Below the pieces are notes generated by a model. That model was given only the letters and a program-made list of their open reading frames with translations, searched no databases and was not told where the DNA came from. Made by a program: the position numbers and the translations under genes. Below, in pieces: positions 1 to 64,000 of a DNA stretch of 64,000 nt (its first letter is position 1; every line of letters starts with the position of its first letter). Source of the stretch: Nemertoderma westbladi (lineage: Eukaryota; Animalia; Xenacoelomorpha); the NCBI GenBank assembly GCA_032718475.1, contig JAUCBJ010003471.1:12830-76829 (forward strand), given 5' to 3'.

Positions 1-135
1 TTTGCCGTAGCTTCTTTAATTTCTGCCGTGGCTTTTTAATTTTTGCCGTAGCTTCTTTAATTTCTGCCGTGGCTTTTTAATTTCTGCCGTAGCTTCTTTA
101 ATTTTTGCCGTTGCTTATTAATTTCTGCCGTTCCT
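1..135. repeat. 20-21 bp tandem repeat (TTTCTGCCGTRGCTTYTTTAA-like), truncated by window start
   Basis: About 6 units of ttt(c/t)tgccgt(a/g)gctt(c)tttaa read directly. Confidence 0.9.
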
Positions 136-395
136 TTTTATATCCTGTGACAGTTATGGCTGTATGGGCCACCGCACTACCAAAAAAAAAATGAAATATT
201 TAAAACTAATATTGTTTAATTTTGCGTATGTACAGTACAGATGTAGGCCTATAGCTATAGGCAGGCAGATGGTGTTGTTGGTTGGTTAACAAGCCTAAAT
301 TATTATCCTATAATAATATCTGGATCTCATTCAGAGACACTGCTGAATTTAGATTCAGAAAACTGTACCCTACACGATGTTCAAAATATATCAAA

Positions 396-2745
396 CTGGT
401 TCAGTATGCGTACCCATTAACCCGTACACCCATCACCAGTGCCAGATTAAGCCTCTGGTGGCCCTAAGGCACATTTTAGTAATTTCCAAAAATGGCCCGA
501 AAATTGATATTTTTCCGCAAACCCTTTCAAAAGAAAAAGCTGCTAAAAACAACTGAAACTGTTATAAAGTATTATTATAAATTATTATAAAGTATTTTCG
601 TTGGATGACTGCGTGTAAATAAGTACTAAGTACTATTTTGTGATAGACATAGTGTAGCAGTTACAAAATCGGTTCTAGAAGATCCAAATGGCCATGTTTT
701 ACAAACCAATATTCACGATTGTAGCCGTAAAGATGCTAAACATTTTGTATATTATGTTTAATGGAAATTGAGTAAAAAAATTTAAATGTAGTAGGGAATT
801 TAGTGATGAAAAAAGTCAAAATCGACAAACTGATAAAAAGGTTGTTTTATACAGAGAGACATAAATATCAGCAATTATGTTGTTGAAAAGAGCAGTTTTG
901 AGGTCAAAAAATAATTCAATGTTGAAAACCGATATCACCTTTTATGAAAGCCCTTCTATCAAACCACAACAAATTGTGTAAATTTTCGAAAATTTCATTT
1001 CTGTAGAGGTTATAGTGAGCCCCCTTAAAGCTGACTGGTCCCTGTACCTGTAGGTATTTAGCAATTTTGATCGGATCGTGGAAATGTTTTATTTATTTGC
1101 TTTAGGGTAGGTTTCGCAGGGTACTTATCTTTACTGGACTTGCTGAGAAATATAACACACCAAGTGTGGGGCTTAGTGCAAAGATATAATATTTCTGATC
1201 TATATTTGGACTTGCTGAGAAAGCAATGTTCTTCGATAAGAGAAGTCTCGGAAATAAGTACTTTTTGTCACTAATTTAAATTTACCCAAATTCAATTATG
1301 CTGCCCGAGAGTTTTAGGTTTTGCAGGAATTGCACCTAAAATGCCATCGAATGCAAAATTCAATACAAAAGGACAGAACATCTGAATTTCGGTTAAATTA
1401 AATTACAGTTATCAAATTACAGTTGACAAAAAGTTATTTCTGACACGTTTTTTTTATCAACAACTATTTTATCTACAACAAATTTATCCTTTTTTTTTTA
1501 TCTATTAGAGCCTATATTAATAAAACTCGTTTCCGGGGAAAAAAAAACTACCATCTTTAGGTCGTACATTAACGACCTTGATTTACGATGTACAGTATTT
1601 CCAGTATGCAGGCATGTCAAAACGTCAATATTTAGTTGTTCTAGAAAGTTTTAAATACATAACTACAAATAATTCCCCACAAATAAATAAAATTAAATTC
1701 TCCATTGTTCATAATTAGTACTTTAATGTTTTACTGCCCATGTTTTATTATTTCCCTGCCATCAGGTCTTGAACTAATAACACAAGCAGCTGTCAGTCGA
1801 TTGAGCTACAATTTTGCAATTTCTACCACAAATCTAGTGATAGGAAGTAGTTGAAAGATGCACTTTTGTTCTGTTTTCTAGAAATTTTAGTGAGAAAAAA
1901 TGTTGACTTTTCAGATAAAAATAATCACAGGAATGACTCGCTGAGAAAAAATGGCCCGTATTTTCGTCTGGCCCTAAGGCACGTGTCTTATATGCCTTAA
2001 GGTTAATCCGGCACCACCAAATTTTATATACTAATTAGTTTTTAATAATTTTTTTTTAATGTTCTAGAACATGTTAGCTATTTGTTTATATAAAATAATG
2101 TTCTAGAACAAATAATTTTATTCTGTAACATCTTTTTATAAAAAAACAAGGTTTGTATTAAAATCGTATGTGTTCGTTATATCAACAGTGTCAGTATTTA
2201 GTATTTTAATATTTATCTGGAAAGACTATAATCTTTTATAAAAACTAGCTGGTTCTATACACTATGTGCCACTTTTTGCGTAGAAAACATTCTGGGACAC
2301 TATAGTACAGCAGCATAGGTCCTGTCTCAAAAATATGATATAGCTAGTAATTTTGATTTTGAGTTAGCTAGAACTAGTGAAAAATTGAAACTTAAAAAAA
2401 AAATTCACCAATTTTTTTCTTGTGAAAATTGATTTTATCATTGCTTTTAGTATTTATTACCTAGGCCTACCATAAATTTTACTAGCTATCATAATAATTT
2501 TATTGAAAAATTTTAAAATATTAAAAAAATATATTTTATTTATTTTATACACGTTTTATAACCACCCCATGCTTTTTAAATACAAACCAGGCCTTTGTAA
2601 AAAAAAATGTTCTAGAACAAAAAATATTTGTTCTAGAACATTAATATTTTCAATTAAAATAGCTATCATGTTCTGGTACATTTGAAAAAAAAATTATCAC
2701 AAACTAGCTAAAAATTTGGTAGGGAATGTACGCATACTGAACCAG
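396..2745. mobile_element. Non-autonomous TIR element (foldback/MITE) carrying a nested insertion
   Basis: CTGGTTCAGTATGCGTAC (396-413) is the exact reverse complement of GTACGCATACTGAACCAG (2728-2745). Further imperfect inverted arms at ~2017-2085 and ~2658-2720. No clear TSD. Confidence 0.65.
437..2016. mobile_element. hAT-like non-autonomous DNA transposon nested in the 396-2745 element
   Basis: Termini CAGTGCCAGATTAA... and ...TTAATCCGGCAC are imperfect inverted repeats. Subterminal GGCCCTAAGGCAC occurs near both ends. No transposase ORF. Confidence 0.6.
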
Positions 2746-2792
2746 GACGCTTCACTGCCTAATTAATCCCAGGTGGCCAAGATGTTCCAGTT

Positions 2793-3378
2793 GGGTATTA
2801 GTGTGGCCGTGGTGCCCACCTTTTGTCCAAATGTTTTCATGTGAAAATAACTATTATGGTGAATTATGATGATTTTTTGTTCTATAACAAAAATTTTACC
2901 TTCTGACAATACCGTAAGATGTGAGTATTTTTTTTGCATGGTAGCTAGTGTTTGTAGGAGTATGTTTTTTCCAATTTTTTCATGTGAAAATGATTATTAA
3001 CGTGAAGTTTGTTGTTCTAGAACAAAAATTTGACCTTCTGACAATAAGATGTGAGTATTTTTTTTGTACGGTAGCTAGTGTTTTTAGAAGTGTGTTTTTT
3101 CCATAGGATTTAATTGATACTAACTCACTTTCTTATTTCAAATTCATGCTATTATCCATAGAGAACGTATAAATTATTAAAATAAATTAACAAAAAAATA
3201 TTTAAAAAAACACTAGCTAGTAAATAGTACTACTTATAGCAAGTAAAAAAAAAGAAAATTTATAGCTACCATCTTAGCCTACTGTCAGAAGGTAAAATTT
3301 ATTTCTAACACAAAAACACCTCATGATAGTCATTTTCAAATTGGTCAAAAAGTGGGCACCCAGGCCACACTAATGCCC
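2793..3378. mobile_element. MITE with 6-bp target site duplication CCAGTT
   Basis: TIRs GGGTATTAGTGTGGCCGTGGTGCCCAC / GTGGGCACCCAGGCCACACTAATGCCC. CCAGTT at 2787-2792 and 3379-3384. The paralogous flank near 7460 has a single CCAGTT (empty site). Confidence 0.85.
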
Positions 3379-3531
3379 CCAGTTGCAATACAGTATTGTT
3401 TCAACCAGTAATCAACTCTGCCTGCATGAATTCGCAAAAATACACAAAATATGATTATGAAAAATATTTCTATTTCGCATTCATATTTGATGATTACATA
3501 TTAGGTTAAAATAATCAATTAGTAAGTAATT

Positions 3532-4734
3532 TCAGTGTAATTTATAAGTTATTGTAGTACCGGTTGAATTAGAGGGAGTCATGTCATCAAGGCTGTAAAA
3601 TAGATTGCCTTCACTGTCCCTCGGAACATCGGCTTCTATAATAATTATAGTTTTCCTACGCTCAGCTGTATGGAGAGTGAGTGATATAGATGATGATGTT
3701 GAGACTATAGACATCGGAAGTGATCCCTTAGGCAACGAATGGACCCTCTTCGTCCGGCGTCGACGTCTTCTAGATTTTGTATTCAAACAACTTTCTAAAC
3801 AGATGGTCGTCGCCTGCTGCCGGAACTTAAGATTAGTAGCGGAATATATAAAAAAATTAGAAGCGCAATAAAGTATCGTTCCAAATTTACCCAAATCGTC
3901 CCACAAAACAGAATGATAGAGAGCTTCTTCCTCTGGGTGATAAATAAAGCACTTACCACAACTGTTAGCGACCTGGCGCGGTATAATGGCCCAATATATG
4001 ATTTCTATCATTCTTGGTAGAAGTAATATGACATTACAAGCCATGGAATAATATAATCGTTTCGTGTGGCCTCTGATCGGATGATGCCCGAGATGTTTTT
4101 TGTTTATTTTATACAAAGCTGGTAAAATCATAACAGCAATTGTTAAAATCGGAATTCCCAATTCTGTAAGTACGGCAAAGCCTCTATCCTCTAGAGCAAT
4201 AAATGTCTCAGAGTGGCTATGGATGCCGCAAACATAGATATTATCTTCGTCGTACTTGGGAATGTACTTGAAGGTCAATGGGATTGTACTGAAAAACCCC
4301 AAAAATACACTGATAACTTTCCCGATATTAAGATGAATTGCTTTTACTTTCTTCATGTGCCAATACTTGGCAAAGACAGACGCACATCGGTCGACCCCAA
4401 CAACTCCGGTCAATAAGATAGAAGAACGAAATGAGCCGGAACGCCACCACGGACACAAGGAACACCTTAGAACCACGAGAAAATCGAAGCTATCCGGGGT
4501 ATCCGACGGGTGGCATTCAGGGTGTTGTGCCCAATTTATCACAATTATTGTCGCGACGATGTAATTAATATTCATTATTGATGTTAAAATCACTACGTCT
4601 CCAAATCGACTCTTCCGTAAGATTCTGGTGTTACAAATGATCAAAAATGTCATTGTTGTGAAACCAACACATACTATGCCAACCACATTTAAAATAATGT
4701 CAGCTATTTTGCATTCACTACTAATGTTTCCCAT
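3532..4734 (-). CDS. Intronless class A (rhodopsin-like) GPCR, peptide-receptor/chemoreceptor-like orphan, copy A (400 aa)
   Basis: ATG-to-stop ORF with about seven hydrophobic segments. DRC at the DRY position, ECL2 Cys (YVCG), TM5 Pro (GIP), TM6 Pro (LLPR), TM7 NFFIY (NPxxY variant), helix-8 KFR, Ser/Thr-rich tail. Confidence 0.9.
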   Translation of the reverse strand: MGNISSECKIADIILNVVGIVCVGFTTMTFLIICNTRILRKSRFGDVVILTSIMNINYIVATIIVINWAQHPECHPSDTPDSFDFLVVLRCSLCPWWRSGSFRSSILLTGVVGVDRCASVFAKYWHMKKVKAIHLNIGKVISVFLGFFSTIPLTFKYIPKYDEDNIYVCGIHSHSETFIALEDRGFAVLTELGIPILTIAVMILPALYKINKKHLGHHPIRGHTKRLYYSMACNVILLLPRMIEIIYWAIIPRQVANSCGKCFIYHPEEEALYHSVLWDDLGKFGTILYCASNFFIYSATNLKFRQQATTICLESCLNTKSRRRRRRTKRVHSLPKGSLPMSIVSTSSSISLTLHTAERRKTIIIIEADVPRDSEGNLFYSLDDMTPSNSTGTTITYKLH

Positions 4735-5517
4735 TGCTATATATTTATTTTCGTTGTTCTAAATAATTCGCTACTGAGATATATGAAGATCAAATAGTTC
4801 TAGAACTAAGTAGCAAGTTACTGTATTATCGTTTTAATATAACAACAATTTATTGTTTCTTTGGAGATTCAACAGAACCGCTTTTAAGTAACACAAGACT
4901 ACCGCCTACTTCTACTGGTGTGGTATAATGGTTTGGATTTTGGTTTATTCTTTTAGGGTTGGTTGGTCAGGTAAGACTAGGTTATCATTTTACCATGCAT
5001 ATTCACAAGACATCAGAATAAATAATTAAGATAAACTCATCTCCTCGCATGGTATCCGAAAACCCCTCTCAGTGTTATAATTACAATTAATTACTGTATA
5101 TCTTGACTTGAGGAGTTTTTCATACCATTTATTCTACTAACAAATAACCCGATTTTGTTACCTTGTTAACTTCCATATAACCGTTAATCCGCCGACATCC
5201 TTCGAAATCAGTTCGTTCGAACTGATTCCAGTAGCATCGGAGAAGGACCAGCCTTTCTTCCTAAAATGCGAGAGGATTCGGTTAAACCTCGCGTGTTTCT
5301 ATCTGAATATATATTATGCACGCGGAAGCAACTGACATAAGGATGTAAACGCTAGCCGAAAACCAACAACCACAGCCGACAATCGTTACCGGTATTATGA
5401 ACACAAATTAAACTGGTGTTCGCAAATCTATAATTAACATTCACTGTAGAATGATGGCGCAGTGGCGTTTACACCCCAAATTAACAACCATCTGATATAT
5501 TCCTCACTGGTATTGGT

Positions 5518-6535
5518 TGGTACGCTATGGTGGTCAAAAATCATTTTTCGAATTTAAATTCGTTTTGCGCATCAAATGTCATCCAATGGGGACAAACTTT
5601 CATAGATACCAAATTTTTGATTTGGGGAGGATAGGAACCAGTGCCATGATCAACTTCTAGTACTCCTACTGTATTGATATTATGCTCATTAGAACCGCAA
5701 TGACCGATTTAGTTGGTGTAGACACCTTCAAAGCAAGCGTAGAGTGGATAGTTATTGGGATAAATCACAAAATGTGGAGTCCGGCACAAGTCAACATTTA
5801 GTGTATTGATGAGATATTGACAAATACATTAAAAATAATTAATGATACTTCTAATTATCTCAAGGCACCCAGAATTAACACCTAATTGCAATGATCGAAT
5901 TCGGGGATGTAGAAAGAAACCTTACAAATAAGAATAGAGTGATTAGTGCTTGAGTTATTGTACAAAATGTCAATCAAGTATTGGTCCACCAATTGATGAC
6001 CTTATATTGAGTTGACCCCTGTCCAGACATTTTGAACAATAACATGATAACTACTCAAATCACTCACACTCAACTCTTTTTTTAGCGTGTCTACAACCAC
6101 AAAATCGATCATTGCATTGATGTGTCTATTCTTGATGCCTTGAGATAATTAGAAGTATAATTTTTATAGTGTATTTTGTCAATATCTCATCAATAAACTA
6201 ATGTTGACTTGTGCCGGACTTCACCTTTCTGCAGTATCTCAAGAACTATAGGCTCAACACTTGTTTTGAAGGTCTCTGCACCAACTGAATCGGTCGTTAC
6301 GGCGGTACTAATGATCATAATATCAATGCAGTAGCCCGAATGAGTACTAGAAGTTGATCATCACAAAAATGGGGAATATGAATATGACTCACTTACCCCA
6401 AGGGCGGGATCTGCCACTGGTTAATGTCATCCCCAAAACAAAATTTTAGTATCTATCAATGTTTGTACCCATTTGATGTGCGAGAAGAGTTAAAATAATA
6501 AAAAAAACGTTTTCTCGCACCGCCCTATTGGTACC
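5518..6535. mobile_element. Degenerate foldback/long-TIR element between the two GPCR genes
   Basis: ~5555-5868 matches the reverse complement of ~6135-6500, e.g. GTCCGGCACAAGTCAACATT / AATGTTGACTTGTGCCGGAC and ACTTCTAATTATCTCAAGGCA / TGCCTTGAGATAATTAGAAGT. Confidence 0.75.
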
Positions 6536-7432
6536 CGTGTACGTGATCTGGTTGTGGTTGTATCCGACGACACATGCATCTGGACCCTGCACTGCACATG
6601 CAACAGGCAGACAGGTACTGGGACACACAGAGACGGAATCGATAGACGTGTAGCTACTCACCTAGCTGGCTGGCAGGCTGATACGGATACTTGAGCACCT
6701 GGTGCCGGTCCCGGTACGGTACTGCCGGTTGACTGCATTAGCTAATTTAGATTCCCTATACCAGCGATAAACCTGCTATAGCTTTATGCGGTATTTTCCT
6801 ATAGTCAACCAGAAAACCATTAACTGTAACTATATATATATACTTTGCCTCGCAAGTATATAGGAAAGTACTAAATACTACAATACAAAATGCTGTAATC
6901 TATACAGAATTGAGACTTGTCATTATGTTGGAAGAAAGTAATCTTATTTTAGCGTTACGGTGTATGAAATGACCTTATTAATTTCAATATTAGTTTTCAT
7001 TTGTCTGCACGAATGGGTTTTTAGATTATCTCACATTTCGCGGTCCAGTTCGCCACACTTTCAATCCAGTTCGGTGCAGATTCATGTAAGAGTATCCTAC
7101 TTTTTTCACTAGGAAAAAATGAGTTATTTCCTTATTTTTCTCCAGATTTTAGGGAATATTTCAATGAAAAAGTAACAATTTAAGAATAAAATTAATTTTT
7201 TAAATACATTGTTGTAATAACTAGCTCACACAAAATGTCGAAAGGTTGCACTAGAACAAAAAACCGTAGGTAGGCCTCATACTTGTTATATTCTAATTCC
7301 TAAAGTGTTGACCACTATCCGACTGTTGTTAACCCCAGATGGTTGTGGGTGGAGTAGTTCTCGGATGGTAGGACACTCAGACTTACAACAACCATCAGTT
7401 TTGCGTCACAGAATGCAGACATACGGACGGAC

Positions 7433-9110
7433 TAATTAATCCCAGGTGGACATGATGGCCCAGTTCCAATATATTGATTCAATCAGTAATAAACTCTCCA
7501 TGAATTCGAAAAATACACAAATAAGATTATGGAAAATATTTCGCATTCATATTTGATGATTACATATTAGGATAAAATAATCAATTAGTAAGTAATTTCA
7601 GTGTAATTTAAATGTTAATGTAGTACCGGTTGATTTAGAGGGAGTCATGTCATCAAGGCTGTAAAATAGATTGCCTTCACTGTCCCTCTGAACATCGGTT
7701 TTTTTACGCTCAGCTGTATGGAGAGTGAGTGATATAGAGGATGATGTTGAGAGTATAGACACTGGAACCGATCCCTTAGGTAACGAATGGACCCTCTTCG
7801 TCCGGCGGCGACGTCTTCCAGATTTTCCATCCCAACAACTTTCCCAACAGATGGTCGTCGCCTGCTGCCGGAACTTAAGATTAGTAGCGGAATATATAAA
7901 AAAATTAGAAGCGCAATAAAGTATCGTTCCAAATTTACCCAAATCGTCCCACAAAACAGATAGATAGAGAGCTTCTTCCTCTGGGTGATAAATAAAGCAC
8001 TTACCACAACTGTTAGCGACCTGGCGCGGTATAATGGCCCAATATATGATTTCTATCATTCTTGGTAGAAGTAATATGACATTACAAGCCATGGAATAAT
8101 ATAATCTTTTCGTGTGGCCTCTGATCGGATGATGCCCGAGGTGTTTTTTGTTTATTTTATACAAAGCTGGTATAATCATAACAGCTATTGTTAAAATCGG
8201 AATTCCCAATTCTGTAAGTACAGCAAAGCCTCTATCCTCTAGAGCAATAAATGTCTCAGAGTGGCTATGGATGCCGCAAACATAGATATTATCTTCATCG
8301 TACTTGGGAATGTACTTGAAGGTCAATGGGATTGTACTGAAAAACCCCAAAAATACACTGATAACTTTCCCGATATTAAGATGAATTGCTTTTACTTTCT
8401 TCATGTGCCAATACTTGGCAAAGACAGACGCACATCGGTCGAACCCAACAACTCCGGTCAATAAGATATAAGAACGAAATGAGCCAGAACGCCACCACGG
8501 ACACAAGGAACACTTTAGCACCACGAGAAAATCGAAGCTATCCGGGGTATCCGACGGGTGGCATTCAGGGTGTTGTGCCCAATTTATCACAATTATTGTC
8601 GCTACGATGTAATTAATATTCAATATTGATGTTAAAATCATAAAGTCTCCAAATCGACTCCTCCGTAAGATTCTGGTGTTACAAATGATCAAAAATGTCA
8701 TTGTTGTGAAACCAACACATACTATGCCAACTACATTCAAAATGATATCCACTATTTGGCAATCACTACTAATGTTTCCCATTGCTATATATTTATTTTC
8801 GTTGTTCTAAATAATTCGCTACTCAGATATATCAAGATCAAGTAGTTCTAGAACTACTTCTATAAATTAGAAAACGCCTTGTTGCGTTGTAGCAAGTTAC
8901 TGTATTATCGTTTTAAGAACAATAATTATTGTTTCTTTGGTGATTCAACAGAACCGCTTTTAAGTAACACAAGACTACCGCCTACTTCTACTGGTGTGGT
9001 ATAGCGCTACTGTTATGTCTTACTGAGTTCATAATTACGATTTTGATTTTGGTTTAGTTTCTTTAGGGTTGGTTGGTCAGGTCAGACTAGGTTATAATTT
9101 TACCATGCAT
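7433..9110. repeat. Segmental tandem duplication (GPCR plus flanks) of ~2760-5000
   Basis: Shared flanks on both sides, from AATTAATCCCAGGTGG (2761 and ~7434) to TTTACCATGCATAT (~4988 and ~9098). Confidence 0.9.
7598..8782 (-). CDS. Intronless class A GPCR, copy B (394 aa), recent paralogue of 3532-4734
   Basis: Near-identical protein with the same DRC and NFFIY motifs. Differences lie mainly in the N-terminus, TM2 and C-tail. Confidence 0.9.
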   Translation of the reverse strand: MGNISSDCQIVDIILNVVGIVCVGFTTMTFLIICNTRILRRSRFGDFMILTSILNINYIVATIIVINWAQHPECHPSDTPDSFDFLVVLKCSLCPWWRSGSFRSYILLTGVVGFDRCASVFAKYWHMKKVKAIHLNIGKVISVFLGFFSTIPLTFKYIPKYDEDNIYVCGIHSHSETFIALEDRGFAVLTELGIPILTIAVMIIPALYKINKKHLGHHPIRGHTKRLYYSMACNVILLLPRMIEIIYWAIIPRQVANSCGKCFIYHPEEEALYLSVLWDDLGKFGTILYCASNFFIYSATNLKFRQQATTICWESCWDGKSGRRRRRTKRVHSLPKGSVPVSILSTSSSISLTLHTAERKKTDVQRDSEGNLFYSLDDMTPSKSTGTTLTFKLH

Positions 9111-10678
9111 ATCCTATTAATTCACAAGAGCAGTTTTGTGCAGCTTCTTTCAACGTCTTTTGGATATATATATTCAATTATTTATGCGTAGGCCCTATCC
9201 ACTAGGAATATGTGCACGCCTATTTAATACAACAGTTAGTGAAACCTCCTGATCAATAAATATTTCAGTATTCAGTTACCAAAATATTTACCAAACCGTG
9301 TTTCCTTATTGATCACCTTTTTTTTTATAACTCGTAAGTCTAATTTATTCACATAGATAATGAAACGTTAATGTTAAACAATACCCACCACCAGCTGACG
9401 TTACTAGGCAACCAATGTAGGAGGGCAATTTAAAATGAAATCCTTTACCCGCCCCCAACACAGAAACAGTCTCTACGGTGTATGGAGCATACTACTGTAT
9501 TTACCCCACCCTACCGAACTGCGCCAACACCCCAGGGTCTGAGTCCGCGTTAGCCAACCGGATCGATGAGTCGGTGAGGCCTCCCGCACCGGTATTGATC
9601 ACCTTGTATTTCTCAAAATCCCATAGAAACTATATTCTCTCCGACTGCTCTGAGTTTGTGAAACCTTCTCAAATACTGTATATACCCTAACCTCTTTACT
9701 TTATCGTTAAACTCGTGTTTAAGACACTTTTAACCTACTAACTATAATAGTTACTGCGTTTGAGATTAATAGCAATAACGATTCAAATATAACATATATT
9801 TAGATTTCCGAACCATTCTATTACTTTTTTACTGATATTTAAAACATCTTGAGTTGCGACAATTCAACAACAATCTAATAAGGGTGACCTAGATATATTT
9901 GACTATATGTTACCCAAGTTGTTATCTATTTTCAATAGCCCATAATTTTTTTGAAGCGATTATCACGCTACCAACTTGTATCGGTGATACAAAAATTGAA
10001 GTATAACTTTATTTTCAATAAAATATATTCAACAAGCAACCAACATAGATATACAATATTGCAAATTAGACAAGTACTAGATACATAAATCTTGATATAA
10101 ATTGGATATTGTTATGAAATCCTAAAAAAAATACTATCAATCAATAGGCTTACCACCAAACTATCTAATCCATATCAAAATGAAGACTTTTTCCGTTAGG
10201 CTGTTTTTTTTAAGTTTTTGCTTTAGTTGGTACATATTTATTAAAACTGTCAATGACGTCAGAAATCTAGCCCTGCGAAAAGGGCCATTTAGTTCGCTTT
10301 AGGTACAAGAAAACCGCAATAAATAACGTAACTGCAGATTCGTAGCGAGTATAGATAATAAACAACGAATCTGCTTTATATTCGTACAAATATTTTAAGT
10401 ATTTTAATTTATATACTTTTTTTAAAATAGATTAGATAAGCTTACACTAGGCGATAAGTCTAGGTACAGCAGGTTATGGGGGAACGCCTAGCGCTGATGG
10501 TTGCGAGTCATTTAGTTTCGCGTTCAATTGAACCTTTGTGGTGAGTACCAATTTCTGATTGAGTTCAATATTTATCAAATAAAATGAGTCGCTATAATTG
10601 AGTTGGTACTCGCGGTGTCGAATACGTTGAATCAGTTATAGTATCCAAGGTAACATCAAGGGCTTCATTGCATTCGAT

Positions 10679-10736
10679 TTAGCGTATTTTCTTTTGTTGT
10701 CGACTTCGATATATATCGTTGGATGGAGGAACGAAA
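10679..10736 (-). CDS. CSTF3: CSTF3 terminal coding exon ((S)[18 protein letters not shown])
   Basis: Acceptor tttttctgcag, 58 nt to TAA. Matches the conserved CstF-77 C-terminus PP.HDIYR.RQQKR. Confidence 0.93.
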
Positions 10737-13700
10737 CTGCAGAAAAATGGCGAATTATAACAAAACGAAGATGAGAAAAGTTCATAAAGTGATGATAAAT
10801 TGTACAAATAATATTATACAAGTAACCCAACCCACAAGGTGGCCATTGTAACTAACTGGCAACCTAAATCGATCCCAGTACCAAAAACTACTTTACATGG
10901 ATGATATGATTTTTAAGAAACAAGAAATAGTTACAAACCTGAGGTTCTCTTCATCTGATTGGCTGCCCATCTCGTCCAATCCGCGTTTTATTCTATCTCC
11001 GTCAGGGCCGTTATCTAACCCCGAACTCGAGTAGGTCGTCTTTAGCTTTACGACTTTATTCGCCGCTTGTAGGTTATACGTTTCAGGAACGACTAACGAA
11101 TAAAATAAAACGAATACTAAAATCAGGTAGTTAAACGGTCATCATTGAAACATCAGTCACGTCTTCATATGAGTCGCACTTCGCAGTTCGCACTAACAAC
11201 AGAGTCTTTAATTTAGTTCGTTTCTCTGGCGAAGTTTGTGCCTAAAGGAGGTCAATGTATTTATTCTGAGACATTCGAGATGTTATTAAACCTTTTGGTA
11301 GGGGGCGCTGAAATATGGCTAACCAGAGAAAAGTCTGAATATGAATAATACATAGGCATAAAATGCAATATAAATGATAATAACGAACTCTATTCTGGCC
11401 TGGGGAACTACAGTATGTAATTACGAGTTTTTAACGGTTTCTGTTAGGTATTTAACGATGTTGTCTATAAATTTGAGTACCGGTATGTTATATTTCAATT
11501 ATTGATAACTTGTTAGAATTTAATTATTGGTAATAATAATACGAACCTTCGGTGACGTTTAGGTTTGCGATGGCGGCCATTAGAGTTTCAACAACAACGA
11601 AAGGGCCGGTGAATGAGTCCGGAGGAGGTAGACGCCGGAGGACTCTGTAGGCCTCTTCCGGGTACGGGAAGATGCCACCGGGTACAGAGTGGAAACCGGG
11701 GGCTGTAAGGAGAGATAAAGATGAGTTGTGGGTATCTAGAATGATGAGAAACTAATTACAGCTATCTAATTGGTCATTAGTAGTAGCAGTAGTACTGTAG
11801 TCACTTACGGACATTCTTCATTGGCTTGTAAGGGACCATTTGGTTAACATCCGGAGTGGGAAATCGAGGTCCCTCAAATTCCAGTTGTCCCCCACTAGAT
11901 GGCGCCCATAATCTACTCCCAACGTTAGTGTTCCTCACATCCTAGAGTAAAGTAACAACGTATTTGGCGATACGAAAAGTCAGGTAGTTCGTGTATAAAA
12001 AGTCAGGTAGTTCGTGTATAAAAAGTCAGGTAGTTCGTGTATAAAAAGTCAGGTAGTTCGTGTATAAAAAGTCAGGTAGTTCGTGTATAAAAAGTCAGGT
12101 AGTTCGTGTATAAAAAGTCAGGTAGTTCGTGTATAAAAAGTCAGGTAGTTCGTGTATAAAAAGTCAGGTAGTTCGTGTATAAAAAGTCAGGTAGTTCGTG
12201 TATAAAAAGTCAGGTAGTTCGTGTATAAAAAGTCAGGTAGTTCGTGTATAAAAAGTCAGGTAGTTCGTGTATAAAAAGTCAGATAGTTCGTGTATAAAAA
12301 GTCAGGTAGTTCGTGTATAAAAAGTCAGGTAGTTCGTGTATAAAAAGTCAGGTAGTTCGTGTATAAAAAGTCAGGTAGTTCGTGTATAAAAAGTCAGGTA
12401 ATTCGTGTATAAAAAGTCAGATAGTTCGTGTATAAAAAGTCAGGTAGTCTATGACATCATCTGTTTTATGAACCTTCATGGTTTGAATAAATATAATAAT
12501 AAAATGTATAAAATCAGGTAGTCGATATATAAAGTCAGGTTGTCGATGTATAAAGTAACGTAGTCGGTGTATAAAGCAACGTAGACGACGAATAAAGTCA
12601 GGCAGTCTATGTATAAAGTAACGCAGTAGGTGTATAAAGTAACGCAGTAGGTGTATAAAGTAATAGTCGAAATACAAACAGTACGAATTAATGCTCTATC
12701 CTTACATCTAAAATATATACAGCGTTAACGAGTCGTGGCCAGCTGATGACTAGGTTGCATCACCGCTCGGACCCGCAGCTCAACTCCACTTCCACCATCC
12801 ACAGTCATGTAAATCCTTAATTAATATGAGTTATTGAGACCAGTGAGCAGACGCCTCAGTCTTATCAGACCAGCAGCCATAGAACATAATCACACAGAGC
12901 ATGTTGACCTGACCTACTCAGGTATAACGCCCTACTCCCCTTAGCTAGAAACTAAATAAACGTTATTCTTAAGAGAATAACGTTGCTTATGCAACCGAAT
13001 GTTGGGGGTTATGTACAACCTTACCTTGTATCCGAGGTAACGTAATTCCTGTAAGGGTAGCGGGTACAGATCCATGTACTTGTATCGGTCGATCAGTAAC
13101 AATGTATCCTTCCCATCGTACTCCTAGTAAAGTAAAAAAACAAATAATAGAAAAAAACCACGGCGCTAGTGTAACTCCAAGCCAAGGTACATCGGAGTAA
13201 CACTCTGGTATACATTTTCACCATATTGTAAATAAATTAATCCCCACACATAATTTTACTACCAATCTCGTCGAATCCTATTTTCGCTTTGGCCAGTCTA
13301 AATAATTATTTTCCTCTGCAAACCTTTTTAATATTTCGTCTCGGCGAATTTACAAATTTAAAATTAAATTCGCCCTACTTCATATGACTTATTATAGAAA
13401 CAAACCTCTTTGAATGATTCCTTTAATCTCTTCTCCACCTTTACGATGCTCGCCAAGTCGCCGCACATGCTCTCAAACTCAAGAAAACGGGCCCAAATCT
13501 CCCTGTAAGAAATAAATAAGAGTTATTATAGTCGACCGAGTCGGTAATATCAGGTAATAAATATAGTTGCCATAGGCAACAACAAGAATAGCTGGGTTGA
13601 AGTTGAAGTTTTCATTTCATTTGAATTTTATTTTGAAATTTATACTTTTTGTGAACTGCTTTTTTGCTATATTCAATTTTTTTTTCATTATTTATCACCT

Positions 13701-16386
13701 TTGTGACCTTAAATATCGACGAATTTAGAAATAATTTTAAACATATAGTGTCCGTCGGGGGGGGGGGGGGGGGGGGGGGGATAGGTTATCCCATCCACCC
13801 CCAGCATTTTACTCTACTTTGAGGTTGTCCGGAATCTTTTCCTTGTGTCCTTGTCCTCAGATTGAATTGAGATGTTCAGTTGAATACTTTTAATGCTTTG
13901 TACATAATCTGTGTAGATGACAGGTCAAATTTGAAAGAAGGTAAATCTCTGATAAAAATTGTGGGACAAAGTTGTGGAGTAGTTGCTGAATTCTTGAAAG
14001 CAATCTTGAATGTGTTAGTTATTAAAGGTTGTAACCGCCCACCCACCCACCTCCAGACTTGTTATTCACTTTAATTTTGATTTCCGCAATGGAATTCCGG
14101 GGCTTGTCAGCTACCTCAGAAGTTTCTTCGAGTCTGACTTAATATAATTATTGTGAAAACAATAAAATAGGACATGGGGTTAATATAATTGTAATTCCCC
14201 TATGCGATGCTAAATCATTAAAGGTTCCTTACAAAATTTCAACTTATCAGCTCTTTGCTGATACCCCAGAGACGCTACAAAGACCCACCTTGCAGCTTTA
14301 TAACCTCCTAGAAAGCAGTGGCCCTTCGGGCCACTGCTTTCTAGTTCACCATTCCAAACATGAATTAATTAATTCACTTAACTTAACATAACAAAACGTC
14401 ATATGATTGAGTGTTCTCTCAAACAAAAGGACTGATGCTCTTTTACTTTTCAGATATCTACACTACATACTACGTACAACATATAAGGCTCAGGTTGTAG
14501 TAGATACGTGCCAAATATCACTTCCAAAGGATTACAAATTGTAAATATATGGAAGAAGGTTAAACTGTAGAACTGCAGGTCGTTGCCTTCCTCGTAAACA
14601 CAACCTACTGTATAGTTGATTTAGTTTAGTAGGTACTTTTAGATCGCTGCCAAGAATCAAAATTGGAGGATTTCACTTTCAGACAATTCGTCCCCTAGTG
14701 GCGGACTGGAGAACTGCGGCCTGGTCAACGTCCTTCACAAAGATGTAGCCGTATGATGTACATAGTACAGTAGACCTTTGTCAATTACCAGCCTAAAAGC
14801 ATTTTTAATAAATCAATGTGAGAATGTTTGCACTTTTCAAACATTTCACACCCTGGCAGTAGATTGGAGAACTGCACACTGGTTATCGTCCTCCCCAAAC
14901 ACACAACCTATGGCCAAGTATACATTTCTCAAGTAAAAGCAAAAAAGCATTAGAAACAACGAAATGGGAAAAGGATTTCACTTGAGAGATTTCACCCTCT
15001 AGCGGCAGACTGAGAAATTGCAGATTGGTCAGAGTTCTCCACAAACACGCAGTCTAAGATGTAGTAGACCTCTGACAAGTATCAGCTTAAAAGAATAATA
15101 AACATCGAAATGGGAGAAGGTTTTCACGTTCAGACATTTCGCCCCCTAGCGGCCGAATAGAGAACTGCAGGTTGTTCGGCGTCCTCTCCAGACACACACC
15201 CTATGGTATAATACACATCTGCCAAGTATCAGCAAAAAAGCATTATAAACAATGAAATGCATGAAGGTTTTCACTTTCAGACATTGCGCCCCCTAGCGGC
15301 AGACAGAGCTATTGCAGATTGGTCAGAGTTCTCCACAAACACGCAGTCTATGATGTAGTAGACCTCTGCCAAGTATCAGCCTAAAAACATTATAAACATC
15401 GAAATGGGAGTTGGTTTTCACGTTCAGACATTTCGCCCCCTAGCGGCCGAATAGAGAACTGCAGGTTGTTCGGCGTCCTCTCCAGACACACACCCTATGG
15501 TATAATACACATCTGCCAAGTGTCAGCCTAAAAGCATTATTAATAACGAAATGGGATAAGGTTTTCACTTTCAGACATTTGCGCCCCCTAGCGGCAGACA
15601 GAGGAATTGCAGATTGGCCAGAGTTCTCCACATACACGCAGTCTATGGTGTAGTAGACCTCTGCCAAGTATCAGCAAAAACGCATTATAAACAACGAAAT
15701 AGGATAAGGTTTTCACTTTCGGATATCTCTCCCCCTAGCGGCAGACTGTGGAATTGCAGATTGGCCAGCAGTCCTCCGCAAACACGCAGCCTATGGTGTA
15801 GTAGACCTCTGCCACGTGTCAGCTAAAAGGCATTCAGAATCAACGAAATAGGATAAGGTTTTCACTTTCGGACTGTCTCGCCCCCTAGCGGCAGACTGGA
15901 GAATTGCAGCTTGATCAGTGTCCTCCCAAACACATAGTCTATGGTCAGGAACATATCTGCAAAGTATCATTTAGAACAGATTGAGTCTGATCGTGCAACT
16001 TCTGTTTATAGAGTTTCCTGCCAGCTGACCAGTAATTTGGCCGAAAATGGTTATGGAATAATAGCCCAATTTGACCACAAATACGCATTTACACATAAAT
16101 GATGCATAAAATTAGCCTCGAGATAACGATGTGTCACATCCATGTGCTCGGGGCAGTCTGCATCACGTAGATGCAGCATAATAGTCGAGACCAAATGCGT
16201 AGAGTGACAGAATGAACTGCTAGGCCTACCGCACTACCGGTACCGAATTCACGAATTGTGCATTCACGCAAACAAACGCGTAAAATAAGACTCGAGATAG
16301 CGACAGTGCACATGCTCGTGACGAGAGCTTTCGTTCGATGTATCGCGAGCTCCGATTGGTGCTTGTGTGTAGAAACGTATAGCTTG

Positions 16387-16427
<41 letters not shown>

Positions 16428-16428
16428 G

Positions 16429-16506
<78 letters not shown>

Positions 16507-19500
16507 AACACATGATATTTATATCTATAGATAGATAGGTCTAAAAGCTGCAAAATAATACACTTCTCCAAAATATTTTGGGTATCCCCATCGCCCTAGA
16601 GTGGATGCAAGGTGTACTAAATAACGTTCATGCAGCGAGCATAATGCTGAAATTAACGTGGGGATCGGCCCAGGGTTCTCTTATTTAGGATACTATTTTC
16701 ATAATATTTTCTTAGGAACATGTTATTTGCTAATTTGGTTAGGTGGATATGATAACTAAGGTTCATAGAAATATAATAAAATTTCTTTATGGATTATGTA
16801 TATTGTTCCGTTTCCATGGTAATGTGTATAACGATAATTTACCATTATGAACTCTTGTTGGATATTATAGGCTACTATTTATATCATTTGCATCCTACAT
16901 GCCTGGGTCCTCTCAATTGTCTCTAATAATTATTCACCGAAATTTAATATTCTGGAATGAAGAAACACTTTCATCATTTCAGTTTTGCTCTCTGATTATA
17001 CAGTTTTGTTTATTGGCACATATTAACCTTTATAAATCTGATTCACAAATTACGATTCATAAAATAAAACGCCGGCAAAGTTATATTATTATTTAAACTG
17101 ACAAACCGAATACAAATGGTGTTTTTTTTATAGAATTGGATATATAATTATTCATCACATTTATTATCATGGCAACGGGAATGTAAACAAATTAAATTGT
17201 TAAATATTTTGATAGTCTTTTATTCCCTTTAATCACCTAACAAATCTCATGAACATAATCTCTCGTCGTCTTGAAGTACAGGCGCGCAAAGTTTGAACTT
17301 TGCTCCCGGTTACCATGGCAACAACAAGATAAAAATTCCAGAAAGTCATTTTTTACATTTCTATGATCCTTAGCCATTATATACAACTAACCAAAATAGC
17401 ATATTATAAGAAGTTTCTAAGGAAAATTATGAAACATCTGTTATTTAGTACACCTTGAGGGGATGACATCCATTGTTTGCTTTGCTAAGTGAAACTGTTG
17501 TTTCAAACTTACAGTTGTCGTATTAACTTCATATAATTGAATAAATATAAAATGTATATTAATTTCGCAATATTTAAGAGAATAATAATAAAGCGTTCAG
17601 AACGCCGATAAGTTGACATAATGTAACAAAATTAAGTAGATTATTGTATAAAGAGGTTAGAGAGGTTAAAGAGGTATTATTCTGCATTAAAGACTTGTGT
17701 TTATGCAAACCTCCCTCGTTGCGCTCGCTCGAAACACACTCGGGTCAATAGGCTGAAAAATGCTACTTTTCACACAATGATGTATTTAGACTTTCATCAT
17801 TCTTCTTCAGTGGAATACGAAGTGAGGATGAGAATGTTAATAAGTTGGTGACAGGAACTTACTTCAAGCTCTAGCGCCTTGCAAATATATATAATATATT
17901 CTGATTAGACGTATCTACTAATCTTAACCAACTGCACCGGGATGGAATACTTTAAAATCGAAATTTGGAACAGTTACAATTGTAACCTGGCTAGAATAAT
18001 GTAAGGTAAATATTATAAAGTTGTTTTCTGTTGTCATGGTTATGTGCGAGTGAACACCATGCTGCAAAATTTGGATCCCCTTTAACGGTAATAATAACCT
18101 AAACCTGGACCAAGTACTTTTGCCACGAACGTTTACCTAAACTTACGATGCGACTTGACTACTCAGCTATTTCTAAACCAACCTCATACTTGGAACCTTA
18201 GCAAATTAAGCTTTTATCGTATTAATTAAAACGTTTCGGTGATCGATTGGATACTGAATACTGGGAGCATTCACAATAGTGGTTGGCGGCACGGGTCAAA
18301 TAAGAGCAAAGGCTGTATACATTTCGCATTAGTGCCTACGCAATCCCAGCGGTACAATGGGAACCTCGTTATAGCTTGGTGAGTAAAGAAACGTTTGGAT
18401 AGTTATGGAGTGAGTGTTCATCCGTGGGAGTTAGTGTGCAGTGCACTCTCCCTGCCATATGGGCATCAGCAAAAGAGGAACTCTCGGGTTGCCTCCAGTG
18501 CGTTTTTTATTTTCGCAGTTAATTTCGCAGTGAATATAAATAACTAAGTGACGCTCTAAGGAAATTAACATAGATTTTACATATGTACCTTTAAATACGT
18601 TTTTATAATATTAATCCATTAGACTTCGACATACGCTTAGACATTACTCTCAAATAAAAAACGAAATTTACGTGTTCGATAATCGATCGAACGACTTATA
18701 ATTAATAATAATATTACAGAAAGAACATATATTATTATTAGAATACATCTTATTATATTCACAATTATTTTCTAATGTTAAGTTTTTGCCTAAATTATGT
18801 ATAAGAAAAAAAAAATATATGAACGGCCCGCTGTGTGGTACGTTCATCACCATGGGTCAATGACCTTGGAAGGTGAGTGACCTGTATTCATAAATTTTTT
18901 CGCAAATATTTAAAAATATTTACTTGGAAAAAAAATAATCGTGAATAAAACAAGAAGTGACGTCACCAAAATACTCCCGTCTACGTAGCAGCCGAATGAT
19001 GGGTAGAAGACCCCCGTTACCATGGTAAGAAATTCAGGTGACCAATGGGGTTAAAGCAACTAGGAGTGGACTTCGTCTATCGCCATGGGAACACGTGGTT
19101 GACCAATGGGATGGATAACTCACCTAGTATCGTCTTTAATAAGATTACCGGAAGTAAGGACTCTCTCGAACAGAACTCTCGTGTTGTTATCCTCTGCGAA
19201 AACAAAAGTTAATTATAGTCAGCAACAATTATTTACCTAATTAATTTTTAAGAGGAAAATTTCTTAAATTAGTTTATTATTTCACTTTGTCGTAAACGAT
19301 TATAAATTAAATAAACAAAATCAGTGACCATGGTATTTTAAGTAAAGCATAATATTTCAATAATCTAGTAATATTGACGTAAAAATATGGCAAAACAAAT
19401 TAAAAAGATGATAAAAAATTTGAAGTTAATTGTCATAATTTTAGATTGAGAGAGAAACAACTAGTATCTCTCTATCAATGAAATTTAATTAAAATAAAAT

Positions 19501-22500
19501 AATTGCCTGAAAAAATAACGAATAACAAACAAATACACGTTGTATCAATAAACGCAGATGGATAATTTCATCCGATTTGAGCAAGGTAAATAAACAGCCT
19601 TGCTCAAGAACAATAATACTTACCATTATTACCAATGTTGACAACTTACATATCAGATCGTCGGCGCACTTCATGATTTACAACCGCTCTATTTGCTGTA
19701 ACTTACAAAACCTCTCAAGAACCATTTAGATACATTTAATTAATTAATCCTTTTCTCAATTAAAATTGTCGCTAGCGACAACAGCGTGTGCTTATAAAAT
19801 AATTCAAAGAGTGAAGATTCTTCATAATTATGAAATTATTTGATTAACATCAGTTATGGAATGGAATTTATACGTGTTGTAATCATATAACTTATTATAA
19901 TTTATAACTAAACAATAAGTTATTTTAGTTATTGTGTCGCTGAATATGAGTCAAATGAAATTTTAACCTTTCGCATCGCATCCGCATCGCATTCCCATCG
20001 CATCTCGTTTATTGTTTTGGCTAGTATTACATGCCACTGTAACCTGTTCCACCTTGGTGTAGTGGTCGCATTGAATTCACATCTCCCGTGGGTCGTGGGT
20101 TCGATCCTCACATGGGCCAGGGCAGTTTTCGTTTCGGCACGAATGCTTTAAAGGGACCAGCCAGGGCGCATCTCTGCCTTGCATCCTTAAGTGGTAGCTA
20201 AATGAGTACTGGAGTTTCCTCTGGGGAGTAAAGTTCTGGGGGGACCGCACTGGAAATAAGTCGTCAGACTTTGTGCGTAATCCCTGGCCTAGCGGCCGAA
20301 GAAAATTTACTTTTTTACTTACTTTTCCACACCCCTCAATTGATAATTATCGGGTGAATATTGCTGGTGGGCGAAAATCATCCTACAATCGCTATATCGT
20401 TACTACACAGGCAAAGTTGGCGACCGATTGGGTGCAATCCACGCATAGTCTTCGCCAAATAATTATCAATTAATGTAAAGGGACAGGTTACAGTGACATG
20501 TAATTCTAACCAAAACATTAAGCGGGAGTCACAGTACATGTTACAGATCGTTAATAAGCCGAACAATTTGTAAACAATTGATCGGGAGAAGAATGCTCTG
20601 GGCGAAGATTGGACGAGGGCGAAATTCTCTCCAGGGCGATGTTTGTAGCGAAACTGGCGACACTTTATATAGGTATTATAGATATTATTGAAAAATGTCT
20701 TTACGAGATAATTGCCTTCAAAGTTTAAACCTTCCCGCCAAAAGTGGCTCTCTGTGGTCTGGTTGGTTAATCATTTCTGGCATGAAAGAAGCATATCACC
20801 GGGCTAAAACTTTCATTATGGGTGTTTTCGGGGTCGCTGATTTCATTTCCGTTTTAAGGTTTGGTAGAATCTAGTCTGTCTGTCTTACAATTTGACTGAC
20901 AGACCATCATACAGAAAAACAGCGATAACTTGAGAACTAAACGAGGTTTCGCTAAGCGGTTTTCAGATTTGAAATCCTCATTAAATTCTGCTATAAAGTA
21001 AATAAAAAACTGACATTTGAAATTTTGACCAGGGGGGAAGGGGGGGGGGGGGGGGAATACTCCGACCTAAATTTCATCAATGATTGACATACTTATTTCG
21101 GGTTTTATCACAAGTCTTGAAACTACCGGTACCAACTGACAGACTGTGTGAATTCTTCAAATTCTTTCTAAAGCTTGACGGCCTCCTTGCGTACCAAGTT
21201 TGGCGCCCATGTGAAGAATACCAGACTTCCTGCCGTTATATTTCATTTGCAGTTACCCCCATGTGAAGAATACCAAGTTTTCACCAAAACCACAGGTTAC
21301 AGAGGGCTGAATCTAACCAAAACAATAAACGAATTAGTATATGTACAGGTTATAGGACAGAAATAAGCGCTATAAAACACTTAATAAAGATAAATTAAAA
21401 AAATAAAAAATCTTCGTATATAAAATTCCAATAAAATGTCGACCGAAATGTGAAATCCTGGTATTCTTCACATGGGCGAAGTTTGGTTAATTTCATCAAG
21501 GAATGTCTGAATTATTTGCGATCAACAATTAGACGACGACGAACTCGTTAATGGTACCCCTATGCTAAGGCTTCGCTCACATCGTGGCTCGCACCGCACC
21601 TATCTGATTGTATGACAGTCCAGAAATTATAATAATATCGGATGTGTTTGTGGCAGAAACCACGACGATTTTAAGCCAATGTTCAGATTCATTGTACTAT
21701 GCCGGTGCTGGAGCAGTAAAGTCTACATTACTTCACAATTAAATGATACAATGTCCTCTATAGTTATAATGTGGAAAATATCAACCCGTTGCTAATATTA
21801 ACGACGTAAAACGAATCGACTCGAACTGAATAGATCTTTTTTCGATCAAAAGGATAGAGTTTCCCCTAACCCAGGGATCTTAAGGACAGAGGAATGCCAA
21901 AAACGTATACATCAAATACCACGTGTCACGTGGGAGTCAGAGAATGAAATCAGTAAAGGCAGTGCGAGTGGGATTAATGGGGTTTAAAATTGACAGGATA
22001 GGTTTGAACCATAATGGAGACTCTGAGCTGTGATGACGCAGTCAGGAGGGATGGGGAGTTTCCGTTCCATCTCCGTTTCCCCAGCAGTAAACCCCCCCCC
22101 CCCCCCCCCCCCCAGCCCCCTATCGCCATTGACGAACGATTGACTGTGTCGGTGATGGGACTATAGATTACTTTATACATTCAATGGGAGTAAGGCAAAT
22201 ATAATAATAGGGTAAATTTGGTGCTAGCACCAAACTTTGAATCCTTCAAATATAACAATTGATTGTGTCATCTTGTTTCGTGCGTTATACGGGTTTGTGA
22301 AGGTTCTGAGTCCGATGGAATAAATTAAAAAGGTACTTGACATTTCGAAGTTGAATTATTTAGTCGTGGGTGCAAAATGTTGTGGTAGATTGGTTTATTT
22401 CTCACAAGACCCAACATTCCATCTAGGACGGTAATCTAACCAAACACCGATAACTTGTGTTACGGTTTCGGAGTACCTGGGGCGAGCCGTACAGGCGGAT

Positions 22501-25500
22501 TGCTATACAATGTTGTGCGGCCCCACATTACATACTTTTATAGACTTTTACGTACCACCTCATGGCTACAGAAGTGCTCACTCATCACGACTTACAAATC
22601 GTTAGACCTGTTCTAGAATATAACAGTTGTGTTTGGAACCAATTTCACAAAGTAAATACATTTTTTTGCCTAACCAACAAGCTGGAGGGAGTGCAGTGCT
22701 ACTTTACAAGACGTTTGTATGCCAGATGTAAATTAGACATGATATAGCTCAGCTCAATATAAGAGTAGAATAGATTACCTTGGTCTAGAACCACAAGAAC
22801 TTCGTATCATATAATACCATATATCATATCATATCATATCATATCATATCATATCATATCATATCATATCATATCATATCATATCATATCATATCATATC
22901 ATATCATATCATATCATATCATATCATATCATATATATACATATCATATACCGCTTTATTGGGGTTCTACTAGTCAACTGATAATTAACTCTACCCCACC
23001 CCACCCCCTCCCCACTAGTATTGCATTTATTTTCTGACTTAGGTATAACGTACCTCAAATTCCGTCCATGTTGAAAATACGAAGTTTTCACTTTCACGTT
23101 TCAATTTTATTGGAATTTCACATAGATTTTTAGTGAAAACCAAACCATGGATTCTTCATATGGTTGTGTTATGTTTCGTACCCGAGAATATATTCATAAA
23201 ATAAGCAAAGGTCTTATATCGAAGGTATTGAAAGCTCTCAATTTATTGCATAATAATCTACTCTACCGGTTAGGGCTGCAGGTCCCGTTAGGTGGCAGTG
23301 CACCGGTACTGCAGTGTACTGTATCCTACTCAGTAGTACTCAATGATTAATACCTCCACCGGTTCGCAATGACTGATAGTTTGATGGGTCACTTGGCTAC
23401 GCGTATCAAAACTGACGGTGCTGAAGTAATTTATGTAACAGGGTGTGACACAATTTCAAAGTGAAATATAACGGCAGAGAGTCTGGTATACTTCACATGG
23501 CTATTATGTTTATCAAATCATTAAGATATAACGATAATTTTCTGGTTGGGTTCTGCCTACTACCTTTAGATTTCTAAGCAGTAAATAGACGTTCTCTGAG
23601 CAATTAATCTAACAATGGAATCTATGTATATATATATAGAGCATATTCTATGTAAAAGTCATGTAAATCACATTATTAATGAGAAGGTGGATAAAATCTA
23701 TGGGTATACTGTATGAAAATGTCACTTTGTTACAAATATTAATCACTTATGGTGAAATTAAGTATAACAGCAATTAATTAAATATAACACCGGGCTTGAA
23801 CCAAGTTTTAGTTCGAAAAAATTGAACAGTCAAAATGAATGTCTCACGTGATTCATATCTACATTCTAACTTTAAAAAACCAAATTTAAAAAAAAACGGT
23901 CGATTACTTTTTGAAATAATTGAAAAAAACCGTTTTTGACCAAAAATAGCACTTTGACGCCAAATTTTCAAATATAAAAATGCAAAAGATAAAATTGAAC
24001 GCTGAAAAAGAATATCTTACCTGGTTAATATGGTCATTCTAACTACAAAAAATGAAATTAAAAAATTAACGATCGATTACTTTTTAAAAAATTGAAAATA
24101 GAACTTTTGACAAAAAATAGCATATTTAGCACCAAATTTTCAAATATGAAAATCAATAATTACAATCATATAGGTATTTATTCTTTTTCCACAAAGGTTT
24201 TCATGTAAGGCGAAAATAATGGTAATATTTTCCAGAAGAATTGGTGATATGGTATGTTATTTTTCAGTGGGTGCCGAAAATTGGGTATGGTCTGTGCACT
24301 GTGCAGCACCAAATTTTCAAATATGGAAATCAATAATTATTACCTTATAGGTATTCAAATCGTTAAAAGGGACCAAAAATGGTCATTGTTTATATGTTTA
24401 TATTAATTTTATTATGAACTTCAATAAGAAAGGATAATTAATTTTTATATTGACATTTTGGTGCTATACAACAATAATAAACAGTTATCAAATAGTGCTC
24501 TGAAATTTAAAAATTTAAATTATTGTGCAGCAGAGTTTACACCAAATTTTTTGCACCCACTAACAAATTGCATACCATAACACGCAGTCAGCTTGAAAAT
24601 ATTACCATTAAATAGCATACCATATCATCAATTCTTCTGGAAAATATTACCATTATTTTCGCCTTACATGAAAACCTTTGTAGAAAAAGAATAAATACCG
24701 ATATGATCGTAATTATTGATTTTCATATTTGAAAATTTAGTGCTAAATATGCTATTTTTGGTCAAAAGTTGTTTTTTTCAATTTTTTAAAAAGTAATCGA
24801 CCGTAAATTTTTTAATTTCATTTCTTGTAGTTAGAATGACCATATTAACCAGGTGAGATACTATTTTTCACCGTTCAATTTTATCTTTTGCATTTTTATA
24901 TTTGAAAATTTGGTGTCAACGTGCTATTTTTGGTCAAAAACGGTTTTTTTCAATTAAATCAAAAAGTAATCGACCGTTTTTTTTAAACTTGTTTTTTTAA
25001 GTTATAATGTTGATATGAATCACGTGAGATATTCATTTGGACCGTTCAATTTTTTCGAACTAAAAGTTGGTTCAAGCCCGGTGTGAGGGCCAATCCCAGC
25101 AGTATTTACATTGCACTGACGCTTTATAAGTTGAGTTAAGATGGGTCTCGCAGATATAAAGCTACATAGCTATCAATTCCAATCTGACAGATTAGTTGGC
25201 TATTTATTACGAAGTTGGTTTAGCAGCAAAATATTTCAATTACGGATTTTTAATTTATTGACAACATAAATTAAAATGGATCGGTTGATAGTCAAAATCA
25301 ATTACCATAGTGATCACCGTTGATGTCAATTTCTAATTGTATACTGCAATCACAAGCGGTATGTCCATGTCCAACGTGGCAGTATGGTTAATTAATTTTC
25401 ATTTTCGATATCCAATAGTTTACGGCTACCAATTAAAGTCATCCCAAAATTGATGAAAATTTCACCAAAAAAAATTATTTTACACCAAATTAAATATTGT

Positions 25501-28500
25501 GACCCCAAATATAATTATTCAAACACCAAAACAAATTTTACAACACCAAAAACTTCAATTTAGGGAGAGGAGCAGGTTACAGCGGCATGTTATTTTAACC
25601 AAAACAATAAACTAAGCACAATAGAACAGGTTACACTTTTATTTTTGAGAATAATCCGCTGTTAATTGCGTCGAATTTCCCCTGGAGAGAGATGAATTTT
25701 TATTACGTCCAGTTTCCCCCCCTATCTGAAAACTTCAGTACTGCCGTAATACTGAAACCTAATAACAGAATAAGTAATAGGCCATAAGCAATAGGCCTAT
25801 CGGTACGAATACTGTAACTGAAGTATGGCAACTGACCAAAGCGTAGTTAATATATAATATTTGGTGCTGGAATAATTTTTTTAGGTTGACAAGTAATTAT
25901 TTTTGGGGGATGAATAATTGTTTTTGGGGGTAGAATAATTGTTTTTGGGGGATGAATAATTGTTTTTGGGGAATCAATAATTGTTTTTGGGGGATGAATA
26001 ATTGTTTTTGGGGATTAATAATTGTTTTTGGTGAGAAGGATATTGAAAATTGGGGGATGTGAATTGGTGCTACAAAAAATATATTTGGTGCAAAATAATT
26101 TATTTTGGTGTTAAATCATCTAATTTGGGGTGGCATTCAATTAGTGGCGATAGTTTACTAACTCTACATAATAATTATGTGTAAATCCGGTACAGTGAGT
26201 GCTGCAACTGTGTGCGACGTCAGGTAAGCTTTGCCTACTGCGGGCGAGCCTGAGTCCGGGACTCGCGATCCGCCCGTCCCCGACACGACCCGTCCGCGTA
26301 TTCCCAATCCTTACACTAGTAGGAACACATCTTGAATTGACGCTTGGGATTAGTTAATGAGCTATATTTTGATTGGACGTTGAAATCATGTAAGGAATGG
26401 AGAGAGGGGGTCGAACTAGTGTAAGGAGTTTATACTCAGTAGGTAGGTAGAAAGTGTTACAAACGCTGTAAGGAATGGAGAAATTGGGTGAAATCATGTA
26501 AGGATTATCTGCCTATTAAACGGTTCATTGTGAGGTGACAGTAAAAATATATACGAATAACAATATACAGTATTCAGAGTGGGAAACGTTGTATAAGGAA
26601 TCGTTTTACAGAGCATTCTCCATGATTTTTCTGATGGAAAAGATTGTAGTAATAGAGTAGCTTTATTGACAGTATTTACTAGTGAAATTTATTCATTTGA
26701 TGTTCATATTTAAAAGCATTTCACAATTTGTAAACATAAATATTCCAATGAAATAAACTCTTAATTTTCAAATGATGTTTAGTATTTGTTCGATTGGCAT
26801 GTATGTTCATCAACAGGTTTCTACGGCGCTTTTTAGCGCGTTAAGACATATCAAGTACCATGAGGTCGGCCAGCAAGCATCTGTTTACTTCCTGTTGTAA
26901 GAGCTACTCGTTGGCGCGCTAGTGCAGATGACTGCACACGAATAGCAAATAGACTATTCCTAAGCAAACTTACAGTCAAACAGATGGACTCTGTGTAAAA
27001 AAGGAATGTATCCCTAGACCCTAGTAGTAAATTTTCCAATTGTTTCAGGCAACCAGGCGCGCTTACGCGCGCCTGGTTGCCAACTAACAATATAATAATA
27101 TGTTCACAATAAATTATTAAAAAGGCAATTTTTCAAGCGCTCAACTGCACATGTACACTACTGTATAACTAAAAAGTCATTCAGGAGGCCAGATTTCCAG
27201 GAACTTACTGTAATAGACATTCAATTCCATTGAATCCAGGGAAAGAGTTTGTGTTGTATTCTGTGAAAGGAGCATCAGCTGGATATAATGTTATTTGCGA
27301 GAGAGATCCCAATCTATAACTTGGCAATCACTCAAATCCATTCAGCCGAATACAACAGTAGAGAATTGATTCTGGGTTACAACTAATAAGCAATCAATGA
27401 CAAATTCGCGTTGATTTGCACACCGACGTCTAATAATTGGATGAAGTGTGTTCGAGAGCAACGGATATTGAGCTCAACATGTTAAGATCTTACATATTCT
27501 TAATTATCTCGAGAATTAATTAATTAATTAACGTGTAACTTTCCTATTCGATGGCCGATACACATATAAACCACTACACAAAGTCTCGTAACGATTCACC
27601 GGAGCGTTTAAGCGGAGATACAGCTACGACAAACATACAACATTGACAATCTATTTGTATTATAGATACTAGAGCAACCCTGTATAAACCATAACAATTC
27701 TATTATAGGCCTACTGACTAGCTAATGTCACCTGCTGCTTGCATACTCTTCTAATACTGTTGGTATAATAACCCTTACATGATTTCACCCATTTTCTCCA
27801 TTCCTTACAGCGTTTTGAACACTTTGTCTCTACCTGCTATCGCTATCTACAGTAAGTGAAACAAAACCCTTACACTAGTTCGACCCCTCTCTCCATTCCT
27901 TACATGATTTCAACGTCCAATCAAATAATAGTTTATTAACCAATCCCAGGCTACAATTCAAGATGTGTTCCTACTAGAGTAAGGATTGGGAATACGCGAC
28001 CCGTCCACACCGTCGCCGACACGTCCATTATCCTTTCAAACGCGGACTCGAGAGGTACCTAAACCTAGTCCATGACTGAATGAGCAATTTCGTTTTGAAT
28101 TTCCCGCCATTTGGAATTTATCCAATATGTGCTTTTATATTTTACACTGGGCAGTTATTTTTCGTAATAGTATTATTAGAAGACTGTCAGGACGTCTCAC
28201 TGTAAAAGTATTCACTATTTATCTATGTATGTCTATCGGGTGAACTCATCCGAAGCTATAGCTCGAATCGACGCAGCTCAACCCCAGGATGTGGAAAAAA
28301 AGTTTAAAAAAAAATTATTAAATTGTTTCTTTTTTATTTCGAAAAATAGCCCCATTAACACCATTGCCATAGACTCAACGATAGAAACACCAGCTGCTAG
28401 TACTCATGTGGGCCTAGTAAGCTACTACAGTACTATTTATTGAATGGATAGCCCAAACTGCAGAGAAGTATATTACTTGCTAAATTTATTACTCTCTCAC

Positions 28501-31500
28501 TCTATCCCAGACAAGTAAGAAAACATCAACTGTTCTGTTAGTTTGTAATGTATTAATTACCCCGCCAGCTGAATAGCTCTTCCCAGTTAATCCTATGGGA
28601 ATATCTATAAGGTTACTCACTGCTCTGTTAGGTGAGAGGCCAGCGATTGAATTTTGAGCACTGGGCCGTTCAAATGTTTCATAGGTTAATAATGAAATTT
28701 AGGGGCTGGGATTACTCTCTTTCAGACTGTAAATAAAGCAATGGGGTGGGACCCAACTACACTAAGTTTGTCTATGGACGGTCTTCTTAGTCAGTCAGCT
28801 TTTCTAGTTATTAAAGCGTTAACGTTGGTACCGTAAATGTGAAACTAACAGTGCAGTGCAACTGCTATCCATAATAACAATAATAGGGAAGTACAGTTTT
28901 ATCCCTTTCGATGGGCATGCAATATATGGCAACCCCGGGACCGTATACTGAAGAGAAAACGAAAACTTCCACGAAAGTGGTACTTCGGTAAAATGTGAAA
29001 CGAAATACTACAGTACATGCCTACCGCGCGATTAGGTACCGGTACCACTCCTCAGGGGCGGATCCAGGAATTTCTTAAGGGGGGGGCTTAAAATTTTTCA
29101 TAGTAACAATCAAATGTATTTAATTATAAATATTAAAATATAACCAAAACAAACAAAATCAGACATTTATTGTAATAGATGATATGATACAATGAGTAAA
29201 TTAATGGGCGCAAAATGACACTTTATTTCACCTGCGGTCAATTTGTGCAGGAGATCACTTTTTCACTTGCGGATAATTATTGGACCACTATCTGAATACG
29301 CTAGCTAGGCATAGTGAAAATTTCTAAATTAATTGTATGCGACGATTTTGTCGCTTGGCATAAATATTAATAATGGCATAAATATATGGCATACATCTAT
29401 ATTATAAAAAGTGGCTCGTGGGAATGTCATTGACGGCCATTCGGGCCTTATGGCAATAATGTCGGAAATTCCGCATTGCGATGATAAATTTGGGGGGGGG
29501 GGGGTGTTCTTAAGCACCTTTGGGCACTTTTTCGGTATTAGGGCCCCATTTTCCCCATTTTTTGGGTAAGTGTAATTCAGTTTTACTGCATATTACCAGT
29601 TAGCTAACAATTATTTATTGTTTGAAATATACTTGCTGTCATATTTTCTGCTATATAATTATAACTACTAGCTACAACTGTAGCTATGTACTAGTAGCTA
29701 CAACAAGCTCACGAAAGTTCAATCGTTCATTTGGAAACATTATAACTAGCTAATACATTATAAAATGTTCTAGAATGTGTTGTTTCCATGAAACTAGTGA
29801 GCGACACTTTTTAAAAAAAATTTTTAAAAAATACTAGCATTATACGATAAAAAATCTTTTTGCTAGCTAGTATTTTTAGAAATTATTCATTTCATTGAAG
29901 AATATATTAATGACCAAAATAATTTCCAAAAATTACTAGCTAGTAAAAAATCAAGTATCATGGGATGGAAGACTGGGGGGATTTATTTGTAAAGAGGCTG
30001 GGGCTAACTACAGTAGAGATCAGAAGGTGGAGAAGGTTTATTACTTTTTCTTAGACCACAGGAGGCATGGGATTATGTGAATCCAATCTGGTCGGGCTGC
30101 TAATGTAACTTTGACAAATTTTACCTTGCCTGAGAGTACTTTTTCAAAAAAGAGAATATAAAAATGACCCTTTTCTCAAAGGGCAGCTTATTGGAACTGT
30201 GCTACTGTATAAATCAGTAAAAATTTTCTTTATCATTACTTATGTATTTTTTTAAAAGGGGGGGGGCTAAAGCCCCTTAGCCCCCCCCTTAGATCCGCCA
30301 CTGCCACTCCTGGTAGAAGCAGCAGTAAAGCAAAGGAGGCAACTTTTAAGAAATTGCCATACTTTAAGCAATCCACCATGCTTTTATATATTTTTCACAT
30401 TAGGGGACATTGTTAATATATTTTTTAAATTGAGCGCTCAAGGTACTTTTGATTTGATTGTCTGGCCTGAAATCCCGGCCTATCACGGCCCTAGTGCTAG
30501 TATTATTGAGAAGGATACAAAACTATACGAATAATTTAAGATACGAAACGAAAACGTTTCGTATACACAACCTCTAAAATCTGATTATATTACGATATGA
30601 ATAGATAATATGAAATATTACATTTTAGATACAGTATTATTCAATTTTAAAGGTTTTATTGTTATGTCGGTACAGGTACACCAATTAGGCATTTTTGAAT
30701 TACTCGCCAAACAAGATCAACTAATCAAATCAAAAATAACATGCTGGCTCATAGACAGATACCTCAAGATACAACAAATATATTTCACAATGTCTCTTTA
30801 GGGGCTTTGTGCAATCAGATATTTACACATTTTACATTTATGGACTGTGTACCTCTACAATGTCGGCGACTTTGGTAGATTTTCGATATGAACGGTTTAA
30901 TAAATATTGTAATACTTGTGTGTAATGCGCTTTACTGTGTGCTTATTGCGTTGTTTGTTTTTGTTACACGGGCGAATAGTGACGATTGAAGTTCGCTGAG
31001 CAATAAGCCTAAATCATTTGCTGTACAATAAAAAGTTCACTTTGTCACACCTGAGCCTACACCAACCGGGCCCCCACCATTATAGACCTACACCACCCGG
31101 GCCCCCACCATTACTTACACCAGCAGGGTCCCCACCATTATAGACCTACACCACCCGGGCCCCCACCATTACTTACACCAGCCGGGCCCCCACCATTACT
31201 AACACCAGCCGGTCCCCCACCATTATAGACCTACACCACCCGGGCCCCCACCATTACTTACACCAGCCGGGCCCCCACCATTAAGACCTACACCACCCGG
31301 GCCCCCACCATTACCAACACCAGCCGGGCCCCCACCATTATAGACCTACACCACCCGGGCCCCCACCATTACTTACACCAGCCGGGCCCCCACCATTAAG
31401 ACATACACCACCCGGGCCACCACCATTACTTACACCAGCCGGGCCCCCACCATTATAGACCTACACCACCCGGGCCCCCACCATTACTTACACCAGCCGG

Positions 31501-34500
31501 GTCCCCACCATTATAGACCTACACCACCCGGGCCCCCACCATTACTTACACCAGCCGGGCCCCCACCATTATAGACCTACACCAGCCGGGCCCCCACCAT
31601 TATAGACCTACACCAGCCGGGCCCCCACCATTACTTACACCAGTCGGGCCCCCACCATTACTTACACCAGCCGGGCCCCCACCACTATACGTACACCAGC
31701 CGGGCCCCCACCATTAGACCTACACCACCCGGGCCCCCACCATTACCTACACCACCCGGGCCGGGCCCCCACCATTAGACCTACACCACCCGGGCCCCCA
31801 CCATTATAGACCTACACCAGCCGCCCCCCCCCCCCACCATTACCTACACCAGCCAGGCCCCCACCATTACCTACACCAGCCGGGCCCCCACCATTACCTA
31901 CACCAGCCGGGCCCCCACCATTACCTACACCAGCCGGGCCCCCACCATTACCTACACCACCCGGGCCCCCACCATTATACATACACCAGCCGGGCCCCCA
32001 CCATTATACATACACCAGCCGGGCCCCCACCATTATACATACACCACCCGGGCCGGGCCCCCACCATTAGACCTACACCAGCCGGGCCCCCACCATTATA
32101 CCTACACAAGCCGGCCCCCCACCATTATACCTACACCAGCCGGGCCCCCACCATTACCTACACCAGCCGGGCCCCCACCATTACCTACACCAGCCGGGCC
32201 CGCACCATTACCTACACCAGCCGGGCCCCCACCATTACCTACACCATCCGGGCCCCCACCATTATACGTACACCAGCCGGGCCCCCACCATTAGACCTAC
32301 ACCACTCGGGCCCCCACCATTATACCTACACCAGCCGGGCCGGGCCCCCACCATTACCTACACCAGCCGGGCCCCCACCATTACCTACACCACCCGGGCC
32401 CCCACCATTACCTACACCAGCCGGGCCCCCACCATTATACGTACACCAGCCGGGCCCCCACCATTAGACCTACACCACTCGGGCCCCCACCATTATACCT
32501 ACACCAGCCGGGCCCCCACCATTATACGTACACCAGCCGGGCCCCCACCGTTATAGACCTACACCAGCCGGGCCCCCACCGTTATAGACCTACACCACCC
32601 GGGCCCCCACCATTACCTACACCAGCCGGGCCCCCACCATTACCTACACCAGCCGGGCCCCCACCATTACCTACACCACCCGGGCCCCCACCATTACCTA
32701 CACCAGCCGGGCCCCCACCATTACCTACACCATCCGGGCCCCCACCATTATACCTACACCAGCCGGGCCCCCACCATTATACGTACACCAGCCGGGCCCC
32801 CACCGTTATTGACCTACACCAGCCGGGCCCCCACCATTATACCTACACCAGCCGGGCCCCCACCATTATACCTATACCAGCCGGGCCCCCACCATTAGAC
32901 CTACACCAGCCGGGCCCCCACCATTATACGTACACCAGCCGGGCCCCCACCATTATACGTACACCAGCCGGGCCCCCACCGTTATAGACCTACACCAGCC
33001 GGGCCCCCACCATTATACCTACACCAGCCGGGCCCCCACCATTATACCTACACCAGCCGGGCCCCCACCATTACCTACACCACCCGGGCCCCCACCATTA
33101 CCTACACCACCCGGGCCCCCACCATTACCTACACCAGCCGGGCCCCCACCATTACCTACACCAGCCGGGCCCCCACCATTATACCTATACCAGCCGGGCC
33201 CCCACCATTAGACCTACACCACCCGGGCCCCCACCATTAAGACCTACACCACCCGGGCCCCCACCATTACCTACACCACCCGGGCCCCCACCATTAAGAC
33301 CTACACCACCCGGCCCCCCACCATTAGACCTACACCACCCGGGCCCCCTCCATTAGACCTACACCACCCGGGCCGGGCCCCCACCATTAGACCTACACCA
33401 CTCGGGCCCCCACCATTAGACCTACACCACCCGGGCCCCCACCATTAAGACCTACACCACCCGGGCCCCCACTATTACCTACACCACCCGGGCCCCCACC
33501 ATTAAGACCTACACCACCCGGCCCCCCACCATTAGACCTACACCACCCGGGCCCCCACCATTAAGACCTACACCACCCGGCCCCCCACCATTAGACCTAC
33601 ACCACCCGGGCCGGGCCCCCACCATTAGACCTACACCACCCGGCCCCCCACCATTAGACCTACACCACCCGGCCCCCCACCATTAGACCTACACCACCCG
33701 GGCCCCCACCATTAGACCTACACCACCCGGGCCGGGCCCCCACCATTAAGACCACCTACACCACCCGGGCCCCCACCATTAGACCTACACCACCCGGGTC
33801 CCACCATTAGACCTGCACCACCCGGGCCCCCACCATTACCTACACCACCCGGGCCCCCTCCAATAGACCTACACCACCCGGGCCCCCACCATTAGACCTA
33901 CACCACCCGGGCCCCCACCATTAGACCTACACCACCCGGGCCGGGCCCCCACCATTAAGACCACCTTCACCACCCGGGCCCCCACCATTAGACCTAGACC
34001 ACCCGGGTCCCACCATTAGACCTACACCACCCGGGCCCCCACCATTACCTACACCAGCCGGGCCCCCACCATTACCTACACCACCCGGGCCCCCTCCAAT
34101 AGACCTACACCACCCAGGCCCCACCATTAAGACCTACACCACCCGGGCCCCCACCATTAGACCTACACCACCCGGGCCCCACCATTAGACCTACACCACC
34201 CGGGCCCCCACCATTAGACCTACACCACCCGGGCCCCCACCATTAGACCTACACCACCCGGGCCCGGGCCCCCACCATTAGACCTACACCACCCGGGCCC
34301 CCACAATTATAGACCTACACCATCCGGCCCCCCACCATTAGACCTACACCACCCGGGCCCCCACCATTAGACCAACACCACCCGGGCCCCCTCCAATAGA
34401 CCTACACCACCCGGGCCCCCACCATTAAGACCTACACCACCCGGGCCCCCACCATTACCTACACCACCCGGGCCCGGGCCCCCACCATTAGACCTACACC

Positions 34501-37500
34501 ACCCGGGCCCCCACCATTACCTACACCAGCCGGGCCCCCACCATTACCTACACCACCCGGGCCCCCTCCAATAGACCTACACCACCCAGGCCCCACCATT
34601 AAGACCTACACCACCCGGGCCCCCACCATTAGACCTACACCACCCGGGCCCCACCATTAGACCTACACCACCCGGGCCCCCACCATTAGACCTACACCAC
34701 CCGGGCCCCCACCATTAGACCTACACCACCCGGGCCCGGGCCCCCACCATTAGACCTACACCACCCGGGCCCCCACCATTATAGACCTACACCATCCGGC
34801 CCCCCACCATTAGACCTACACCACCCGGGCCCCCACCATTAGACCAACACCACCCGGGCCCCCTCCAATAGACCTACACCACCCGGGCCCCCACCATTAA
34901 GACCTACACCACCCGGGCCCCCACCATTACCTACACCACCAGGGCCCCCACCATTAGACCTACACCACCCGGGCCCAACCATTAGACCTACACCACCCGG
35001 GCCCCCACCATTAGACCTACACCACCCGGGCCCACACCATTAGACCTACACAACCCGGCCCCCCACCATTTGACCTACACGACCCGGGCCCCACCATTAG
35101 ACCTACACCACCCGGCCCCCCACCATTAGACCTACACCACCCGGCCCCCCACCATTAGACCTACACCACCCGGGCCCCCACCATTAGACCTACACCACCC
35201 GGGCCGGGCCCCCACTAGTAGACCTACATCACCCAGGCCGGGCCCCCACCATTAGACCTACACCAATTTCCATCCCCTTACCTTACTAAATAGAATCGAA
35301 CATACTTTCTTACTTAAAAGTGACAATTGAAAATAAAGAAAAAAACGATATGTAAGAATTTGACAAATCTCATTAAAATATGATAGAATAATGAGACCGT
35401 ATTATATATAATACGATAATTATACTTCATACATGTGCATAAAAAGTAATACTTTATATGCGATGATCAGGGGTGCAAGTTACACGAACGAACACAGCGA
35501 AGGAGTGTAAATAAAGAAAAGCCGGTGAGACAGAATAAAAATGTGTCTAGTTTTATTACAAAACTGTTTCATTGCGGTACTCCAGCAATTAAATAGCAAG
35601 ATTTATTTATGTTTATTGGCTAACTTCGGAAACAACAGCAATATTTCACTATTAGTGAATAATTATCAACATTTAAATGTTATCTATTTCGTGTAGGAAC
35701 AACAGTTTCTTAAATAGCGAACTTTTATATTTCTTTAAATATAACTTATATTAGTTATAGTTAGATATTAGTTATAGTTAGATATTGGTCATAGTTAGAT
35801 ATTGGTCATAGTTAGATATTAGTTATAGTTAGATATTAGTTAGATATTAGTTATAGTTAGATATTAGTTATAGTTAGATATTAGTTATAGTTAGATATTA
35901 GTTATAGTTAGATATTAGTTATAGTTAGATATTAGTTATAGTTAGATATTAGTTATAGTTAGATATTAGTTATAGTTAGATATTAGATATAGTTAGATAT
36001 TAGTTATAGTTAGATATTAGTTATAGTTAGATATTAGATATAGTTAGATATTAGTTATAGTTAGATATTAGTTTTAGTTAGATATTAGTTATAGTTAGAT
36101 ATTAGTATATAGTTAGATATTAGTTATAGTTAGATATTAGTTATAGTTAGATATTAGTTATAGTTAGATATTGGTCATAGTTAGATATTGGTCATAGTTA
36201 GATATTAGTTATAGTTAGATATTTAGTTAGATATTAGTTATAGTTAGATATTAGTTATAGTTAGATATTAGTTATAGTTAGATATTAGTTATAGTTAGAT
36301 ATTAGTTATAGTTAGATATTAGTTATAGTTAGATATTAGTATATAGTTAGATATTAGTTATAGTTAGATATTAGTTATAGTTAGATATTAGTTATAGATA
36401 GATATTAGTTTTAGTTAGATATTAGTTATAGTTAGATATTAGTTATAGTTAGATATTAGTTAGATATTAGTTATAGTTAGATATTAGTTATAGTTAGATA
36501 TTAGATATAGTTAGATATTAGTTATAGTTAGATATTAGTTATAGTTAGATATTAGTTATAGTTAGATATTAGATATAGTTAGATATTAGTTATAGTTAGA
36601 TATTAGTTATAGTTAGATATTAGATATAGTTAGATATTAGTTATAGTTAGATATTAGTTATAGTTAGATATTAGTATATAGTTAGATATTAGTTATAGTT
36701 AGATATTAGTTTTAGTTAGATATTAGTTATAGTTAGATATTAGATATAGTTAGATATTAGTTATAGTTAGATATTAGTTATAGTTAGATATTAGTTATAG
36801 TTAGATATTAGTCATAGTTAGATATTGGTCATAGTTAGATATTAGTTATAGTTAGATATTAGTTATAGTTAGATATTAGTTATAGTTAGATAATTTAGGT
36901 ATTTATAGTTAGATATTAGTTATTAGTTAGATATTAGTTATAGTTAGATATTAGTTATAGTTAGATATTAGATATAGTTAGTATAGATAGTTGTAGTTAT
37001 ATTAGATAGGATAGTTAGTATATTATGTTAGATATTAGTTATAGTTAGATATTAGTTATAGTTAGATATTAGATATAGTTAGATATTAGTTATAGTTAGA
37101 TATTAGTTATAGTTAGATATTAGTTATAGTTAGATATTAGTTATAGTTAGATATTAGTTATAGTTAGATATTAGTTATAGTTAGATATTAGTTATAGATA
37201 GATATTAGTTTTAGTTAGATATTAGTTATAGTTAGATATTAGTTATAGTTAGATATTAGTTATAGTTAGATATTAGTTATAGTTAGATATTAGTTATAGT
37301 TAGATATTAGTTATAGTTAGATATTAGTTATAGTTAGATATTAGTTATAGTTAGATATTAGTTATAGTTAGATATTAGTTATAGTTAGATATTAGTTATA
37401 GTTAGATATTAGTTATAGTTAGATATTAGTTATAGTTAGATATTAGTCATAGTTAGATATTAGTTATAGTTAGATATTAGTTATAGTTAGATATTAGTTA

Positions 37501-40500
37501 TAGTTAGATATTAGTTATAGTTAGATATTAGTTATAGTTAGATATTAGTTATAGTTAGATATTAGTTATAGTTAGATATTAGTTATAGTTAGATATTAGT
37601 TATAGTTAGATATTAGTTATAGTTAGATATTAGTCATAGTTAGATATTAGTTATAGTTAGATATTAGTTATAGTTAGATATTAGTTATAGTTAGATATTA
37701 GTTATAGTTAGATATTAGTTATAGTTAGATATTAGATATAGTTAGATATTAGTTATAGTTAGATCTTAGTTATAGTTAGATATTAGTTATAGTTAGATAT
37801 TAGTTATAGTTAGATATTAGTTATAGTTATATATTAGTTATAGTTAGATATTAGTTATAGTTAGATATTAGTTATAGTTAGATATTAGCTATAGTTAGAT
37901 ATTAGTTATAGTTAGATATTAGTTATAGTTAGATATTAGTTATAGTTAGATATTAGTTATAGTTAGATATTAGTTATAGTTAGATATTAGTTATAAATAA
38001 AAACAATTATTATTTCACCATTAAACGAAGTAGATTATTCTCTAAAACTTTCAACTTAATGATTTCCCATGAGCTTACAATTTTCTGAAATATGCTACTC
38101 CTACTAACTAAACTAACGGTATCGTAATAAGAGCATTGCTAGGTCTATTTACTAGATTCACTCCAAATTGATTATATGAAAAGTTGGCCTCGGAGCCTGG
38201 TAACCCATAATATACCGCATAATCCTAGCAGTCTGTAACATCTGATTTCTTGCCAACTACTTCCATACTAATATTGTCTTCCGCTAAACACGAATTGGCT
38301 TTCCGTTTACCAACCACTCTGCTTTCCTCGATAAATGAGTGCTGGATAATATCAAATAGAACTGCGGTTGAATGGAACCGGTAGAAAATGGGAAAAGGCA
38401 AAGTTGTATATCGTATGATAGCCCAGGTGCGTCGGTCGAAGTAGCTGAGAATTCCAGGATGGTAAATGGGTCTCTCCATCTCGCTAATGCTGTGCATCCA
38501 AAAACACAAGTTCAGAAAGAACACCAAAGTTATCAGTTGTTTGTCGCCACAATTACGGCGTCCCATTGGTCCGCATATGCGGTGACCACGTTTCATTGCT
38601 TCCAATAGAAAGATAGCCTGAATAGAGACTTGGAGAACTTCAAATATAAATATGGCGAGTGATGATGGGTTGAATGGGTTATCTGGAAGCACAAGAATGA
38701 TAGCGTAGCAAATGGTAATTCCACTGGTAACAGTTATTAACAGAGAGAACAGAAGTAAAACAACGTCCATAAGTTCATGAAATTCCGCGTGTCGATGGTG
38801 AAACCTAATCAAACTCATAAGTACAATAACGATGGAGACTACAGACACAATCATTAGAGAAAGTAGAACTGCGTGGTAGATAGGTAGATATATGTAAATA
38901 TTGTCAACACTAAGTAGAAATCTGCAACAGACAAGTAAGGCGAAATCGCCAATAACTATAGCAAATCCAGGAAGTAGGCCTCCTCGGTTGGATTTAACCA
39001 ACTGTTTTACTACCTTCCAGTGCATTTTTACTCGGTAATTCGAGGAGCCAAAAGGTTTATTTACACCGATATTCATCCACATCATAAGGAAGAAGCATGC
39101 GATGGCGACCTTGAACTCTATGGACATCGCGATTAGCGAGGCGTATGAATGGTCCACCAAATCCGATACATCCTCCTGCAAGAGCCCAAAGAGACCCAAT
39201 ACATTATTCTGTTTGTGACTGTCGGCAACCCCTGCCATCGCTTCGGACGCAACCAAACCGAACCAACCGATAATGTTGACGGACACGAGATGGAGGAGAC
39301 AGAATCTCGAGGAAGTGGCTCGCGTTCGGGAGACACGCGTCTCGGAGTAGAGACACACAACCAGTGTCTGAACGACGGCGAGTATGCCCTGCAGCACATA
39401 CCACAACACATAAGTGATACCCTGGTGGAAGGATTCCCGAGTTAAGATAAGTACAGGTTTACGGACGCAGTGGATAACTTCCCCCAATCCGAACACAACT
39501 GTAGCTACTTTCAGATAAATGTTACCGGTGTGCGGGTCAAACGGGTTGTTGCCTTGTCTACGGTCTGGGTAGAGAACGCCCAGCAGATAGATTCCCGTTG
39601 CTATGCCCACAGATGTTATGATCAGTAAGAAAACGACAAGGTTATCCCAGAGACTCGGGTCCATGCTAGCCATTATCACCATGGCAACCCCGAGAGAAGC
39701 AAGGAATCCCCCGTAAAAGACGCTGGTAGCTATTGACAGCCAAGTTGTAAAGTCATTGTCTGCCCTTCCCTTTACTGGAAGTGGTATTACGTCACCAACT
39801 GCTTCAGTATTCATCATTGTGATATGAGACAATAATTATAGTAAATCAATATAACAAAAAGCCTATATAACATTGAAGTAAATTAAAATGTAACAGATGG
39901 CCGCAGCCAGATTCAATTTAAGATTCATAAGCAGATCAATTTGATTGGCCGGCTCAGTTGGCTTATCACATAGGCCTAGCATAATTCTAGTCTTACACAT
40001 ATACTACAGAAATCTGATTTGCAGGGCTTAGATATTATTAATGCAAAATGTAATTAAATTGTGGACTTTACCACAAGTTCTTAGTTCAGTGTGCGCTGCA
40101 TTGCATTTTGTTTCTAGGATTAAAAAATGCTGGTACCTTTTCACTTCGTCACACTAATTAGTATTTATCGTCAGCTACATTCGTTAGAGAGGCATCGAGT
40201 CATGACATGATGGACTGCAATATGTTACACTAGCAGCAAGACCATTGAAACACAAACCGGTATTAATTAGTATTCATAGGTCACGTCATTGAGGGTGAGT
40301 TTCCCAAATCATGGCTTTGCTTCATTTAACACTGTGTTTAACTACTAGCGTAAATGCTTCGGTAAAGTTGAGTTCTATGAGTGGGTTTAATGAAATGTTA
40401 AATTCGTTCCTATCCCTCACCCGACCCATTCGGTGATTACAGCCATTCGAAAGACGACACCACACGGTACACAATAGTATTTGAATTCCCCTCCCTTTAT

Positions 40501-43500
40501 TGTTAATAATCGCAATTAATTTCATTGGCTGTTTATTTCACCTGGAATACTAAATAGTAGGTCAGAATAGAATCAATTTTCTTGGAATTTTTTCAATTTA
40601 CTATAATATTATTATAGAATTATTATTACAATATAATATTATTAATATAATAATATTATTAGACACGTCACGTCATATAATATGTAATACTAATTAATAA
40701 GATGGTAATACAAATACAATAAGTAACAACTCATTCAACTCTGAAAGAATAGCCTTTTAGAGGTAAAATATACCTAGCAATTAATAACGTATGGAACATA
40801 AGTGTTGGTGTTTAGTCTATATAGAGCGGCAACCATTTGGTACCAAACTGAATATTCCAATTAGAGTCAATAAACCGAAGTAATACCATGGTATACAGGC
40901 TATTCGATGTACCGTAATAATTAAATTACCCATGGTAAAAACCCTTTAGATCTGAATACTTCAACCATAATAAATAGCTTTTAATATTACCCATGGTACA
41001 CGACACCTCATTTCCAATATAGAATAATAATACCCATGGTACACCCCCTTTTAATATCCATGGTAAACCCCCTTTCCAATATAGAATAATAATACCCATG
41101 GTACACCCCCTTTTAATATCCATGGTACACCCCCTTTTAATATCCATGGTACACCCCCTTTCCAATATAGAATAATACCCATGTTACACCCCCTTTCCAT
41201 TATAGAATAATAATACCCATGGTACAGCCCCTTTCCTTGTGTCTGGTTTGTAATTCAGGGGCAATAGAAGATGAACTAAACTTTTTATTGATATGTCCGG
41301 CTTACAGAGAACTCAGATCAGACAGAATATATAAAACGGCATTTCCACATAATCCCGACCGAATACAAATTTCGTAAACTACTTTTATCTCAGTCCAGAC
41401 TTGAAATCAAAAATCTATATATTTTCACATATAAGGGATTTAAACTTCGTAATAACTTATTGGCGTAGATCTTTTCAAATTGTGTACTGTTATCGTTACT
41501 TTACAATCTTTTAGACAATCATTACTTTATTTCGGCGCTGGAGTTACAAACTGTAAATATGTTTAATAATTTGGTGTTCCATGTATCCTCCCTGTATCAG
41601 GTGCACTGTGCAGTTATTTATATTATGTATATTCAACTCACAGCCCGAATAGTGCTAGTTGCTTCTATTAAACGAATTATGTTTGTTGTTCCAATATAGA
41701 ATAATAATACCCATGGTACAGCCCCTTTCCAATATAGAATAATACCCACCCATGTTACACCACCTTTCCAATATAGAATAATACCCATGGTACACCCCCT
41801 TTTAATATCCATGGTACACACCATTTCCAATATAGCATAATAATAATACCCATGGTACACCCCCTTTCCAATATAGCATAATACTATCCGTGGTACACCG
41901 CCTTTCCAATATATTATAATAATATCCATGGTATACACCATTTCTAATCCATGTAGCATAACCGCCTACCCATAATTTATTATTGGTTTATTAGAGGGTT
42001 GAGCACAGTGGCAGCAGATGATGGTATTAAACAGATGGGAGGCCACGAGGAGATTAATTGCGGACATACAAGGTATCGGGTAGTATAGTATTTCCAGGTC
42101 CAGGTTTACCTTTTACCTGACCAGCTAGCTGAATGGTTAGAGCGTCAGATTTCCAACCCGGGGGTCTCCAGTTCGATCCCACCTGTATGTCATCTCCGAC
42201 TTTGCAAAGCTGGACCCAAAAAAAGTTATAATAATGTGAAACAACTCATTCACCCATAACACCAATAGTAAATTATAAAAATATACCGGACGCATTTCCC
42301 TATGCGTGTTACTGTTCAGCCTAAATTAGTAGTTACTAGAGTGTAGAATTAATCATTGTGGCCGTAATGGTTCATGATTAATATACGCCACCCTTTCGTT
42401 GTACCGAGTGGTTAAAGACGGCCAAGTAGCCTAGAGTTTAGGATTGAGCACAGTGGCAGCATATGATGATGGTAGTGACAGACGGGAGCTCATGAGGTGG
42501 TCAATTGCGGACATACAAGGTATAATTAAGAATTCCAAGGGTACACCCCCTTTCCATTATAGAATAATAATATCCATGGTAAACCCCATTTCCATTATAG
42601 AATAATAATACCCATGAAACAGATAATTTGAAAACTTCATAGCTAACCAATGTTGCAATGGGCCCAGATCCTAATGGAAAAATATCGGATAAAATACGCA
42701 GATGAGAAATAAAATAAATTTCGCCGACTCGGGAAATAGTTAGTGAACTATTTCAAGTCCTTTTAATCCACTTTTATTAATAACTGCAATTATTGATTAC
42801 CGATACCACCTTTGATTTGTTTCATTTCATACAAATAGATAAGGAAGAGGCAATAAGATAGCTATATTGAGTCTTCGATCATGTTGCATACACACATCGC
42901 TTTATTGTCGAAGGGTTGCCACACTTTATTTACCACTTTTCAATGTTATGTAATTGTTTCACAAAGTTTGCGGATTCTTTAGTCTCTAATTTAAGGAAGC
43001 CCTCCATAGGATTTTTGGCTAATTTGTGTTTATATAACTAACAAGCCGCCAATGGTGCAAACCTTAGACGTATTGGTATTGGACTGAAATGTGGCTTCTC
43101 TGATCCTCGTATGTTGTCGGTAAATATGTGTAAAAATACAAAATGGTACATTAATGATAATAACATATACCTAATTAATGTGTGTAAGGAGCTGCTGAAG
43201 TGTAAAACAAATGAATTTTTCGTGCAGGGTTTCTCGGGTTTCTCGGACTCAGAATTGAATTATATGTTAAAATTTGTGTTTGCACACGGTAATTTTTATT
43301 ATTGCTTATTGTCAGTCAGTTTTTTGTCCAGCACTCGAAAACATTGAAAGATTCGAGAATGAAAGTCAGCACTCAAAAACATTGAAAGATTCGAGAATGA
43401 AAGACAGCACTCCAAAACCTTGAAAGGTTCGAGAATGAAAGCCAGCACTCCAAAACCTTGAAAGGTTCGAGAATGAAAGTCAGCACTCCAAAACCTTGAA

Positions 43501-46500
43501 AGGTTCGATAATGAAAGTCAGCACTCCAAAACCTTGAAAAGTTCGAGAATGGAAGTCAACACTCCAAAACCTTGAAAGGATTGATAATGAAAGTCAGCAC
43601 TCCAAAACCTTGAAAAGTTCGAGAATGGAAGTCAGCACTCCAAAACCTTGAAAGGATTGATAATGAAAGTCAGCACTCCAAAACCTTGAAGGGTTCGACA
43701 ATGAAAGTCAGCACTCCAAAACCTTGAAATGATTGAGAATGAAAGTCAGCACTCCAAAACCTTGAAAGGTTCGAGACTGAAAGTCAGCACTCCAAAACCT
43801 TGAAAAGTTCGAGAATGAAAGACAGCACTCCAAAACCTTGAAAAGTTCGAGAATGGAAGTCAGCACTCCAAAACCTTGAAAAGTTCGAGAATGGAAGTCA
43901 GCACTCCAAAACCTTGAAAAGTTCGAGAATGGAAGTCAGCACTCCAAAACCTTGAAAAGTTCGAGAATGGAAGTCAGCACTCCAAAACCTTGAAAAGTTC
44001 GAGAATGAAAGTCAGCACTCCAAAACCTTGAAAGGTTCGATAATGAAAGTCAGCACTCCAAAACCTTGAAAAGTTCGAGAATGGAAGTCAGCACTCCAAA
44101 ACCTTGAAAGGATTGATAATGAAAGTCAGCACTCCAAAACCTTGAAAAGTTCGAGAATGGAAGTCAACACTCCAAAACCTTGAAAGGATTGATAATGAAA
44201 GTCAGCACTCCAAAACCTTGAAAAGTTCGAGAATGGAAGTCAGCACTCCAAAACCTTGAAAGGATTGATAATGAAAGTCAGCACTCCAAAACCTTGAAGG
44301 GTTCGACAATGAAAGTCAGCACTCCAAAACCTTGAAATGATTGAGAATGAAAGTCAGCACTCCAAAACCTTGAAAGGTTCGAGACTGAAAGTCAGCACTC
44401 CAAAACCTTGAAAAGTTCGAGAATGAAAGACAGCACTCCAAAACCTTGAAAAGTTCGAGAATGGAAGTCAGCACTCCAAAACCTTGAAAAGTTCGAGAAT
44501 GGAAGTCAGCACTCCAAAACCTTGAAAAGTTCGAGAATGGAAGTCAGCACTCCAAAACCTTGAAAAGTTCGAGAATGGAAGTCAGCACTCCAAAACCTTG
44601 AAAAGTTCGAGAATGAAAGTCAGCACTCCAAAACCTTGAAAGGTTCGATAATGAAAGTCAGCACTCCAAAACCTTGAAAAGTTCGAGAATGGAAGTCAGC
44701 ACTCCAAAACCTTGAAAGGATTGATAATGAAAGTCAGCACTCCAAAACCTTGAAAAGTTCGAGAATGGAAGTCAGCACTCCAAAACCTTGAAAGGATTGA
44801 TAATGAAAGTCAGCACTCCAAAACCTTGAAGGGTTCGACAATGAAAGTCAGCACTCCAAAACCTTGAAATGATTGAGAATGAAAGTCAGCACTCCAAAAC
44901 CTTGAAAGGTTCGAGACTGAAAGTCAGCACTCCAAAACCTTGAAAGGATTGAGAATGAAAGACAGCACTCCAAAACCTTGAAAGGATTGAGAATGAAAGA
45001 CAGCACTCCAAAACCTTAAAGGTTCGAGAATGAAAGACAGCACTCCAAAACCTTAAAGGTTCGAGAATGAATGTCAGCACTCCAAAACCTTGAAAAGTTC
45101 GAGACTGAAAGTCAGCACTCCAAAACCTTGAAAGGATTGAGAATGAAAGTCAGCACTCCAAAACCTTAAAGGTTCGAGAATGAATGTCAGCACTCCAAAA
45201 CCTTGAAAAGTTCGAGACTGAAAGTCAGCACTCCAAAACCTTGAAAGGTTCGAGACTGAAAGTCAGCACTCCAAAACCTTGAAAGGTTCGAGACTGAAAG
45301 TCAGCACTCCAAAACCTTGAAGGGTTCGACAATGAAAGTCAGCACTCCAAAACCTTGAAATGATTGAGAATGAAAGTCAGTACTCCAAAACCTTGAAGGT
45401 TCTAGAATGAAAGTCAGTACTCCAAAACCTTGAAGGTTCGAGAATGAAAGTCAGCACTCCAAAACCTTAAAGGTTCGAGAATGAAAGTCAGCACTCCAAA
45501 ACCTTGAAAGGTTCGAGAATGAAAGTCAGCACTCCAAAACCTTGAAATGATTGAGAATGAAAGTCAGCACTCCAAAACCTTGAAATGTTCGAGAATGAAA
45601 GTCATCACTCCAAAACCTTGAAAGGATTGATACTGAAAGTCAGCACTCCAAAACCTTGAAAGGATTGATACTGAAAGTCAGCACTCCAAAATCTTGAAAG
45701 GATTGAGAATGAATGTCAGCACTACAAAACCTTGAAAGGATTGATAATGAAAGTCAGCACTCCAAAACCTTGAAAGGTTCGAGAATGAAAGTCAGCACTC
45801 CAAAACCTTGAAAGGATTGATACTGAAAGTCAGCACTCCAAAACCTTGAAAGGATTGAGAATGAATGTCAGCACTCCAAAACCTTGAAATGATTGAGAAT
45901 GAAAGTCAGTACTCCAAAACCTTGAAATGATTGAGAATGAAAGTCAGTACTCCAAAACCTTGAAAGGTTCGAGACTGAAAGTCAGCACTCCAAAACCTTG
46001 AAAGGTTCGAGAATGAAAGTCAGTACTCCAAAACCTTAAAGGTTCGAGAATGAAAGTCAGCACTCCAAAACCTTGAAATGATTGAGAATGAAAGTCAGCA
46101 CTCCAAAACCTTGAAAGGTTCGAGACTGAAAGTCAGCACTCCAAAACCTTGAAATTGTTCGAAAATGAAAGTCAGTACTCCAAAACCTTAAAGGTTCGAG
46201 AATGAAAGTCAGCACTCCAAAACCTTGAAAGGATTGAGAATGAATGTCAGCACTCCAAAACCTTGAAATGTTCGAGATTGAAAGTCAGCACTCCAAAACC
46301 TTGAAATTGTTCGAGAATGAAAGTCAGTACTCCAAAACCTTAAAGGTTCGAGAATGAAAGTCAGCACTCCAAAACCTTGAAATGTTCGAGAATGAAAGTC
46401 AGCACTCCAAAACCTTGAAATTGTTCGAGAATGAAAGTCAGTACTCCAAAACTTTAAAGGTTCGAGAATGAAAGTCAGCACTCCAAAACCTTGAAAGGAA

Positions 46501-49500
46501 TGAGAATGAAAGTCAGCACTCCAAAACCTTGAAAGGATTGAGAATGAATGTCAGCACTCCAAAACCTTGAAAGGATTGATAATGAAAGTCAGCACTCCAA
46601 TACCTTGAAAGGATTGAGAATGAATGTCAGCACTCCAAAACCTTGAAAGGATTGATAATGAAAGTCAGCACTCCAAAACCTTGAAAGGTTCGAGAATGAA
46701 AGTCAGCACTCCAAAACCTTGAAATTGTTCGAGAATGAAAGTCAGTACTCCAAAACCTTGAAGGTTCGAGAATGAAAGTCAGCACTCCAAAACCTTAAAG
46801 GTTCGAGAATGAAAGTCAGCACTCCAAAACCTTGAAATGTTCGAGAATGAAAGTCAGTACTCCAAAACCTTGAAGGTTCGAGAATGAAAGACAGCACTCC
46901 AAAACCTTGAAGGTTCGAGAATGAAAGTCAGCACTCCAAAACCTTAAAGGTTCGAGAATGAAAGTCAGCACTCCAAAACCTTGAAGGTTCGAGAATGAAA
47001 GTCAGCACTCCAAAACCTTAAAGGTTCGAGAATGAAAGTCAGCACTCCAAAACCTTGAAGGTTCGAGAATGAAAGTCAGTACTCCAAAACCTTGAAAGGA
47101 TTGAGAATGAATGTCAGCATTCCAATCCAAAACCTTGAATGGATTGATAATGAAAGTCAGCACTCCAAAACCTTGAAAGGTTCGAGAATGAAAGTTAGCA
47201 CTCCAAAACCTTGAAAGGTTCGAGAATGAAAGTCAGCACTCCAAAACCTTGAAAGGTTCGAGAATGAAAATCAGCACTCCAAAACCTTGAAAGGATTGAT
47301 AATGAAAGTCAGCACTCCAAAACCTTGAAAGGATTGATAATGAAAGTCAGCACTCCAAAACCTTGAAAGGTTCGAGAATGAAAGTCAGCACTCCAAAACC
47401 TTGAAAGGATTGATACTGAAAGTCAGCACTCCAAAACCTTGAAAGGATTGATACTGAAAGTCAGCACTCCAAAACTTTGAAAGGTTCGAGAATGAAAGTC
47501 AGCACTCCAAAACCTTGAAAGGATTGATACTGAAAGTCAGCACTCCAAAACCTTGAAAGGTTCGAGAATGAAAGTCAGCACTCCAAAACCTTGAAAGGAT
47601 TGATACTGAAAGTCAGCACTCCAAAACCTTGCAAGGTTCGAGAATGAAAGTCAGCACTCCAAAACCTTGAAAGGTTCGAGAATGAAAGTCAGCACTCCAA
47701 AACCTTGAAAGATTCGAGAATGAAAGTCAGCACTCCAAAACCTTGAAATGATTGAGAATGAAAGTCAGCACTCCAAAACCTTGAAAGGTTCGAGACTGAA
47801 AGTCAGCACTCCAAAATCTTGAAAGGACTGAGAATGAATGTCAGTACTCCAAAACCTTGAAGGGTTCGAGAATGAGAGTCAGCACTCCAAAACCTTGAAA
47901 GGTTCGAGAATGAAAGTCAGCACTCCAAAACCTTGAAGGTTCGAGAATGAAAGACAGCACTCCAAATTCTTGAAAGGTTCGAGACTGAAAGTCAGCACTC
48001 CAAAATCTTGAAATGTTCGAGAATGAAAGTCAGCACTTCAAAACATTGAAAGGATTGAGAATGCAAGTCAGCACTCCAAAACCTTGAAATGTTCGAGACT
48101 GAAAGTCAGCACTCCAAAACCTTGAAGGGTTCGAGACTGAAAGTCAGCACTCCAAAACCTTGAAGGGTTCGAGACTGAAAGTCAGCACTCCAAAACCTTG
48201 AAAGGATTGATAATGAAAGTCAGCACTCCAAAACCTTGAAAGGTTCGAGACTGAAAGTCAGCACTCCAAAACCTTGAAATTGTTCGAAAATGAAAGTCAG
48301 CACTCCAAAACCTTGAAGGGTTCGAGACTGAAAGTCAGCACTCCAAAACCTTGAAGGGTTCGAGACTGAAAGTCAGCACTCCAAAACCTTGAAAGGATTG
48401 ATAATGAAAGTCAGCACTCCAAAACCTTGAAGGGTTCGAGACTGAAAGTCAGCACTCCAAAACCTTGAAGGGTTCGAGACTGAAAGTCAGCACTCCAAAA
48501 CCTTGAAAGGATTGATAATGAAAGTCAGCACTCCAAAACCTTGAAATTGTTCGAAAATGAAAGTCAGCACTCCAAAACCTTGAAGGGTTCGAGACTGAAA
48601 GTCAGCACTCCAAAACCTTGAAAGGATTGATAATGAAAGTCAGTACTCCAAAACATTGAAAGGATTGATAATGAAAGTCAGCACTCCAAAACCTTGAAAG
48701 GTTCGAAACTGAAAGTCAGCACTCCAAAACCTTGAAAGGTTCGAGACTGAAAGTCAGCACTCCAAAACCTTGAAAAGTTCGAGAATGGAAGTCAGCACTC
48801 CAAAACCTTGAAAAGTTCGAGAATGAAAGTCAGCACTCCAAAACCTTGAAAGGTTCGATAATGAAAGTCAGCACTCCAAAACCTTGAAAAGTTCGAGAAT
48901 GGAAGTCAGCACTCCAAAACCTTGAAAGGATTGATAATGAAAGTCAGCACTCCAAAACCTTGAAAAGTTCGAGAATGGAAGTCAGCACTCCAAAACCTTG
49001 AAAGGATTGATAATGAAAGTCAGCACTCCAAAACCTTGAAGGGTTCGACAATGAAAGTCAGCACTCCAAAACCTTGAAATGATTGAGAATGAAAGTCAGC
49101 ACTCCAAAACCTTGAAAGGTTCGAGACTGAAAGTCAGCACTCCAAAACCTTGAAAGGATTGAGAATGAAAGACAGCACTCCAAAACCTTGAAAGGATTGA
49201 GAATGAAAGACAGCACTCCAAAACCTTAAAGGTTCGAGAATGAAAGACAGCACTCCAAAACCTTAAAGGTTCGAGAATGAATGTCAGCACTCCAAAACCT
49301 TGAAAAGTTCGAGACTGAAAGTCAGCACTCCAAAACCTTGAAAGGATTGAGAATGAAAGTCAGCACTCCAAAACCTTAAAGGTTCGAGAATGAATGTCAG
49401 CACTCCAAAACCTTGAAAAGTTCGAGACTGAAAGTCAGCACTCCAAAACCTTGAAAGGTTCGAGACTGAAAGTCAGCACTCCAAAACCTTGAAAGGTTCG

Positions 49501-52500
49501 AGACTGAAAGTCAGCACTCCAAAACCTTGAAGGGTTCGACAATGAAAGTCAGCACTCCAAAACCTTGAAATGATTGAGAATGAAAGTCAGTACTCCAAAA
49601 CCTTGAAGGTTCTAGAATGAAAGTCAGTACTCCAAAACCTTGAAGGTTCGAGAATGAAAGTCAGCACTCCAAAACCTTAAAGGTTCGAGAATGAAAGTCA
49701 GCACTCCAAAACCTTGAAAGGTTCGAGAATGAAAGTCAGCACTCCAAAACCTTGAAATGATTGAGAATGAAAGTCAGCACTCCAAAACCTTGAAATGTTC
49801 GAGAATGAAAGTCATCACTCCAAAACCTTGAAAGGATTGATACTGAAAGTCAGCACTCCAAAACCTTGAAAGGATTGATACTGAAAGTCAGCACTCCAAA
49901 ACCTTGAAAGGATTGAGAATGAATGTCAGCACTACAAAACCTTGAAAGGATTGATAATGAAAGTCAGCACTCCAAAACCTTGAAAGGTTCGAGAATGAAA
50001 GTCAGCACTCCAAAACCTTGAAAGGATTGATACTGAAAGTCAGCACTCCAAAACCTTGAAAGGATTGAGAATGAATGTCAGCACTCCAAAACCTTGAAAT
50101 GATTGAGAATGAAAGTCAGTACTCCAAAACCTTGAAAGGTTCGAGACTGAAAGTCAGCACTCCAAAACCTTGAAAGGTTCGAGAATGAAAGTCAGTACTC
50201 CAAAACCTTAAAGGTTCGAGAATGAAAGTCAGCACTCCAAAACCTTGAAATGATTGAGAATGAAAGTCAGCACTCCAAAACCTTGAAAGGTTCGAGAATG
50301 AAAGTCAGTACTCCAAAACCTTAAAGGTTCGAGAATGAAAGTCAGCACTCCAAAACCTTGAAAGGATTGAGAATGAATGTCAGCACTCCAAAACCTTGAA
50401 ATGTTCGAGATTGAAAGTCAGCACTCCAAAACCTTGAAATTGTTCGAGAATGAAAGTCAGTACTCCAAAACCTTAAAGGTTCGAGAATGAAAGTCAGCAC
50501 TCCAAAACCTTGAAATGTTCGAGAATGAAAGTCAGCACTCCAAAACCTTGAAATTGTTCGAGAATGAAAGTCAGTACTCCAAAACTTTAAAGGTTCGAGA
50601 ATGAAAGTCAGCACTCCAAAACCTTGAAAGGAATGAGAATGAAAGTCAGCACTCCAAAACCTTGAAAGGATTGAGAATGAATGTCAGCACTCCAAAACCT
50701 TGAAAGGATTGATAATGAAAGTCAGCACTCCAAAACCTTGAAAGGATTGAGAATGAATGTCAGCACTCCAAAACCTTGAAAGGATTGATAATGAAAGTCA
50801 GCACTCCAAAACTTTGAAAGGTTCGAGAATGAAAGTCAGCACTCCAAAACCTTGAAATTGTTCGAGAATGAAAGTCAGTACTCCAAAACCTTGAAGGTTC
50901 GAGAATGAAAGTCAGCACTCCAAAACCTTAAAGGTTCGAGAATGAAAGTCAGCTCTCCAAAACCTTGAAATGTTCGAGAATGAAAGTCAGTACTCCAAAA
51001 CCTTGAAGGTTCGAGAATGAAAGACAGCACTCCAAAACCTTGAACGTTCGAGAATGAAAGTCAGCACTCCAAAACCTTAAAGGTTCGAGAATGAAAGTCA
51101 GCACTCCAAAACCTTGAAGGTTCGAGAATGAAAGTCAGCACTCCAAAACCTTAAAGGTTCGAGAATGAAAGTCAGCACTCCAAAACCTTGAAGGTTCGAG
51201 AATGAAAGTCAGTACTCCAAAACCTTGAAAGGATTGAGAATGAATGTCAGCATTCCAATCCAAAACCTTGAATGGATTGATAATGAAAGTCAGCACTCCA
51301 AAACCTTGAAAGGTTCGAGAATGAAAGTTAGCACTCCAAAACCTTGAAAGGTTCGAGAATGAAAGTCAGCACTCCAAAACCTTGAAAGGTTCGAGAATGA
51401 AAATCAGCACTCCAAAACCTTGAAAGGATTGATAATGAAAGTCAGCACTCCAAAACCTTGAAAGGATTGATACTGAAAGTCAGCACTCCAAAACCTTGAA
51501 AGGTTCGAGAATGAAAATCAGCACTCCAAAACCTTGAAAGGATTGATAATGAAAGTCAGCACTCCAAAACCTTGAAAGGATTGATACTGAAAGTCAGCAC
51601 TCCAAAACTTTGAAAGGTTCGAGAATGAAAGTCAGCACTCCAAAACCTTGAAAGGATTGATAATGAAAGTCAGCACTCCAAAACCTTGAAAGGTTCGAGA
51701 ATGAAAGTCAGCACTCCAAAACCTTGAAAGGATTGATACTGAAAGTCAGCACTCCAAAACCTTGAAAGGATTGATACTGAAAGTCAGCACTCCAAAACTT
51801 TGAAAGGTTCGAGAATGAAAGTCAGCACTCCAAAACCTTGAAAGGATTGATACTGAAAGTCAGCACTCCAAAACCTTGAAATGTTCGAGAATGAAAGTCA
51901 GCACTCCAAAACCTTGAAAGGTTCGAGAATGAAAGTCAGCACTCCAAAACCTTGAAAGGTTCGAGAATGAAAGTCAGCACTCCTAAACCTTGAAAGGATT
52001 GATACTGAAAGTCAGCACTCCAAAACCTTGAAATGTTCGAGAATGAAAGTCAGCACTCCAAAACCTTGAAATGATTGAGAATGAAAGTCAGCACTCCAAA
52101 ACCTTGAAAGGTTCGAGACTGAAAGTCAGCACTCCAAAACCTTGAAAGGATTGAGAATGAATGTCAGCACTCCAAAACCTTGAAGGTTCGAGAATGAAAG
52201 ACAGCACTCCAAATTCTTGAAAGGTTCGAGACTGAAAGTCAGCACTCCAAAATCTTGAAATGTTCGAGAATGAAAGTCAGCACTCCAAAACCTTGAAAGG
52301 TTCGAGAATGAAAGTCAGCACTCCAAAACCTTGAAAGATTCGAGAATGAAAGTCAGCACTCCAAAACCTTGAAAGGTTCGAGACTGAAAGTCAGCACTCC
52401 AAAACCTTGAAAGGATTGAGAATGAATGTCAGCACTCCAAAACCTTGAAGGTTCGAGACTGAAAGTCAGCACTCCAAAACCTTGAAAGGATTGAGAATGA

Positions 52501-53558
52501 ATGTCAGCACTCCAAAACCTTGAAAGGTTCGAGACTGAAAGTCAGCACTCCAAAACCTTGAAAGGATTGAGAATGAATGTCAGCACTCCAAAACCTTGAA
52601 AGGTTCGAGAATGAAAGTCAGCACTCCAAAACCTTGAAAGATTCGAGAATGAAAGTCAGCACTCCAAAACCTTGAAATGATTGAGAATGAAAGTCAGCAC
52701 TCCAAAACCTTGAAAGGTTCGAGACTGAAAGTCAGCACTCCAAAACCTTGAAAGGATTGAGAATGAATGTCAGCACTCCAAAACCTTGAAGGTTCGAGAA
52801 TGAAAGACAGCACTCCAAATTCTTGAAAGGTTCGAGACTGAAAGTCAGCACTCCAAAATCTTGAAATGTTCGAGAATGAAAGTCAGCACTCCAAAACCTT
52901 GAAAGGATTGATAATGAAAGTCAGCACTCCAAAACCTTGAAAGGATTGATACTGAAAGTCAGCACTCCAAAACCTTGAAAGGATTGATAATGAAAGTCAG
53001 CACTCCAAAACCTTGAAAGGATTGATACTGAAAGTCAGCACTCCAAAACCTTGAAAGGATTGATAATGAAAGTCAGCACTACAAAACCTTGAAAAGTTCG
53101 AGAATGAAAGTCAGCACTCCAAAACCTTGAAAGGTTCGAGAATGAAAGTCAGCACTCCAAAACCTTGAAATTGTTCGAGAATGAAAGTCAGCACTCCAAA
53201 ACCTTGAAAGGTTCGAGACTTAAAGTCAGGACTCCAAAACCTTGAAATGTTCGAGAATGAAAGTCAGCACTCCAAAACCTTGAAAGGTTCGAGAATGAAA
53301 GTCAGCACTCCAAAACCTTGAAAGGTTCGAGACTGAAAGTCAGCACTGAACGTAAGTACTCCACTCTTAGAGATCAAAATCCTCTGAGAAAATCGAGTAA
53401 CGAAAGGCAGCGAATCCGCGAGAAAATACCAATAAAGTGTACAAGAAGGACTCACCATTCTGGTTGCTAAGGTAATTAATGTAGGCCAATACGAGGTCTT
53501 CCTTAGCTCCGTACTTCTTCATTCCCAGTTCAAATATCTTGAATGTGATTTGGGGATC
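10679..53558 (-). CDS. CSTF3: Cleavage stimulation factor subunit 3 (CstF-77 / suppressor of forked), last 8 coding exons; 5' part lies beyond the window
   Basis: Manual join 53558-53456, 19193-19124, 13502-13406, 13123-13025, 11941-11809, 11702-11547, 11092-10939, 10736-10679. All introns are GT-AG with matching phases. Translation [12 protein letters not shown]...[17 protein letters not shown]...[11 protein letters not shown]...[10 protein letters not shown]...PGGIFP...[12 protein letters not shown] matches the recalled metazoan CstF-77 C-terminal half. Confidence 0.96.
10939..11092 (-). CDS. CSTF3: CSTF3 exon ([11 protein letters not shown]...[18 protein letters not shown])
   Basis: Acceptor ttttattcgttag, donor gtttgt, 154 nt open frame, phases fit both neighbours. 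Poorly conserved basic/acidic linker. Confidence 0.82.
11547..11702 (-). CDS. CSTF3: CSTF3 exon ([14 protein letters not shown]...[18 protein letters not shown])
   Basis: Acceptor ccttacag, donor gttcgt, 156 nt. Proline-rich CstF-77 segment. Confidence 0.93.
11809..11941 (-). CDS. CSTF3: CSTF3 exon (DVRNTN...[18 protein letters not shown])
   Basis: Acceptor ctttactctag, donor gtaagt, 133 nt. P.PD..QM.P motif. Confidence 0.92.
11975..12447. repeat. 23-bp minisatellite AAAAAGTCAGGTAGTTCGTGTAT, ~20 near-perfect copies, with degenerate ~21-bp relatives to ~12660
   Basis: Read directly. It lies in a CSTF3 intron and ends ~35 nt from the acceptor. Confidence 0.95.
13025..13123 (-). CDS. CSTF3: CSTF3 exon ([33 protein letters not shown])
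   Basis: Acceptor ctttactag, donor gtaagg, 99 nt, phase 0-0. Confidence 0.95.
13406..13502 (-). CDS. CSTF3: CSTF3 exon ([32 protein letters not shown])
   Basis: Acceptor tttcttacag, donor gtttgt, 97 nt. HAT-repeat motif. Confidence 0.95.
14560..15965. repeat. ~147-150 bp diverged tandem repeat, ~9-10 units, with CGCCCCCTAGCGGC core
   Basis: Core at ~14993, 15140, 15287, 15434, 15582, 15729, 15879. Alternating A/B units give a ~294-bp higher-order period. Confidence 0.9.
16387..16510. repeat. (GACA)n microsatellite
   Basis: About 30 units read directly. Confidence 0.98.
16608..17457. mobile_element. MITE with 18-bp TIRs and probable 8-bp TSD (P- or hAT-like)
   Basis: CAAGGTGTACTAAATAAC ... 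GTTATTTAGTACACCTTG is a perfect TIR pair. Flanks AGTGGATG / AGGGGATG match 7 of 8. Confidence 0.8.
19124..19193 (-). CDS. CSTF3: CSTF3 exon ((E)[22 protein letters not shown])
   Basis: Acceptor tgttttcgcag, donor gtgagt, 70 nt. Highly conserved [13 protein letters not shown]. Confidence 0.96.
20048..20300 (+). mobile_element. tRNA-derived SINE with Nin-domain-like centre
   Basis: A box TGGTGTAGTGG (20055-20065) and B box GGTTCGATCC (20098-20107). Downstream GCCTTGCATCCTTAAGTGGTAGCTAAATGAGTACTGG resembles the recalled Nin/Deu SINE domain. Confidence 0.7.
22601..22806 (+). pseudogene. Decayed LINE (CR1/L2-group) ORF2 C-terminal fragment
   Basis: [12 protein letters not shown]...[13 protein letters not shown], then stop/frameshift, then [16 protein letters not shown]. 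This is the typical post-RT motif VRP.LEY...VW..LE.VQ..FTR..Y..RL..LGL. Confidence 0.75.
22820..22950. repeat. (ATATC)n microsatellite
   Basis: About 23 units read directly. Confidence 0.98.
23787..25084. mobile_element. Foldback element with ~470-bp terminal inverted repeats
   Basis: ACACCGGGCTTGAACCAA... and ...TTGGTTCAAGCCCGGTGT. The arms stay complementary inward to ~24258 / ~24615. Confidence 0.9.
25895..26031. repeat. ~20-21 bp tandem repeat GAATAATTGTTTTTGGGGGAT
   Basis: About 6 units read directly. Confidence 0.85.
26296..27997. mobile_element. Mutator/MULE-like non-autonomous element
   Basis: Long (~200 bp) TIRs GCGTATTCCCAATCCTTAC... / ...GTAAGGATTGGGAATACGC. Exact 9-bp TSD GACCCGTCC at 26287-26295 and 27998-28006. 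Confidence 0.88.
29053..30303. mobile_element. hAT-family non-autonomous element
   Basis: TIR CAGGGGCGGATC / GATCCGCCACTG. Exact 8-bp TSD CCACTCCT at 29045-29052 and 30304-30311. Confidence 0.92.
31056..35265. repeat. GC-rich 27-31 bp minisatellite CCTACACCA(G/C)CCGGGCCCCCACCATTA(GA), ~140 units
   Basis: Read directly. Unit variants change along the array and the plus strand is strongly C-skewed. Confidence 0.97.
35747..37995. repeat. 17-bp AT-rich satellite TTAGATATTAGTTATAG, ~130 units
   Basis: Read directly. Almost no C on the plus strand. Begins ~230 nt after the otopetrin stop. Confidence 0.97.
38225..39817 (-). CDS. OTOP: Otopetrin-family proton channel, single coding exon (~530 aa), nested in the CSTF3 34-kb intron
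   Basis: About 12 hydrophobic segments in two halves. Signatures [13 protein letters not shown]...[15 protein letters not shown] and C-terminal [11 protein letters not shown]. The track start 39832 is TTG; the first ATG is at 39817. Confidence 0.9.
   Translation of the reverse strand: MMNTEAVGDVIPLPVKGRADNDFTTWLSIATSVFYGGFLASLGVAMVIMASMDPSLWDNLVVFLLIITSVGIATGIYLLGVLYPDRRQGNNPFDPHTGNIYLKVATVVFGLGEVIHCVRKPVLILTRESFHQGITYVLWYVLQGILAVVQTLVVCLYSETRVSRTRATSSRFCLLHLVSVNIIGWFGLVASEAMAGVADSHKQNNVLGLFGLLQEDVSDLVDHSYASLIAMSIEFKVAIACFFLMMWMNIGVNKPFGSSNYRVKMHWKVVKQLVKSNRGGLLPGFAIVIGDFALLVCCRFLLSVDNIYIYLPIYHAVLLSLMIVSVVSIVIVLMSLIRFHHRHAEFHELMDVVLLLFSLLITVTSGITICYAIILVLPDNPFNPSSLAIFIFEVLQVSIQAIFLLEAMKRGHRICGPMGRRNCGDKQLITLVFFLNLCFWMHSISEMERPIYHPGILSYFDRRTWAIIRYTTLPFPIFYRFHSTAVLFDIIQHSFIEESRVVGKRKANSCLAEDNISMEVVGKKSDVTDC
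40925..42617. repeat. Patches of ~20-45 bp tandem repeat CCAATATAGAATAATAATACCCATGGTACACCCCCTTT
   Basis: Blocks at ~40985-41237, 41690-41950 and 42535-42617, separated by unrelated inserts. Confidence 0.85.
42122..42190 (+). mobile_element. tRNA-like SINE head or tRNA pseudogene
   Basis: A box TAGCTGAATGG and B box AGTTCGATCC with tRNA-like spacing, but the stems do not pair into a cloverleaf. Confidence 0.5.
43328..53347. repeat. 38-bp satellite GAAAGTCAGCACTCCAAAACCTTGAAAGGTTCGAGAAT, ~10 kb, ~260 units, with higher-order structure
   Basis: Read directly. Rare variants recur at 4210-bp and 4133-bp offsets. Confidence 0.98.
53456..53558 (-). CDS. CSTF3: CSTF3 exon ([34 protein letters not shown])
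   Basis: Acceptor ttttattgtag, donor gtgagt, 103 nt. The phase-1 end joins 19193 to give ...QN-E-DNNTR. Confidence 0.96.
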
Positions 53559-53938
53559 CTACAATAAAATAAATTTTAAATTTATTGTGAGACTCGTTCA
53601 TGTTGCCTTGGTAACTTGACACGAAATACAAAGTACAATCAATGTTTGTAGTCAAGGAATGACGTTTTGGAATCACTTACCTGCCAATAAATAGCCTTTA
53701 GTTAATTTATTTTAAACTTGCTTTGAAGGGCCCATAAACTATTTTCTCTCTAAAAACTCATTGCACTCAACTTTAAACTTATATACGAACAAACTATACA
53801 ACTAATTTAACATTACAGGCTTCAGCTGCAGTGGCTTACTTACTTACCTTATTATTTAAAATAGTATTCCATCTATACCGACACTATATAATATATTAGC
53901 TATGAAGATGTACAGCTGATGTAGATGTATACGGCAAT

Positions 53939-54614
53939 GTAGATGTGGTGGCTTACCTTACTAGTAGTAGTACTTCCATCAAGAGCTATGTAAATGTGGT
54001 GGTTTACCTTACTACAGTAGTACTCCATCAACAGCTATGTAGATGTGGTGGTTTACCTTACTACAGTAGTACTCCATCAACAGCTATGTAGATGTGGTGG
54101 TTTACCTTACTACAGTAGTACTCCATCAACAGCTATGTAGATGTGGTGGTTTACCTTACTACAGTAGTACTCCATCAACAGCTATGTAGATGTGGTGGTT
54201 TACCTTACTACAGTAGTACTCCATCAACAGCTATGTAGATGTGGTGGTTTACCTTACTACAGTAGTACTCCATCAACAGCTATGTAGATGTGGTGACTTA
54301 CCTTACTAGTAGTAGTACTTCCATCAAGAGCTATGTAAATGTGGTGGTTTACCTTACTACAGTAGTACTCCATCAACAGCTATGTAGATGTGGTGGTTTA
54401 CCTTACTACAGTAGTACTCCATCAACAGCTATGTAGATGTGGTGGTTTACCTTACTACAGTAGTACTCCATCAACAGCTATGTAGATGTGGTGGTTTACC
54501 TTACTACAGTAGTACTCCATCAACAGCTATGTAGATGTGGTGGTTTACCTTACTACAGTAGTACTCCATCAACAGCTATGTAGATGTGGTGGTTTACCTT
54601 ACTACAGTAGTACT
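53939..54614 (-). repeat. 49-bp minisatellite derived from a CSTF3 exon 3' end plus 5' splice site, block 1 (~14 units)
   Basis: Minus-strand unit CACCACATCTACATAGCTGTTGATGGAGTACTACTGTAGTAAG|GTAA(A/G)C reads HHIYIA / LMEYYCSK plus a donor. Confidence 0.92.
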
Positions 54615-56007
54615 CAGCCCTCCCAGCCAAAAAAATCGAGAAAAAAAAGGAAAAAAGGATTTTATATTTTCAAAAAAAAAGGAAAAAAAGGATAGGATGC
54701 AGTTAAAAAAAAAGGAAAAAAAGGATCGGATACAGTTCAAAAAAAATGGAAAAACTGAATAGATATTATCTTTACAAAAGTAATAGTAAACATTATGTCT
54801 TTAGTGCTGTTTCTTGATTCTATTTCATTAACTTTACTGTTTATACTATGAAGAATCCCATTAAGAAACGACACTGTTTTAAATGACAGGAAGATATCAA
54901 AGAAAGTTAAAAAATATAAACACGCAGGAAAGAGAACAAAGATCAATGGCAATATAGTTAATATTAATTATAGTTAATATATTAATATTATTATACAGAT
55001 ATTTTCACCTTTTCTGCCTAGTTATCAGAGATGGTCGAGTTCCGCCGATTGATGGTCACTCATTGATAGAGGTTTATCAAACGATTGTAAATATAACTTT
55101 AGTTTGAAAGTGATATAAAAACTTTGGAACGGATTTCCGGTCGCGGCTACATTTATTTAAATAACAAAACTGCTTTTAGACGCAATCAAAATTCAACCAT
55201 CTCCAGGGGAAAACAGATGCAAATATCAGCCGATAACGAGCAAAAATGAAACTGCAACCGTGTTATAGACTTTCTTTTATTGTTTTGGTTAGAATAGACT
55301 GCCACTGCAACCTGTTCCTTTCCCTAAATTGAAAATCATCATTGTTAATTCACAAAGGCGGGTTTTGCGTCAATTATAATAAATCACACGCTAAAAATGT
55401 AGCTGTGGAGAGAACTTTAATATACATATTTTCTGAGACAGAGACAGCCTCTGTCTCAGAAATAAATATATTAAAGTTCTCTCCACAGCTACATTTTTAT
55501 GGTAGCTTAGCTTGTGATTTTTTGTCGATAAAATATCTAATCAAAATATAATAGGCATATGCCCGTCAATCTCTGTTATAACCTTGTCAATATCAGCAGC
55601 AAGCTGAAATTTCAGTTTATCTGCCAATGATTGCTGGGATCTAATGATTTCCATTGGTACCGGTACCGTTAAGTATGATTGCAGATAACAGGAAAATCAC
55701 TTGTCCCGTACATTGTTATATTTGTTTAGTACCAAGTCAAGGACTACTATACTGATAGTCAGACAGTGGTACAGTACCGGTAATTGATTAGACTGCAAGA
55801 CCTGTCCAGCTGTCTCCGCGATGCCTTGTACTGAATAGAATATGTTACACTTACAGCAGGCTATTTTCTGAACTAAAAAAAGGAAAAAAAGGTGTGAAAA
55901 TGGACAAAAAAAAAGGAAAAAAGGAAACATTCTAAAAAAAAAGGAAAAAAAGGAAACGTTCTAAAAAAAAGGAAAAAAAAGGAAAAAAGGAAACTCTGGG
56001 AGGCCTG
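54615..56007. mobile_element. Non-autonomous TIR element inserted in the 49-bp array
   Basis: TIR CAGCCCTCCCAG / CTGGGAGGCCTG (11 of 12). AGTACT is duplicated at 54609-54614 and 56008-56013. Subterminal AAAAAAAGG repeats at both ends. Confidence 0.85.
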
Positions 56008-58577
56008 AGTACTCCATCAACAGCTATGTAGATGTGGTGACTTACCTTACTAGTAGTAGTACTTCCATCAAGAGCTATGTAAATGTGGTGGTTTACCTTA
56101 CTACAGTAGTACTCCATCAACAGCTATGTAGATGTGGTGGTTTACCTTACTACAGTAGTACTTCCATCAACAGCTATGTAGATGTGGTGGTTTACCTTAC
56201 TACAGTAGTACTCCATCAACAGCTATGTAGATGTGGTGACTTACCTTACTACAATGTGGTGACTTACCTTACTACAGTAGTACTCCATCAACAGCTATGT
56301 AGATGTGGTGGCTTACCTTACTACAGTAGTACTCCATCAACAGCTATGTAGATGTGGTGGTTTACCTTACTACAGTAGTACTCCATCAACAGCTATGTAG
56401 ATGTGGTGACTTACCTTACTACAATGTGGTGGCTTACCTTACTACAGTATTACTTCCATCAACAGCTATGTAGATGTGGTGACTTACCTTACTACAATGT
56501 GGTGGCTTACCTTACTACAGTAGTACTCCATCAACAGCTATGTAGATGTGGTGACTTACCTTACTATAATGTGGTGACTTACCTTACTACAATGTGGTGG
56601 CTTACCTTACTACAGTAGTACTCCATCAACAGCTATGTAGATGTGGTGACTTACCTTACTACAATGTGGTGACTTACCTTACTACAGTAGTACTCCATCA
56701 ACAGCTATGTAGATGTGGTGGCTTACCTTACTACAGTTGTAGTACTCCATCAACAGCTATGTAGATGTGGTGGCTTACCTTACTACAACAGTTGTAGTAC
56801 TCCAACAACAGCTATGTAGATGTGGTGGCTTACCTTACCACAGTAGTACTCCATCAACAGCTATGTAGATGTGGTGGCTTACCTTACCACAGTAGTACTC
56901 CATCAACAGCTATGTAGGTAGATGTGGTGACTTATCTTACTACAGTAGTACTCCATCAACAGCTATGTAGATGTGGTGGCTTACCTTACTACAGTAGTAC
57001 TCCATCAACAGCTTATGTAGATGTGGTGGCTTACCTTACTACAACAGTTGTAGTACTCCAACAACAGCTATGTAGATGTGGTGGCTTACCTTACCACAGT
57101 AGTACTCCATCAACAGCTATGTAGGTAGATGTGGTGACTTATCTTACTACAGTAGTACTCCATCAACAGCTATGTAGGTAGATGTGGTGACTTATCTTAC
57201 TACAGTAGTACTCCATCAACAGCTATGTAGATGTGGTGGCTTACCTTACTACAGTAGTACTCCATCAACAGCTTATGTAGATGTGGTGGCTTACCTTACT
57301 ACAACAGTTGTAGTACTCCAACAACAGCTATGTAGATGTGATGGCTTACCTTACCACAGTAGTACTCCATCAACAGCTATGTAGATGTGGTGGCTTACCT
57401 TACTACAGTAGTACTCCATCAACATTCAACAGCTATGTAGATGTGGTGGCTTACCTTACTACAGTAGTACTCCATCAACAGCTATGTACTTATGTAGATG
57501 TCGTGGCTTACCTTACTACAGTAGTTCTCCATCAACAGCTATGTAGATGTGGTGACTTACCTTACTACAGTAGTACTCCATCAACAGCTATGTAGATGTG
57601 GTGACTTACCTTACTACAGTAGTACTCCATCTAACAGCTATGTAGATGTGGTGGCTTACCTTACTACAGTAGTACTCCATCTACAGCTATGTAGATGTGG
57701 TGACTTACCTTACTACAGTAGTACTCCATCAACAGCTATGTAGATGTGGTGGTTTACCTTACTACAGTAGTTCTCCATCAACAGCTATGTAGATGTGGTG
57801 ACTTACCTTACTACAGTAGTACTCCATCTAACAGCTATGTAGATGTCGTGGCTTACCTTACTACAGTAGTTCTCCATCAACAGCTATGTAGATGTGGTGG
57901 TTTACCTTACTACAGTAGTTCTCCATCAACAGCTATGTAGATGTGGTGACTTACCTTACTACAGTAGTACTCCATCTAACAGCTATGTAGATGTCGTGGC
58001 TTACCTTACTACAGTAGTTCTCCATCAACAGCTATGTAGATGTGGTGGCTTACCTTACTACAGTAGTACTCCATCAACAGCTATGTAGATGTGGTGGTTT
58101 ACCTTACTACAGTAGTTCTCCATCAACAGCTATGTAGATGTGGTGACTTACCTTACTACAGTAGTACTCCATCTAACAGCTATGTAGATGTCGTGGCTTA
58201 CCTTACTACAGTAGTTCTCCATCAACAGCTATGTAGATGTGGTGGCTTACCTTACTACAGTAGTACTCCATCTACAGCTATGTAGATGTGGTGACTTACC
58301 TTACTACAGTAGTACTCCATCTAACAGCTATGTAGATGTGGTGGCTTACCTTACTACAGTAGTACTCCATCTACAGCTATGTAGATGTGGTGACTTACCT
58401 TACTACAGTAGTACTCCATCAACAGCTATGTAGATGTGGTGGTTTACCTTACTACAGTAGTTCTCCATCAACAGCTATGTAGATGTGGTGACTTACCTTA
58501 CTACAGTAGTACTCCATCTAACAGCTATGTAGATGTCGTGGCTTACCTTACTACAGTAGTTCTCCATCAACAGCTAT
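56008..58577 (-). repeat. 49-bp CSTF3 exon/donor-derived minisatellite, block 2 (~50+ units)
   Basis: Same unit, with donor variants GTAAGT, GTAAGC and GTAAAC and some internally deleted ~24-bp units. Confidence 0.92.
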
Positions 58578-60139
58578 TGTAAAAGCTTTTGTGGGATAAC
58601 TGATTCGTTTGCTTTGCTAACCAGTTCCCCCCCAGTCGCTGAATACTCTAAAAGGGGATCTATAACTCGAATAGCGCAAGCTACCGGCTTATTGGCTGAT
58701 TTGCTGTACGCAGGTATCTGGGCTCTGTTTAATCGGCCAACCAGCCTAGGAAGGTTGCGTCATAGCCCTGTTTTGTATCTCCCAATAGAATTTGAGTTAG
58801 CCTTGATTTTGACCTATCACAGAGCTACTGAACTGAAATTTTCCTATCTCACTGCTCTTTCTCTGTGTTGAACGGGAGCTTCGTGGAATAAGGGTAGTTG
58901 GTATTCTCGTATAGAGAGGAGTCACGAGTTTATCAAAGCCACGAAAGAACGGCTTTGTAGTGTTTTGTGTTTTCTGCTTTTTAGTCCAACACTAGTAGGT
59001 TTAATTATAAGGACATATATCCTTTAACTGATCTGCAACCACTGCTGACACACGGCTTTTAATAACTGCTGCTAAAATTACCTGCTCAATCGATACTGTA
59101 TACTGCTATTTGTTGTCGGTTATTCATTATATTGGTTGATGAATTATTATATTGGAATAACGAGAAATAACCCCGAAAACCCAATATTCTTGATATACCG
59201 AAGGTAAGAGAGAAAGGTTACCAATAACGATTGTGACTTATGTTAAAGTGGTTTGAAGTGAATCTAATGTTATTTGATAGACCCTACATGAGTCAGTCTG
59301 TGTTCCTTTTATATGTGACTAAAATCAGTGAAGATTGGCAGATTAGTGTGCAGTATTGTGCAGCATTGTGTATGAGTGAGTCTGTTAAAGAAGCAATTCC
59401 TAAAGAATGCGCCATATATGTGAATTATAATTAAGCCATATCGTTGTGAGTAGTTTAAGTCATAACTCTGTTTATATAGATAAAGCGCCACGTCCTAAAG
59501 GAACTGTTAATATTCCCGAAGGTGAATAATATTGTCAGAGATTATATAATACTGTCAGTCGAATAATACATTAGGCTTACATAGCAATAAAATTAAACCG
59601 TCGAACCCAATCTCCCGGGAATATCCAGCGGGTGAATGATCGCGCACAGATTGGTTTCGACTAGTGTAGTGAATCAAATACTTGTCATAGGCTAAAAAGC
59701 GATTTAATATCTAGAAGACATCTTAATTTGGCGGGTTAAACTGCCAAAGGTCTGAAAGCGCGAACATTAAAGGATATAGCTTCTTTATTGCAGTAAGCAA
59801 TAAAGTTGAAAGTACCGGTCAACCGGTAAACCTGAAAGGTACATCTGTAGGTCAGTAGGCCCAACTGCCAGAACCGGTACTGCCGTAGGTCCGTAGGTCC
59901 AACTGCCAGAACCGGTACTTCTGTAGGTCCGTAGGCCTAACTGTCCTAACCGGTACTTCCCGTATAAGTACATTAGTATTATTCGATTTTGATAGTTATA
60001 TACCGGTAGGCCTTAATAATTAATCAGGGACTGCAGCCCTGGTTTTTTATTGAGATTTTTACTTATTTCTGTCAAGTTTTATTTGTTTGTAGGCCAGTAT
60101 TGAACAGAAGGCGTGTAAGCCTGATCAGATTGTACAGAC

Positions 60140-60710
60140 AATTTGTAGGCTGAGCTGTTGTCTGATTGCTGTTAGGTCCGAACGGATTGCAGTGTGTGTA
60201 GATCACCTGTCCGATTAAGTACGGTTAGGAAGTAGGGGCAGCGAATGCTGTAAGGTAAACCCCCAACTAAAGAATAAGTCGTACTACTGGGTTAGAACGC
60301 ATACTCCCTAATCATTTCGGAGTCTGCATGTCCTGTAGTTTATTTAGGCTTGAGAGTAGTCTGCCATCGTTTAGTCTGTACTTTGTTTGTGTAAGTCTGT
60401 ACGGGTAGCGTATAATATTTATTTAGATAATTTGTAGGCTGGATAGTTGTCTGGCTGTTATTAGGTCTGAACGGATTGCAGCGTGTGTAGATCACTTGTC
60501 CGATAAAGAACGGTTAGGAAGTAGGGGCAGCGAACGCTGTAAGGTAAACCCCCAACTAAAGAATAAGTCGTACTACTGGGTTAGAACGCATACTACCTAA
60601 TTATTTCGGAGTCTGCATATACCGTAGTTTGTTTAGGCTTGATAGTAGTCTGTCAGTGTTCGGTCTGCATTTTGTTTGAGTAGTTTGTACGCGTAGCGTA
60701 ATATTTATTA
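60140..60710. repeat. ~290-bp direct tandem duplication in the leader of the putative retroelement
   Basis: AATTTGTAGGCTG...TAATATTTATT at ~60140-60423 and ~60429-60710. The central ~90 bp is almost identical. Confidence 0.9.
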
Positions 60711-62030
60711 TTCAGAGTTTATGCGATTATCCGCAACATTCATTCCCCAAGTTTGTTCCTACAGTAATTGTGTTTGTTATACATACCGCTATAGTTAAAT
60801 TAACCCCGGTACTACACGGGCTGCTTGGCGTAGGTAAAGACTGGTGATTTTGTGCATCGGTCACTCCAGCAGATGCCGTGGTTCTTTTAGCTGTTCAAGT
60901 ATATTTAACTACTGATTATCTGTTGTACAAGTACTCGTACCTAATTTAGGGTTTAGTGTACAGTGCTTTCCGAGAGTAATTAGTGTAGGCATTATATTTG
61001 TGTTGTAAAGTGGTTAATAGGCACGTTCGATTAGCTCTATTAACTTCTAGGTAGGAACACTCCGTGATACATAACGTAGAACCTATAGCGATACGGCTAT
61101 AGGTCGTCAGGCGGTGGTATTTTCCTATCTGGACAACGCAGTGTATTTACTACTACGTATTATTTTCAAATACCGCAGTACCATGTCCGTTGTAATAACC
61201 AGTTTTCTAACCCTTTGTTAGGCTGGTTTGTAGACTTCTTGTAAAATTACCCTGAAATTTCGTATTTGTGTTTTTTGTAAATTTTTGTGTTTAGTTAGAG
61301 ATTGTAATCTCACCCGAATTGTACGTAATTTGTAGTATTAAGTAACTTAGGTAAATTAGTATTATTTGTTTTAGTGTCCTATAAGTAACACTTCACTGAA
61401 AGCGCACCGCTTTGTGTAGTGATTACTCCCCAGAAATAATAACATTTATTTGAAACATTGACTAAACCCATTAAAACGGGTATATATATATTATAAATCA
61501 AATCTAACGATTTATAAATAGTAGGCCTACCATACAACCATTAGGTCTCAATATCAGTTGGATTACTGCTCAAATAACGGTAGTAAAGTAAGTAAAGTAA
61601 TCAAGTAACCCTAAAATACAGAAATTCAATTATTTAAAATAATTGATATACCGGTATTTACGATAGGCCTATTATCTTTATTTCTATAAATTTAGGCTGA
61701 AATTATACCGGTACTTATAATTAATTCTAGTCCAGAATTATATATACTACAAACTGTAAACTGTATACCGGTATTCCCGATAGGCCTATTATATATTTAT
61801 ATATATTTGTGCTAAAATTATACCGGTATTCTGTGATAAACCTAGTCTGTAATAATACTTATATAGTTATATATACCATAAGCATACCGGTGTTCTAATA
61901 TATTATATATATATCCTACTACACTGAGTAGCAGTACCGGTAATTAATTACTAGGCTAGCAGTTAATACTGAGTTACTAGACTTGCTCAGACTGTAATAC
62001 AGCAGTAGACATTCAACTGTATACATAAAC

Positions 62031-64000
62031 ATGTCTGATACTAAGCAGAACCTGTCAGACAGTATATTAGATGTAACTATCTGCGACTCAGATAGAGGCG
62101 TAGAACCTTCTAGTCGTAAGTTCAGTTCACCTCCCACTGTGAGGAAAGCCATCCCTCCAGTAGTAATAAAAGAACCTAGGCTGGTCCAACATCGTAGGTC
62201 TATCATAGGCACTCGAGCTCAGGTCAAACGGGACCAAGAAGCAGCGGAACAGCAACAACCCGCGAGGCAAGAACTTACTTCTCAATGGCCCAACAGCTCC
62301 AGTAGTGAGGATACTGTAGAGCTGACACCCGAGCGCGGAGCAAGGATGACGGATGTGGTTTATTCGGATCCCCTTCTCATCCTTCCTGCAGCCGTACTCA
62401 CTAGGTTATTGATCGCGGTGGAAGAACACCAGATCGATTGGGCGAGAAGTCAACGGTCAACTAGAGATAGTTATGCGGGATACACGAGTGAAGAACTGAA
62501 GTCTATTGTCGAGTCGCAATGGAACTTCCCCGGACCCGGACTCCCGTTTGATTTATCAGAAGCTGCCTGGGAAGACATACACCGGATGGGAGTAGCCAAG
62601 GAAACCATCGATCCAGCTGTGTGGAAGAGGTCCGCAGCCGGATACGCACAGGGATTCTTCAGCTCTATAGAGCGATTAAAAGAACAACTGTTTCATCAAC
62701 CTCAAGGACCTCAAGAGCAGGGATTGCTGCTTTATCAAGTTAGAGAAAGAATTCTACGAATCAGGCTAATCTTATCGGCCTTTGAGGAGGCTTCTAAACG
62801 AAGACAAGACACGTCGTTGCAAGTCGCCGTCAAGACTTGGTTTCAAAGGGTGAATCTCCAGGTTCAAGGAACTGCTCAGTGGAAAGCTCAGCTAGAGGAG
62901 CGATCAACCCATGGAGAATCAACAGACGCTACTTTTTCCCAAGTGGAAAGTGAAGCGACGGCAGAGAAACCGCATAAGAGGGATGCCATTGACATCTATC
63001 TGTCAGACTATCAACGTTTTGTAGGTGATGAAGAGTTGCGGAGAAGACTAGAGGGACTTAGCCCTAATAGTGAAGGAGCACAGCGTGTGCTTGACGCCAT
63101 CGACGTGGATAGGTTAGCGGCTAATCAAGCTAAATTCGATGAACAACTCCGCGTCGTTAAGGTTCAAGAAGAACAAGTAAAGAAAAAACGTATAGAAGAT
63201 AGAAAGAAAGCGGCAGAGGCAGCGGCAGAGGCAGCGGCAGAGGCAAAAGCGGCAGCGGCAGAGGCAAAGGCGGCAGCTGCAGCAGTAGAAGCCGAAAGAA
63301 AGGCGGCCGAAGCGGAAAGAAAAATAGCAGTGGCAGAAGCCGAACGGAGAGCGACTGAAGAAACCACCCAATTAGAATTGGAAAACATTCAGGAGAATCA
63401 AGACTGCATAAATAAACAGTTAACAGCTAGTAATATGCAGATGATGAATCGATCTACTCCCAAAAGACAGGGATATACATCATCTGAGGAAGGCGATACC
63501 ACCGATACTGAAGGCAAGGGAAATAGATCTCGTCTAAGTAGACGTAAAAGAACATTCCACCGTCAGAAATTGCCTGATTTGCCTCCAGCTGTTAGAAGGC
63601 AACTAAATAACACCAACTTAGGTAGTACAGAGCCCACAGACCAAATAATTAAAATAGAAAGACTCCCTACTATAGTAGATGAGCCTGAAATAATTAGGCC
63701 TGTTCTTGAAATCACCCCTTCGGTGATAGACACACCTGTGCTCCCTGAAACTACCTCTAAATTCCCTCTGCATAGCACTAAGCTACCTGTGCCCCGTAGA
63801 ACTGCCCAGGAAACAGTTCAGGTCCTGGACCCCGAGCGAAATATTCCTGATTTGTCGCCCGTTGTCCCTCGTCCGCCCGCTACAACGTTGGCGACTCCCG
63901 CTTCGGCGGTCAAATGGGTGGACGAGAGACGGCGGGGGATGGATCTCCTGCTCGGGCAGATGCAGGAGACTGTTCAGCAATTTAAGGGCACAGTAAGGGA
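62031..64000 (+). CDS. Long ORF (>656 aa, no stop in window), putative retroelement ORF1/Gag-like protein with coiled coil
   Basis: Manual translation from ATG 62031 (MSDTKQNLSDSILDV...) stays open to the window end. It contains an RKKAAEAAAEAAAEAKAAAAEAK Ala/Glu/Lys helix and a Pro/Thr-rich segment. Absent from the ORF track because it has no stop. Confidence 0.75.
   Translation, partial: MSDTKQNLSDSILDVTICDSDRGVEPSSRKFSSPPTVRKAIPPVVIKEPRLVQHRRSIIGTRAQVKRDQEAAEQQQPARQELTSQWPNSSSSEDTVELTPERGARMTDVVYSDPLLILPAAVLTRLLIAVEEHQIDWARSQRSTRDSYAGYTSEELKSIVESQWNFPGPGLPFDLSEAAWEDIHRMGVAKETIDPAVWKRSAAGYAQGFFSSIERLKEQLFHQPQGPQEQGLLLYQVRERILRIRLILSAFEEASKRRQDTSLQVAVKTWFQRVNLQVQGTAQWKAQLEERSTHGESTDATFSQVESEATAEKPHKRDAIDIYLSDYQRFVGDEELRRRLEGLSPNSEGAQRVLDAIDVDRLAANQAKFDEQLRVVKVQEEQVKKKRIEDRKKAAEAAAEAAAEAKAAAAEAKAAAAAVEAERKAAEAERKIAVAEAERRATEETTQLELENIQENQDCINKQLTASNMQMMNRSTPKRQGYTSSEEGDTTDTEGKGNRSRLSRRKRTFHRQKLPDLPPAVRRQLNNTNLGSTEPTDQIIKIERLPTIVDEPEIIRPVLEITPSVIDTPVLPETTSKFPLHSTKLPVPRRTAQETVQVLDPERNIPDLSPVVPRPPATTLATPASAVKWVDERRRGMDLLLGQMQETVQQFKGTVR

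What the first reader, a model, noticed from the sequence alone, without database searches (positions are those of the whole stretch)
35550..39900. Same-strand nested otopetrin gene puts a poly(A) site inside an intron of the polyadenylation factor CSTF3
Seen: an intact single-exon otopetrin ORF lies on the same (minus) strand as CSTF3, inside its 34-kb intron (19194-53455). Known: nested genes are more often antisense, and CstF-77/su(f) autoregulates through an intronic poly(A) site in human and Drosophila (in an earlier intron). Inference: the otopetrin 3' end (candidate AGTAAA at 38148-38153, or AATAAA at 35612-35617 and 35602-35607 beyond the satellite) is also in the CSTF3 pre-mRNA. It could truncate CSTF3 inside the HAT domain, giving a new feedback route or chimeric transcripts.
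Basis: partly seen in the sequence, partly recalled or inferred. Interest (0 to 1): 0.7.

Follow-up and report, generated by a model that had tools for sequence, protein, structure and literature searches.

The report
Otopetrin gene nested in CSTF3 intron
An intact, very divergent proton-channel (otopetrin) gene with an unbroken reading frame lies on the same strand inside a 34-kb, repeat-swollen intron of the mRNA-tailing factor gene CSTF3; it is likely an ordinary, separately transcribed nested gene, and its own tailing signal is probably not a control switch for the host.

Summary
The anatomy is real. A 530-codon otopetrin frame (39817-38225, minus) has the family fold and the Glu/Asp/His proton relay. 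It sits in a 34,262-bp intron between two CSTF3 exons that match human residues 425-458 and 460-477 and join in frame.

The proposed feedback route is not supported. The intron holds 40 AATAAA on the CSTF3 strand, 10 of them before the otopetrin start codon. The intron's donor is strong (8 of 9 consensus bases), and it is a late intron, whereas the known CstF-77 feedback site lies in intron 3 behind a very weak donor. No plausible in-frame fusion acceptor exists.

If CSTF3 is ever cut short here, the better candidate lies upstream of otopetrin: acceptor 40541, a stop, then AATAAA 40501 with a GU-rich tract. This resembles known nested-gene interference (H13/Mcts2), but I picked it after seeing the data.

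Side finding: a 49-bp minisatellite (53937-58577) repeats the preceding CSTF3 exon end plus its donor about 65 times, a known type (F7). No transcript data were examined. Verdict: new member of a known kind; low interest.

The parts
38225..39817 (-). Otopetrin ORF, 530 aa, uninterrupted; E234, D351, H482 = CeOTOP8 E325, D439, H567
53456..53558 (-). CSTF3 exon (human residues 425-458), donor ATG|GTGAGT
19194..53455 (-). CSTF3 intron, 34,262 bp, phase 1, 48% satellite, 40 sense AATAAA
19124..19193 (-). CSTF3 exon (human 460-477 matched)
13406..13502 (-). CSTF3 exon (human 483-513)
13025..13123 (-). CSTF3 exon, in frame with neighbours
   Evidence: splice signals and frame only; no Pfam hit
11809..11941 (-). 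CSTF3 exon, in frame with neighbours
   Evidence: no Pfam hit
11547..11702 (-). CSTF3 exon (human 600-643)
10939..11092 (-). CSTF3 exon, low-complexity linker
   Evidence: no Pfam hit
10679..10736 (-). CSTF3 last coding exon to TAA
39864..39948 (-). Candidate otopetrin promoter: CCAAT (39948-39944) and TATATA (39869-39864); the TATA overlaps a possible acceptor at 39862
   Evidence: inferred, chance of such a pair 2.3%
40440..40560 (-). Candidate cryptic CSTF3 terminal exon upstream of otopetrin: acceptor 40541, stop after 6 codons, AATAAA 40537 and 40501, GU-rich tract; 40541 is also a possible donor (CAG|GTGAAA) of an otopetrin 5' UTR intron
   Evidence: predicted, chosen after seeing the data
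38148..38153 (-). AGTAAA, 72 nt after the otopetrin stop, no GU-rich downstream tract
35552..35617 (-). Three AATAAA (35617, 35607, 35557); 35557 has the best U-rich downstream tract and is the likelier canonical otopetrin signal (about 2.7-kb 3' UTR)
   Evidence: inferred
35748..37995 (.). 17-bp satellite, about 133 copies, no AATAAA on the sense strand
43329..53347 (.). 38-bp satellite, about 264 copies, no AATAAA or ATTAAA on the sense strand; holds a 1,151-bp exact repeat at 4,210-bp offset
31056..35205 (.). 29-bp GC-rich satellite, about 143 copies
53937..58577 (-). 49-bp minisatellite copied from the end of the preceding CSTF3 exon (human codons 409-424) plus its donor; 65 MAG|GTRA donors, 19 perfect MAG|GTRAGT; split by a 1.39-kb insert at 54616-56007

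Best explanation
An intact, highly divergent otopetrin with an unbroken reading frame sits on the same strand inside a 34-kb CSTF3 intron that is half satellite DNA, and it is likely a separately transcribed proton-channel gene whose poly(A) site CSTF3 transcripts would mostly read through. Shown: the ORF, its family, the retained Glu/Asp/His relay, the nesting in this assembly, and 40 sense-strand AATAAA in the intron. Predicted: the 12-helix otopetrin fold. Inferred: otopetrin has its own promoter just upstream (CCAAT 39948, TATA 39869, or a 5' UTR exon ending at 40542), is used in few cells, and ends at 35557 or at a variant signal before the 17-bp satellite. CSTF3 pre-mRNA, committed to splicing by a strong donor, passes this signal as it must pass the many other hexamers. 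The placement is most likely a tolerated by-product of an intron-less copy landing in, or the intron swelling around, a repeat-rich region, not a regulatory device.
For: Otopetrin identity and integrity: Pfam E 1.5e-30; 5 of 5 PDB sequence hits and 12 of 12 Foldseek hits at E<=0.001 are otopetrins, model pLDDT 82.6. E234/D351/H482/P474/F478 align with CeOTOP8 E325/D439/H567/P559/F563. GC3 is 0.48, against 0.54 for CSTF3 exons and 0.36 GC for the intron. Host: 8 exons in frame with GT-AG sites, four matched to human CstF-77 in order. Signals not special: 10 AATAAA + 8 ATTAAA precede the ATG, 40 AATAAA in all. For 35617 and 35607 the GU-type score is reached by 63 and 98 of 152 non-satellite AATAAA in the window, and AGTAAA 38153 has 0 TGT/GTG downstream. 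The donor scores 8 of 9, tied for best of 7; strengthening the human intron-3 donor cut intronic pA use by about 90% or abolished it (PMC3708835 section 7). Nested genes favour the longest intron with only a slight orientation bias (PMC11694760 section 5); about 41% of human nested genes are single-exon (as cited in PMC3192792). Repeat inflation affects the next intron upstream too.
Against: Expression, start site and 3' end are untested. Tandem nested genes can cause exonisation and cryptic polyadenylation of the host upstream of them (PMC3192792 passages), and a matching candidate exists at 40541-40501. The protein keeps only 31 of 54 columns that are at least 80% conserved among 81 relatives; only 1 of the 81 scores lower, so relaxed selection is possible. 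AATAAA is not depleted on the sense strand (40 vs 27, P 0.14), though depletion is reported as general in introns (PMC5499120 passages), which fits a young or mis-assembled interval. Long introns favour intronic pA in the human reporter.
Confidence: 0.68

Rival explanations
1. Nested-gene interference (H13/Mcts2 type): where the otopetrin promoter is active it stalls CSTF3 polymerase, and CSTF3 splices to a cryptic terminal exon at 40541 and is polyadenylated at AATAAA 40501, upstream of otopetrin, giving CstF-77 cut after residue 458 plus 6 residues.
For: 40501 has the richest GU tract of the 40 intronic AATAAA (13 GU-type trimers, 9 TGT/GTG; each reached by 2 of 152 window hexamers; background 1.0% and 0.07% of positions). 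It lies 684 nt before the ATG. An acceptor scoring 3.0 (true acceptors 1.4-9.0) lies 40 nt upstream, with an in-frame stop after 6 codons. Known cases put the host site upstream of the nested promoter (PMC3467052 passages; PMC3192792).
Against: The scoring measures were chosen after seeing the site. With 40 hexamers, 0.03-0.4 such sites are expected by chance, and 5 of 40 have an acceptor of that score within 150 nt. The acceptor model rests on 7 sites. 40541 reads equally well as a donor. There is no CpG island at the promoter (CpG o/e 0.36 at 39800-40100).
Confidence: 0.13
2. One reading: CSTF3 transcripts end at the otopetrin poly(A) site in a CstF-77-dependent way, forming a feedback loop.
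For: The site necessarily lies in the CSTF3 pre-mRNA. The intron (34.3 kb) is as long as human CSTF3 intron 3 (33.2 kb). 35557 has a U-rich downstream tract (lowest A content, reached by 2 of 152). A cut here would fall in the dimerising half of the HAT domain.
Against: Late intron (after residue 458) rather than intron 3; strong donor; 15.3-17.9 kb from the donor, and human intronic pA use falls as donor-to-site distance grows; 10 AATAAA come first; half the intron is satellite, so its size looks accidental.
Confidence: 0.04
3. Assembly artefact: the otopetrin island (38.0-43.3 kb) belongs elsewhere and was joined in through the satellites on both sides.
For: The island is bounded by 10-kb and 2.2-kb arrays. 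The 38-bp array has a 1,151-bp exact internal repeat. There is no sense-strand AATAAA depletion or T>A skew.
Against: Two wrong joins through two unrelated arrays would be needed. The window has no N, and neither the 17-bp nor the 38-bp array shares a 16-mer with the rest of the window. The undisputed 5.6-kb intron shows no T>A skew either.
Confidence: 0.07
4. The otopetrin is a recently silenced copy with an intact frame and no working 3' end.
For: Only 31 of 54 conserved columns kept, including loss of two conserved Cys columns and a Trp present in 81 of 81 relatives; no AATAAA in the 229 nt before the satellite.
Against: Neutral decay would give about 2.9 stops at 5% divergence from substitutions alone, yet the protein is only 20-34% identical to its 150 best relatives with the frame open and the relay intact.
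Confidence: 0.05
5. Otopetrin borrows the CSTF3 promoter and exons, as an alternative last exon or a fusion.
For: Same strand; an acceptor scoring 2.4 at 39862, 45 nt before the ATG.
Against: Splicing exon 53456 to 39862 gives a stop after 5 codons. All 12 phase-compatible AGs in codons 6-114 score -1.3 or lower, against 1.4-9.0 for true acceptors. Otopetrin would be a second cistron behind the CSTF3 coding part.
Confidence: 0.03

Closest known systems
Host/nested protein-coding gene pairs (PMC11694760, passages and section 5 read; PMC3192792, passages read)
   Same: Whole gene inside the host's longest visible intron; same orientation is common; single-exon nested genes are common.
   Different: The host is a core 3'-end processing factor; the organism is an unidentified animal with a fast-evolving otopetrin; no transcript support here.
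CstF-77 (CSTF3 intron 3; Drosophila su(f)) autoregulatory intronic poly(A) site (PMC3708835, passages and sections 6-7 read)
   Same: Same host gene; an intron of about 33-34 kb that contains poly(A) signals.
   Different: Known site: intron 3, donor at the 0.7th percentile, conserved UGUA/AUUAAA/GU elements, no protein product. Here: intron after residue 458, near-consensus donor, half satellite, candidates 13-18 kb from the donor. The equivalent 5' intron lies outside the window.
H13/Mcts2 and Herc3/Nap1l5 retrogene-linked alternative polyadenylation (PMC3467052, abstract, section 13 and passages read)
   Same: Mono-exonic gene in a host intron; a candidate host poly(A) site lies a few hundred bases upstream of the nested start (684 nt here; 200 bp before the Mcts2 promoter).
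   Different: Those are imprinted through a methylated CpG-island promoter, and Nap1l5 is antisense (that Mcts2 is sense is recalled). There the host stops upstream of the nested gene, not at its poly(A) site. No CpG island here.
Otopetrin proton channels: CeOTOP8, mouse OTOP2, zebrafish Otop1 (PMC11343839, passages read)
   Same: Predicted 12-helix fold, TM6 Glu, TM9 Asp, TM12 Pro/Phe/His, FYRFHS motif.
   Different: 16-19% identity in structural alignments; lacks two conserved Cys columns, the TM6 Pro (also absent in CeOTOP8) and the post-TM12 Trp; coding region uninterrupted, whereas mouse Otop2 is multi-exon (PMC3038909 passages).
Human F7 intron 7 37-bp VNTR spanning the exon/donor boundary (PMC1557585, abstract read)
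   Same: The 49-bp array repeats an exon end plus its 5' splice site into the next intron.
   Different: About 65 copies over 3.2 kb of array, interrupted by two insertions; each unit lacks about 5 nt of the inferred exon; the real exon is outside the window.

Membership tests
Otopetrin (PF03189) | Profile match above curated cut-off | tested here: met
   106.9 bits vs 27.8, E 1.5e-30
Otopetrin (PF03189) | 12-helix double-barrel fold | tested here: met
   Model from 82 sequences, pLDDT 82.6, 12 long helices; 12 of 12 hits at E<=0.001 are otopetrins
Otopetrin (PF03189) | Proton relay Glu (TM6), His (TM12), Asp (TM9) | tested here: met
   E234, H482, D351
Otopetrin (PF03189) | Other family-conserved columns | tested here: inconclusive
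   31 of 54 kept; the 81 relatives keep 29-54 (the relatives define the columns, which favours them)
Otopetrin (PF03189) | Proton-selective current | not testable with these tools
   needs expression and patch clamp
CSTF3 / su(f) | Colinear exons matching CstF-77 HAT-C and C-terminal regions | tested here: met
   human 425-458, 460-477, 483-513, 600-643; Pfam Suf above cut-off for two exons
CSTF3 / su(f) | Complete gene with 5' exons | not testable with these tools
   No Suf hit in 74 of 89 stop-free minus-strand frames in 53559-64000 (15 frames overlapping the long plus-strand ORF not sent); no genome held
Intronic nested gene | Entire ORF within one host intron | tested here: met
   (in this assembly)
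Intronic nested gene | Transcript independent of the host | not testable with these tools
   only motif support and lack of an in-frame acceptor
CstF-77 autoregulatory intronic pA | Located in an early intron (human intron 3) | tested here: not met
   the intron follows residue 458 of 717
CstF-77 autoregulatory intronic pA | Weak 5' splice site | tested here: not met
   ATG|GTGAGT, 8 of 9 to MAG|GTRAGT, tied best of 7 (simple match count, no MaxEnt)
CstF-77 autoregulatory intronic pA | Hexamer with upstream UGUA and downstream GU-rich element | tested here: not met
CstF-77 autoregulatory intronic pA | Conserved across species and responsive to CstF-77 level | not testable with these tools
   no orthologous locus reached
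Retrogene | Intron-free coding region in a family with multi-exon members | tested here: met
   mouse Otop2 multi-exon
Retrogene | Poly(A) remnant, target-site duplication, identifiable parent | tested here: inconclusive
   no A-tail seen by eye after the stop; no relative above 34% identity among the best 150
H13/Mcts2-type interference | Host poly(A) site shortly upstream of the nested promoter | tested here: inconclusive
   candidate 40501, selected after seeing the data
H13/Mcts2-type interference | CpG-island promoter under methylation control | tested here: not met
   GC 0.33, 3 CpG in 300 bp at 39800
F7-type donor minisatellite | Unit = exon end + 5' splice site | tested here: met
   4 of 4 PDB hits at E<=10 are CstF-77, aligned to 409-425, directly before the next exon (E 0.3-1.3, weak alone, convincing by position); 65 donors
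F7-type donor minisatellite | First unit overlaps the real exon; later donors silent | not testable with these tools
   real exon beyond 64000

The most novel reading that the evidence does not exclude
In cells that switch on this otopetrin, its promoter forces CSTF3 into a cryptic terminal exon just upstream (acceptor 40541, stop, AATAAA 40501 with GU tract). CstF-77 is then cut inside its dimerising HAT half, so that a nested acid-sensing channel lowers 3'-end processing activity and shifts poly(A) site choice genome-wide in its own cell type.
Probability: 0.06. Interest if true: 0.7.

Novelty: new member of a known kind. Interest (0 to 1): 0.22.

Why it matters
As it stands it adds one very divergent otopetrin and one more same-strand nested pair; I found no paper on this pair (9 listings with 3 of the 4 terms, none with both otopetrin and CSTF3). 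It is a convenient natural case for asking how a real poly(A) site is ignored inside a host pre-mRNA, in a gene known to be sensitive to such sites. If the interference model held, a cell-type-specific gene would control the dose of a core polyadenylation factor by position alone, which would be a new route to tissue-specific alternative polyadenylation.

Tried and rejected
RNA: no RNA holder listed for 38000-40000, so read laying could not be used; this says nothing about expression. No whole genome is held, so paralogues, the 5' CSTF3 exons and other assemblies could not be checked.

Homologue searches that led nowhere: word-index searches gave nothing for otopetrin (0 of 7,998 candidates) or for two CSTF3 pieces (0 of 16; 0 of 6). 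The metagenome scan gave 1 locus of 455 pattern matches, L001, a bacterial sequence matching the intron read-through part by chance. None of 5 window proteins is in the collection by exact sequence. The atlas gave otopetrin clusters but no usable taxon. The organism stays unidentified beyond 'animal'.

Other blanks: the single-sequence fold was unusable (pLDDT 42). No Rfam match or tRNA in the window. A satellite frame without the in-order unit missed CstF-77 in PDB and Pfam, and the peptide term was in 0 papers. Wood et al. 2008 (PMC2335310) is not held. No earlier notes on this genome.

Rejected ideas: an in-frame CSTF3-otopetrin fusion; a nearer duplicate of exon 53456-53558; ACTAAY arrays in the 17-bp satellite as a designed protein-binding sponge (7.8% of shuffled units carry the motif); the 65 repeated donors as U1 protection for the otopetrin region (they lie 14-19 kb upstream, against a reported range of about 0.5-1 kb, PMC5499120 passages). 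No supplements were read; Fig. S1/S3 of PMC3708835 may give the donor-to-site distance in human.


Full report
Observation. The minus strand carries an uninterrupted frame from ATG 39817 to TAG 38225, 530 residues. It matches Pfam Otopetrin at E 1.5e-30, and 5 of 5 PDB sequence hits are otopetrins. The exon at 53558-53456 matches human CstF-77 residues 425-458 and the exon at 19193-19124 matches 460-477. One split Glu codon fills the gap, and six more exons continue in frame with GT-AG sites to TAA at 10681-10679; two of these were matched to human 483-513 and 600-643. The intron between is 34,262 bp and 48% satellite. tblastn of the exon translation finds no nearer copy of the upstream exon, and 67 other intronic frames gave no Pfam hit above cut-off.

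The otopetrin. Counting along the alignment to CeOTOP8, E234, D351, P474, F478 and H482 correspond to E325, D439, P559, F563 and H567, the residues of the proton relay in PMC11343839 (passages). A full HMMER search found 400 relatives at E<=0.001, none at 1e-30, the best 150 at 20-34% identity. I aligned 81 of these 150, chosen mostly for near-full length. The model has pLDDT 82.6 and 12 long helices, and 12 of 12 Foldseek hits at E<=0.001 are otopetrins. Against this, the protein keeps only 31 of 54 columns conserved in at least 80% of those relatives, and only 1 of 81 keeps fewer. Its GC3 (0.48) is nearer the CSTF3 exons (0.54) than the intron GC (0.36), and neutral decay would put about 2.9 stops in the frame at 5% divergence. 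I infer a fast-evolving but working channel. Intron-free origin by retroposition is plausible (mouse Otop2 is multi-exon, PMC3038909 passages), but I saw no A-tail and found no parent.

Are the poly(A) signals special? No. The intron has 40 AATAAA and 14 ATTAAA on the CSTF3 strand; 10 and 8 of them lie between the donor and the otopetrin ATG, and one AATAAA lies inside the ORF. Scored for downstream GU content against all 152 non-satellite AATAAA on both strands of the window, 35617 is matched by 63 and 35607 by 98; AGTAAA 38153 has no TGT/GTG downstream. This species' signal usage is unknown: one neighbouring single-exon gene has none of four common hexamers within 1.1 kb of its stop.

Comparison with CstF-77 feedback. 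In PMC3708835 (passages and sections 6-7) the site is in intron 3, behind a donor at the 0.7th percentile, with conserved UGUA, AUUAAA and GU elements. A stronger donor cut its use by about 90% or abolished it, and use fell as donor-to-site distance grew. Here the intron is late, the donor ATG|GTGAGT matches 8 of 9 consensus bases and ties for best of 7, and the candidates lie 15.3-17.9 kb away. Retaining the intron would add 29 residues before a stop. Membership fails on three tested features; the claim 'works like it' is left at about 4%.

Fusion or shared promoter. The only acceptor-like site near the ATG (39862, score 2.4; true acceptors 1.4-9.0 in a model from 7 sites) gives a stop after 5 codons when joined to the CSTF3 exon, and all 12 phase-compatible AGs in codons 6-114 score -1.3 or lower. 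A TATAWA+CCAAT pair this close to a random point has a 2.3% chance, TATAWA alone 13%. An own promoter is the likelier reading, possibly with a 5' UTR intron from 40541 to 39863.

A better-founded alternative. In known host/nested systems the host is cut upstream of the nested promoter: the Mcts2 promoter lies 200 bp downstream of an internal H13 site (PMC3467052; abstract, section 13, passages), and tandem nested genes force exonisation with cryptic polyadenylation upstream (PMC3192792 passages). Here AATAAA 40501, 684 nt before the ATG, has the richest GU tract of the 40 (reached by 2 of 152 on two measures), with an acceptor 40 nt upstream and a stop after 6 codons. I chose the measures after noticing the site; 0.03-0.4 such sites are expected among 40, and 5 of 40 hexamers have such an acceptor nearby. 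There is no CpG island. I give detectable use 13% and a regulatory role 6%.

How unusual is the arrangement? Mouse and human nested genes prefer the longest intron and show only a slight opposite-strand bias (PMC11694760 section 5); an older count gives 63% opposite and 41% single-exon (cited in PMC3192792). A search for otopetrin, nested, intron and CSTF3 listed 9 papers with 3 of 4 terms and none with both gene names (listing only).

Assembly. The otopetrin island is flanked by a 10-kb and a 2.2-kb array. The 38-bp array has a 1,151-bp exact internal repeat, so its length is uncertain. Sense-strand AATAAA is not depleted (40 vs 27, P 0.14; ATTAAA 14 vs 29, P 0.03; pooled 54 vs 56), though depletion is reported as general (PMC5499120 passages). 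A misjoin would need two errors through unrelated arrays; I put it at 7%.

Side finding. The 49-bp minisatellite at 53937-58577, read on the CSTF3 strand, repeats the end of the preceding exon plus its donor. One unit read with X at a stop hit only CstF-77 chains (4 of 4 at E<=10, E 0.3-1.3), at residues 409-425, directly before the next exon. It holds 65 MAG|GTRA donors, 19 of them perfect. This is the F7 intron 7 type, where later donors stay silent (PMC1557585 abstract), and the scan's own notes list many such cases (unchecked). It shows that 53.9-58.6 kb is true CSTF3 intron and that repeat growth is general in this gene.

Verdict. Shown: an intact divergent otopetrin nested same-strand in a CSTF3 intron. 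Inferred: independent expression, with host read-through of its 3' end (0.68). New member of a known kind; interest 0.22.

Noticed in passing
window 53937-54615 and 56008-58577 (minus): 49-bp minisatellite made of CSTF3 codons 409-424 (about 5 nt shorter than the inferred exon) plus the donor; 65 donors. Most units also read as AG + 27 nt (9 codons) + GT, a potential in-frame micro-exon. A degenerate older copy lies at about 53840-53900.
   Followed up: partly
window 54616-56007: 1.39-kb non-coding insert in the 49-bp array with 14-bp imperfect terminal inverted repeats and a TA duplication, MITE-like (label from recall).
   Followed up: partly
window 58578-64000 (plus): Insert starting TG at the array edge, with a 289-bp tandem pair (60136-60709) and a 667-codon open frame 61998-63998 running off the window; looks like an LTR retrotransposon gag region by recall, but no Pfam or NCBIfam hit of note.
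   Followed up: partly
window 3532-4734 and 7598-8782 (minus): Tandem pair of single-exon membrane-protein genes (400 and 394 aa, 369 identical residues), GPCR-like by eye; no Pfam hit for either, and no PDB or NCBIfam hit for the one tested.
   Followed up: partly
window 43329-53347: 38-bp satellite begins 108 bp after the CSTF3 donor, has no AATAAA/ATTAAA on the sense strand over 10 kb, carries AAG|GTTTT 244 times, and has a 1,151-bp exact repeat at 4,210-bp offset (recent duplication or assembly overlap).
   Followed up: partly
window 35748-37995 (minus): 17-bp satellite, possibly in the otopetrin 3' UTR, carries ACTAAY (branch-point/STAR-type motif, recalled) 115 times; 7.8% of shuffled units do too.
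   Followed up: yes
window 23787-25084, 5646-6361, 26295-27998: Long inverted repeat pairs (477 bp at 93%, a 716-bp foldback at 75%, 232 bp at 84%), probably non-autonomous DNA transposons.
   Followed up: no
window about 20060-20140 and 42120-42210: Short stretches that look like reversed tRNA-derived SINE heads by eye; ARAGORN and Rfam found nothing.
   Followed up: partly
window 40978-42622: Irregular 24/38/62-bp repeat clusters upstream of otopetrin that supply most of the local ATTAAA and TGTA motifs.
   Followed up: no

Follow-up and report, generated by a model that had tools for sequence, protein, structure and literature searches.

A likely neutral 49-bp minisatellite in a CSTF3 intron, probably derived from an exon end and its splice donor

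The gene CSTF3 in the 64,000-nt stretch of DNA analysed here (the window) carries, within one of its introns, dozens of short repeat units which each end in what looks like a 5' splice site. How could a gene acquire so many donor-like sites in one place, and are they of any consequence for its expression? A preliminary description had proposed that the end of the upstream exon and its donor, lacking 5 nt, were amplified within the following intron, and had offered unproductive splicing coupled to nonsense-mediated decay (NMD), a sink for U1 snRNP or a neutral slippage product as possible outcomes.

The host gene lies on the minus strand and is represented in the window by eight exons.

53456..53558, minus strand: CSTF3 exon starting in phase 0, homologous to human CstF-77 residues 425-458 (E 3.2e-7)
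10679..19193, minus strand: seven further CSTF3 exons downstream
19193-19124, 13502-13406, 13123-13025, 11941-11809, minus strand: exons 1-4 of these seven
11702-11547, 11092-10939, 10736-10679, minus strand: exons 5-7 of these seven

The downstream exons were first located with peptide motifs and then checked against full-length orthologues, which confirmed most of them; word-based protein searches with single exons gave no matches. Joined together, the eight exons form one open frame of 289 amino acids, corresponding to the C-terminal half of the protein, and are separated by GT-AG introns of 34,262, 5,621, 282, 1,083, 106, 454 and 202 nt. No CSTF3 exon upstream of 53558 was detected by tblastn within the 64-kb window.

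Between the exon at 53558 and the end of the window the following features are found.

53559..53841, minus strand: non-repeat intron tail of about 280 nt, starting GTAA GTAA GCCAC
53842..53950, minus strand: worn terminal unit of 109 nt, in which HHIYIA ... MEYY is still readable
53951..54614, minus strand: proximal array block, in which 12 of 14 donors have been homogenised to the weaker GTAAAC
54615..56007, no strand assigned: non-coding insert of 1393 bp with 12-bp terminal inverted repeats, inside one unit
56008..58577, minus strand: distal array block with 54 donor-like sites; units of 49 bp and variants of 23 to 57 bp
56008..58577, minus strand: donors of the distal block, 25 GTAAGC, 18 GTAAGT, 8 GTAAAC and 3 ATAAGT
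58578..64000, plus strand: unrelated DNA truncating the array, starting TGTA, with a 667-codon frame antisense to CSTF3

The minisatellite thus runs on the minus strand from 58577 to 53842, in sense orientation within the intron before the CstF-77 exon at 53558. It consists of about 68 copies of a 49-bp unit with length variants of 23 to 57 bp, and its head-to-tail arrangement was confirmed with a period of 49 bp, which falls within the 10-160 bp range for junction-spanning minisatellites. The 49-mers show a mean identity of 97.9% to their own consensus, and no further copy is present in the rest of the 64-kb window. Within the repeat units we counted 69 donor-like sites of the form AAG|[G/A]TAA, namely 26 GTAAGC, 20 GTAAGT, 20 GTAAAC and 3 ATAAGT, all after AAG; the unit, strand, coordinates and count (about 65) given in the preliminary description were right. 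Each unit comprises 43 nt matching an exon end and 6 nt of donor, and reads HHIYIA, then a gap of 5 nt, then LMEYYCSK|GT. A 51-nt variant of the unit occurs at 56090, 54346 and 54001, and the proximal block includes a 345-bp block duplicated at 99% identity. The array's best U1 match, AAG|GTAAGTAA, is located at 53847, at the end of the worn terminal unit. Four of the six substitutions in this unit are synonymous third-position changes, a hint, though at p=0.10, that it may be an older exon-derived copy. The intron tail is likely the ancestral short intron, judging from the lengths of the other short introns of the gene (106-454 nt). At 53839-53831 it contains the sequence GTAAGCCAC, which had been reported at this position as a remnant suggesting that microhomology between the intron start and exonic AGC CAC seeded the array, but which could equally be a truncated last unit.

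To which exon does the repeated sequence correspond? Residues 409-424 of human CstF-77 read HHVYVTAALMEYYCSK and directly precede the residues matched by the exon at 53558. The read-through peptides of the unit itself have no match in PDB or Pfam; their 8 matching residues are too few for such a search, and we therefore tested the origin by position against orthologues. A degenerate pattern made from the LMEYYCSK-G of the unit retrieved 83 loci from metagenome contigs, 72 of which have Ala-Ala before the motif and read as CSTF3 orthologues, while the other 11 lack Ala-Ala and were dropped as likely chance matches. Directly after the Lys of the motif, 32 of the 72 orthologous loci have GT and 40 an Asp codon, a split that holds only for loci of this form since the pattern forced a G after Lys. 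The presence of both types of loci identifies the phase-0 intron after this Lys as an old position. One intron-free orthologous locus, which can be aligned along its length with human CstF-77 (E 9e-253), gives residues 409-424 as HHVYVTAALMEYYCSK. The hexapeptide HHIYIA, which is absent from the search pattern, reaches 15.8 bits against a profile built from 54 distinct exon ends of orthologues, a value attained by one of 83,280 background hexapeptides from the window, which argues that the match of the unit to the orthologous exon end is not due to chance. The 5 nt missing from the unit fall in the invariant Ala-Ala codons. The unit hence corresponds to orthologous residues -16 to -1 plus the conserved phase-0 intron, with the host's own exon lying outside the window. 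The reading of the unit, human residues 409-424 and the GT after Lys in 32 of 72 loci together make derivation from the end of the upstream CSTF3 exon well supported, the support coming from orthologues and not from the exon of the host itself. In this respect the earlier proposal, an exon end lacking 5 nt that was amplified together with its donor within the following intron, is supported.

The preliminary description had overlooked two insertions, one of which splits the array while the other separates the visible copies from the real exon. The 1393-bp insert is likely a non-autonomous DNA transposon. Its target site is duplicated and palindromic (AGTACT), so that the target duplication can be read as 2, 4 or 6 bp, and on the transcribed strand it carries four strong acceptor-like sites, each a polypyrimidine stretch followed by AG, from which pseudo-exons would begin at 55960, 55931, 55872 and 55867. 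At 58578 the array is cut in the middle of a unit by unrelated DNA of at least 5.4 kb that reaches the end of the window; the visible copies consequently do not adjoin the real exon. The 667-codon frame in this DNA extends from 61998 to 63998, has its first ATG at 62031 and is still open at the window end. Neither the frame nor the DNA from 58578 to 64000 has a significant Pfam, homologue or Atlas match; going by anatomy alone (TG start, long open frame), this segment may be LTR-retrotransposon-like.

The strength of the array donors was evaluated as pairing energy against the 5' end of U1. AAG|GTAAGT pairs at -10.6 kcal/mol and AAG|GTAAGC at -9.5 kcal/mol, compared to a range of -6.1 to -10.6 kcal/mol for the seven real CSTF3 donors, and 46 of the 69 array donors match or surpass the majority of the gene's real donors. 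This strong pairing is the best point for a function. The real donors include the three weak ones noticed before, GTTTGT twice and GTTCGT once, and AAG|GTAAGT indeed surpasses them (-10.6 vs -6.1, -9.1 and -7.0 kcal/mol), but the advantage does not extend to the whole array, as 23 of the 69 donors are weakened (GTAAAC, -6.8 kcal/mol) or lack the GT. Of the 22 variant types, three lie within the donor 9-mer, the number to be expected for 9 of the 49 positions (p=0.78); in this low-power test the donor positions thus appear to vary like the rest of the unit, with no sign of conservation. The premature stop predicted for reading through a unit is encountered in 49 of 66 unit steps, while 14 shift the frame without a stop and three stay open in frame.

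Taking these data together, we consider it very probable that the array, a match to the CSTF3 exon end (43 nt) joined to a donor (6 nt), arose by local tandem duplication across the exon-intron junction and that its extra donors are likely unused. A first duplication would have left the real exon and its donor intact. The last 48 nt of the real exon should accordingly be found beyond position 64000, intact and reading HHIYIAAALMEYYCSK|GT. A 5-nt deletion in the founder unit would then have been spread by slippage or unequal crossing-over, the unit variants would have been homogenised in blocks, and the two mobile elements would have been inserted later. If, as F7 and amphioxus genes suggest, the spliceosome commits to the most upstream donor, here that of the real exon, all array copies would leave with the intron. 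Among the options offered previously, the neutral slippage product fits best.

Alternatively, array donors might be used at a low, regulated rate, giving unproductive CSTF3 transcripts targeted to NMD either by exon extension at copies that adjoin the real exon or by pseudo-exons that start at acceptors in the insert. A stop or a frame shift in 63 of 66 unit steps would suit such a route, as would the 13-16 T in 20 nt at the four acceptor-like sites of the insert, compared to 9-14 at real acceptors, and vertebrate and fly CstF-77 are known to be autoregulated (PMC3708835). Simple exon extension, however, cannot reach the visible copies across the 5.4 kb or more that separate them from the real exon. 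The strong acceptors of the insert are 1.27-1.36 kb away from the next array donor, with a nearer donor inside the insert. Moreover, the array donors show no conservation, and the known autoregulation operates through an intronic poly(A) site, in human in intron 3 of a gene with 21 exons, with no repeat described in the part of PMC3708835 available to us. The NMD option raised earlier finds no support in these distances and in the variation of the donors, and we regard it as quite improbable. The second option, an array that loads U1 snRNP and thereby shields the long pre-mRNA from premature cleavage and polyadenylation, could draw on the density of sites at -9 kcal/mol or better, which is 9.7 per kb in the array vs 2.3 in the next intron and 0.18 upstream, and on five poly(A) hexamers in the insert and the tail. 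U1 protection, however, is short-range. The 34-kb next intron has 40 AATAAA and 14 ATTAAA hexamers, the first of which past exon 53456 follows about 10.5 kb after the last array donor, and in the block nearest to the acceptor the donors have drifted towards the weak GTAAAC form; with donors that again show no conservation, the U1 sink gains no support and is very unlikely.

Single units could also serve as in-frame microexons of 27 nt, because every modal copy, owing to the 5-nt deletion, reads AG-LLMEYYCSK-GT, and would then duplicate a helix segment of CstF-77. Indeed, 24 exact copies of the AG...GT cassette are present, in frame with both flanking exons. The AG of the cassette, however, is preceded by only 3 T in 20 nt, compared to 9-14 for real acceptors, and sits 16 nt behind the previous donor, which makes this reading scarcely credible. 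Without a pyrimidine tract the AGs of the units offer no credible acceptor, be it for the 27-nt cassette or for recursive splicing; recursive splice sites (ratchet points) were likewise rejected, as no array AG passed the T/pyrimidine filter and only the four AGs of the insert did. It is highly improbable that the array stems from an assembly error or is a dispersed satellite which landed here by chance. Nested higher-order variants, the recurring 51-nt variant, the insert with its target duplication and the worn terminal unit resemble real turnover, and a dispersed satellite would be at odds with the lack of other copies in the window and with a unit that matches exactly the exon expected upstream. 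In all likelihood, then, the array is a real, exon-derived, junction-spanning minisatellite that is probably neutral.

Minisatellites of this class are already known from human F7, CBS, LMNB2 and IFI6 and from the amphioxus "mirages". In F7, IVS7 contains a 37-bp VNTR, and the same report also lists IFI6 (6-16), CBS IVS13, LMNB2 and PDGF intron 4 (PMC1557585). According to the available part of this report, splicing in such genes draws only on the donor furthest upstream or on the two closest ones. IFI6 and CBS make use of their nearest pseudo-donors; the downstream pseudo-donors of F7 are silent even after being raised to a consensus value of 91, although those with perfect consensus can compete. 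As in the CSTF3 array, the authentic donor is reiterated by a minisatellite in the following intron. The most upstream donor dominates in these genes and, by analogy, may do so in CSTF3, where the extra splice donors are likely silent. F7 differs in that it has, as far as described there, 5-9 copies with only 4 exonic nt that adjoin the exon, whereas the visible CSTF3 copies are displaced by at least 5.4 kb. The amphioxus mirages, found in Adh3 and the globins BflGb6 and BflGb9, are homogenised block-wise with divergent edge units and reportedly leave normal splicing undisturbed (PMC3087553, available part). They share with the CSTF3 array an invertebrate host gene in which an exon-intron boundary is repeated in tandem, the block-wise homogenisation and the exclusion of edge units from it. 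In contrast to what is described for them, the CSTF3 unit is mostly exonic (43 of 49 nt), has an internal 5-nt deletion and forms an array interrupted by two insertions; about 68 copies compare to 3-6 in BflGb6. The CstF-77/su(f) system, in which a conserved poly(A) site in intron 3 of the human gene, together with a weak donor, mediates autoregulation by intronic polyadenylation (PMC3708835), resembles the present case in gene family, large intron and U1 involvement. Unlike that system, as portrayed in the same partial source, the array is placed after residue 424 of 717, contains strong donors in many copies and gives no sign of being conserved.

The CSTF3 array, likely neutral, thus adds one more large example to a described class and provides a natural case in which "first donor wins" splicing can be tested. 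It would be far more important if its donors were used, since the length of a repeat would in that case determine the amount of a factor that governs genome-wide poly(A)-site choice; nothing found points to such control of the CstF-77 dose. The literature search retrieved no paper that links CSTF3 with a splice-donor minisatellite in an intron or that carries the peptide string.

Repeats are abundant around the array. Of the CSTF3 span, 45% consists of tandem repeats, compared with 38% of the whole window. The next intron contains an unrelated 29-bp array with 71 sites at -9 kcal/mol or better, similar in U1 strength. The 38-, 17- and 23-bp arrays of CSTF3 carry branch-point-like pentamers. 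The 54 distinct orthologous loci comprise about 160 gaps between coding blocks, and independent exon-end repeats occur in two of these loci. In locus L017 a 107-bp unit is present five times, at the same donor as the present array, and in L040, found by self-alignment, a unit of about 147 bp is present three times at a donor further downstream. A third candidate, L053, was rejected because its repeat begins inside the intron. A repeat at this donor is hence found in one of 25 distinct intron-bearing loci (L017), with a different unit, and the loci included no identified close relative of the host. One might suppose that the donor is a recurrent hot spot of amplification, here and in L017, since extra donors feed an unproductive-splicing or U1-loading route whose copy number tunes the CstF-77 level. 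If true, this would be a third, repeat-based form of CstF-77 self-regulation beside the intronic poly(A) sites of vertebrates and flies, but we deem it decidedly unlikely, and a hot spot at this donor is not significant (1/25 vs 1/~135, p=0.29). The same survey of orthologues yields a rough rate of exon-end repeats, two in about 160 introns.

Reiteration of a CSTF3 exon end together with its splice donor is also seen at two orthologous loci, L017 and L040, which were recovered from metagenome contigs:

L017 1408-1929, plus strand: CSTF3 exon end and donor, five copies of 107 bp
L040 ~760-1197, reverse strand: later CSTF3 exon end with donor, three copies of ~147 bp

Hereby, the exon end and donor reiterated in L017, which stems from another organism, are the same as those of the 49-bp main array, and the repeats have arisen independently. 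In L040, the third copy and the real exon share 95% identity across 87 nt; the second copy is more diverged. Within the main array itself, the worn terminal unit (window 53842-53950, minus strand) differs from the modal unit by six substitutions, four of which are synonymous third positions (p = 0.10). The transposon-like insert that splits this array contributes four acceptor-like sites (window 55867-55960, minus strand), at least as strong as the real CSTF3 acceptors and accompanied by a GTAAGT donor at 55854. These sites and this donor would delimit candidate pseudo-exons of 13-106 nt.

Further features lie within CSTF3 introns or downstream of the gene:

3532-4758 and 7598-8806, minus strand: two tandem intronless ORFs, ~400 codons each
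11975-12448, minus strand: 23-bp array, x21
31056-35205, next CSTF3 intron: 29-bp minisatellite, x143
35748-37995, next CSTF3 intron: 17-bp minisatellite, x133
38225-39835, minus strand: intronless otopetrin-family ORF, 536 codons (Pfam PF03189, E 1.6e-30)
43329-53347, next CSTF3 intron: 38-bp minisatellite, x264

The tandem ORFs, a closely similar pair immediately downstream of CSTF3, appear GPCR-like by eye; a Pfam search of both gave no match at E 0.05. The otopetrin-family ORF is nested in the 34-kb next intron on the same strand as CSTF3. About half of this intron is occupied by the 38-, 17- and 29-bp arrays together, the first of which starts ~110 nt past the donor at 53455. The 23-bp array stops ~35 nt ahead of the acceptor at 11941. 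In every unit, a CTGAC that resembles a branch point precedes a run of T; this array is possibly an amplified branch-point region.
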